A stretch of DNA of 64,000 nucleotides from Perna viridis (taxonomy: Eukaryota), in assembly GCA_037379345.1 (NCBI GenBank), contig CM074518.1:9362001-9426000 (forward strand), read 5' to 3'. The notes under the pieces were generated by a model, which was not told where the DNA came from, ran no database searches, and saw only the letters and a list, made by a program, of their open reading frames with translations. Each line of letters starts with the position of its first letter. The first letter of the stretch is position 1. The position numbers and the translations under genes are program-made. This document shows, piece by piece, positions 1 through 64,000 of this stretch.

Positions 1-309
1 AATAACACATACTGGCACATTAACTTGATGTAGTTTTGCATTTATTTCGAATTTTGTAAGCAAAAACCACGGTTTACTAAAATTACACGATGCGAATACA
101 TGCATAAAATGATTTAAAACACACCAAACGTCGTACGCAAACATCGCCGTAACATTTATTCCGATTGCCAACAACAGATGCACTTCATTAAAATTTCATC
201 TAACTGAATAATATAATAAAATATCTGTATTAATTATGTTTTAAGTGGCTAAAGACTCTGATGCATGATCATGTCCGTTTATGAAATGTAAACCACCGTT
301 GTGTTGTAG

Positions 310-3300
310 GCGACACCCATTTGTTATCGGCCCTGACCTGTTTATCTGCTACCCCACATCTTCTCCAGCAGTGTATTCCGACCGACCAAGATTTTGACAA
401 CCAATATGCTGGGGTTTTCCACTTTAGATTCTGGAGATTTGGAGAATGGGTTGAAGTTGTTATAGATGATCTCCTACCTACAGTGGATGGTAAATCCCAA
501 CCCTAATTTAAAACGTATACGTTAGAAAAAAAGGAATCAATTCTATAACGTTAAATGGTTAATGCAACACATCAATACATTAATAACTATAGAATTTTGT
601 AAAAAAAAAAAACGGTACATGGAAATGCTTACTGTACTCTGTTCATTTAATATATTGATTCATTTCACAATTACTTATGCATTATTAGCAATATTCATCA
701 AAGTCAGCCAAATGCTTTGTGCTACTAATCACATGAAATTCCGTGTTTTTTTTCATAGGCCATCTTTTATACATGAGGAGTACTGACCCAGAGGAATTCT
801 GGCCATCACTATTCGAAAAAGCCTACGCTAAGTAAGTGAAGTCCAGACTTTTCATATAAACAATGTGGGGAATGTGTTTGAACAAAATAGTGTCCTTGAT
901 TCCCCCATAATCAAATGCATTGATTTCCATGTATGTTTCTAATGGAAAAGCGTTCCCTTTGACAAATAATCGGCAAGCTTACCATCGCTTAACTATGTGC
1001 GGTATTAAAACAATGAAGTTACTTATTGAAAAACTAAAGAAGAAAAACATGTAATGTACAATATTTTGCTTTTGGTGAACTCTCTTTTGTTCGAGACGAT
1101 AGACTAAATAGTTACCTTGCAAAACCTAAAATCCTTTTGTTTAAACCAGTACGACACCACGAATGTGTCTCATGTGCATTGGTGATTTTTTTAATTCTGT
1201 ATTTTATAGACTTTATGGTTCCTATGAAAATATCCATGGAGGAAATATTAGTTGGGCATTACAAGACACCACAGGTGGTATAGCTAGCACTCATGATATG
1301 ACGGAAAGTTCTAGACACATACTGACAGTTATTGATCTGGCAATGACCAGAGCTTCACTACTGGGAGCATACATATCTGTAAGTTATTTCAATAAAATTG
1401 CATCATTTAATAAAAAAACTTGAACACTTGAACAGAAAAATGAAAAGAGAAATGGAAAAAAATGACAGTAACGTCAATCTTTGATACAAAAACTAAAATG
1501 TTAGTCACTCATCTAACGGTTATCCCAATGGGTAACTTAAATTTAGTAACTTTTGTGATTTACTGAGGTAGCTATGTGTCTATTGATTTTGGCATTCTAG
1601 GTATGAAAAATGTTTTCTTTTTAAGAAAACACATTTCAATTTAGTTTCCATAAAATATGAAACTCATATGCTACTTATGCATATTAACAATTGGAAGATT
1701 AATCCAGGGAACCAATATTATAGCGGAAATTAAAAAGAATGTAACCCAGGGACGAAGAACATACATGGGAACATAGACACAAACAACAAAAATCATAAAA
1801 TAACCAAAAAATAGTATGTACAAAGTATCTAAAGTAAACGAGCAACTTGAACTCCACTAAAATCTTGGAGCAGGGACTAGGTGCACCGGTAGGGCAAGCG
1901 TCCTCTGCTTTTCTAGAAACAACCGTCGAGTTGCTCATAGAAAGTCCAGAGTAGCCGAAAGAGGAAAGAAAAACTAAGACACGTTGAACAAATCAGTTTC
2001 ATGGTGCAGATGGATACACCGTAAAGAACCTTGAGTTCATGATAAGGGAAAAATATTTTACAAAATTGTCGTGAGTTTATTCTTCAGTTTTCATATGTTT
2101 AACATGTTTGTGTGTAACATATAAAACATACGACTAACTGATGTTTTTTTTCTAGATGTCCCAAACATGAATACAAATATGTTAAAATTATTACGGTGTT
2201 TGATTTCACTTACAGCCAACGCTTACAAATAACAAAGCAGGAGTGCTTAGTAATGGGTTGATGTCTGGACATACGTACAGAATGACAGGTTATGCTGAGG
2301 TACGTCATAGTATATCTAATGAAAGCAAAACTAAAATATCTTGAGATAAATATAGATGTACAAGTAAAATGCAAGCTAGTTCAAACAGTATTTGTTTTAT
2401 TTTACTAGACGTCCCGCTTTTTGTACATTTGCCTAAGAAAAGCCTACGTTATGTTTAAGTTATTTCGTTACTGTTAAATCTGTTAATGATATCTTTTAGA
2501 TTCCAGTAACAGGTGGCAAGCTTGTACTGTTAAGGCTACACAATCGTTGGCATAACATTAACTGGAAAGGGGCGTGGAATCAAAGGTTTGTAATTGCAAG
2601 GCACAAGGAACCAAAGGTTTGCAAATTGAAAAGGACATGGAACCAAAAGTTTTCCAAAAGAAGGACGTTGTATCTAAGGTTTTCATTCCTTTTTTGTCAA
2701 CCTCGGACTTGACTATTTTATGAGCAACTCGGCGGGTGTTTATAGAAAAGCAGAGGACGCTTACCCTATCGGTGCATCTGGTTCATGCTCCCAGTTTTAA
2801 CTGGAGTCTGAGTTGCTAAGTTACTTGTGTTACTTTGTATGTATTATTTTGGTTATTTTATATTCTTTGTTGTGTGTATCTGTTTTCCATGCCGGTCTTT
2901 GTCCCTGGATTACATTTTTTTATTTGCACTAAAATTTTGTTTCCTTTGGTTACTCTTTGCAAAAAGAAAGGGTCGTGGAACCAAAAGTTTGTCAGTGGAA
3001 GGGGGCGTGGAACCAAACGTTTTTCAGAGTAAAAGGTCGTTGCACCATATGTTTGCAAAAAGAAAGAGGTGTGGAACCAAAAGTATGTCAAAGGAAAGGG
3101 CGTAGAACCAATGGTTTGAAAAAGGGAAAAGGCGTGGAATTAAAGGTTTGTCAGAGGAAAGGGCGTGGAACCAAAAGTTTGCAATAGGAAAGGGTCATGA
3201 AATCAAAGGTTTGTTAATTTTTTCCCACAAATATCATACCAATAATGTAATAAAGGCGAAAGAGATTGATAGTTCACAGTTCTCAAATGAAAACCAGTAT

Positions 3301-6300
3301 AATAGTTAGTCTTTCCATTAATGATAAAAATATGTTGTTTTTTTTACCAGTTATGTATGATTTCTTTCATAGAATGCAATGTTTAAAATCTAAAACAAAA
3401 AACGAATGTACAAATCACGATATGGTCTCGTGGTATGTGAGTTATTAGTTTAGTATATCCTCTGATAACATCAACACAATATATAACCCACTGAAGGCTG
3501 TTCATATTTTATATGTTCCCTTCATTATATTAATTCAAATCTTTAGGGTTTTACATATACAATTGTTTCTGAACTTTTCGTTGTTTTGGGTTTGTAGATC
3601 TGCTCATTGGAAGGCATTAAATGAACGAACTCGTGAGAAAATGAAATTTGACCAATTGCTGGATGGTGAATTCTGGTAAGAACTTAAGTTTTGTTTTTAA
3701 CTGCATTTATTTCTAGTTTATATGAGTATTTATAAGCTTATGGACTGGGGTCAATGAGATAGATCATGCGATTGTCCATACTAGATACATGTATATTGAT
3801 CTATAAATTGTTTTTATTTGAAACAAATGACACATTGAAAGTTATTACAAAAAGCGACAGCAAAGAAAACCCAATATATGAAGCCAAATATAATCTACGT
3901 TTGATAATGTTTACATTATTCGGTATAAATTACTTTGAATACATAACTTGCTCGGTAAAGCACTTTTATTAAAACTTTACTTGATAAATATTTTAATCCC
4001 TGTTCAGTCTGTTTTAATGCCTATTTTACAATGTATAAATAATGAACATATGTTGATAAGGTGTGAAGGAATGATAATATGCAATTAAGTGACGGTCGGC
4101 ACACCATACACATATAGTACTTGTCATTGAATGTTAAGGTTATTTGGAAAGAGTGTAAACTGGCTACAACTAGATTATTTCATATAACATGTTAAAAAAT
4201 TTGAAATATGCCCCACAGTTCAACTTAAAATGGATTCCAGTCTTTGCTAAAAATACTGTGAGCAAGCTCACATATTAAGAGAACACCCACCGCTTCAAAT
4301 GTAGTCAACCCGTCTGTTCACATTTCCCCTTTGCAGTCCCCCCACAATAACTATATTCCTTATTGCATATTTACATATGATGCTTAATCTTCCTATAAAG
4401 TTTCATTAAAATCCCTTGAACGATTAAGGAGGTGTTGCGCTTCCGATAATTTAGAAAGTAAAACCCATAAGTTTGACCATCTCCCTTTGAAAACTCCGAC
4501 AATATTTACAACAATACATATCCCTTCATGTTCATCTATATATATATATCACAAAACCTTCCTACAAAGTTTTATCAAAATCTCTTGAGAGGTTAAGGAG
4601 AAGTTGCGCTTAGAAGAATTGTGGACATAAGGACAGACGGACATATTGACAGACAGACGGGGTGATTTCTATGTTGAAATGCAGTAAAGCGTCTATACAT
4701 TGACAAATGTTATTTTATATTTGTAATGGTAAATAAGTGTAATTTAAATTAAGAAAGGTATCCAGAATATTTCATTCTGAATGGCTGATTTTTAAAATGC
4801 CTAATTTTAGAAACTAAAATTGCGAGAAAATGAATCGAAAATTGGGTTATTATTTTTACCTATTTCCCAGTAAGTGCCTGATAATTTATAAAACAGTGTT
4901 TGGCTGTTAGTTTTTTTTTAATGGCGCTCCTGATTGAATGAAACTCAGTGATACTTTTTTTCAGTTTGTTACCATGGCTTCTGGTGTTTATGACACCATT
5001 CACTCATGCATTTATAAATTACTTGGACCTCCACACATCCGTGATTGGAAAAATGTACCTTTTATGAAAAAAAAACAAACAAACACTAAAACTTCCTGTT
5101 TTAACTGCCTCAAAACAGCTTTATTTCAACAAATTGATACCAGATTTTCAGAATTGACCTAACTGTATTACCTTATAACATGATTGGTGTTGAATCACAA
5201 ACTGTGTAAAATCGACGTTAATGACGTCACATTACCAAATCCAGGTTGTACAAAATAACATAGTTTGGGGAAAATTATTTGATATCAGGTTATTATGCCT
5301 GTCCATTATTAATTTTGTCTTGATCAAAACAGTTGATGAATTATTATGAGTTGACGCGATAAAATTATCCAGGCCAAACGAAACAAGACAGTCTATATTC
5401 ACAATGTTAATTTTTATTACTTACATATTTTGAAAGGATATCATTCAACGACTTCAGAACAGTGTTTACTGAAATGGAGGTATGTCATCTTGGTCCTGAA
5501 AGTTGGAAGATGGAACCAAATCTACAACATCGTGGTGTATGGGCTGCATCTGTAGCTCATAGAAAATGGATTGATGGCTTTAATGCAGGGGGTTGTGTCA
5601 ATCCATGTTAGTATAATTCACAGAGCTTTCTCCTAGATACGTGCATGCTACGAGATTTTCCACAAAAATTGTAACGAAGATATGCTGGTTCATGCAGATC
5701 AAACTAATATGATGTGCCAAATATCAGCTTAAAACTATTACACCACATAAAAAGTATTTTCTCTTGCATGGTAAACAACAAATTCTTTACTTGAGCAATT
5801 ATAGATGGTACGGAAAAATTCAAAGAGGACATAAACACACAAACAAAAAATAAATAAACAAATAAAATCAAAAAATCAAAACGACCAAAGTGTCAAGTTC
5901 CTCAAACTGTTAGGACAATTAAATAATTATGTGTAGTTTAACTCAATATCTTTTCCAAGACAAGAACCATTTAAGCAAGTCATAAACCGTTGAATTTCAG
6001 ACAATTATGTTATTTTTGGAATATTTTCAGGTACTATGTACAATAATACACAATTTTATTTCGAGATAAAAAGACCAATAACTGTTATTCTATCACTTAT
6101 GCAAAAGTACAGACAGACAGACGACCACCGAAAATTTATTTCCTGTTCTTGCCTTATTTATAAGGTACGTCTACTTTTAAGTTAACAGTTTATCAAAACT
6201 AGGAGCTAGTCACCCTGCAATAGAAGTGGTTTCAAATGAGACAAAGTAAAATCAAGGGTAAAATTAGAAGAAACGGATGATCAAACCTGTCCAAAAGTAT

Positions 6301-9300
6301 GTTGGTTTAGAAGATTCTCAAACGTTACTCTGTGATTAAAGTGATTAAAATTGTTAATGTTTTGTTTCGGTAGACTCCGAATTACCACATTTTTGATGGA
6401 TATGTCTATATGTATTTAGAAAAGGAACGGATATAAGTGATAAAATAAATGAATCGACATCCATGCTATCTGAAATATAATCCCTTCCTTTGATTTAATG
6501 ATTAAAACTAAGTAAAGTACAATCCAATTGAAAGAAACAACCAAGATATAAAGGAGAGAAAACCATAGAGAATCTAAACTACCCTATACAAAATGTAACA
6601 GATACAGCCAGAAGATGAATGTCTTCTGCTATAAACGTGAGAAGCACATAATGTAATACACCATCCGAGCTTAAATTCTACAATTGGCGATTGCTCGCAA
6701 TTTAATTCACATTTTCTTTTAAAACAGATCTTTATATCAGTTTTATTTTGTTAACCATAACTATCATTGGATTTAGATACAGAAGAACATTAATACACGA
6801 CTTTGCCCAGAATTCTTCATTGAAAATCAAATATATGCTGCTGCAAGATTTAAACGAATTAGAGAGAATGTACACACACTCCTCCTACCCAACGGAGCAT
6901 ATCTTATCATTCCCATGACTGAGATAGAAGGGCAGGAGGCGAGATTTATGCTTCGATTTTACAGTTCTGGCAATTGTGACATCAGGTTTGTAAGATGTAG
7001 AATATGATCGCTTTTCTAGAAATGCAAAATACACCTTAATCTTCTATAATGATTTTGTTAGCACATTACCCCCTTAAGAATAGTCTTTGGGCATAAAGCG
7101 CAATTCCATTTTTTCTGCTTTATTTATTTTAATGAAAGTCAAAAGATTAATACTCATTAAGGAAGATAATACGTGTCCGATGCTTAAATCTCCTTAACAT
7201 CTCAATGAGATACGTTACTAGTTAAAGTATGTATGATTTGTTGATATGTATGAATAAGGAAACTAATGTAAAGCCACTGTGTGAGGAACAACGTGTGCAA
7301 TTGATATGATTTTAGTTCATTTGAAGCAAGGGATACTATCTTTGTGAACTTTCATCTAGTATTTCTAGACATTTTTACTTATATGATGTAAATTTAATTC
7401 AAATGTTCACTCTCAAAGACGTTCAGAACCAGGATTTTCTCTATCAATAATCTTTGTGGTCACGCAGTGAATATTAAGTTCGAATTATATCTACAAAACT
7501 AGATTTTTTAAAGCGCTCTTTTATCCGTATTTTAGGTGTTATGTTCCATGTTAAAGTCGACCCTTTTGATTCTCTCAATCTAATAATCATCAATCAAAGC
7601 CAAGTTTACATATACAGTATGTCTATTAGAACAATAATACAATTTGTGTATGTAAAAGTCATAGTTGTTGCATCAGTCATGTCGCACAGTTTAGTTCACT
7701 CACTTATTTGTCTATTTCTCTACTGCGTGTATAGATAGATTCATTTTATACTTACACTTTGTCTATGGGTACGAATCTTGTGTATCTATTAACATTCCTA
7801 AATTATTTACTCAGATTAATAACAACAGACATCACGAAGCAAGCTAAAATGGCTACACTTGACCCATGTATCCGTGTGTAAAATATACAGGGTTTGAAGT
7901 AACGATAAATAAATAACATGATAATGTGTCAGTTAACCTATACAATCTTCGTTATGTTTTAAGAGAACTTGATGACAAAGACAAAGTTTTATTTACACCG
8001 GTAAGTCTATCTAATGGTTTACTCGACATCAACTTCTGGAATAAAGCAAGTATTTAACACTTAAACATTATTTTGAAAATATCTTGATTAGTTCAATGAG
8101 AAGTTTTCTGGACTCAATGTTTTTCTTTGATCGCATTCAAGATTTAATGAGAAATGTATTTTATTACCCTATATTTATTAAGAATTAAAAAAAAACCTGC
8201 ATAATGGTCGTCCTCCAAAAATTTAAATTCGGATATATCGATATATTTTTGTTTATGCATTTGTAAGTTTTCTTTGCAATTATTTCCAATAGCAATCCTT
8301 CCGTTAAATGTTATATGTTAATAGTGAAGTACTGACAGTATGTTGGTAGAGTTTCCTTAACCGTGATACTCAGTAATACCGATATTTCTTAGTGCAGTTG
8401 TATCTGTCTACTGTGGTATCTGTCTACTGTTGTATCTTATGCAGTTGTATCTGTTTACTGTTGTATCTGTCTACAGTTGTATCTGTCTACTGTTGTATCT
8501 TAGTGCAGTTGTATCTGTCTACTGTTGTATCTGTCTACTGTTGCACTTCATCTATTAAGTATAGTAAACTGTCTTACGCAATATCACTAGAGAATGTCCT
8601 ATCGTAAATGTTCAATATCGGCAAAATAACGCGGAAGTGTCAGCTGTGGGATAATTCAAATACGTCAGAATTCAAAAACCTGATCTGAATGTGACTACAG
8701 TTAACAAAGTCGATCTATATACAAAGGAAGCGAACTAAATAATATATATTACGCATAAAAACTGAAGATAGGAAAAACTAGACGTCACTCCAAAAAAAGA
8801 AAAAAAAACAAAAACAAAAAAACCAAAAAAAAGAACTAAAGCACTAGCAATACTAAACAAATACTATATGCTTAAGAACACGATTACGATTGATTTACAT
8901 TTATATACCCCCGATATATAAATTGACCTTGTAGCCTACAGCATAGAAATAATACCATGACGCCCATAATGAAATTCTTATTATGATATTCACAATAACT
9001 ATCCTGCAAATTTCGAATTTGCGAAAGTTAGAAGAACATTCTAATCACAGAACCACATTGCTTCTTGAGTCATTAAAAAAGTAAATGGATTTGGATCAGT
9101 GAACATATTGAGTTTAATATTCACAAGGAAAAATAAGTCTTTTATGTATTTACATTGAAGTCTTCCCTATCATGTTGTTCATATATTATTTTTGTTTTGT
9201 TTTATCTATAAGCACAAAATTCAAGATTTACAATCAGTGCTTAAAAGCTAGATCAGAATTATAATACTTTACAAATTAAGTGATGAACACTCAAACTGGC

Positions 9301-12300
9301 AAATGTTCACGTTCCTTAGTACTGCTTTTTTTCGGTTTTGTTTCGGACACGTTGTTTATTCTGTTTTTTTTTAATGCATCATGTATTTCATAAAGTTTGC
9401 TGTTAGGCTAAACAAATAAGACAAAACAAAGTTAAATTGATAACATTTTAAAAAAATATGTTTGATGTAGACTCGATTTAACGCATCAACCTTTATTCTG
9501 TCATTTTATACTTCTATTTTTTGCAGCATTCTCAATCAACAGATGATAAAGTTAATTTACTTAGTCGTCAATTCAGAAACATGGCAATGCACAAGGTATT
9601 GTATCAACTGTAGATTTAAGTTTTCATAACACTAAAGTGTCAACGATTGAGATATGCAGTTAGTGAACTCAAGTGTAATTTTTAACCGTTCGTATTTCAT
9701 TAGTTTGAAGTTTTTTTGGCTTACATTTGTGAACGAGAAAGTAAAACATATTATACCACATGACAGAATTTATTTCCCCGATCTAAAGTACCTAGCAGCG
9801 AACCATTGTCAATATGTCATTGTTTGAGAGGTTCATGGATGTTGAAAACATATCTTTAAAAGACTCAGTAATTATAAATTCGGGTACATAATTGCCTTCA
9901 CTGTAGATTATGCTGAACACGTTAAATTATTTATTTTTGCTTCATTGCTACTTATTTATAGGACAAATGTAATTATTTTCAGTATCAAGAAATAGATGCC
10001 ATAAATTTACAGAGATTATTGTCGACAAATATAAAAGATAAAATTCCACTGCTTTGTTGCTTTGCTGAATCTGAAAGTATGTTTTTATTAATTTTATTCA
10101 TATCGAGTGAAAACGATCATAATATAAATAGTACATGTAACATCAACCATAAACTATGTACACCACCAAAAAGAAAAAAAAACAGAGAGTCATATTTGGA
10201 ACAAAGTTTAGTGAATAGTTAACACATATCACCCTTCTTTAAAAAGAATACTACATATATTGCATGTTATTTTTAATTTGCAATTGAGTTCTGCTAAGCC
10301 TGCAAAATCAGTGAAAACACTGACCTTACAAAATATGAAATATATGTATACATTTACTGTATGTTAAATGCTTGTATTCTAATGGTGAAATGCTTGTTAT
10401 ATACTTACTGAGGATAATTATCATTTGTTTCAGTTGTAAACTTTAAACCCTTGAATTTGTCATCAGAGACGTGTAAAGCTGCAATCACAATTTTTGATGT
10501 ATCCTTATCTTACACATTTTTATACTGCATTTTCCGTTACGCATGTGCATACTTTGGGGTATCCTACCGATTTACTATCTACAGACAGGTCTGGTTTGAA
10601 TTAAGTAAAAGAGGAGTTAATCAAAGTGAAGAGAATTTCTCCCCGTTTTGTTAATGTATTGACGATCAAGGCATAAGTAACCATTTTGTTAAGGATATAT
10701 TAAAGATGCTAAACCATATTAAGTAGATATAATATTTATTGAACTGTTTGAAGGGTACGTATTGACAAGGGAGATATCCACCAAAACATTCTGATTGTAT
10801 TGTGTAAACACCCTGCCAATAAAGAAGTATCAGATAATTTACTTTCGAAATGAAGCATTCCTTTGTATTATATGAAAAATAAGGGGAAACATATATTATT
10901 TCTACAATTTGGAGTTTAAGTCGGTGACAGTCGTCAAGTTTTGTAAATGTAAAATATTCAATACAAGGTAAACCAAACAAAGCTTAGTAGAACAGAAAAA
11001 ACTCGTATCATTTGTTATTAAGATTTAAAACGTTTTTTTGTTGTCACGTAAATAAGAAATACGGCCACAAATGAATGAAATATTAGAAAATGCATGTTGT
11101 TTTCACCAAAACCTTATCAAGAATAGAGCAATGTAGATGGACGACTTCACTTCAGTGAATTTAACAGTTTACTTAGCAGACTTTTACTTTGGCAGGTAAG
11201 CTTAATTGTGATGGATAGTCTCTTAATTTTACTTCTCCAGTAGTTTCTTTCTTTTAAATCTTAATTTCCCATATATCAACATAATTAAAGTACCTTTCAG
11301 AATGTTAAGTGTTTTTATAAATTTTCCCAATATGGTGATCAAAGTGCTTCCTCAAACAAACGGAATCTAGCACAAACTAACTGTATATCTGTATCGTAAT
11401 GATATACTTAGAGGTGGAGTTCTTGAACAAAAACAGAATTTCGTCAAGACCTTTTTAATATCATCCAGAAATTAAATGTTTTCAACCATACACATTTTGG
11501 ACATTTTGATTATCTACTACAATTTTCTTGAGAAAATATACATTTTACATGAATCCCCTCTTTGGAATGACGATTATATCTAAAGTTAAGTAAAGTCTAA
11601 CCTTTGAATGTTAATTTTTGTTTTGTTAAATCTATAAAATCAATATGTACTGACTGATAGAAGAGGTATTAATAAGATATAGAAACAATTAAACAGATTT
11701 CCAATTTTAATCAAGTTCATTGACAGTGAATAAATATGACACACAATAGTTACAAAAAACCACCTTCAATTCTAAGCCTGTTATAAAAATGCACATTCAA
11801 TAGCAGGGCTGTTATTTGATTTATGTGAGGTACCCTGTCATGTTACATTTTGCAGAAGATTTTACTGATTATGTGAAAAGCAGATTCTCTTCAGCTTGTA
11901 TTTCTCCAATCTCTATGATTGATAAAATTTAGTCGTTTATGTAAGCGTGCTAGGTAAGACTCGTATCAAAAATTCAAAAAACATTATACATCGTTGTTTT
12001 TCCAAAAAAGACTGTACACCTAGATACAGATATATAGTTCTTTGTAGAGATTCTTCATACTTTGTAAAAATAATTCCAAATCATCTTCCAAATATACAGA
12101 AGAAGGTAGTTTCAAGATGCTGGAATTTTTTATCGACAACATATTTGTCCAGTGAGATGGACGCGTTTTTCAACAAACGGTTTGCATTCCAAAGGGAACA
12201 AATTGTGCCCCCCTACTTGCCGACCTATTCCTTCACTCTTATAAGGCTGATTTTATAGCTGATCTGATCCGAAAGAAAAAAAACCCAGCTAGATCTTTTG

Positions 12301-14721
12301 ACCTCAGTTTCTGCTATATAGATGACATGTTATCGTTAAACATTCCTGGTTTCGGAAATTTGATACATCGCATATACCCCAAAGAACTTGAGATAATACA
12401 GACACTTTGAAGTCAGCCTCATATATTGATCTACACTTAGGGATCGATGGTAAAGGAAAACTATTGACCAAACTTTACGACAAACATGATGACTTTTCAT
12501 TCAGAATTATCAACTTCCTTTCATCTGTGGCAACATCAGTTCAGCACCTGCGTATGGGGTTTTCATATTACAACTCATACGTTATATCAGAGCTTGCTGT
12601 AACTACGCAGACTTTTTGTATTGCGCTAGACTCCTTACATTAGGCTTCTGGATAGGCTTTTGGAACAAGGTCACGTTGCTGCAAGATTGAAGTTAGCACT
12701 ACAGAAGTTTTATGGTCGTCATCATGAACTCGTGGATCGTTACGGTCTATCGATCTGCACCATGAAAACTGATTTATTCAACGTGGCATAGTTTTCCTTT
12801 CCTCTTTCGTCTACCCTGGACTTGACTTTTAATGAGCAACTCGGCGGGTGTTTCTTAAAAAGCAGAGTATGCTTACCCTACCGGTGCACCTGGTCCATGC
12901 TCCCAGTTTTTAGTGGAGTCCGAGTTGCTCATTTACTTTTGTTACGTTGTATGTATTATCTTAGTTACTTTATGTTCTTTATTGTGTTTGTCTGTTTTCC
13001 ATGTCTGGTCTTTGTCCCTGGATTACATTCTTTTGATTTCCGCTAGAATCTTGGTTTATTTAATTACTCTTGAAAATTAAGCCATCTGGAGTTATACAAT
13101 ATTCAAAATATATTGTATTCTTCAAACTGGCACCCTAGACATTAGTCATTGTTATACTGTACAATCTTATATATTCCTATTTTAATACAAGTACTCATTA
13201 TTTTAACAGAACACGTTTAGGACATTTGCCAAGAGGAATGACAACTTTAGTTCGTATTTGCTTAGGAATGCTTTAAACACAGTCGGTTTGTATTTATATT
13301 TTACTTATTTTTTTCTTATGATCTTGTGGTAAAATAACTTGTAAAATAAAGGAATTGGTGTTCATTTTTGGAACTGTCCGTGAAACAAATCCTTTTAAAT
13401 TATAAACACACTATTATTAGTACCCCCGACATATTCTTGTTAGCTTGCTTTTGGTATTTTGATTTTAATTAAATGTGACTGACCAACTATGTTAATGCCT
13501 ATACCAAATCATAACATTTCCAGTTGTTTCCAACCTTACAGGTGTAACCTGAATTTGGTATTTTTTAAACAGAGTTTCCATCTTTTGACAATTACCTCGG
13601 GGTTTACCTATCATGTTGGTGTTTGTTAGCCTTTTTTTTTTAATCAAATGTTTTTATGTGTAAAACGCACGATCGATCCAATATTGTTTCATTGTATTCA
13701 TACTCGGGTGTCATTACAAAAAATACTGCCAACCAAATACACATAAATTCAAACACTTATTGAAATGAAAGTTATCAAAAACTCCTTTTCTAGGCTTCTT
13801 AGTAAGCAACAAGACATTAGAAACTCTAATAGTACGGTTCTCGACCAACGGAAGAATATCTTTGGACCAGTTCATCTGCATTCTGATAAAACTCTGCAGC
13901 GTTCATTGTGAGTTATAGATGGTTTGAATATTACGAGCAATAAACATATATTTGTGTCGGATTTGCTCTTTGTCTCATATATTGTTATTTTACATAACTA
14001 TATTTATATAGTGGCATACGTAAATAACAAGTTTAAATCGCACAGACAAGTACTTTATTATATATGTGTTTATACCAGTACTGAACCATGCTTAATTTCA
14101 CGTTCTCATACTTTGTACAAGTAAATACAAAAATTAATAAAAAATACATAGATATGGATATACTTGGAAACCAGCTTAACGGAAGAAAAAGTCGAACTAA
14201 TGGTGATGATAAAATTGCATTTAAGACAAAAACATATTAAAGGAACGTGACATACAACATTGCCAGCAACAATCTTGAGTTGAGGAAGTATTCACTTTAC
14301 AATTTAACGTATATAGTTTTGAATAATACAAATAATGAAAATACATGTTTTTTTAAATTATTTTCTCGACAACCTTTAGACACCTACCACCCATCTTTTG
14401 GCGGTGAATGGAAGTCGACATTATCAGAGGTGAGTCGAAATAATCTAACTGCACAACATTTTTTGAACTGATCATTCATTTGCATAACATCCCGAATTAA
14501 CACACAAAAGGATTGAAATAAAAAATCTAACCCATTTTCAATCTTCAGATTTTAAAGTCACCAATGAACACAGCGAAAACAAAACAGAAATGAAAATAAC
14601 AAAAAACCCACACAGCTATGTAAGACGACCCCCATAGTTAAACAAATGCCTTTTAATGCTTACAAAATCATCATTATCGTTGTTTTTTTTTCAGTTACTT
14701 CAAAAAGTGATTTACTCTTGA
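310..14721 (+). CDS. Classical-type calpain (CysPc + CBSW/domain III + penta-EF-hand), 5'-truncated by window edge, catalytic Cys absent
   Basis: 18 GT-AG exons splice into one open frame (1784 nt + 1 nt from the missing upstream exon = 594 aa + TGA): 310-489, 759-831, 1210-1378, 2216-2299, 2500-2585, 3598-3675, 5437-5606, 6031-6164, 6777-6985, 7964-8000, 9527-9595, 9983-10076, 10434-10498, 11127-11195, 13210-13285, 13794-13907, 14380-14429, 14695-14721. Calpain motifs: [104 protein letters not shown], C-terminal LLQKVIYS*. Confidence 0.93.
1697..2043 (-). mobile_element. Penelope-like (Naiad-type) element, 3' end fragment
   Basis: Reverse complement matches the RT C-terminus and 3' UTR of the 11965-13070 copy (ATGAGCAACTCG...AGTTGCTC arms, CCCTGGGTTACATTC). 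Confidence 0.8.
2563..3214 (+). repeat. ~31-32 bp minisatellite (~12 copies) made from calpain exon end plus its 5' splice site, split by a PLE fragment
   Basis: Unit approx. GGAAAGGGCGTGGAACCAAAG|GTTTGxxxxx. The first copy is the exonic WKGAWNQ + donor (2586). GT recurs at 2617, 2649, 2679, 2987, 3019, 3051, 3083, 3114, 3146, 3177, 3209. Confidence 0.85.
2683..2956 (+). mobile_element. Penelope-like element 3' UTR fragment inserted in the splice-donor minisatellite
   Basis: GGACTTGACT..ATGAGCAACTCGGCGGGTG...GAGTTGCT...GTCCCTGGATTACA...TTACTCT, colinear with 12800-13070. Confidence 0.85.
4190..4672 (+). mobile_element. Non-autonomous HINE/pearl-like DNA element remnant
   Basis: Two related internal blocks (AAGTTTCATTAAAATCCCTTGAACGATTAAGGAGGTGTTGCGC / AAGTTTTATCAAAATCTCTTGAGAGGTTAAGGAGAAGTTGCGC) followed by a GGAC/AGAC microsatellite near the end. 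Boundaries approximate. Confidence 0.5.
8392..8545. repeat. 16-bp minisatellite (GTTGTATCTGTCTACT-like, ~9 copies)
   Basis: Directly visible tandem units in calpain intron 8001-9526; accounts for ORF 8392..8607. Confidence 0.9.
10499..11126 (+). other. U12-type (minor spliceosome) GT-AG intron in the calpain PEF region
   Basis: 5' splice site GTATCCTT (10499-10506). Branch-like CCTTAT at 11112-11117, ending 7 nt before the AG (11125-11126), with no polypyrimidine tract. Splicing joins ...AAITIFD to [12 protein letters not shown] and completes an EF-hand loop. Confidence 0.85.
11965..13070 (+). mobile_element. Penelope-like (Naiad-type) retroelement, decayed RT + 3' UTR, 5'-truncated
   Basis: Frameshifted RT: IPxGTNCAPLLADLFLHSY, YIDD (12315-12326), IYPKELEI, ASYIDL, TKLYDKHDDFSF, SQLIRY-like, KFYGRHHELVDRY. 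The ORF ends after the thumb with no C-terminal GIY-YIG, as in permuted-domain PLEs. Clade assignment is from recalled motifs. Confidence 0.8.
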
Positions 14722-14835
14722 GGAAAAGTAAATTATCCAGATGTCTGAAAAAATCAGAGAAATTAGAGGCATGTTATAATTCCATGTTGGGGATTAGGAA
14801 CACAAGAAAGAGACACTATATAATACTTCAGTATG

Positions 14836-14841
14836 AATAAA
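14836..14841 (+). terminator. Candidate polyadenylation signal of the calpain gene
   Basis: AATAAA about 115 nt after the TGA stop; such hexamers are frequent in AT-rich DNA. Confidence 0.45.
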
Positions 14842-14954
14842 GCCTTAAAAAATCTGCTGACTGGCCCTGTTTATTTGATATTGTAGTATTGACAGAAAAA
14901 ACCTCTATTTAATAAGAAACCATTTGCCTTTAAAATTTGAAATCACATCTTGTA

Positions 14955-15690
14955 GATTCTAGCACTGTGAGCTATTTACAAAACTTGTCGTCTGTCGTCG
15001 TCTGCCGTCGTTATTTTTTAAAAATATTCTGTTGATTATGGGCAAATTTGGTTACCATCATTATTTAAGTATGTTCTTCGAAAATTTTGTGAAATATGGC
15101 CGTTATTGCTATTTTAAGACCAAAGGGGTCAAGTTGCCGATTTCTACATAAATATCAAAAACTTTAAGAGATACTGAAAAAAAAATTAATCGTCTACTTC
15201 TTCTGCTTGGTGAGTCTGCATATGGTCGACTCCTTGTTATAGGTATTGCCCTGGGAAAGCGAAAATAGCACTTTTGCAGTACTTAGACAATATTGGGTCA
15301 AAACTGTACGACGATTTTTTGTTAGTGTTACTGCTTGTGAAAGATGATAAAGTGACGTTTTGTGTTCAATTTTCAGTCAATATCTTGAAAACCATAATAG
15401 ACAGTAAACATCACTTTCAATACTTGAGATATAAGCCCACCAAAAGTCTTGATTCAAAGCTTTAGATCGACTTCTTGTTATAGTTATTGTCCTTGAAATG
15501 TTAACAATTACTTTTTATGCAGATTGTAGCCTATATCTAGAAAATTTTATACATAGTAGATAGAAAAAAAACTTTCAATTTTTGAAATAATTTGTGCGAT
15601 AGAGGCTACTAAAGTATCCATTGAATTGTTGTCATTGAAAGGCGAAAAATGAACCTGGGGAGCGATTCTGGCCCCTTGGAGCTTCTAGTT
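14955..15690 (-). mobile_element. HINE/pearl-like non-autonomous element
   Basis: Reverse-strand terminus AACTAGAAGCTCCAAGGGGCCAGAATCGCTCCCCAGG resembles the termini at 24713 and 30222. GTCGTCTGTCGTCG microsatellite plus GTGAGCTA at the other end. Confidence 0.6.
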
Positions 15691-18600
15691 TTTCTTTTAT
15701 ATATAGGTATGGTGCATATGAGACAAAATATAAATATATTCCATGTTTTTGCTCATTTGTCCATGCAAGATATTGATCAAAGCTTAAAATACTCTGGTTC
15801 AGGGGTATAAGGAATTGCGTTGGAAAAGGTCTCTTATCAAACTATTTTTCGCTTGAAAAATACTAAAAATCATGAGTAATAATTGCGCTTTTGTAAATTA
15901 CTCTTAATGATGATATGACCACTGGTTTACTGATAATGACTCTATAGTATGCAATTGCTATTTAATCACCACCGGTATATTCACACCCAATGGACATGAG
16001 AGATTTGGCGCGCTGTTAAACCTAGATGCAACCCACAATTTCTTTTGAAATGCCTTGATTATGGATCGGATCAGTGTTCGGAAATTTTATTGTTTCCGTT
16101 TTTGACTTCTCCATGCCTCCGTCGTCGTCAAAATCTACTCATTAAATGGTAATAATTTTGGTACACGCAGCTTTGATATAAGATGCTGATTATCCTGATA
16201 AAACCTTAAATGATATTTTTATTATCACATAGACAATATTGTTGATTTAAATGTTAGTAAAAGTATGGCAGATGCGCTGAATTAACTTTCCCATTAAGGG
16301 CTAGCACATTGCCGGAGTTATACAATAACTCCTAAAAGAGTCATAGTTATAAACCAACAAGTCATGGGAGATCTACTGCCTTTGATAGGCAAAATAGATG
16401 ACTTTTACCGTTTTGGGGGTCTTTTAAGGAACTTAAACAGAAAGTATTTTATCTATTCATGTAAGACTTCAAGTCATATTCAAAGATGTATGCAATAATT
16501 ACTTTTCAAATAGTGTTCTGTGTTTTGCATTCATACAACTTACAGCACGATAAACTCGGTAGTTACATGGAACTGCTACATGTACATAGTTATGTTTCTT
16601 GGCGATAGTGTTATGTGATAATGTATGTTCTTTTTATGGATTAATTGCATCAATTTAAATGTTCGGAAACTAAGATTGTATTTAACTTATTTACTGTACT
16701 GTAATAGACGCATCTTCACTCGCCATTTGGTGCAATTTTATCAATTGATAAGGAGCGGCTTTCATTTAGACTTGACGCGGTGTTCATTTTAATTTCCATA
16801 ATATTACTGCAATGCGACTCAATCACAGCTGAAACATCTGAACGTTAAGACAATTCTTGGTCAGAACGATTCCTGATAATTACAGATCAGAGCAACTTCA
16901 GACAATTCTGGGTTAGAAAATTCCTGACCAGGGTAATTTTAACCTCTGTAATTTTAGTATTTATGGCTTACAGAAGAGTAAATAGGGTATAATCTATTTT
17001 TCTTTCATTTAATGTATTTCCTGTTATTTCTCACTTTGTAGTTTGAGATAATGTGGTTTCTTTATCCAATTGGTCAATAGGTATGCGATTTTTTACGGTT
17101 TACCTGTCCTGACTGCTTTTCCCCAGAATTTAGTCTTTCCTTCACAGCGATTTATTTTATAGTTTTTATTGGATAAAAAAAACAAGGACTCCTCCATTTT
17201 ACAACATTTTTATTGCAATATATAAAAGCTTCCCAGGCTGGGATATAGATTATAAAACAATAAAAAATCTAGTATGTATTTTGAATAATCTATTTGTGAG
17301 GGTGGACGTAAGTCGGAGGTAGATTTTAGCGGATTTATCATTGTTTTGTGTAGACTGTCTTTCTTATTAAAGACAACGGCAACCAGAATAATTACCGAAA
17401 CTTGTTAAAACGGCGTTATTTGTGAAAAGTAAGGTTAATAGTTACTTAAAATAGGAATTTAATTACTAAACTTGCATTACAACGGGGTTTTTCGACATTA
17501 TAAATAGGACGGCTACGATAAAATAGTAATTTGATCATACCTTTTAAACAACCAGAAACAAAACCATATCTTTGCGACATTTTCGTGGAATTGCCTTCAT
17601 AAAAATCCGTCATTTTGCTGCCTAGAAAAGGGCATCATCGGGATTCAATCAGCAGATATACTGGCGCAATGTAATGTTCGATTAAAAAGTTCTTGTTTCG
17701 CTTTCACAAAATGAGCTCCTGAATTTATTTGTTGTGAAAAATATTATTTTCAAACATCAAATTAAATAATGCCTCATTCTATCAGAGAAGAAAATGGTAT
17801 AATATCTGGAACAATAACAATATCGCTGTATCATATTCAGTGAACTTAATTTGTTAAGTCAGTGTGGCAAATTATTCTGGCCTATCCTAACAAAAACCAA
17901 CCTGGGATATTATGCACTGAACAATCACAACATACACAGTTACCAAATTTGACATTGTCATCATTAGTTACCTATATTCTTGCCAAGAAAAAAATGATTG
18001 AAATTCAATCTGATAATTATCTATTTCAGTTACGACATTAGTGGAAACGAAATTTATTTAAGAATTGGCAATTATAAAAATTTAGTCTATTGAAAAATAA
18101 CATAAATTTTCTATGGCCATATTGTTTATTGCGCGAAGAGCAATTAACAAAATATGGATATAGAAAATTTGTCATTTTTGAATAGACAAAGTTTTTATCA
18201 ATGCCTATTCTTATAAATTAATTTTAAAACATATTGTTATCTGTAAACATGGGATAACTAGCTCTGATTGTTATATAGTCAATAAATCATGTATATGAAA
18301 AAAAGGAAGAAAGAGTTGTGAAATATCCATTATATTACGTTTATATTAAGAAATGTGTCAGCTTTTTGAATACCCTTGCTTCGCTATACATGTAAATAAT
18401 TAGAGTTAATATATAATTAATTAATACATATCATTTAAAGTAATATTTGCTGCCTTGTAATAGTTACTAACAAAAATTAATTACACCGATACAGAACAAA
18501 AAAAAACAAATCTGCATTTTAGATTGCAACGATTCAAGGTAAAAAAGCAATTTATAATTACAGAAAAAAGTATACAAAAATGTTAATTAGTTAAATAGGC

Positions 18601-19798
18601 TTTTTAGGTTTGATTCAACACTCCCCATAAAATAAAACCGTAAATGTTTCAAGGCACTAATGAGGTAGCGTTTTAAAACTTACCTCAGAGGTTTCATACG
18701 ATGACCAAGAGGAAGAAACTCGTCCATTTCTGATTAGTAATTTTTTTAGGAAGATGTTTTAATAAATTGGTTAAATCTACGCACAATACACATAAGCTAA
18801 CTGTTACATTAATATATAAGTCAGGAAAGAAATGATTTATCTACAATGATAGATTAATGAATGGTCGAACTCCATCATTTAAAACTAATACACATCAGTC
18901 TATTCATTTTTTCAAAAGACCATTATTCCGAAACTGACCGAAATTTACTTTCGATTTTAGATCTGATGTCAAGAGACTCTCGGTAACACGGGAGGGTGGT
19001 AAAGTCGTTTAAAAATGTATGGATCAAAGTGGTGTTCTCATTTTAATTAGATTGGTACACATATACAATATACAAAAATAAAAATCAAAGCACTTCAAAA
19101 ATATTTTACATACATTGGGTCTAACAAAAATCAAAAGTAATAAATCTTCATCACGTCTACATAAACAATTACACAGTGACCTGAAGATGGCAAGGTGACA
19201 TGATTTACGTAACAGAGAAATGTTTAGTGTGGCATGAAGTCAGGATAAAAGCCATTTCCTCTAGGAGTAATAAAGTCAAAATAAACCTGATTAGATACAA
19301 TCTACTTTTATCAAAATCTTTGTATTGCTTCAACTCTTTCACTGTATTAGTAGGATTAAAATGTATAAAGTTTATAAACTATCAATAATAGAGCCTCTTG
19401 AAACAAATCATTTTTTTATAGACAAAAGTATAATTCAAAGAATTTATGCAATAATATTAAAAGCTGACCAAATGACAAGCAGTATAAAACACTCATACAA
19501 TAGATCCCTCACAAGATTAAAAAAATAACACTTTACAGACATATGTTCTTGCCATTTATAGTGTTTACACAGGATAAAACGCCTACATAAATACAGTATT
19601 GTGTATATGATACACACAAGGTTTCAAAACTACACGTCAGACTGTTAGTTGCATTGTATAAGGTTTTATAATGCACATGTTCCAATGATTACAAGAACTT
19701 TACAATATAATACAAGTAAAAAGCTGACAGAAAACATGACCAGATCCTGTGGCTTCAAAATGTCTTTATTCTAAACATTGTATCTTGTTAAGTGTAAT

Positions 19799-20847
19799 CT
19801 GAAACATAAAAAAGAGAGGACATTGATACGTTCAGATATATTTACGAATGCCATACGAAAAAAAAAACGAAACAAAAACACAATATTTTTACATTCATAT
19901 CGAACAAAATAACAGCGACGGCACATTATATACCGCATGAAAGGGCAAATGAATTATTTTCCATGAATATGTAAAGCATAAGATAAGCATAAGCAAAAGA
20001 TGTTGAGCAGAAAAAAAATTAAAAATTGGTAAGTCTGATTAAAAGTCTCTTAAATATTATTTACTTGGGGACAAATTATTGTTGAACAATAGACTTTATG
20101 TGTACTGGGGTTTAATAGTGGGATGTAGAAATGTAATGTTCGACCATTGTTTACAACATTTTGCGGGTTACAGCAACATTTAACCACTTTCTATTTTGAT
20201 TTGTTTTCTAAAGGAACATGCTATTCTTTTGTAATATTTCAGGGAACTGATGTGGCAAATGTTGCTACCTACCTTTGTAACATTTCAGGGAACTGATGTG
20301 ACAAATGTTACTACCTACCTTTGCAACATTTCAGGGCACTGATGTGACAAATGTTGCTACCTACTTTTGTACTTCACGGAACCGATGTGACAAATGTTGC
20401 TATCTACCTTCGTAATATTTCAGGAGCTAATGTGGCAAATGTTGCTACCTTACTTCGTCATATATCAGGGAACTGGCAAATGTTGCTACCCACCTTTGTA
20501 TTTCAGGGAACTGATGCGACAAATTGTGCTACCTACTTTTGCAACATTTCAGGGCACTGATGTGATAAATGTTGCTACCTACCTTCGTAATATTTCAGGA
20601 TCTAATGTTGCTACCTACCTTAGTAATATTTCGGGAGCTGATGAGGCAAATGTTGCTACCTACCTTTGCAACATTTCAGGGAACTGATGTGGCAAATGTT
20701 GCTACCTACCTTCGTAATATTTCAGGGAACTGATGTGACAAATGTTGCTACCTACCTTTGTAACATTTCAGGGAACTGGTGTGACAAATGTCGCTACCTA
20801 CCTTTGTAACATTTCAGGGAACTGATGTGACAAATGTTGCTACCTAC
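19799..20847 (-). other. Probable 3' UTR intron of the tetraspanin
   Basis: TAA AG|GTAGGT donor 2 nt after the stop codon. Strong acceptor TCCTCTCTTTTTTATGTTTCAG ending at 19799. Confidence 0.6.
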
Positions 20848-20850
20848 CTT
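20228..20850. repeat. 46-bp minisatellite (~14 copies) abutting the tetraspanin stop codon
   Basis: GCTACCTACC recurs at 20701, 20747, 20793, 20839 (period 46). The unit on the gene strand begins AAAG|GTAGGTAGCAACATTTGTCACATCAGTTCCCTGAAATGTTAC. Confidence 0.95.
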
Positions 20851-23800
20851 TAACCCTGCATATCTCTAAGTGCACAACATAAAATCATTGAAAACAGCAT
20901 TCCAATAATCTGTAAGTAGAGTTCATAATCAGTAAGTTTCATAAATAAGGAAAAAAGTCAACCATCTTTATATGCAAAACATGTTCGAAAGAAGGCAGTT
21001 TAATTTGTTGTGAAAATTCAAATAAAAATTATATGAAATTTAATTTTGGTTTATTAACCACCACTTATATGTTCTTAAAGTACCGGCACCGGTCTCCAAT
21101 CATAGATTATTTACTACACAACTTTGGAAAGCTTGTCACGATAAAATAATATTTTAATTTCAGCAAAACAATCAATATATTCCAATGTATTTTACAAGCA
21201 ATTAACCTTACTCACTTATTTATAAGCACTGTTAATATATAATTTCTGATACTAACAGTATTCAGTGGTGGTAAAAAGTCTCCCTTGGCAAACAGATATG
21301 GTAATTCAATTATGGTGTTTACTGCGGCAAGACACATTTTATGGAATTTTTAAGTTCTAATTGAAATAGCTACAATCAATACCTCAATGTACTTATACCA
21401 ATGCTTTTTTTTTCATGTGCTTTTACATTGTAAAGGTTCTTTCAATTATCACATTCTATCTGGTGAAGCAGGAATCCATTGGCTTGGTTATATATACAAT
21501 ATGCAAGTTATCTCCTTCTGCCTCAAGATTTTGAACGTATGAATTACAGTATACTAGTACTATCATCACACACAAAAGTTACAAACCTTGATACATGAAC
21601 AGAATTAGTTTATTTATTTGTTTATTGGTCACAATTAATTCGATACTCACGAGAATAAGAGCTATTCCAAATAGTACACCAGCAACTAACACCATTTTAC
21701 TCTCAATCCATGAAGTAAATGCTTCAGTGCAACCCTAAAATATAAATTAATTTACAAGTAATCATATCTTATATTAATAATTTATAGTAACAGTTAAGTG
21801 TGATATATATATATATATATATATATGGATCTGAAAAATTCCCAACGATGTTAGAACTGTCAAATTTGCGATGCAAATTTTTGGTCGTTCCCTCCGCGGG
21901 ACTCGAACTCGTACCGCTGTGACATCTATTGCAACACCGCCTGTACAAAGTTCATCGCCCTAGACCACTCGACCAGCAAGGCAACATAAAAATACAGCTT
22001 TCGCTGGCCGGGTCATTCCTCCTCGTAGGATTAATCTAAGGCTGTAACTTAGTACACGATGTATGGTAGTACGGGACAGTTCATCTAGGTGTTATCATGT
22101 AGGATAGAGGATAAAATTAATTAATTGCAAGTCACAACAAATCAATATTATACAAATGTCTCAAAATGTGACGACTATAGTCGCTACACTGCTCCATCAG
22201 ATCAAATTGATACAGGGAAGATAATGTAAACGTATAGAAAGGTCTGAAAAATTCCCAACGATGTTAGAAAGAACATCATTCATTCACATTGTTGAAATCA
22301 AAGTTTATTTTCAGATCTTCGCACCTACATGTGGACAAATTTGAAAATGGGATACAATATCAAAAAATAAAATACATGCGCAGCTCATTAATTAAAGGAT
22401 ATCCCACTCCCCATCCCAGAAATCATTTTGTTAGAATATAAACAAAATTGTCAAACCAAAAGTTTGGTGACGCTCGATCTTAAAATTGAAAACAGTGTTG
22501 TACGCCTCTATCAAAATATCAAGTGGCTGTGAAAAGTAAGGTCGACGAATATTCTGCATCAGGGAAAAAACGAAGTCAAAAGGTCCACATTTGCATCATG
22601 TGATAAACAAGAAAGTTTCATGGAAATTCATTCAGCGGTTTCGGAGAAGTCGTGGATGGGAATATAGTCGAAGGACATGACCAAGTCCATGTCTTGCATC
22701 ATAAAACCCCAAAGTCGTTAAGATAGAAATACAAAACAAGAGACGCTCAAAGGCATTGTGAGATGAAGAAGTTTCACTGAATTTCATTTAGTGGTTTCGG
22801 GGATGATGGTCCTGTCTTGGTCGACTAATGACACAGAACATTGTACATGTTTTGCGAAAGGGAACCCCTTAGTCTAAATTATGAATTCCTTAAATATGAG
22901 TTTACAGTGTCGGTATGCTGTGAATGAGATTTTTGTTTGATACTGAGACCTAGGGATAGCGGTAATATGTTTAACTTTTTTGAAAAACAGATTTTCGTGG
23001 TTTTATCATGTAGACAATTGAATAATCTACTGCATGATACCATATCTGAGACATTTTGGTTGAGGAATAATTTATTTAGGAATTTATTCGGCTGTTTAGA
23101 GGAAAATTGAAAATCCCATTTTTTTGCAATGATTTTTTATTATTTCTGACTGAAATGGCCACATGACATTAAAAAACCCAGAAGTGTCAATTGTAATAAT
23201 ACTAAACAGAAAATACCAGATAAGTCATTAAAAGACATAGACGCTCGAACAATTGAGTCACAAAAATCTTGGCCTTTTGCGTCATAGGAGTACAAATATA
23301 GGCTTATACTGAAAAAGGATTCCGAGAATATTCTTTGGCGACAAACTGATTCGGAAATGGGAGGCATAAAGGTATCTGAAAATTATAATGATCTTGATGA
23401 GTAACAGGGTGGACTAAAAAGTTGCCACGTTAAATATGTCTGCGAGCGACGACAATGCCGTGTTATGTATGAACGAATCATTTTTAATTATTAGTTAATC
23501 ATTACGTTCAACGACAGTTACTTCATGCCTGTCGGTAGGAGAACATTTAAGAAATTAGGCATATCATGTTTTGTACGTTTCCTAGTTATAAGAAGTAGTC
23601 TATATATATAAATCAGACAGGAGGTGATTCATACATGTCAAAGACCCACCAAATTTACATTTATTTCTTATTCAGTACCGGTCACACAAAACCGGTCTAA
23701 GTTTGTTATATAGTTCCTTCACTTTTTTGAGTGCCATTTTGAATTCAATTTGATTTGGTTGATTTTAGTGGGAGATCAATGTGTGGTTTTCTCAAAAGAA

Positions 23801-26175
23801 CATATCTAAGTACAGAAAGGACTATTGTTATTCATAAATATAATTTATGTATACCAACAAAACATCATTTACTCTGTGTTTTTGTACACTATGAATCACC
23901 TCGACCTACATTAGGCAGTGTCTGAATTTGTATATGGACTGGTACTTAATACAAGTAAGCTTACTTCATCGTCCTTACCGTTACTGAGAGTTCGACATAG
24001 AACAAGCGATTATCTGTCTGCCAACAGGCCAATGGACAGAGAACAAGGGTTTATCTGTCTGCCAACAGGCCAATGGACAGAGAACAAGGGTTTATCTGTC
24101 TGCCAACAGGCCAATGGACAGAGAACAAGGGTTTATCTGTCTGCCAACAGGCCAATGGACAGAGAACAAGCGATTATCTGTCTGCCAACAGGCCAATGGA
24201 CAGAACAAGCGTTTATCGAAGTCTGTCAACAGACCAATGAGGCGGTAAACCAATATAACTTATAATATTACTCACTTTAGTGTCGGAGATCACGCTTGCT
24301 ATTTTGCAATTCATTTGCTGAAAACATAATTTGCTAAGGGATTCGTAGTCCATCGCTCCATCAGCTCCACAGCAATGAAACTAGAAGGTGAAAAACAAAT
24401 ACATAAATGTCTATGTACCGATCTGCATTGTAAATTGCCCATAAACCTTCTAAAAGGACAGTTTTTTTTAAGTTGATCCGCCGTTTACAAAAAAAAATGT
24501 CTTATGAAATAACTCATGAATGGTGATAGCAGATTAAGGCACCATAAGGATGGACAGGCTGGGCATTTAAAAAAATAATAAAATTATTCTGAAGTTTGTA
24601 AAAAAACATACTCAACTACAGATAAAAAATAATTCAATATTCCCTCATTACTTAACACGTAGACTTTCAAATACACATTTTAACTCTGACTGCATGCGAC
24701 TAAGAAACTATAACTTGAGGCTCTAATGAGTCTGAATAGCTCACCTGACTTTAAAAGCAAAATTTGACTTTTTATAATAGTAGCCATTTTTTTTCTTGGA
24801 TAAAATTTCCTAACGCTCATACAAGGAGTAATCATATCATTTTTCACTAAATTATGTGCAGTAGTTTCCGAGGAGAATTTTGTTTAAAGTAATAACATTA
24901 AATGTAGGTAAAAACACTGAAAAAGGGCAATATTTCCAACATGGCTTAACAGATTCACACACAAAAAAGGCAGCACAGAAAGTCTCATTATGCTGAACAC
25001 ATTTATCCCCACGTCAGAATTTGTCTAAACCTAACGTTACGATTTGGAGATGTATATGCAAAAAACTTTTGTCTGACCCCTATTTTCTATTTTTTAGTAA
25101 CGACGGTCATGTTTTTCGACGGCTAAAAAATCCCCTCATCAGTTCTATGCAGCACCACTCTATGAAACATTCATACCAAGTATTCCAAATTGACCCAGTT
25201 GTTTAAGAGAAGAGTTTTGAGAGTTAAGAAAAATTCATAAGTTTGGTTCTAATTGGTCTGGTAGTGTCACAAGATTTTTGAATGAAATAACAAGAAAAAT
25301 AGCGGAAAAAACGCTGAAAACGGGCAATAACGCCAGCAAGGATTCACAGACTTGTTGACCACTGATAGATCTCATCATGCAGTACACTTTTATCCTTGTG
25401 TCAGACGACCGACAACGCCAAGTGATAGCAGTAGCTCACATATATTGCACGCCGTATTTATATCTATTCCACTTAAAAGATATCTTATACAATTTTCTAT
25501 TTTTGAAATATTATAAGATATATCATATATTGTACAGTTAACAAGATATCATATTACATATATGAGATATATGATAAAGTGTATATCAAGATATCTTATA
25601 AAGTTCATGATATATCTTCCATCTTGTAAAGTAAAAAATAACTTGTAAGATATCCCATATCTTTTATAACATCTCATAATCTTTATAAACTATCTCAAAA
25701 GACTTTATAAGCTATCTTATAACTTTTATTAGATATCTTATAAAGTACAAGAGACATCTTGAACATGGAATACTAGTAAATAGGTAGTGCACAATGCAAG
25801 TATGTAATAAAGATTCTGTGAAAGTTAAATTTCATGTACGTGTGTAGTATGAGTAATGGAAAGGAGACGAACTGATATAAGGGTTTAAGTCTTGTTAGTG
25901 AATCCTGTCATTAATTTGCAATGATAGTTCATTTTATTCTATTGTTTTGGCTTGATGTGAAATTATGAAAATTACTTCATAAACATGTTTAAACAAAATC
26001 AATACTTTTAATTCATAGAAACTTGGAATAATCCTTCATGACCATTCCTCAGCCTTTAAAGGGATTTTGGCAGAAATACATAGGTTGATAGATATTTACA
26101 TAAAAAATCTTAATCAGCCTGTTTGCTAAAACCCATTGGGCAGGTTTCTTTTCAGGATGTCTAATCTGATTCAAT

Positions 26176-26224
<49 letters not shown>

Positions 26225-29200
26225 GTTGTTATCAAACCTCATCCAAAAGTTTACACTGCAGTTATGTCGTTGCAGATGAACAAATTAAGTAGCACTCCAG
26301 ATAAGAATCATGCAAAAATGGGATTCAATGTTGGGAAGCCTACATATTTTCATTTCTGGTATTGTGTTTAAAATGCTATAGTAAGTGGCTTTTCATATAA
26401 CCCTTGTTCTTATTTTTAGAAGATAAACATTACAAAGAATGTAATGTAGAATTAAAAACTAAGGGTGATAACTCTTTAAATTACACTGAAATACAAGAGA
26501 AACTATTGGATTCCCAAGTGAAATTATCTCCTAAGAACAGACAGATTGGAATGAATGAATATAATTTCATTATACAGACCCATAAAACAACTTGATATCA
26601 ATAAAACCTGTTAACAATAAAAAAATAAGTAGCCTTTTTCAAGGTGTATCACATTTTAGAGAATTTGCATGATTCTTACAAAGACAGCTACTTTTAAAAG
26701 TTTCAAAAACTATGTTCACATGCAAGAAGTTCGACAAGATTGGTGGTCTATACAGATCCATAGTCATCTCCCGAAATTATGCAAGATTATCAACGGAAAT
26801 TTTGAGGATCCGAGTGAACGTATATTAACATTTGACCATAGTAAAAAAAAGTATAAACCATATACATGTACCTGAAACAGAATTTATAATTTGATATCAT
26901 TTATTTATTTATTTTTTAATCTGTTTTTTTTTATAATTGAAATCCAAGTTTTAAATTACGGAATTTCTATATTTCAAATTTTAAATACAAGTACATCAAA
27001 AACTAATCCTACAAAATGTAATAGGTCTACAAATATAAACCCCATATCTGGGATATACATGTATGATGCCCATGATTCAATATACACATAAATCTTTCCC
27101 ACCCAACTGAAAATAACCAGTAGGTGGTATCAACTCTTTTATTTAGATAATCTATTTTCAAGTTACTATAATTGGTAATTAAATAATCTTAGTATGCGCA
27201 TACTTTCAGAGGAGACGTCTTTAAAATGGAAAATCGGAAATCTGCATCATACTGGACCGTTCAATGTCATTCTTATTTCTCTTGAGTTTTAGCCAAAAAT
27301 AATATGTCTGTTTCCTGCTACCCTACCTACCCTAAACATTTTGGCTCAAGCACTAATAAAGTCTAGATGTTTTTTAATCAAATTATCTCCATACCTAACT
27401 ACCCTTTCTTTACTTGCTAGTAACAATAGACACGACAATTGTTTTTGCCTCATCATTGCACCATACTTACTTTTTCTTGTATTATTTTCATCAGATTAGT
27501 GGCACTTTCGTCATAGTCACAGGATTTTTTCACTTTCTCCTTGAAGACTTTGTGCACAACATCTCTAAACTGTAATACATACAAGGTAATTTGTTTTCGT
27601 TATGCAAATTTAATTAAGAATCTATAGGGCATAATTAATGTTGAGTACTCAACAGCCAAGATTTTTATCCAAGTCGACCATATTCATAGACAGATCCAAC
27701 GGGAGATCCGGGCCCCATTATAAAATAGATTTTTTTTTTAAAAGTTAAATATTTATGTAACATCATTTAAAAATAACTAGAAAGTGATATATAATTCAAT
27801 AATAATCAATGGTCATTAAGCATTACGTTATCAACACAAGTGAAATCTATATTTTTGCATGGATTTTCGCATTTTCTTGAGAAAAATATCTAAAGCCTGG
27901 ATAAAGCCCTCTGTTTTGTAAACTACATTATTACCTAATTATAAGGTTTTATCTTGTTTATTAAATATACACACATTTTTCTCTATTTTCAAAATTTATT
28001 CAGGACATGGCGATCTATTCCTATTCCTGGTCTCTTTGACATATTCCCCATTATTTTCCATTCTTTATTATATCTCATAGACAAATTAGGTAATAAAACA
28101 GTTATCAAATGGGTTGGCCTCGTGCAATAGAACACTTGATCATTCTCAGAACCTCAGGACAAATATTCTGGTCTATTGCATCCAACCCATTTAATAATTG
28201 TATAGTATTGCACGTTTTAGTGCAATAAAATGATGTATAACTTGTTTTTTTAATGAGGAACATGAGGATTATTTCAGGATTATTTTTCATGGTTGTATGC
28301 AAAAACAGGTCCTTAGGGTACAAACACATGAATCTGCGAACTGCTGTGATATAAAAAAAAAATACTTTTAATTTTAGGGACTATGCATAATTATTTTCAT
28401 GCTCATTTGTAATTCCTTTTGCTTATAGCATTCAATATCTACTGAAGAACTTCTTTTAACAAGTACTCCGATGAACCAAGTTACCAACTGCAGTTTTACA
28501 ACCTATTATAAGGTTCTTCCAACTTTCAATGCATGAATTCCAACAACTTGTCCCGATCGTGTAAGTATGTCGAACAATTACATGAGCTATATTCCTCGCC
28601 CAATGAATTATTTAGGTAGTGTATGAAGAAAAAACACTTACCCCATCTTTTGCCACAATCATATAGATAGCAACACCTAGCAGGGCTACAAATATCACAA
28701 AAAGGCAGGCAAAAAACTGAAAAAAATCAAGGTATATGAGTAAGATATATATTTACTATACTGATTTGTTTCAGGGTTGTAGTACATGTATGTACAGTAA
28801 CTGTAGAATTAGGGTATATATAATGGTCTACCTGTTAGTGGTTAGAAAACTCACATAATTCTAAAACTATTATAACAGTTCATGTCTCTTAGTAGCGAAA
28901 AAAATTATGAGTACCTATTTTTCTTCATTCCTGCACTAGGTCCATATTCTATAAGTTGCACTATCTTCAGGTTTCATTTGTGTAATAAAACGTAACTCAA
29001 ACCAATCCAGTAATTCTTGTTTTCCTCAGTGTTATTCATGTTGCCTTGTGCGATTTTTTGTTATTTTTGTTTGCCTCTTGTGAGTTCTAACCGTGGATTT
29101 CAGTCACAGTTACGGAAAATTGACAAGATATATAAAATATACTAAATGAAAACTGTATTTTTATAAAGCGTAGTTAGTCTAGAGTGTTTGACTCGGTGCA

Positions 29201-29370
29201 GGCGGATTTGCCATAGATATTGGAGCAGAGAATGCAATTGGGTTCGAATCCCGCTGAAGGAGCGTCGCAAAATTGCAGTCTTGAATCGATTTAATAGTAG
29301 TTATGATGTACCTTAGACTTGTATATATATACGTCTTAGAATGTGACGACTCCATTCACTACACTGATAC

Positions 29371-29411
<41 letters not shown>

Positions 29412-32400
29412 CAAAGTAGGGACTTTCTTTTATAAACTCACCAATGCTAGCATAACCTGATTATCCCGTATGGCACCGCAGCATCCTAAGAAGCCTATCA
29501 CCATAATTATAACGCCAACAATAATGACAACGTAGGCAGCTGTGAAAAGGAGGGAGAAATCATCTACACCCTCAGTGTACCTATCAAATTCATCATCAAC
29601 CAGGATCCAAATACCTACTCCTAGCATGGCACATCCTAACAGCTAAAAATAGAATGTAACAACGGTACTAATAACATAGTAAAGGATTGTAAACGAAAGA
29701 GAAGTTTTGTCTGTTGTGTTTACCAGAACCTACTATACTCTAGTCCTTGTAGTAAAGAGCGATATGATAAGATAATATAGTTTTATTTTGATTTGGTGTA
29801 AGTTAACAAAAAGCAGAAGTTCTAAGCAGCTTTTAACCGAATATAATATACGTCAGATTACTCAGAGGTCATTTTAAATTGGTACTCATGATCTTAAAAG
29901 TAAGAGGTACATCTAGAATTGAAAATTCAGTCTAATTAAAAGATCAATTATATAGTTTTATTTGACTGATGAGAAAGTCATACTGTTACATCTAAAGACC
30001 CCATAGCTACACCGGAAGTGCATGGTACATGTGTATAACAAAGAGACAATCGTTTTATCAATAAACACTGGCATTTTTAAAATTTTATTTCAAGCGTTAA
30101 AGTTTCTATTGCCTTCGACCTGTTAATTAAGTATTGCCAATGTATAAGTACGTTACAAGTAGAAACGGAAAATCGTGTACATCTTGTGAATGTAAGTTGT
30201 TGTTTTAGAATCATTAATAGTATCTAGAGGCTCTAAAGAGTCTGAATCGCTCACCTGGAGAATTTGAAATCATATGGTCGTACCATTTACTTTTAGATCA
30301 TTTAAACAACAACTTTTGATAGCTCCATATACTTACATCAATCCTGTCATCCACTGAACCATCTGAGCCACATTAAGGCAATTTCGTTAAAATTGGTTAA
30401 GAGTTTTCTTGGAAGTTGTGTAAGATGTGAAAAAATTACAAATGACGGACGTAAAGTGATGACGTGAGCTGACAGAGATTTTCGGTGCAGACAAACTAAT
30501 AAAACAGTAGGTGTACACGAGGGCGAATCGCTAGACAGGACAACGCCTGGAACACCAAAAATTAACACACAATGCACGAAAAAAGCAGCAAAACAATACA
30601 GTAAAAAACAAACAAATCGAACTCCGCTTTTGGTAAAAATAAGGGTTGGGCTAAATGAAGCTACCAATATATATAAACGTTTTTCTCATATCATAATGCC
30701 ACAGAACTGGTTACTATACGTTCCCTCTGACTGCCTCTGAAAATGTAACATTTGTTCACTGACTCGTAACATGCTTATTAACATTCATAATTGTTGCTAT
30801 AGTTACCATATCAATCAGTCGTTAATCTAGCAGAAAATTGTCAGAAATGTCAACTTCACGAAGAGTTGGGTTATGAAGGAAGAAAGTGACACGTTATGTA
30901 ATATCTAACAAATCCTTTTTCTTCTGAAGTCCTGTGTATTTGTAACTATATGGAATGTATTGTATTTTTTCTATATACATCATTGCAGCTACTTAGGAGC
31001 AATGAAACTAATACTTGTACGCTAATGAACCGGCAACCAGTATAGACAAATGTAATAAAGTTCTGAATATATTTCTGAGGACAAATACGATTAAGATAGG
31101 GCTCGCGCCGATATTGAAAAAAAATGTCTTTTACACAACTATAAATTTGTTTAGATAGTGTACTAAAATGTCGATATATGTAGTAAACTTAAAACTACAA
31201 TATAATGATTGTCAATTTGCCCTAGCAACTGTAAATTAAATTACATTTTAAGCAATATGATTTATGATTGAAATATGGGCGACTATCATGAGTATGGTCC
31301 AATCAGACTAAAGCATCATACAATGAGGAGCTGTACCACCAGCTCATGATATGTCCGTCTACTAATAATAATAGTGGTTGAAATTGAAAAGGAGTGTACG
31401 TCAATAGCAAATCATTCGCCAAAGCTTCATGGAATTTGAACGACGGACGTGTGGACGCCGACCAACGGTGTACAATGATTCGTCCAGTCTTCGCGTTAAA
31501 AAAACATATCTGATAATAACGTTACCATGGTTAGGATCGCTCAAGTATTAACGACATGGCACGAGTATCATCAGGTTTAACAATCCACGTTATTATGAAT
31601 ATTATAATGTACCACTACAATTCCTTCGTGAGCCTCAGTATACTGAATACACATATTTTTCACAGCATGTTTAATGACTGTAAATAAGTAATGCAAGTTT
31701 AAATGAGATTCCATAGAGTAAATAAAGTTTAAGCTTTAAGTCCCTACTGTAATACAAGCTTTTGTCATATGTCCCATTTATAACCCTTTATTTAACAATT
31801 TTTATGGGCGGTTTAATACATTTGTAGTATCATATGGGGCCACAATCAAGTTAAGTGTGAACATAAAAGAGGGGTCATCCTCATACTTTCTACTTACAAA
31901 CTTAAAATAGTACGAGACAAAGCAGTAGGATAAGGATCACAGCCCCTGTTAAGCAATTTCAATGAAAGGTGGGTTGTTGTAGTATTGAATCCGAAAGACA
32001 GTATACTTTCTACTTCGTTCAATTCTGTCAATACTTGATAAAATGAGGTTAAATCATTAATCTATCATCTTCACCTGCACTCAAACCACTTTAAAATGTA
32101 CACTGCAACAGGTGTAATCAATATTTAAACTACACACAACTACTGAACCAAATAACTTCGGTTTAAATAGGATTTGAAGTAATATATTTAAAAGAACACG
32201 CAACACCGCGTATACGTCGATATATTGACGGACACGAGAGAATTAAAATAGAAGAATAGCTGCATTCAATTACACACGGAATCGTATTGAGCTGAATCTC
32301 TGAAAAACATGAAGGTGACTCAGACTCAATGACAATACCGGAAATCAATACTCTAGGCAGAAAATGAATAATGCATAGATCATTTGCGCAGAATAAATGC

Positions 32401-35400
32401 TTAACTTGAAAACTAGACTCATTTGGTTTGATTTACATACTACAGGTGCTTTTTGATCATGAACGTAACATAACGATGTATGACGATATGAAATTTGAAT
32501 GTCAATGAATATCGGAAGAAATACTATGTATAACAGAATTTAACTTAAACTGCAACAGTTTAGCACTGGGAACAACTTACAACACACTGCAGACTGCAGG
32601 AGTTTTTGGCATCATTACTAATAGCTCATAAAACCATGCGCAGTTTACAGAAATCAGCTGATTGCATTCCTTCTAGTAATTAATAGGTTTCCAAGTATCG
32701 ATCTATACTATTTTCAGCATCGTTGAGTCATTTTCGGCATAAAAACAAACAAGAACACGTGTTCTTTTAAGGTCCTAACTTCTTTGTGTACATATTAAAG
32801 CTTTTCATTTGAAATTGTAGTTCAGCTCATCTGGACCAAAGGTTCGACTCGATATGGGTATTTTAAAAGATCTATGAAATTCTTCGAAATTATTCTAAAC
32901 ACACACATTTCCTATATAGCAAAAAGGGTTAACATATTTTATTTTGTGGTATATTGTAGCTAATTCTGCATGAACCAAAATAGGCCGAAATGGTGGATAA
33001 CTGACTGTTAAAAAAAATCAATCTTTGTGTGTATGAAGTTCAAGTGGCACAGCGAGCGAATGTGGCACTCCGTCAAACTTTCAATAAGCTACCGATATTC
33101 ATATTTGAGTAAATGATCCTCCATCAAGGACATAATAACGTCGAAAGACTCACTAAAAACTGCATCGTTTGCGGAAGAGTCATTTCTCGCTTCTGAGAAC
33201 ACATTGACTCAATTGTCTTCAATTAGAATGGTCTATATTTTGATAGGCACATTTGTATTTGACAAATGCTCCGCTCCAAAAGGCTCCCTGGTATTGAGCC
33301 TGTGGTAAGTAGGGTAACCAAACCTGAAAACAGTAACAAATGAGAAGAACAATTGATGCGATTTACTGGGACTTGCTTCCACTATCTGATATTCAGCTCG
33401 GCTAGTATAGAACATAAGTCTGGTAAGTATATTGGTATTTACATACTAGTAGGGCTGCATATTTGATAGTGTAGGCCCTGTAATTTACTTCTGGTTCTAG
33501 TTGTGATCTGGTAAAGAGTCATCCCACTTTCAAACTCCAACCTAAAAATTCTTGAAATTTAGGGATTTTTATCTTGGTTAATAACTATAAGCGGCTCATG
33601 ACAGAACCGTGGGTGTATGAACGTTCGATCATGTACAGACGATTAAAGGCGCGGGGAAACTTGACAAGTAATAGGGTATAGGAATGCGGCCCAAAAAACT
33701 TTTACCCATTCCATTCATATATCCTGACAATGAAAAATTGACACCTATCTAAATATGTATTTATAACTGTAATAAAATAATACTGCATCATAGGCTGGTT
33801 GGTTAAAAAAAAAACATTTAGTGTAATGACAAGAGTATGAATGTGATGTGATGTTCATTCATCTGTATCTACAAATCACATCAGGATACTGGTCAGAAAA
33901 TATATTATTGTATATAAAGAAATCATTATCATGTCAGGGTTAATTAGGATTATTGGATCCCTTCCTGCTATCAATCTTGTTAATCTTTATTTACAAATGT
34001 ACCTTGATATTTTTAAGGATGATTTAATTGATGTCAAATCGGTAGCCATGTTTGAATATACAGCCTATTGATTATTTCATATGTAAATGTTACTACCCCT
34101 ATTACATATACTACAACAAAAATGCCTACCCTTTTCATATATCAATTACCATAAAAAGTACACCGATAACGGCCACTCATCTGTACCTACCTTTTAAATT
34201 TAACTGCCCCTTTCCCCGCGATTACAGAGGCGTTATTTTGAAAATGATTTTTAAAAAAATGTGATTTTTTTTTTGCTTAGAACATCTAGAGAATGAAGAA
34301 TACAGGAGATAGCTAATCTCAGCATATAATGTTAAAAAAGTTAGAGAAAGCCGCGTGGAAGACAGCACTTAGATAACAAGAGATATTAATTGTTAATTCG
34401 AATAAGAAACCCTACAATTTCATATACGATAGTCAGTTTAACTAATGAATTGTTGACAGATTATCACATATTACAAATTACAAACTCTTTAATAACTTTT
34501 GTAACAGTTACTTTCACCACATATATACTCACTGTGGGCGTTAAATAGTCAAATGAACATAGCTGTGTACATTATTTGCATTTCACAAGCGATATGTCAT
34601 TGCGGTGAAAACGAACTATTTACATTGATTGAAAAAAAAATAAATAAAGGTGTTAAATACATAAAGGTGCATCTATGCATATATGAAGGGTTTTCGTAGC
34701 TTTGGATTCGAATATTACAAGCTGAAGCAGTTTCCTCCTGATAGTTTATCAATAATTTTAGTTTTTTTCAATTGACCTTAATGATTTTATGACGATGTCC
34801 GACTTTTCATTCATCAGCAAAGCATACATGTAATATTGAATTTGGCCAATGTAGCCTGTCTTGTATCGCGGTATACGTCCAATTATGACAGTAACTAAGC
34901 CTCATGTACGCAATTATGTACATGTATATCTTTCGAAGGAGCAGTTTCGACACACTGACAAACAGTTTGTACATCAAAGAGATGTTGAGGATGCCCAAGG
35001 GAGAAAACGTTACACATATCTGTAGGGATAACTGGATTATTCAATGTGATAAACGTACTTATGAACGCCCTTCCATATACATGTATATGATTCTGTAAAA
35101 GAAACCCTTCATTTTAATATTACAAGCCATTTGAGTTTGTGTAATACATGCAAAATAACAAAGTATCGGAATATATGCTCAAATGAGTATATAAAGTAGT
35201 CAATATTCGTCCTTAAATAACACTTTAATCTTTCTATATCTTAGCCAAGCACTCACGTGTCGAACGTATTAATGCATTCTTCTATTCAATAGATGGATAC
35301 ATTGTTTTGGTACTACACTTCAGACTAAACCCCTTAATTGTACCCCGAAGCTCACTGCGCCAGAACGTTCTTCCAGATCTATTTATACTGACTATATCGG

Positions 35401-35657
35401 ATACGATCAATAACAATCGAATCTCTTCATCAACTGTTTCCCGCCATGGGTTATCAAAAGCAAAATGACTAAATAGGTCAAAATTGTTTAGATCTTAACA
35501 GTGTTTAACACAAATACGCTCGAAACATTGATTTTAACACTCGATAGTCTGCGCTGAAAAAAGAAAATGAAACAACTGAAAAAATACATACCCAGAAAAG
35601 AAAGTTAAATCCGAACATAAGATATTTAATGCATGTGTGACAGCTTCCTAGCGCCAT
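20850..35657 (-). CDS. Tetraspanin (complete, ~229 aa)
   Basis: Phase-0 exons 35657-35592 (MALGSCHTCIKYLMFGFNFLFW), 29642-29442 (LLGCAMLGVGIW...GFLGCCGAIRDNQVMLAL), 28716-28642 (TM3), 27569-27471, 24380-24276 (FHCCG...C...C), 21734-21651 (GCTEAF...), 20909-20850 (IIGMLFSMILCCALRDMQG*). Four TM segments, CCG and GC motifs of the large extracellular loop, all GT-AG junctions. Confidence 0.95.
21827..22269 (-). mobile_element. Non-autonomous element with internal tRNA-Leu-like Pol III head, ~413-bp monomer with 27-bp terminal redundancy, next to (TA)n
   Basis: TCTGAAAAATTCCCAACGATGTTAGAA at 21830-21856 and 22243-22269. A-box-like TGGTCGAGTGG and B-box GTTCGAGTC on -. Homologous to 42571-42852. 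(TA)n at 21803-21826. Confidence 0.75.
23979..24017 (-). CDS. Candidate 39-nt phase-0 cassette exon of the tetraspanin large extracellular loop (TDNRLFYVELSVT)
   Basis: TTGGCAG|ACA...ACG|GTAAGG, frame-preserving between exons 24380-24276 and 21734-21651. Not required for an intact protein. Confidence 0.35.
24000..24240. repeat. 41-bp minisatellite (~6 copies)
   Basis: GAACAAGGGTTTATCTGTCTGCCAACAGGCCAATGGACAGA starting at 24000, 24041, 24082, 24123, 24164 plus one degenerate copy; accounts for ORF 23918..24265. Confidence 0.95.
24713..25440 (+). mobile_element. HINE/pearl-like non-autonomous element
   Basis: Starts GAGGCTCTAATGAGTCTGAATAGCTCACCTG, near-identical to 30226. Internal repeated blocks (CTGAAAAAGGGCAATA / CTGAAAACGGGCAATA). 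Ends GACGACCGACAACGCCAAGTGATAGCAGTAGCTCAC. Confidence 0.65.
25470..25760. repeat. Degenerate clustered short repeats (AGATATCTTATA-like)
   Basis: Many variants of GATATCTTATA/TATAAGATAT in both orientations. Confidence 0.55.
26179..26221. repeat. (GA)n microsatellite
   Basis: Directly visible; source of the RERERE ORF. Confidence 0.97.
29148..29370 (+). mobile_element. Diverged copy of the tRNA-head element with an inverted terminal piece, followed by (TA)n
   Basis: GTCTAGAG...GTGCAGGCGG..TTGCCATAGAT...GGTTCGAATCCCGC matches 42630-42700. 29331-29368 is the reverse complement of 42815-42850. (TA)n at 29374-29408. Confidence 0.6.
30222..30480 (+). mobile_element. Short HINE/pearl-like element
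   Basis: CTAGAGGCTCTAAAGAGTCTGAATCGCTCACCTG terminus; ends GACGGACGTAAAGTGATGACGTGAGCTGAC. Confidence 0.6.
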
Positions 35658-36288
35658 AATTGCTTTTGTTCTTTATTTATTAAATCCTCAAGAAAGTGGA
35701 AATATACGATATTTGTATGTATCCAATGTATCAATACCACACTGACTACCTGGTAAAACGCCTATCGAAGCTTGACAGTAACGCGTCACAGACTACGGGA
35801 TATCAATAAGCCAGAGCTAGGCTGTTTATTGTGCAGGGCACCAGTGTATTATTTTTGTATCGGATAGAACACCAACGCGAATTCTTTTAAACTATATCAT
35901 AAATTAATGCATCTATTTCTTGTTATATCAAAAACCGATAGCAAACGTTAATAAAGCTATGAATAATGCATACAATATCTCGGCTACACAGGTATTGAAG
36001 AGTCAATTGTATATGTACACACTTATAATTTATGTATTTTTTCCTGAGGCTCTTTACCAGTCTATTTAAACCGAGTCGTAAATTGCCTTGAAACCAAATG
36101 AATAGATTACGGTTTATCTGGTTTTCACCATGACCCAATCATTAATCTCTGCAAAGCAGGCAGCCAATCTCATAGAGTTTACAGGCTACTTATTTTTTTT
36201 TACAAAATGGGTATAAAATGTATATATACCAACATAATGTTAAGGCAGGGTCAGATCTAAGAAATTTAGCAAAACTTCTTAAACAAGC

Positions 36289-36442
36289 CAGTGCCGTAGC
36301 CAAGGGGTGCACTTGAATACAGTTTCATGTTTCAAAAGGGGTGCACATCCCATTTTAGCTGATTTTCTCTAGGAATTTTAAATATTTTAAGCAAAAAAAG
36401 GGTACGTTTAAACCCATAGTACCCCCTCTGACTACGGTCATG
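36289..36442. mobile_element. MITE with imperfect TIRs
   Basis: CAGTGCCGTAGCCAAGGGG ... CCCCCTCTGACTACGGTCATG; no clear target-site duplication. Confidence 0.5.
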
Positions 36443-37296
36443 CAGCCATATTTTAAATACCGTCTAGTTTTAGATGCTTGGCTAACTTGGCCACTACCAA
36501 ATTAATTGTGGTATTAAAATCACTAGATGCGGATTGTTTTCCCCGTTTTCTACTTTTTTTGTGAATATGACATTCGTCCACCTGGCCAAAAACAAAACAC
36601 AAACGTTAAAATAAATTGTAATATAATGTAATTGACAATGTCTAACAAAACGTACCTCTACGAGAAACTGGAAATTGACATTACGTCGGTTTAAAAAAAA
36701 TTGTTGAGAAAAATTTTTCTAAAATCTTCGACAGTGATAAATATATAATTGTTAATAATAACAATTAAAAAGATAATGATGATGATAATACATGTACTAC
36801 GTGCACGTGACTACATGTAAATTACATTTTGTTTGAACAAAAACATACGATATAAAAAAGCTTATGGCGATTCATTGTTTCCTATATGGCACGAATATTC
36901 TTAGAACATTCCAAGATTTCCTGAAACCGTCCTCCAAAATGCAAAAAAGAATAAAATATCTAACTTATTACCAATTAATAGCATACAATTTGTTGTTAAT
37001 GATTTAATATTGACAGAGGAATTTCCATTGTTTTCCCATTCGTATATAAAATGATTATGTGGATTAAGAAAAAAAAATGATGGCAAGCCACAAAAAGGAC
37101 AATGCTGGCCAGTTTTCCATTTTTAGACTTTAGAATTCTTGATATTTCTGTAGTAACGTATTATTTTAAAAAAACAATCGGAGATGAATCGATATAGAAG
37201 CACATTTCTTGATTTTTATTTCACAAGTTGCAAGTAAAATTAATTTGAATAAATGAACAAGTAACACCAGGAGTTACATGTATCTTTAAGAACAAA

Positions 37297-37308
37297 ATAA
37301 TAATAATG

Positions 37309-37348
<40 letters not shown>
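37297..37348. repeat. (TAA)n microsatellite
   Basis: Directly visible. Confidence 0.97.
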
Positions 37349-37350
<2 letters not shown>

Positions 37351-37539
37351 TAAAATTGCAGGGTCTTATTGAACATATGAATTACATTCAGTAAAATATT
37401 CTATTAGGAGTAGATAAGTTTTAAAGGAATGGTACCAAAGATTAATTGACACTTAACGATTCGAAATAAAATTCTTTGGTATATATGGAATGCATGATCG
37501 GCAGCTGATTCCTCCAGAAATATTATGGATGGTAGTGTT

Positions 37540-37770
37540 TCGGCGAGTGTTTCTAGAAAAAAAAACAGAGGATGCTTACTCTATACCGGTGCCGGTGCAT
37601 CTGGTTCATGCTCCCATTGTTTAGCGGAGTCCAAGTTGCTTATTTACTTTTGTTGCTTTGGTACGTATTATTTTGGTTATTTTATGTTCTTTGTTTTTCC
37701 CTGACTGGTTTTTGTCCTTGGATTACATTTTAATGATTTCGACTATAATTTTGGTTTCCTTCATTACTCC
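37540..37770 (+). mobile_element. Penelope-like element 3' UTR fragment
   Basis: TCGGCGAGTGTTTCTAGAAAA..CAGAGGATGCTTAC..GGAGTCCAAGTTGCT..GGATTACATT..TTACTCC, colinear with 12840-13070. Confidence 0.8.
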
Positions 37771-38029
37771 TAAAAACCTTCATTGTGACTTAAATCGCTT
37801 AAAAGAAAAACTTTGTCATAGTTTATAAGATGCGCGATGCGATGGGAAATCATGCCGGGAAAAATAATATACATTGCCGTTAAAAGCTCACTGCAACTTA
37901 TGTTGCGCCAAAACTAGAAATAGGTTTCGGTTTTCGTATACATTAACAGACGAAAACAAGTAGCAATCTAAAAAGACATAAAACATTAACATAGAAAAAA
38001 ACAAGTAGCACGAGGCCTAGGCTATTGCC

Positions 38030-38185
38030 TTGACCCAGTAGCTTTTGTATAAAATGCTGAGCCTTATCGGTAACACAATAATAATATCTAGAGCGTGCAT
38101 GGATTGCTACACAAATCACTATACTGCATTTCTTACTACATAGAAAAGGGAAGTTGACAATGGAAACTGAAAGCATTTGACGCTG
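38030..38185 (-). mobile_element. Old Penelope-like RT thumb fragment
   Basis: Translation SIVNFPFLCS...ARSRYY...KLLGQG aligns to the IVNFPF...ARAC..Y...RLLEQG region of the other copies. Confidence 0.55.
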
Positions 38186-39154
38186 AGTTTAGTTAAAGAT
38201 TTCCTCTCTGGTCAGTCAAGAAAAGAGACGCACTTTATTATTTCTGTACTGTCCCTAATTTCACCTTTCTTCAGATGTCTGTGATCACCTAGTTCATCAT
38301 TTGAATAAATGAAACCGACATTAAATGACTCTGCTGATTGCATTACTTTCGTTGTATAGAATTTACCTGTGTCCGTCATTCCGTAATACATTTTTCCGGA
38401 ATAAAAATCTCAGCTTCTGTAAATCACAGGTTGTTGATATTTTATACAAAGGTAAACATGGTAACACTGTATCGTGGGATGAGTTGACATCTACTTGTAC
38501 TTCCTGATTGCCGAAAATATTTCTTTCTTATACAGTGGTAATAAAAAAAAATCGTCGCATTTTTTTCTCGGCAATTATAGGTTACTGATAAAGTGTACTA
38601 TTCCTATAGGGATGTTGTATCATTTGTGTCATATAAGTTTGACTGAAGGCTAGAAACCACTTATTCCTCTTCCCATAGGCTTCAATACTAATTTCACAAT
38701 ATTCAATGGCTTCTCTGGACTTTGCCTTTAACTTGCAGAGGACTATATATCAGCTTGATTATACTATGTCAGCTCACAATCCTCAGAATGACACTGGGGT
38801 TAGCAGTGCAGTACTGGTCACCGGAAGTAAAAGGTCTATAAATAGAATGGGGAATCCCAGTGTTTTCACAAGATAGAAATCATTATGGAGATAAGGCTTC
38901 ACATCACAAGAAGCAAAATGCACCTATAAAATGTACAGACATGTTTTTCCTTTCAGAAACAGTTTAAATTTATAAAAATAAAATGAGGACTTTTTTCACG
39001 GCACTATGAGGAACAGGGGGTAATTTCTGCGTAGGACTATTTTTCTGTACGTTCCCAATGCCCATTTGTTGAATTGGTGGTCTGTAACCTTAAAATTTAG
39101 AATTTCCGGATTTAACTATCCCTATTTGAATATTATACAATTATTATTTAAGGC

Positions 39155-39345
39155 TTTCCATATTGGCTTAGTTATTGGTCTGAGGCTAGCTTTATTGAAC
39201 TGAGGCGTATCCAAATATTGCTAGCCGAGGACCAATAACTCACCAAATATGGAAAAAACTTACGCAATTATGCCTTTATTGACTGACTAGTCCAATATGT
39301 CATATTGACTATTGGATTTTGACCAGACCAATATGACATATTGGA
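39155..39345. mobile_element. Foldback / double-hairpin element
   Basis: Imperfect IR 39156-39190 vs 39220-39254 and a perfect 17-bp IR TCCAATATGTCATATTG (39291-39307) / CAATATGACATATTGGA (39329-39345). Confidence 0.6.
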
Positions 39346-39664
39346 ATGGTAAAAGCCGTATTGGACGTCTAAATCTAGTATTTTCGCACTTTTGTATTTT
39401 GTATTGTATTAACAGTTTTTATCATATTTAGGCTAATATTCGAACGTTAGTCAACAATATAGCCGTATTGTTGTCACGGTAAATTATAAGGACAAACACT
39501 CTGAGTAACCAATTTGTCCAAGCGATAAGTTCATCTAAACATAACAAATGAAATATAAATCCTTACTTTATTTTATTTATTTTTTTGTTGAAAATGTCTA
39601 GATAGAAATATTTAGTGTAATATTGTTATGAAATATAGGAACATGGAAATCTCATGACCACACT

Positions 39665-39850
39665 ACGTATGCGTTATGCCAGAGCTTGCCGAAACTACGT
39701 GCTAGACTTCTTACAATTCGGCTTCTGGAACAGGATTATGTTGCTAAAAGATTGAAGTCATCACTACAGAAAAGGATCACCATCATCTTGAACTCGTGGA
39801 TTGTGACGATGTATCCATCTGCACCATGAGAACTGATTTGTACACCGTGT
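39665..39850 (+). mobile_element. Penelope-like RT C-terminal fragment
   Basis: CGTTATGCCAGAGCTTG...GGCTTCTGGAACA...AGATTGAAGTCATCACTACAGAA...TCTGCACCATGAGAACTGATTT, matching 12580-12785. Confidence 0.8.
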
Positions 39851-40069
39851 TAACCTACTGTGGATATATTTTGTATGTTACGTTTTTTATAGATACAGTA
39901 TTTTATGCATTTTGAAAAAAAAATATTTATATTCATATATTCTGTTTAAAAATATGACTTGTTACAATCTAATCCAGGCATGGTTTTGTTATTCTTTTTA
40001 AATGTTTACTTTTTCAAAGCAATTAAGTTTTAAACGGGTTTGTAATTATTAAACTTAAATATATATTGG

Positions 40070-40425
40070 GAACTAAGGGGATGTAGATGATGGTGTACTT
40101 GTAGACCAAAATGTTTGAAAGGAGTGAAAAAGTTGCCAAACACTGCATTCTTTTCCCTCTTTTTCCCTTAATGGTCGGACACCTACTGCATGTAAATAGT
40201 TTCCATGGTGGGTAACTAACGTTTACGGTGGATATAGAGGCGTCGGATACGGCCTGGGATATAGAGGCGTCGGATACGGCATATAGAGGCGTCGGATACG
40301 GCCTGGGATATAGAGGCGTCGGATACGGCCTGGGATATGAAACTCTTGGACGAGCTAGAGATGCTCTCTATGACGGTGGTGCATTTTATGGTGGAGGAGG
40401 TGCATTAGTAAAAGGAGGTTGTTAG
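40070..40425 (+). pseudogene. Decayed exon of Cys-module + Gly/Tyr-rich protein (copy 1)
   Basis: GCR*WCTCRPKCLKG..(fs)VAKHCILFPLFP...then ~24-bp YRGVGYGLG repeats ...YDGGAFYGGGGALVKGGC*. Contains an in-frame stop and frameshifts; no first exon found. Confidence 0.7.
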
Positions 40426-40844
40426 AAAGAATCAAAAGTTATTACGCTTCCATTTGTCTTGATAACAAAAATAAATTTCTTAACTCGATCATTTAACAAT
40501 TTACTGCCCTTTTGTTGTATTATTTTTTTTTTATATTTTATGACACAAACTGACTATTTAAAAAAAAAAACACTTAATGATGATATAATGATATTCAATA
40601 AAAATGTTTGTTGTCACATATACAAATAAAAGGTCTTCCATTTATCAACAAAGACTTTCCTATTAAAGGTATATGATCCTTTGACAAAAGGTACACCGTG
40701 CTTCATATTTTATGAAAGAGTATTTTATATTTGAAAAGCACTTTTTTTGGACTTAAATCAGTAAATATCTTTTTCCAGTATATTACCATTTCATCTGATT
40801 TGTTAAGGCACTAATAGATATTTTATATTTATAAAAGTATGCTT

Positions 40845-41106
40845 TATTTACTTTGGATATGTTTGGAACATATTTGCAAAATTTATTGGCCCAAGAAGAT
40901 CTCTAACATTGACTTGCTGAAGAAGACCAACAATCGAAGTATTTGTATTAACTTGATTAACTTGACCAGCCGAGAACAACATGGCGCACAACTGAAAGAT
41001 GGAGGGTTCACACGGGGAGAGGAAAAGAACTTGGCGAAAGACAGACATAAGTGGAGAATAACTATTACAGCCTTATGATTCATCTGAGACGAAGAGAAAT
41101 AAGTGA
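40845..41106 (+). mobile_element. RTE-clade LINE 3' fragment
   Basis: ICKIYWPKKISNIDLL...AKDRHKWR..ITAL* resembles the RTE ORF C-terminus; ends GAAGAGAAATAAGT. Confidence 0.7.
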
Positions 41107-41257
41107 ATAATAATAAAAATACTTGATTTTTTTTTAATACCCGGAAAGCAAGGACATTTAAATGAATTTAGGTAAAATTGTCAGATTTTGCCTGATATGT
41201 TACCGCCGAAAGCGCTAAGAAGAATCAAATTTAACAAGTCGCATACTGCTATATAAA

Positions 41258-41354
41258 ATTTGAATTTAAATATTCAAATGTTATTTATTTGAATTTAAAT
41301 ATTCAAATGTTGTTGATTTGAATTTAAATATTCAAATGTTATTGATTTGAATTT
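41258..41354. repeat. 29-bp tandem repeat (3.3 copies) with internal palindrome
   Basis: ATTTGAAT-TTAAAT-ATTCAAAT at 41258, 41287, 41316, partial at 41345. Confidence 0.9.
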
Positions 41355-42570
41355 CGACATTAAAATCTTTTATATACATGTAACATATATAACATAGACT
41401 TAAAACATTAGGTGGTGATAAATTCTGAATCCGAAGTAAATACTGGAACGTAAAGTTCTTGGATTATCACATTGTATGTTTGTCTGTTTGTCTATTTATC
41501 TGTATGTCTGTATGTATGTATGTTCGTCCATTCGTCTGTCCATATTTCATGTAAGCGCAACTGAAGGTGTTTTAATGAAATTTAATAAAATGTTGGGCAT
41601 AAAATTTAAATGTACATATTTGTAGGACTACATGTAATTTTGATCAACCCCTTCTTTATAAATTTCTTGCTCCAGGCTACGCCCGAAACTACCCGTAAAT
41701 GTAGGGTACCCAGTTCTCAAAAATGGATATAATTTCGAAATAATGAACATACACTGTAGACCTCAGAAAAGTTTACCTACCTTGGCCTTTCGTCTACATA
41801 TACATGTATGACTATCTAAGTACTTTCGATTAAGCAATCGTTTATTAACTGTTTGCTCCCGGTTGCGCCTTAAACTGCTCGTGAATGCCAGTTCCCCTTC
41901 CTAGAAAATGGACAGTAAAAGATGAAGATGGGTTTTGATTCATGCATATTCATATATGTTGTTGATATTCAGTAGGAATATTGTATTGCTCATAAACAAT
42001 GACCTAGCCTGCACCAGGACATTGTTTAACAAATGACGATTAAAATTAGAAAAAAAATCATTTTTATAAACACTTTGTAGCTGTGTAGGAATGCATATAA
42101 CTGTGTTTGAATACATAATTTGGTGTCAAATTCGTAGAGCTTTATAATTATACCTTTTATTTGTTTTTGTTAATTCACTTTTTGTTTTTCTAAGAAGTCA
42201 CCATCGCTCCTTGCCAAAAACGAGTTTCAGAGAATCGCTAAAATGATACTGGTTTACTTCTACATTAGCATTTGGCTGTTTTAATACGTGAATCAAAAGG
42301 TGGGTAGCACATAAATATGGAAGGCCATTAACTCTGTGAAATTCGAACAGACTATGTCTTTAGTCAACAGCGATTTGCATCCAATGGTCTTTGGATGTGA
42401 ATTCATCACCCATGAACCGTGGTCAGATATAATTAAGACTATAGTAAAAACAGATTTTCATAAAATCAAAACTATACGGCGTCAAGTTCGAATCAAAACA
42501 AGGAAGAACAAAAACAAAAATGGCATCATTTCTCTCTTTGTATCGAATCGATATTATATATATATAATAT

Positions 42571-42852
42571 GAATGATGTGAATGACTCGGCCAGCGAAAG
42601 CTATATTTTTATATAGCCTAGCTGACCGAGTGGTCTAGGGCGCTGGACTTAGTGCAGGCGGTGTTGCCATAGATGTCACAGCAGTAAGAGTTCGAGTCTC
42701 CGGGAACGACAAAAATTTGCTTCGCAAAAGTGACAGTTCTAACATCGTTGGGAATTTTTCAGACTCTTCTATAAGTTTACGTTATCTTCCCTGTATCAAT
42801 TTGATCCGGTGGAGCAGTGTAGCGAATAGAGTCGTCACATTCTGAGACGTTG
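42571..42852 (+). mobile_element. tRNA-Leu-like-head element flanked by (TA)n on both sides
   Basis: A box TGACCGAGTGG (42623-42633) followed by TCTAGGGCGCTGGACTTAG, B box GTTCGAGTC (42690-42698). TA tracts at ~42555-42570 and 42853-42872. Homologous to 21827-22269. Confidence 0.75.
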
Positions 42853-44319
42853 TATATATATATATATATATACTCTGCAAGTTATAATAACGACATTAAT
42901 TACATGTCAATTAACCTTATTCGTGATAACGCAAGCTTATTGGTCAGTAGTGTAACTAAAAAAAAAAACACCCATAATCTTCGAATAGAGTTAATTTTAA
43001 CAAAAAAGTTATCATGCGATTTTTTACCACAGACCAAACATTGACAGTCAATTAGCATAGATTCCATATAAATAATAAGAACTCAGCGTCTTTTTAAAAT
43101 AAGCCACTCACCTAGTTTGAATGGTTGACGATAGGAACAAAATAGATCTGGCGAAACGCAACAAATGGACCTTAGTGCACTAACCTAAACCCTGAGTAGA
43201 CAAGTCTTTCCTACGACAAATGTAGACACATATTGTCTCGAAAATATAAGTACTAAAATCAACGCCATAAACAGAACGATGACAAATCTTCAAATCAAAC
43301 CTATTGTAATATACAACATATCATGACTGTCGACAGATGCCTATAAACTTGTTTAATAAGGCCTTTACCATTCCCTTTTGTATGAACTGAAACAACAAAC
43401 AAATACACTATACAAATTATACAATTTACTAAATTACAGATAAAATATTAAACAACAATAATAATAAAATCATATAAATCACGATTTATGCCCGCCTTCT
43501 TGGACAGATTGTAACTCTAGCTCTAGGGCTTAAACCACAAAAATACACAAAATGTTACCGAAATATTTTCTTTGTTATCATGTAAATGCATTTTTAATAA
43601 TGTGAACTTTAAGTTGGGTTTACTAATATAGCAGTTTATTCATTGCTTGTTTGACTGTACCACGATAGGATTTCCTCTTTTTTTTTATTTTACTGGTATT
43701 CTAGGTTTTCGAGTATCCAAAGCGTTTGTTTGTACTACATATACATGTAACCTTTTGTATTATCAAAATTATGTAAACCTACAAGTCCATTAGCAAGAAG
43801 ACTAATATTGAGCAAGGGAAACCTGAATATTTGATTTGTACTAGGTATCAGAGACAAAACGATGCTCCATCTGGTAGCAAAATGCTTAAGAAATAAGGGA
43901 TTGTATTGACGATTGATATAAATTGAGTATGTATCTAATTAGAAATTGATCAGTGGTAAGATGTGGATAGGTCTTAAATTTATTTATATAAACAACCATT
44001 TTCATCTGAATTCGCCCCATATATTCAGGAGTTAGCTGCAGGTGTATAATCATTGTTCTAAAAATCTACAAATTTTACATTTTTTATAATGTTGGTCATT
44101 TGCATTTTAATATGACAGAACTTGATGACGTATTGCTATCGGAGGTGAACGTAGAAAATCCTAGTAGTAATAAAACCACATTCTCTGAAGAATAGCTAGT
44201 GGACAACCATAGATCTGTTTTATCCTCATTTAGTCTCCACTAAAATCAATGATTGTAATCTACCATCCATATACTGGATTTTATAATCTCAACAAGAATC
44301 CATACAAACAATGTTTCAT

Positions 44320-45524
44320 AGCAAAATATACTGACAAGCTTGTTTCGAAACTTCTAACCTAACAGCTGTCAAAGAAGGTCTTCATACCACAAAACCTTTT
44401 ACCGCCGTAGTGATATCAATTCAATGTGTATCCTGAAAATTTCCAAAGATCCTCTGGAAACCCCTAATGCTTGATTGTCATCATAATATAATAGCACCAA
44501 TATCTTTGATTTTTCAAACATTTATACTCATTTAAATTCCGATTAAAAACATTATGCATCGTTGTTACTCAAAAAAGAACGATAAACTTAAGTACATATA
44601 TGCAGTACTTGGAAAGGATTCCACAAATCATCTTCCAAGTAAACCGAAGGTGTTGCCAAAATTCTGGATTTTTTTTTATCGACACAAAACTTGTATAGTG
44701 GACGCGATTTTCAACAGACGGTCGGCATTCCGGATGGGAACAAATTGTTCTCCGCCTTTTGCTGACCTTACCTTCAATCTGATCTTATACAAAAGGAGGA
44801 ACATAGGTAAGCTAAGTTGTTGTATCTCAATTTCTGCAATATAAATGGCGTATTGTCTTTACTTAATGCTAGTTTTGGGGATACAATACAATTCTTCAAA
44901 GAGCTTGATATTAAGGACAGACACTATGTAGTCACCATAATGTCAGCCTCATGACCTACACTTAGGGATCAATGAAATAGGAAAACCAACGACTAAACAA
45001 TGCGTCAAAAACAGTGACTTCTCATTCCGTATGGTCAATTTTCCTTCAATCTGTGCCAAAAACCATCCAGCAATTGCGTGTAGAGTTTCGTATCACAACT
45101 CATACATTATGCTAAAGTTTGCCAAAACTACGGGAAAGTTTTGAACCGTGCTAGGCTTCTACAAATAGTTTTCTTTACAAGATTGTTGCTACAATGTTAA
45201 AGTCATCAAACAGAAGTCGTGGATAAATATATTTATTTGCACCATAAGAACTGATTTGTTAACCATGTAATAGTTTTTATCTAACGTCTAATCTTAAAAC
45301 TCAGCTCGTGTTTCTAGAAAAGCAGAGGACGCATACTTACCGTTGCACCTTATCCTTGCTTCTATTTGTTAAGGATTACGGGTTGCTCTTTCAATTTTTT
45401 TTCTTTTTACGTGTTATTTTTGTTGTTTCATGTTCAAAGTGTGTGTCGGTTTTCCTTGTCATGTATTCATCCTTGGAATAGATTCTTTTGATTGCTGCTC
45501 GAGTCTTTGTTCTCTTGATTACTC
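44320..45524 (+). mobile_element. Penelope-like (Naiad-type) element, decayed RT + 3' UTR
   Basis: ILKISKD, FDFSN.YT (RT motif A), GIxMGTNCSPPFADL, MVNFP, SQLIHYAK, and 3' terminus GATTACTCT. Confidence 0.75.
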
Positions 45525-46319
45525 TAACAGAAACTTTGTTTAAAATTACATATGAGTTATGCTGATCACTCGTGATAGAATTAAACATTTGTCTAAATAA
45601 CCAGCAATTGAGATTCATTTATAGACAAAATCCATCAGCCATTGAAGAAAATATCTATAGTATCAAACGAACAATATACATATGAAGATAATAAAGGGAA
45701 AACCCATCCCCAGTCATAACAATAGTTGTGGAATCAGTCTGTTATTCAATAATTTGACCTTGACAATGAGATTGATACATTCAATATCAATGAACAACAT
45801 TATAACGACTCATGCTAAATGTACATTTTTAAAGCAAACTCTGAAGAAGTATAGTTACGAAAATACACATCTTGTGTATTTCGCTATAGTATAGATAAAC
45901 AAAATCATAAACCCCCAACAGATCTACTGGCTGTCAAATAATCATAGACGGTCACGTGGGAGGTTATACTTATCAAATAGCATATTGCATTGAAACCACG
46001 AGTAGTTTTCAAGGACAACCATTTTTTTACAATAACAGTATTCCTATTTTTGTCGTAATACAGTACTTCAAATATTCCTAAGCACTTTTAACACAAGGCA
46101 TATTACCAGTACATCTAATGGACATATTTTGACATTCTTATATTTAAAATATATAGGTCATCGAACTCTCTTTTTTTTTGGTAATATTTAAGAAAAAATT
46201 GAAATTCCTATTACTTTCTGTAGAATATTTTCCCACCTTTAAAGAAGCTTATTAAAAAAACTTTGTAATCTAACCATAAAGATATTTTGTTACAAAATGT
46301 CAAGCGAAATTTGCTCATT

Positions 46320-46620
46320 AAAAATACTTACTTTAGTATGTTATTTTTTAAATGTCAAATAAGAATTTTTTGTATAATAAGTATGATCGATCGCAAATCA
46401 TACTTCCACTTATTTTAGTCGGAATCGATAACACCTCACTGGACTCTGCATACTACATTTGAATATTCATTTTCCTCTGTTTAACGATTTGCCTTTGACA
46501 AATGCAAAAATACCACTAAAAACAAAAAAAAAATCGGTATGCTGTACACCGTGTTACAAAGAGTATATTCTCATCAGCAGGATTTGAAAAAAATACATAC
46601 ACTTGTGTAGGAAGATTTCA
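46320..46620 (+). repeat. Non-coding segment duplicated at ~51680-51982
   Basis: Shared ordered blocks AAAATACTTACTT, CCACTTATTTTAGT, TTTGACAAAT, TCGGTATGCTGTAC..GTGTTACAA, TTCTCATCAGCAG, AGGAAGATTT. Confidence 0.75.
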
Positions 46621-47409
46621 AATCTAAAATTAATTGTACAAATATTACAGTAATCTTGCTTTTTATTACGATTTTTAAGCTTTGGATAACAAACATACAG
46701 TACAAAAGCAGATGATTGAGTGCATTAATCAAGGATATTTACCAAAACAAACTTAATATGTACAAGACTGAATTGTGATTGATACAATTTTTAAAAAAAT
46801 AAACCGATAACTTACCATTTTTTACTTAGATTATATATTTGAAATGCATTATTATCAAAACAAACTAAATTGTTTTTCCATGTGTGTTGATCTTACCTTG
46901 TTGTTTTAAAATTTGTATGACTATATCCTTTTCAACTAATTCAGATGTTTAATCAATGAAATAAATATAATAAATGAAATTAAAACAAAATAAATAAATA
47001 AATAAAATGTAACAAAAATAAACAACCTTCAGAAAGTAATCAACAAATTTAAAGCCAAGTCAAAGAAATAAATCATCAAATCAGAAAAAGAATTATCTTC
47101 CATTAGGACAATAAAATCAAGTTAAAATACAAAATGAATCACATTTACACAAATGTCAAATATCAATACATACACCAATCTACCGGCATATTGTTAATGT
47201 TTATGCTATACTAAACTAAGTAATAAACCATTAATAACCACAGACAATAGCATAATTAAAAAAAGCATAATTTCAAAAAGCAATATAGATAAATTCCTCT
47301 TCAAAGTTTGTATAAAGAAAACATATGCACATTATAAGCATCACTGGTAAAAAAGTCGAACATTATTCCACTATGTAGATCCATCTTTTAACTCTGTAGT
47401 CGGCACCAG

Positions 47410-47842
47410 TGTAACGGGCCTGGATTTTAGAGTTGATAATAAAACCAACTTTATTCACACTGATATAAATGTCGACTATACAGCCATGAAATAACTAATT
47501 AATATAATATTTGTATATATATATATAAGAACTCATGAATATGTTTCAAAGAGGAACATTCCGCAAGGTGTTCTTTGAAACAAATTTACTTACTTTGTCT
47601 TACAATTAACCTACATCGGCTTAACATTAAATTAACGATTCAGATACCGAAAACGTATCTAATTATACTAACAGTAATGACAAAAGAGTATAACTCAAAA
47701 TCATCTTGCATAAGTAACAATATGCATGCCACTATACTTACATATGATCTTTGAATAAAGGAAGATAATCACAAATAAAAACTAGCTCTCACTTACCACT
47801 TCCGGGTCAAATGGAAATCCCCTATATAGTACTAATATCACA
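47410..47842 (-). mobile_element. Possible solo LTR
   Basis: TG...CA ends (TGTGAT...GTTACA on -), TATA-like TATATAG near the start and AATAAA ~40 nt before the end; no target-site duplication seen. Confidence 0.3.
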
Positions 47843-49149
47843 CTGAACTTAGATCTATGCATTGTTATGGTATTATTTGTGTGTGTTCAAATCAAAAGGT
47901 TCTAAAAAGCTGAGAATGTGTGCTTCAAAATCATATTTGTGATTTACTACAAAGGTGTATGAATATTGTTTGCATGTGTGAGTAAATTGCATGCATGCTG
48001 TCAGTTAGCAGTAAAGGTAAAAATCTGGATTATCGATATTACTTTATTCAAGTAAATTTTGTGAATAATTTCTACGATCATCGCACCATTAGCATATTGC
48101 TTTTGAAAGCCTGACTACCAAGCTTCGCAATGGTACGCAACATTAAGATGTCTTTTGTCCTGGGAATTTACGGTGAAACATTGAATATTACTTTTTTAGC
48201 ATGTAAAGTAATGGGAACGTTAGAAGTGGTAAGTGAGACCCTATGAACAATAACTATTAAATGTTAATCACAGTTACTCAATTTAATTTTAAAAAAAATC
48301 AATACAATGAACTCACCAATTTGTGGATTTAAACCCATTTAAATACGCTATAAACATTACAACAGATACATTGTTCTCAATAACTAGCAGTACCATCCAG
48401 ACGTTATGGAAAAATTCCAGCCCTTCAACTGCCTTGAACAATATGCTATACGTCCTTGCAAATATTGCTTGCGGAACAAAAGTATCAACTAAACAAAAGG
48501 ACTTTCAAACATAGAATATTCAAAAACAATGATCAGCCATCATTACTAAATTTACATCTACATTTATTACCTGACTAGAATAAAAAAGTAGAACACCTAT
48601 ACCATGTTACTCTTGATACTCATGTAAATATGTCGTCTGCAAATAGATTAGAGTAGAACGTGTAGGTTTAAATTTAATGAAAAAAACGTAAAATATAATA
48701 GAACAAGCCCATAACCAGAGCATTTAGTCAAATGGGAAAAAATCAACTCTAACATATCTAATCTTTCTTTTGATTTTTGCTTATATCTTAATTCTCTTGA
48801 TTACTCATTTAAATGCATACGAGAACCCATAATATTATACACCCACTGAGAACATAATTAATTGTGTGCATTTATGTTACTCAATAAATTATGCATTTTA
48901 AGAGAAAAAAATATTCAAATACCCATGGCAAATATTTTGTTAGATGACATTGTGATTATATATAACATTTGTTTATTTTATTTATAATGGATTTTCATTT
49001 TTACTAAATCAATAATCATTTTGATAAATAGTATGTTTTGTTACAATCTGTTCTTGTTAATCTTTTTTTTTTTTATAGTAATTTTAGCACAGATAAAAAA
49101 AAACAAAAAAAAAACCGGATTTGCATTTACTAAACTTAAATACCTATTT

Positions 49150-49265
49150 TTGGAACTAAGTGGATTGCGGAGATGGTATACGTGCAGACCAAAATGCTCG
49201 AAGGAGAGAAGAAAAGGTTTCCAACACTGCCTTCTTTACCCTTTTTCCAACGCAGTCGGCATAGT
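49150..49265 (+). pseudogene. Decayed exon of the Cys-module protein family (copy 2)
   Basis: ELSGLRRWYTCRPKCSKE...QHCLLYPF...VG, homologous to 40070-40190. Flanks (48880-49150, 49530-49900) also align with the flanks of copy 1. Confidence 0.65.
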
Positions 49266-51979
49266 TTCGCTTTTTACTCTTTGACCTTTAAGACGCTCGT
49301 ACATGGAAACGCAAGTCATCTAATTACAATTCTGTTTCCCGATAGTTCAAATACTGATGACTTAGTGGCATTCGAAAAACAAAACTGTATCGAAAATTGA
49401 AATTCCTTGCCATGTATTATTTCCTGAATGAAATGTAGAAAATTATAAGTAAAAAGAAAAAAAATTACTGCATCGACTTATTTTTAAGAAAATACTTTCT
49501 ACTGGCTACCTGCTGTAAATGGTTGAGAAGGACGTAATTAGAAATAATTAAAATCATATAACGCTTCCATTGATTTAAGAAAAAAACCGTGTGTGAAAAA
49601 TTAAAGTTTTTTAACATTGTATTATGTGGTTTCAAGCAAAAAGTCGTTAACTTGGTATTGCTCTTAAATGAGAATGATATTAATGCCTTGTATCAAGATT
49701 AAAATATGTAAAAATAATGCACTTTTTAACTCGATCAGTTAACTATTTACTGCCCTAAGTACATTGCATGATACAAACTTACAATTTGACATCATCAATA
49801 AGAGTAAAAAAAAAACTTAAATATGACCAAATGATATTCAGTTAAATAGTGAGTTGTCATATACAAATGTAAGGTTTACACTTACGATAAAGGCTTTTCT
49901 TTAGATTAAAAGCACTCAAGTGGTAACTTAAAACACGCGACAGAGAACCATAGGATCACTTAGAGTTTATAAGACCCATAATACAGCATTACAAAAATGT
50001 AATATGAGCATGCAGGGACATACGACATTCGCTATAAGACGCTTATAACTAAATGGAAATTCTAATAGTTGCAGTGATCTACAGAGAGTGAAGCGGGATG
50101 GGTTTTGGATAAAATAACGTGCTTTACATCAACGGGGATAAAATAAAAAAAAAACATTAAGTTCTTCCTTAAGTGTTTGTAAACATTTTTAGCCTTATAG
50201 ATCAGCACAAAAATGTTTGTCACTATAACACAATTTTCAAAATCTTTGTTTAATGTCAATACAATTTTAGTAGGTCACAGGCATTCATCTGATTAGGTAG
50301 TGAGTCGTGTTCACAGACCATTTCCTTTCCTACACATTCAATTTCTTTAAGGTACTCAAGAATTTCATTAGTTCATCGAAAATTTTGCTCATCATACGTT
50401 TTATTATAGTGTATTAACATCTTTATCGACATTGAGTGCAATCCTTCAGACTTAAATGTTTTTTAGGGGGGGTTAAATATAGAATTTAATTTGATAAGAT
50501 ACGAAATATGCAAAAGAGGTTCTGTGGGGTAAGGATTGTTCAATGCGGATTGTTTTTTTTTTATTATTATTATTATGGGGAATGGGAGTAGTATATGGTG
50601 TAAATGAGAAGTTTATACCATTCTAGAGCTGTACGCATGTAAATGAATTAATGCATGATAATGGAAGCTTATTCTACAGTAGTGTAATGTTCAATCTCCT
50701 TACTGTGGACAGATGTATAACATCATTAGTTTATTACGGCCATAACCATAGCTTTAGTTGCAAGGTGAAAAATAAATCGTTACGAATAAATCTTATAATC
50801 TTAAATTTTTCTATTTGTATTTTGAAGTAGGACAATGTTAGTCATTGGCATTTAGAATAAAGTATGAGATAAACAAAATATGGTAAAACTTATTCAATTA
50901 CATCGTCATTTTTATACTGGAGCCGTTCGACAATATACAATACAATATTCAGGTCGACTCTTAGTTAACAGGACATTTGACGCACAAGATGACACTCTGT
51001 CCGAAGTTTATCTATAGTCGCACCTAAAATTATATGAAAAACAAGAACAAAAACAAGGAAAATAAAACAAAAGGAAAAACAATTAAGAACTAAACAAAAA
51101 CATACAGCATACAACAAAAAACAAACAGAAAAACAATTAAAACATGAAATATTATAGCATATCATTTGTATTACTTTTAGTCCGGACGTCAGAATTAAAG
51201 TACAGTGTAGTAAAATTGTATACCAGATAAAACTGATATCATGTAAATCATACTTAATTATTTGTGTATATAGCTTTTATTCCAAAGTGTTCTCCAAAAT
51301 TACTGCAGACGAACATACTTTTAATATTAAAGTTTTTGAATTTGATTTCGAGTATTTTAACTGCAATATGAGCAACTATTACAACATGTTCGATAAATGC
51401 ACGTAATTTTCACTATTTCGAAAAAAAGTGAAACGAACTGGTGTATAAAATGTATTACTGTTTTAACATTGGTTTATATTCTAAAAAAAATAAGGGGTCA
51501 TCAAACTTTATTACTTGAAAGAATAAAAGAGTAAATTCCTTTTACTTTCTACTCTTTCCACCTTAAAAAAACTTTATGGCTGTTTATGTTTGAAATTTTA
51601 TCGTACAAAGTTTTATGTAAAAAAAAATAAAATTGCATTTAAAATTTTATTGCCATAATTTCAAAGACAATTTACTCATTGAAAATACTTACTTCTGTAT
51701 GTTTTTTTTTAATTTCAGATGAGAAGGTTCCGTATTATAAGTGTGATCTACCTTAAAGCAACCTCCCACTTATTTTAGTGGCCATTGTTTACTGAACAAT
51801 GCAGTCTGTATACGCTAGACTCATACTTCAGTGAACTATTCTACATTAAATATTTATCTTTTGACAAATCAAAAAAAAAACAAATAAATAAATAAAATAC
51901 CAAAAAGGTCGGTATGCTGTACTCGTGTTACAAGGAGTTATTTCTCATCAGCAGAATTAAAACCAAATATAAAGGAAGA

Positions 51980-52143
51980 TTTTTAGTGGAGTCAGTATTG
52001 CTCCTTTGCTTTTGTTACTTTGTATGTATGATTTTAGTTACTTTATGTTCTTTGTTGTATATGTCTGTTTTCAATGTCTGGTTTTTGTCCCTGGATTACA
52101 TTCTTTTGATTCCCGCCATAACCTTGGTTCCCTTGATTACTCT
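51980..52143 (+). mobile_element. Penelope-like element extreme 3' fragment
   Basis: TTTTAGTGGAGTC...GTCCCTGGATTACATTCTTTTGATT...GATTACTCT. Confidence 0.8.
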
Positions 52144-52439
52144 TTAAAAAATGAATACATATTGTATGCAAGAAGTGCTAAAAATTTTGGAATGGGACGC
52201 CATATCAAAGACCGAGATATTCGATCAATTCAATACAAGAATTGAAACATCAATGTTTCATAGCATTTGAATTTTGCTATACTGTAAATTTCGGCAAAAA
52301 ATTATGATACTATTCTGACTACATAGAATAAATAGAAGTTCGGTATTTGGTTATTGCCTCGTGTCAGTCTCCTTATATATCAATATTAAGTGAGATTTGA
52401 GCAAAAAGTTCTTATCAATCCATGAATAATAACCAGCAT

Positions 52440-52782
52440 AACCCGGTCTCAACTAAAAGGTGTAGAGTTTGGACTAGGTGTACCGTTAATGTTAGCGTTT
52501 TCCGTTTTATTTTTAGAAATACAAGCCGATAAAATGCTCAAAATGTCACGTCAAGGGTAAACAAAAGAGAAAAGGAAAACTATGACATGGTGTTTTAAAT
52601 CGGTTCTCATGGTTTACATGGATATACCATAACGATTCGCAAGTTTATGATGAAGACCAGAAGACTTTTGTAAGACTTTTTCCTTGGTCTATCATACAAT
52701 GACAGTTTAAACAGTCCTTGTTTCGGGAATTTATTACATCGCATGTACCCCAAAGAACTGGAGTTAGATGACACTACAGACA
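52440..52782. mobile_element. Penelope-like fragments in inverted arrangement
   Basis: 52440-52680 is a - strand 3' region; 52700-52782 is + strand RT (FGNLLHRMYPKELELDDTTD). Confidence 0.6.
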
Positions 52783-54344
52783 TATGCTCATTTACACAGT
52801 TTTATCATTTTATTTTCATTCAATATCACAATTCAAATAAGTATGCTTACTAAAAATGTCGAAACAAAATGTAAAAAAGGGGTAGGGGTTGTTACATGTA
52901 CTGCCACACACATGGATAAATTTCAATTTGTACTAAATTACTAAATGCATAACAAGAAAATTTGGATTGGAAATACCCCAAGATTTTATTTCTGCCTTGT
53001 AGATAACCCCTCTTACCTTCTGTGAAATTATGTCTTTTCTCTTTTTCAAAGGGCTGACAATGTGAATAAAGTGAACTGTAAACATAAGCTTTCACATGTA
53101 TCTTATATAAAACTACTTTTCAAGAAATTAGCAAATCTGTCAGCCTAAAACACAACAAACAGTAAGATCTAATAACTGAATGAATGTGACTGAAATCTAG
53201 CACACAGTGTATTTATCCAATTAATGACTGCATATACTAAATATAAACAAGAAGTATAACATGTCAGGGGATTCGTAACTGTTATTTATTTTTCAGCACA
53301 TACATATACATATATTGTATGTGCAGTTCTTGTATCAGTACCAAACCGACTTATTGACGTCACGAGCTATTCGAGAGCTCTCGGTTAAAATCTATAAAGT
53401 CTGTTTATGATCTTCCTAATACTTTGAGAAAAGCTCACTTATTGGTGGAAACACGAAATGAAAGACTCAAATATAATGAAGAATGAGTGGAAAATTCAAT
53501 GAATTCCATTTAGTAGTTTTCTGAGGAGTAGCAAATGGATCGACAAACTGCATCTATACTCATGCTTTACCAAAAGGGGGAATAGTAAAACAGATCTATA
53601 TTGCCCATGATACTGCCTATTGTGGATGTATTTACATGTTCATTCTAAATTTCCATTTTTAAAGCTGGTTTTGCAAGTTTGGGTCAATACACATAAAGCT
53701 CCATTTTTCAAAAGTTTGTTTTCATTCTGATTTCATTGTTCTTACAAGTCAACTCACACCCTTTAACCTTTGATTTAGTTACAGAATTTACAGTGTATTA
53801 TGGTTCATTGGCACAAAGTTCACAAATAATCCCACTTGGTTCCTCGTTTCCTTTGTTTTCATCATCTTTATTTGACACTAAACTAAGAGATTCCTCCCTT
53901 TTTGTACAAAAAATCAATCGATTGTCTCCGACGCTAATCACAGCCATTTATTATTTGTAATAAAATTTTCATAGAATTTGCTTACTATTTGTTTCTCTAT
54001 CCTCAAATACATGTTCATGTAATCACATACTTTTTAACATTAATGGAACAATCTTTGTCTGATAAGAGCCCATCCAGTTTTGTTTTTTGTTTTCTGTGAG
54101 ATGTAATTACCCTCAATATATTGATTGTCCAATACATTGGTTATAGGTTATTGAATCTGCACATGGTACGTGCCAAGAACTACATTGCAACATGTATGGT
54201 ATTGTTTTAATTCGTAATTCACTGATAAGCTGACACAAATGTCCAGGATTTTCAGTGCAATGTGGACCATATGTTCCATGTTTTGTACACTTGACTGCAT
54301 CACATGTATATACATGTTTACTACTATTGTGCCTACATTTAGTG

Positions 54345-54692
54345 AATGACAAACGGTCGACATTCCAATGGGAACAAATTATGCTCTTCTACTTCCTGAA
54401 CTATTCCTTTACTCTTATGATGCTTACTTTATAGCTGATCTGATCCAAAAGAAAGAACATCATTTAGTTAGATCTTTTAATCTCAGTTTCCGCTGTATAG
54501 ATGACGTATTTTGGGGATCTGATATATCGCGTCTACTCCAAATAACTTGAGATAAAGGATACTACAGACACTGTGAAGTCAGTCTCATATCTTGATCTAC
54601 AGTTAGAGACCGATGGTAAAGGAAAACTATTTACCAAACTTTACGACAAACGTGATGACTTTTCATTCAGAATTGTCAAGTTTCTTCTCATT
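54345..54692 (+). mobile_element. Penelope-like RT core fragment
   Basis: IPMGTNYALLLPELFLYSYDAYFIADLIQKKEHHLVRSFNLSFRCIDD...SYLDL...TKLYDKRDDFSFRIV. Confidence 0.85.
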
Positions 54693-56203
54693 TAAATTTA
54701 TACTTTTAATTGGTTAACATTGACAATACAAACCCCGTATTTCGGAGGCTAAAATTGGGGTTTTTGTGGTGAAAGCTGTAACCACAAGAAAATGTTAGCA
54801 GATATTGCTGTTATATATCCTAAAACAGTTTCAAACAATTCCATGGATAGTTGCAAACCACTTGTTCGAAGAGCTACGAGCATTTCATAACTAGGCTAGA
54901 GAAATGACTCGGAACAACCCAGTAGCTTGCAATCTTCCCTAAAGGTCTCAGTCTTGTATTTTTTGCCCCATAGGCTTCTATAGAATACCTTAAATTTTCA
55001 TGATTTTTAAAAAAAATATACAAGGAGTTTCAATCTAATTGTTGACCATGTTTTTTCAATTAAGGAAATGTCAAAAATAATTTTAAGGTCTATTTTAGAA
55101 AAAAAGGCACGAACTTTGGTGCAGCAGGATAGGTCATACTAAAAATACACTTTTTCTACTTTCATTTTTATTTTGAGTTCATAAAATAGACACCTTTTCT
55201 GAAGCATTATTTTGCAAGAAAATACTGTTTTTCCTCAAAAACAAGTTTTTTGTGTCAAAGCTTGATATTTACCCCATACTTTTGATGAAAAATGCCATTT
55301 GCCAAGAAACAAAAACAGGAAAAGCCAAAAAGGAAGCGCACACTATTTTTAACCACCATGTTTTGACGTACACCTGCTGAGGAATATGTAATCCAAGACT
55401 GATACCTAAGGCTTGTTGAAAATGCTTGTATTAGTTTTTAAGGACGGACGTAACCGAACGCACACAAGAACTGAACAAAACATGTGTAACATATAAAGTA
55501 ATGATTTTCAAAGATGTTTTCGACCTTTCATTATACAAATGATTATCGTACTTCAAAATAAAGCCATTTAATAATCTGCGAATATAATGTAACAAATTAA
55601 CCGCAATTTAAACAGAACTGCTAGACAGCTAAAAGTGTTCAAAAATTACGAGAAAGAAAATACAAGAAAAGTAGTTAAAGAATAAAGGAAATCACACACC
55701 ATTACCTTCCTTAACTAAGTTGATCCCTAGCATACATATTTGAAATCCATTTTAAAGTCAATGTTTATAATAGGGGTTCGTTTTGTCTTAAAATATAAAA
55801 TTGTTTCAATAAATGCTTTCTTTTAATAAAGTTATTACAGGAAGCAAACAATATGCCTTTACTTCTAAAGAGATGAATACTCTTTTCTACTTAATGTTGT
55901 TCATAAAACTCTCTTGACTTTGAGTTCTTATAATTTTTAAAACCAAGGCTTTAAGTGTTCAATGTATATATTTTACTTGTAAACCACGTATTATTTGATG
56001 TTCATCGGTCAGACTTGATAATATAATAATGAACGAGAATAAATATTCTGTGATAAAAAAATTATTTCAAAGTGGTTTCGGTCTTATCGCGCCGCTAAGG
56101 TCCTACAAAATGATTGTTTAGCTTGACATGTATTTCAATTTTTGTTCACGGAACGACCAAAGAGTGTTCCAGCATGTGTTTTAGTGTGTTCATGTTTATC
56201 GTT

Positions 56204-56700
56204 TATCGGTGTCAAACGAATAGGCCTGCAGCAGCACTAAGCTTGTTGTAAATAGTGCTCAGAACCCTAGACGGGGGCTAGGGCGCTCTGCCCACAGAGC
56301 AACTAGGTTGTATGCCGCAGGGGGTGGAATTGGGTATCCCTGGTATGTTAAATGCTAGGGGTGTCAGGCTATAATACAGAAAACCTGACCGCAAACCATA
56401 GTGGTGCACCGTGTTTGGAAAGATGCCACGTTCATCGCACGTTAAAGAACCCAACTGTGGTATTCTCCCGGAGTAGGAACCATAGGGCTCCGCCACAGGA
56501 GGCTAAATTGGCCAACCCTACCCACCTCTCCCTATTTCCAGTGGAAATCAAAATTTGTTGACTCCATTGTCCTTGTGTACAATTCCATTTTTCATTCATC
56601 ATCATTTCATGGTCATTTCATCATGTATTTCATGTTTATCGCCTGAATATTGCTGAAATATTGCTGCTTGGTAGTTAAACCCCAACAATCAATCATTCAT
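56204..56700 (+). mobile_element. SINE with Nin-domain-like core
   Basis: GC-rich island containing GCACGTTAAAGAACCC, with 3' tail GCTGAAATATTGCT...GTTAAACCCCAACAATCAATCA. Possible TSD TTTATCGTT (56195-56203 / 56700-56708). No intact tRNA head recognised. Confidence 0.6.
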
Positions 56701-56753
56701 TTATCGTTCTTGTGTTTCTACGATTTATTTCATATGAAATCTGATTGATATAA

Positions 56754-57972
56754 TTATCCTCCGTCGTGTTTTTTTATCTTTTTATGTTTGGCAACAGTTC
56801 GTTCTCCTTTCAAGCACTTTGGTCTGCAGGTACACCATAACCGCCATTCCCCTAGTCCCAAAAATATTTGTTTTTAAATTAAGCCGTTATGAGTTAGTAA
56901 AACGTCAGAATGAAAATCCATAATAGAAAAGTAAACAAATGTTGTATACAACAACATATAATTTGCATAAGTGTTTTATAATGTTCCTGAAAAAAAAAGC
57001 GTAATTGTCTTTATATGTTATTGTTTTCAGCATGTTAAAAGGTAAATGTTCGGTAAGGAAAATTACTGAATGTGTGCAGTGGGTCTCTATGGTCTCTATG
57101 GTTGACGATAATTAATTCGACAATAAATATTGATATTTTCACATAGGCTCCGGAAAAGATCACTTTTGACCAATAGATAAATTACAGTAACTGTGAAAGT
57201 AGTTCTTTTGAAGAAGAAAGTTCTAAACCACACTTCCAAAGCCACGCTGTCTTCCTTATCCAAAAATACGATTTATAATTCCCATTGTATACCGTAAAAC
57301 CAGTTAGATCCTCGTAGATGATATTACTTTGTTAACGAAAAATGTTTTCTTCCAGTTGTTCAAAAATGTCAACTATTTCAAATGTGAATAAGCCATGATT
57401 TAAAGAAACTGCTTATTTATTAGCAAAACTATAATTTCGAATGACAAACCAGTAATTTTGCTAACGTTACGGTTTTCATGGTTTAATGGATTATCGAGGT
57501 CTGCTTAAGTGATGTTCCTATATAGGAATTTTCAACAGTTGTTGACAAGTTTTCCCGCTGATGACATAACACCCTATTGGAAATTTTCTTCTCATTAAAT
57601 TCGATGGAACTTTTTTTTTTTACTTAAACATTACGAATTGTCAGCAGGAAAATTAAAATCATTATAATAATTTGGAAAAAAACATTACGAAAAATGTTCG
57701 AGCACTGGCCTCTTAAAAACAAATTTCACTAACAATTACTATCTAGATATTTTCCAGGAGGTAAAAGTTAAAATAGAATTTTCTGTTGTGAGTTTGATTC
57801 TTATTTAACTTTGAGTACTCTTAGAATAACACAAGTCATATAGATAATTCTTACCCCCTCCGTAACCACCTCCTCCATGGACGCCACCTCCTTGTCCATA
57901 ACCACCACCTCCATAACCAAAACCATTTGCAGGGGCTACAGCAATACAAGCCAGGAGAATAACTGCCTTCAT
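56754..57972 (-). CDS. Small secreted Gly/Tyr-rich protein with truncated Cys module (copy 3; 71 aa if spliced)
   Basis: Exon 1 57972-57855: MKAVILLACIAVAPA-NGFGYGGGGYGQGGGVHGGGGYGG, donor G|GTAAGA. Exon 2 56851-56754 after CTAG: (G)EWRLWCTCRPKCLKGERTVAKHKKIKKHDGG*. The acceptor is weak and homology to copies 1/2 stops after AKH, so this may be a pseudogene. Confidence 0.6.
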
Positions 57973-58020
57973 ATTGTTAGTGTTTGCATGTCCGGTGATA
58001 CAAACTATACGCTGATATGC

Positions 58021-58030
58021 TTTTATATAT
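58021..58030 (-). promoter_or_regulatory. TATA box of the Gly-rich gene
   Basis: TATATAAAA on -, about 50 nt upstream of the ATG at 57972. Confidence 0.6.
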
Positions 58031-59494
58031 AGCGTCAACATTACGAAAATTACTGCAAAATACTGAGAAAAAATGTTATATAGCGCAATTTCTTGATGAA
58101 TTGTTTGCAATTTAAAAAAAAAACTGAAAATTGTACTAATTGAGTGATCGAGTAGATTGTTAATTGTTGTGTAATTTTAATAACACTTCTATCTTGATAA
58201 TACTGTTTAACTATTGCATCATCTCGTTTTAGACTGTATGTAAAGCCTTGATAAATTGTTGAAAGGTTCTTTGAAGTATCGGGCTTGTGTATACAGAATG
58301 AAGTGAAGTGTAAACAATTGCTACAACAATACGTGGAATGTTGTTATTGGGTAAGATCATACTTATTACACGGAAAATTCTTTATGGATATTTCTAAAAA
58401 AAAAAAAAAACAAAAAAACATACAGAAGTATTTTCAACGAGCAAACTATGATTGAAATTATGTAAATGAATATCTTAAGAATATTTTAAACTATTTTACA
58501 TAAAACAATGTATGGTAAAAATTACAAACATTTATTATAAAATGAATCTTTCAATGTGGGAAAATGGTCTATAGAAAAGAAATAGGAGTTTAAGTTCTTT
58601 TAATTTTACATATAAAGAAGTTCAATAACCTGGCCCAATTTTCTTTTGAAATACATAATAATGACATATATGTGTTCTTCATACAACTTATTAAGACATT
58701 TTCATAGTTCATAGTGTCCATAGTTTGTAAAATAGTCAAAATTCCCTATCGAATCTATGTAGCATGTTGTAAAAATTGCTCATATTAAGGTTCAAATATA
58801 AAGTGTGATTACCTATGCTTTCATATGAAAAATTAAAATCATGATCGTTGAAGATCATTTTGTAGAAAATTAGAAACATACAAAAAGTATTAGATATGAT
58901 TTACCCAAAATAATTTTTTATCAGTCAATGCGATATGCTACTGTATAAGTCATAACCTCCAAGGGGACTGTCTATGACTATTAAGGCAGTCAATAGATAT
59001 ATAGCAATCTTGTTTACCGTTATTATGAGATAATAAAATATGTACCTTTGTATCGACCTACATTTCTCAGGGGTTTTGTTTAAGACATTGGACCGTTTTT
59101 CATAAAACGTATTTTTGTCCTTGGTAAAAATTACACACCGGTCAGTGGCCTTATAAATTATCTATGTGACGATATCAAGGACCAATTGTTTGCAAATGCA
59201 AATTAAGCGTGCGTCATTTTCATTGGTTGGCCTATGACAGTGTTATTGTCGAGGTAAATAATTTAATAAAAGACTCTACAACCATCATTATAATTGGTTG
59301 ACTAATTTTCCTTTTATTGTCTTCATTTGTATGTTTTATTGGTATGATACTAGAAATATTTCTATCAATGGCGGATGAATTTTCTATTTGCATATTGCTA
59401 CATCTGTTATTTGGACGAATGGTTTTTATCATGTACAAGCGGTCAACACAACTCAATATCTTACAATCCTAATTTGTCCAAATGTTTCTGTTAA

Positions 59495-60251
59495 AGTAAA
59501 TAAGGGAACTAAGATCCGAGCGGAAATCAAACTAATAGATTCCAAGGATTAAGGCTCAACAGGGAAAATAGACACCCACAACAAAGGACACGAAACTGAA
59601 AATAACACGTAAACTCTGACTCCACTAAAAACTGGGAAAATGGGTCAGGCGATCTGGTAGGGTAAGTGTCCTCTGTTTTTCTAGAAACACCCGCCGAGTT
59701 ACTCATAAAAAGTCAAGTCCAGGTTAGACGAAAGAGGACGGGAAAATTATGACACGTTGATCAAATCGAAGTTCATGGTGTAGACCATGATATACTAAAA
59801 CGATCCACGATTTCATGATGACGACCATAAAACTTCTGTATTGATGAGTTCAGTCTTGTAGCAACATAACCTTGTTCCAGAAGCCTAATTGAAAAATGTC
59901 TAGCGCGATACAAACAGTCTGCATAGTTACGACAAGCTCTGGCATAACGTATGAGTTGTGCTATATAAACTGTACGCAGGTGCTGAAGGGGATGTTGCCA
60001 CAAATGAAAGGAAAGTTGACAATACGGAACAAAAAGTCATCGCGTTTGTCGTATAGTTTTGTCAATATTTTTCCTTTTACCATCGATCTCTCCATGCAGA
60101 TCGAGAAATGAGACTGCCTTCACGGTATCTGAAGTATCTTTTATCTCAATGCCTTTGTGATAGATGCGAAGTATCAAGGATTAAACTAGGATTGTTTAAC
60201 GATAATACATCAACTATATAGCGGAAACTGAGGTTTAAGGATCTAACTAAA
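59495..60251 (-). mobile_element. Penelope-like element, 3' half (interrupted by LINE)
   Basis: LVRSLNLSFRYI..., KLYDKRDDF, VYIAQLIRYARACRNYADCLYRAR..RLLEQGY..KFYGRHHEIVDRF, then the 3' UTR hairpin. Confidence 0.85.
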
Positions 60252-62298
60252 ATAGTGGGCAGAATATAGATTCTGGAGAAATAGAGTTTTGCATATAATT
60301 GAGGCGTCTAAAAAAAATACTATGATAACATGGTTATAAATTCAAATGATCCAAAATGTATGTGGAAGTGTACTCACAGTCTAAATCTAACAAATCATGT
60401 AAGACCAAATGAACTGACTGTCAAAGAAGTTATTAAGAAAAGTGAAGTAAATGTTATGGCCAATGAATTTAATGAATTTTTCACATTTTCACAACATGTG
60501 TTCAAAACCTTAGAGACGCAAGTCCTGATACCATATTAAACCAACCCACGTTGCTAAACTTAAAACGTTTTGTGCGGTAAAAAAAGTAAATGAAAAAGTT
60601 TGTATTCCGCTTGTAACAATCCCTAATTTCTTGCTACTGTTAAATAAACTAGATGTAACTAAATCTTCAGGAACATACCACATTGGTCCTAAATCATAAG
60701 CTAAGTGTACCTATTATTGCATCATCTCTAACATTTTTTAACAGAATGATAGATAATGTTAAAAATGCAATAGTGACACCAATTTTCAAAGCTGGTGATC
60801 ACGCTCTCCCAACAAATTATTGACCAATATCGCTTTTACCAACGATCTCAAAACTTATTAAGCGCCATGCACACTTCCATATTTATGATCATCTTTCTGA
60901 ATTTGAATTACATCATCTGCTCAATTAGGTTTAGACCTTGTCATACATGTCAGACATCCTTGATCAATATAGTTGATTAATTTCAAGAGGAAATGAATGT
61001 GGGAAATATTATTATTGCAATTCTCTTAGATTTGAAAAAAGCATTTGATGTTGTTGACCATTCTATAATACGGCAAAAATCAGAATTATATGGCCTTGAC
61101 AAAAACAGTGTATTTTTTCCGAATCTTATTTGGAAAATAGAACTCAGCATGTTCAAAAAGGGAATATTATGTAAAAAAAAAACCAAACTCCCAATGGAAT
61201 AAGGTGTACTTCAAGTATCAATTGCTGGTCTTTTTTTTTTGTGTTTTTTTATACGTCAGTGACCTTCCACTTCACATAAAGAATTTATTGTAAAACTGAT
61301 TTTTATGCAGACGATTCAACATTTCATTTATCTTGAGAAGATATAATCGAACTAAAACCTAAAATACAACAAGACCTAGTGAAAAAAGAGAAATGGTGTG
61401 AAAGTAATAAAATGTTTATAAACTGTGTTAAAACAAAGTTTATGTTAATTGGAACCAGACAAAAACTTTATCACAAAGTGATGTTCCATCATGTACAATA
61501 AACTCTAAAATTATTCAAATATCCAATTGTAAGAAGTTAATAGGAGTGAAAATATCCTCAATAATTCTTTTCAAGGAGATAGAAATTGTATGTCTAAAAA
61601 TATCCAGTCGTATTTATCTGCTATATAAGATAAAGAAATTTCTAAATCTCGATTCAAGAAAACTTTTTTATTCAGGTTATATTTTACTTCTTATTGATAT
61701 TGTATAGTTATTTGGGGAAACTGTAGTCAGGAAAATCTTAACCGTATTTTTAAACTACGAAAAAAGGCTGCATGACTGATCCTTGCTGAGTATTACCTTG
61801 CACCATCTGCGCCCTTGTTCAAACAACTTGAATGGCCGACAGTTGAAAATAGGATGGTATATCACAAGTGTGTTTTAATTTTTAATTATATAGGAAATGA
61901 AACTCTATTGTATCTCTCCAATAAGACAAAGTATATCTGATAACAGCTCTAACTCATTACGAACCACAATTAAAAGTAACTTATCTATTCCAAGAATGAA
62001 AACTCAACTCTACAAAAGATCTTTTAGTTACCCTGGTCCAACTATATGGTACAACCTCCAAACAACAATAAAAAATTCCAAAAACTGCCGAATCTTTGAA
62101 AACAGATTAAGATATTATTTACGCAGAAAACAGAGTTGATATTTTAGTGTGACTGTATGTTAGTATGTATTTCACAAAATATATTATTGATTGTTTGTAT
62201 TTGTTTAATTTTGAGGGCATCAGGGAGCATTAGTTGTCTATTAACTGTGTTACCCTCTTGACATAAATTATCATTATTATTATTATTATCATTATTAT
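60252..62298 (+). mobile_element. CR1/L2-group LINE, 5'-truncated and decayed
   Basis: RT motifs LLDLKKAFDVVDH, FYADDS (61301-61318), KTKFMLIG, KRSFSYPGPTIWYNL; (ATT)n tail at 62267-62298. Confidence 0.85.
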
Positions 62299-62299
62299 G

Positions 62300-62860
62300 T
62301 CGGACCAGATCAGCTATAAAGTCAGCCTTATAAGAGTGACGAAAAAGGTCAGTTTATTCCATTGGAATGTAGACCGTTTGTTGAAAAACGCGTCCTTCAC
62401 ACTAGACAAACATATTGTCGATCAAAAATTCAGGCATTTTGAAAACTGTTCTTTCTGTTTATATGGAAGATGATCTGGATTTTTGTTTACAAAGTATGAG
62501 GAATCGCTACCAAGAACTACATATGTGTATCTAGTGTACCGTCTTTTTGGAGTAACAGCGGTGTATAATATTTTTGAGTCGGAAATTTACTTAGTATGGG
62601 GAATAGAAGTATAGAGAAAAATCATAGGTCTTTATGTTACTCTATTCAGATAGTAATCTTGCATTGAGGGTTTGCAAAAGATCTTTTCAATTTTTCAGGA
62701 TCCACAATGAATTAATACCACTACGGGACACTCATTGATCTACTTACAACTTTCATACGTTTCAAAAGTAAAGACCTGATGGGCTTTACTGTGATGATTA
62801 TGCTAAGATCCCTTTTATGGGAGATAATGTAATTTAGAGTTGAAAAGTTATCAGGGGAAC
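62300..62860 (-). mobile_element. Penelope-like element, 5' half of the copy at 59495-60251
   Basis: WILK..KDLL, NIKTYDF..YTSIPH (RT motif A), FLIDN.F, IPM, SYKADFIADLVR up to the LINE junction. Confidence 0.8.
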
Positions 62861-63369
62861 AACTTTATGAGCCCGTTGACATTTTAAATCATTGTTCGTT
62901 GCAACTATTTTCTTTATAAATTTCCATTTAAACGAAAATATATAAATATCAACGGCATGAAGCACTGAGGCATTTACAATTCAATAATTGGAATGTTCGC
63001 GTTTCTCACATAATGGCCAATTTCAATGACAGATTTTTTATTGTAATTTCATTTCTGAAATGGCAAATAGTGTTTTGAAGAATTTTGAAGCTCTACGATC
63101 TCTAATTAAAATGAGAACCTAAATTAAACTCTACAAAATATTCGTTCAGTAAATTTAGCTAAAAAATGAAAACTTATCCTATCAAATGTGTTTTTACGAC
63201 CGACTTTTTCGAAAAGCTCTATTGGTTAGCATTCTATAGCTATACAGTATGATCTAGGTGTATTTTATTTTGGAGATTAAAATGAAGAGATGTAGAAACA
63301 TTGAACAATGATTGCCTTACAATATCGACTTCGATGTAATAACACATAAAATGTTCAATACATATTAAA

Positions 63370-63530
63370 CAGTAATCAAGGGAACCAAGGTTATAGCGGT
63401 AATCAAAAGAATGTAATACAGGGACAAAGACCAGACATGGAAAACAAACATACACAACAAAGAACACAAAGTAACTATAATCATACATACAAGGTAACAA
63501 AGGCAAATGAGCAACTCGGACTCCACTTAA
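63370..63530 (-). mobile_element. Penelope-like element extreme 3' fragment
   Basis: GTGGAGTCCGAGTTGCTCATTT...CTTGGTTCCCTTGATTACT on -. Confidence 0.8.
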
Positions 63531-64000
63531 AAGCTTAATAATTAAGATTTAAATATTAAGAAAGTGAACGATCCATGGCATTAACTCATAGTAATGATAC
63601 TGCAACGGTGCTACAATTATACGTTAATTTGCAAAAGCTGCTGAGAATTCTTAACTTTTTTGATATTTCGGACATATTAATAACCAGTAAACTATGTACA
63701 TACCCAAGATACAACTTTGTATTTTACATATGATAAACTATGTAACATTAAATGTTAAAAATGATGTTGTTTCGTTAGTGTTGACACCATTACTATGGCA
63801 GAAATATGAACGGAAGATGACAAAGAAGTATACATAATGAACAGAATATCTTAAGTTTGGTAAACTTCAAACAAATTTGTTTATCATCTAATTACAAGGA
63901 CTAACAAAATTCCAAAAAATGATTATGAATTTTTATTTGTAATTTAAGCCATAAAAACCTTAATGCCTTCTTCCTTACCTTGAACGTGACTCGACTAGAG

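Follow-up and report, generated by a model that had tools for sequence, protein, structure and literature searches.

The window analysed here is a 64-kb stretch (64,000 nucleotides) of the Perna viridis genome. It contains two copies of a non-coding repeat with a tRNA-Leu-like head (family A), an old copy of a sister family (B), and a separate short piece of A (Table 1). The first copy is made up of a 413-bp unit and a further 27 bp that exactly repeat part of it, and it adjoins (TA)12, as originally predicted. The 27 bp do not represent a terminal repeat of set length, however, as the redundancy ranges from 41 to 457 bp across the 61 family A copies that exceed one unit by at least 40 bp. The second copy has the same blocks from a different start point, in agreement with the permutation that had been described for it. 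In contrast, the stretch at 29148-29370, which had been read as a permuted copy with its own inversion, is a B copy and a separate, opposite-strand A 3' end, which sit tail to tail inside one TA tract. The window also contains minisatellites at 20228-20851 (46-bp period), 23994-24239 (41 bp) and 2962-3214 (32 bp).

Table 1. Features of families A and B in the 64-kb window.
Feature	Position	Strand	Remarks
Family A copy	21830..22269	-	440 bp; 93% to consensus; 5'-truncated partial tandem, stops at 3' site 1
27-bp redundancy	21830..21856	-	Same letters as 22243-22269; length varies among copies
(TA)12 tract	21803..21826	.	Target, at 3' end of the 21830-22269 copy
Predicted three-way RNA junction 1	22193..22267	-	PLE-only covariance model E 0.034; also matched by descriptor
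Predicted junction 2	22105..22184	-	Covariance model E 3.1; weakened by mutations in this copy
Predicted panhandle	21957..22042	-	Present in the consensus folds of both A and B; compensatory changes
CGAAAGCT motif	21996-22003	-	Inside predicted panhandle
T5 run	21988..21992	-	Directly before head; candidate Pol III terminator and unit boundary
tRNA-Leu-like head	21883..21982	-	A and B boxes present; cloverleaf degenerate
A box	21965-21975	-	One change relative to family consensus
B box	21899-21910	-	In tRNA-Leu-like head
Second family A copy	42580..42861	+	Unit positions 248 to 123; 92% to consensus; 3' site 2 on (TA)n
Predicted junction 1 of second A copy	42739-42813	+	Covariance model E 0.003
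Old sister-family-B copy	29145..29331	+	Head to first 3' site of B; 71% to B consensus
Short family A 3' end	29331..29372	-	Unit positions 72-113; tail to tail with B copy
(TA)18	29373-29408	.	Adjoins 5' side of the short A piece

Family A has a unit consensus of 409 nt, on which unit positions are numbered in the orientation of the tRNA-like head. Thirty-two aligned full units diverge from this consensus by 1.5-8.1%, and at least 40 copies are identical across 81 bp of the head; the family is therefore young. A sample of 80 segments of 10 kb, placed at round coordinates (780 kb after removal of N, from an assembly of 723 Mb), yielded eight A insertions at ≥85% identity and three B-like heads, which extrapolates to approximately 7,000 A insertions genome-wide (about 3,000-15,000 as a Poisson range). 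The 465-nt unit of family B is likewise tandem and aligns with A over its whole length.

Plotting the starts and ends of copies on the monomer, a check that accompanied the original prediction, revealed scattered 5' ends and two 3' sites. The map was drawn from 307 fragments in the examined loci, from which 18 B heads were removed to give 289 A fragments; the samples chosen with A queries are structurally biased, the first toward long copies. Site 1 (mode at position 37) terminates 86 fragments and site 2 (mode at 119) another 96, such that the two sites, 83 nt apart, account for 182 of the 289. (TA)3 directly follows 142 of these 182 fragments, in comparison to 13 of the remaining 107. Similarly, in loci independent of A queries, 53 of 95 ends are at the two sites, where 13.7% are expected (p 7e-22). 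The 5' ends occur in all tenths of the unit, with hot spots of 5' ends and inversion junctions at, for instance, positions 296-301 (16/289) and 395-400 (19/289). Among the 182 properly ended copies, 70 are longer than one unit (up to 864 bp), 87 have an inverted piece on their 5' side, and 107 reach more than 15 nt upstream beyond the head, while 37 start near the head and have the appearance of a plain SINE. A repeat in the flanks was found in only one of 64 isolated copies and was of the TA type, although TA targets can mask short TSDs. Family A thus displays 5'-truncated partial tandems, inverted 5' pieces and an optional tail bounded by two 3' ends. This is the same pattern that the consulted portion of PMC8557442 describes for insertions of EN+ Penelope-like elements (PLEs), namely partial tandems, an inverted 5' copy and an optional tail.

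Family A is not, among the sampled PLE families, the pseudo-LTR (pLTR) of an autonomous element, which had been put forward as an alternative identity for the monomer: none of 113 5' flanks has a set PLE sequence joined to A at a constant junction, and the 3' UTRs of the examined PLE loci are unlike A. The flanks that A copies do have in common (within the same 113) are mostly 3' ends of the PLE family N4, described below, joined at positions that vary, as a common target would produce. At two loci (L259 4530-5148 and L284 1102-1680), the second 3' end of N4 is fused to A position 16 with no TA tract between them, and either a template switch or an insertion at the priming site would explain these fusions.

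The A and B boxes of the family A head align with the tRNA-Leu genes of the same genome; the boxes are kept and the cloverleaf is lost. The internal tRNA-Leu-like boxes that had been proposed are located within the first copy, and ARAGORN returned nothing on the window. Judged from these motifs, it is plausible that A is driven by Pol III. In both A and B, a predicted fold pairs the A-box region with the 60 nt that precede the head, with compensatory changes, and the CGAAAGCT motif that had been singled out as half of a minimal hammerhead falls in this predicted panhandle. Both families also have a T5 run 5-10 nt before the head. This presumed unit boundary coincides with the highest peak of 5' ends (positions 278-283), with 25 of 289 ends in 6 nt relative to a mean of 4.2, and to 1 and 3 at TA-rich control sites. 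Length variants at the boundary T5 were observed in 50 of 149 copies, compared to 13 of 234 at the other T5 run of A, which is within junction 1 (positions 19-23) and would have to be read through by Pol III. However, the boundary T5 sits in a TA-rich hairpin and length is variable at an A5 run as well, and slippage together with microhomology to the target could also yield the 5'-end peak and the spread of lengths. Linkage across the boundary is not clearly below that elsewhere in the unit. Together, the T5 before the head, the 5'-end peak and the covarying predicted panhandle suggest a unit-length Pol III RNA and template jumps.

Penelope-like reverse transcriptases are the closest mobile relatives of telomerase. 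Searches of the genome with GIY-YIG and other protein queries identified several PLE families that have a reverse transcriptase, a C-terminal GIY-YIG domain and a CxxxxCxxC linker. Two of these, N3 and N4, appear to be Neptune-like based on their domain order and Zn-finger-like linker, and Nematis is a possible alternative assignment. Their stop-free frames are 897 and 843 amino acids, respectively, and neither is surely intact. In both, hammerhead cores precede the 3' end by 80-100 nt, and copies of each are about 95-96% alike, which makes them similar in age to A. Both also terminate at two sites: 18 and 29 of 56 N3 ends are at sites 88 nt apart (37/47 on TA), and 19 and 13 of 40 N4 ends are at sites separated by 83 nt, as in A (19/32 on TA). 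Further Neptune-like families (L092, L095, L096, L104 and L236), for which only the first 3' end is in view, have minimal hammerheads with a palindromic stem III and a first 3' end on (TA)n. Within the window, 50070-50457 (+) matches N3 at 75%, over the endonuclease end and the 3' UTR.

A three-way RNA junction is predicted around each 3' end of A, B, N3 and N4, with the end placed in its large loop. The layout of the junction comprises stem P1, UU or UC, stem P2 (whose loop includes AGAC and a run rich in UA), UGY, a hairpin that begins AUC and finishes GAU, and a single C before P1 closes; the letters differ between the four families and the pairing is retained. In the first window copy, the large loop of predicted junction 1 contains AGAC and 3' site 1, and the loop of predicted junction 2 contains site 2. 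A descriptor of this layout, drawn by eye from these very sequences, matches A twice, exactly at the mapped ends, as well as the B consensus once, N3 at end 1, and N4 at ends 1 and 2. Of 500 shuffled A sequences, two had one match and none had two. If one mismatch is allowed, a second junction of B emerges with a long P1, as in the second junction of N4, while the second junction of N3 is seen only as two separate pieces. By the descriptor, junction 2 is complete in the A consensus and in 74 matches across the examined loci.

Because the descriptor was drawn by eye, a covariance model was trained exclusively on six N3 and N4 first junctions and used to search 82 kb. The best nine of its 17 matches are N4, A or B junctions (E 6e-7 to 0.11), whereas the background starts at E 1.9; two mutated A junctions are at approximately E 3, and the first junction of B was missed in the 82 kb. 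The top two matches in the window are the two A copies. In an alignment of 11 junctions (one partial), which was fitted to the structure and so leans toward the model, 13 of 18 pairs have changed on both sides and 97.7% of cells are paired, more than in all shuffles and slid controls. In contrast, the letter likeness of the tails is weak (A and N3, p 0.027; A and N4, p 0.21), and a better match to the PLE tails exists elsewhere on the A circle; thus, a relative outside the sample may be the actual partner. Similarly, an end-only weight matrix ranked the ends of A 1st-2nd and 4th-5th of 818, which is not significant relative to shuffles, and a matrix made from N1/N2/N5/N6-type PLE ends alone (with one left block mis-set) did not pick the ends of A or B. 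The 3' signal of A therefore seems to be common to autonomous PLEs in predicted structure, and weakly so in letters, and an N3/N4-type enzyme probably reads the predicted junction as an RNA signal. The retrieved text of PMC11167929 reports that the enzyme of an anole Poseidon PLE initiates reverse transcription internally, at two positions within a stem loop, that this accounts for the tail of the element, and that hammerhead cleavage is not needed. With this direct precedent, the two predicted loops of A may, by analogy, be priming sites.

Since the predicted fold at the end sites is common to A and to coding PLEs, A likely borrows a PLE enzyme. We consider it likely that this non-coding, tRNA-Leu-headed repeat is copied by a Neptune-like reverse transcriptase/endonuclease that probably recognises the twin predicted junctions. 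The original prediction of a PLE-mobilised, non-autonomous element is thus supported by the end pattern and the predicted junction in common, with N3 and N4 as candidate partners. The PLE protein would nick (TA)n and initiate cDNA synthesis internally on the RNA, in one or the other loop, as demonstrated in vitro for the anole Poseidon element, and priming in this way would result in the two 3' ends that are observed in A, B, N3 and N4. Synthesis then breaks off at any position, and the resulting copies frequently bear an inverted 5' piece and have no TSD. The template is less certain. A unit-length Pol III RNA could start at the head and stop at the T5 that precedes the following head, with its ends paired in the panhandle, and the enzyme could jump from the 5' end onto a 3' end, either within one molecule or between two; we give this part of the scheme slightly less than an even chance. 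Such end-to-end jumps would generate copies that cross the unit boundary and look permuted. Neither self-cleavage nor a covalent circle would be needed for A.

The main competing account retains the same PLE partner and is credible, if not the one we favour: the template would be a multi-unit read-through RNA of partial-tandem donors, transcribed either by leaky Pol III or by Pol II, the latter using a flanking promoter or one of pLTR type, with the head as a passive or accessory relic. Unprocessed multimeric RNA is the main substrate of the anole PLE according to the retrieved text of PMC11167929, each A unit has two T5 runs, and units of one insertion are mostly of the same lineage, with 273 of 322 diagnostic sites in agreement where 193 are expected. 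However, read-through leaves unexplained both the peak of 5' ends with its spread of lengths at the head boundary and the compensatory panhandle of A and B, and tandems copied in this way would be expected to shrink over generations unless regenerated. A retrozyme-like covalent circle, in which the unit RNA is ligated and reverse-transcribed by rolling circle, appears unlikely. Permutation is seamless, the longest copies reach 864 bp, paired ends would suit a ligase, and the consulted part of PMC7229834 documents circles of 350-390 nt in a mussel. In addition, units of the same insertion differ by 5.2%, compared to 6.7% for random copies, and have 32 rare variants in common versus 4.6 expected. 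Nevertheless, the other 49 of the 322 diagnostic sites disagree, and several long A copies are chimeric, switching between two sub-lineages (haplotypes), which is impossible from one circle. One template that is re-read, with some switching between molecules, fits these data; a strict single circle does not.

A ribozyme for such a circle was likewise not found. An intact hammerhead core (CTGANGA) is absent from both strands of the A circle, as had been noted from the first copy, and no core is present within one mismatch; the closest is two changes from the consensus and has no stem II. Around the CGAAAGCT motif, family B has a core one change off the hammerhead consensus just upstream, also without stem II, and the hammerhead half in the panhandle is possibly a dead remnant of a PLE hammerhead. 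Scans against Rfam, another of the checks first suggested, returned no match worth the name. An HDV-like antisense fold, tried by eye only, was rejected as the required P1/P1.1 pairing was not found, and G-U pairs favour the sense strand over this fold. The proposal of a circular RNA or retrozyme intermediate is therefore unsupported. Two other accounts change the enzyme. Naiad PLEs dominate bivalve genomes, lack hammerheads and prefer (TA)n according to the consulted portion of PMC8557442, and are far commoner than N3 and N4 in this genome as well (35 Naiad 3' ends in 780 kb). Only one of these 35 ends touches (TA)3, however, the Naiad 3' end sequence differs, and no Naiad end was matched in the junction scan of all examined loci; Naiad was thus rejected as the partner of A and is a very improbable mobiliser. 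An ordinary tRNA SINE mobilised by a LINE, with a (TA)n tail and with tandems as chance neighbours, would account for the head and for the 37 copies that begin near it. It is refuted by the end maps, and we attach almost no weight to it: the two 3' ends are internal, 107 copies pass the head upstream, 70 exceed one unit, 5' inversions are many, and TSDs are essentially absent. A fixed 5' end at the head with TSDs, the feature by which an ordinary SINE was to be recognised, is accordingly not what was found.

Several elements of this scheme are already known from the sources consulted, in the parts retrieved: non-autonomous PLE passengers, retrozymes, and the Pol III-driven tandem Sm-alpha. Chlamys MRC1-type non-autonomous PLEs are similar to A in being non-coding and forming partial and head-to-tail tandems at microsatellite targets with a partner-matching 3' signal (PMC8557442, as excerpted), although A differs in its tRNA-derived head and in a signal that matches by predicted fold and hardly by letters. 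Animal non-LTR retrozymes likewise have a tandem unit of ~400 nt and are non-autonomous and PLE-related (PMC7229834; bioRxiv 10.64898/2026.07.22.740005; both as excerpted). They are defined there by a type I hammerhead per unit, which the core search and Rfam did not find in A; because it has no hammerhead, A falls outside the retrozymes. The schistosome Sm-alpha and Sj-alpha repeats also have a Pol III-type promoter inside tandem SINE-like units, but with an active hammerhead, and the retrieved part of PMC6765202 names no PLE partner or common priming structure. The pLTR/tail of Neptune-type EN+ PLEs and the Poseidon PAc element are alike in having two internal reverse transcription starts, an optional tail, AT-rich targets and inverted 5' pieces (PMC11167929, in part). 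In comparison, A has no ORF and a tail of 83 nt rather than 30-40, and its start sites are in a twin predicted three-way junction with a UA-rich loop rather than in an AC-rich stem loop. Mollusc tRNA SINEs (MESC, V and CORE) have a tRNA-derived head with A and B boxes, but differ in their constant 5' heads, TSDs and LINE partners, and neither Penelope nor permutation is mentioned in the retrieved part of PMC4758252. Since A has neither a constant 5' end at the head nor a TSD, it falls outside the SINEs.

We tentatively suggest that A may represent a SINE of the Penelope class, in which a ribozyme-free Pol III unit RNA would have panhandle-clamped ends and undergo template jumps, and in which the twin predicted three-way junction would be the recognition and priming signal of a Neptune-type reverse transcriptase. 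A literature search found no published description of A or of the junction; prior annotation is possible in Repbase, Dfam and supplements, which were outside its scope. If the scheme is true, then tRNA-headed passengers can use PLEs without a ribozyme. The predicted junction offers a testable handle on how PLEs choose their RNA and on how tails and partial tandems originate: a covarying fold of 70-100 nt at both start sites, in two autonomous families and two passengers, is a defined RNA for mutation, and A is a short natural template for (TA)n-directed insertion. An in vitro PLE system was called for in PMC8557442 and one was supplied for the Poseidon element in PMC11167929, in the parts consulted.

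Additional observations were made at individual loci. Naiad-type PLE fragments, with an N-terminal GIY-YIG domain, are present in the window at 11977-13071, 44142-45525, 54349-54691, 59495-60251 and 62300-62728, together with shorter pieces. At G000:C12:17.76-17.77 Mb (L312-L319), four repeats with a ~4.1-kb period each contain an inverted pair of A 3' ends, which is due to local amplification after insertion. At L123 8372-8583, a head segment (about positions 280-360) occurs three times head to tail, and two of these restart at the presumed unit boundary, which looks like repeated template jumps. Finally, a long tandem array of tRNA-Leu genes with a ~1.1-kb period is present at G000:C6:6.63-6.71 Mb (L354-L358); it contains two kinds of gene in opposite orientation, one of which bears an intron.
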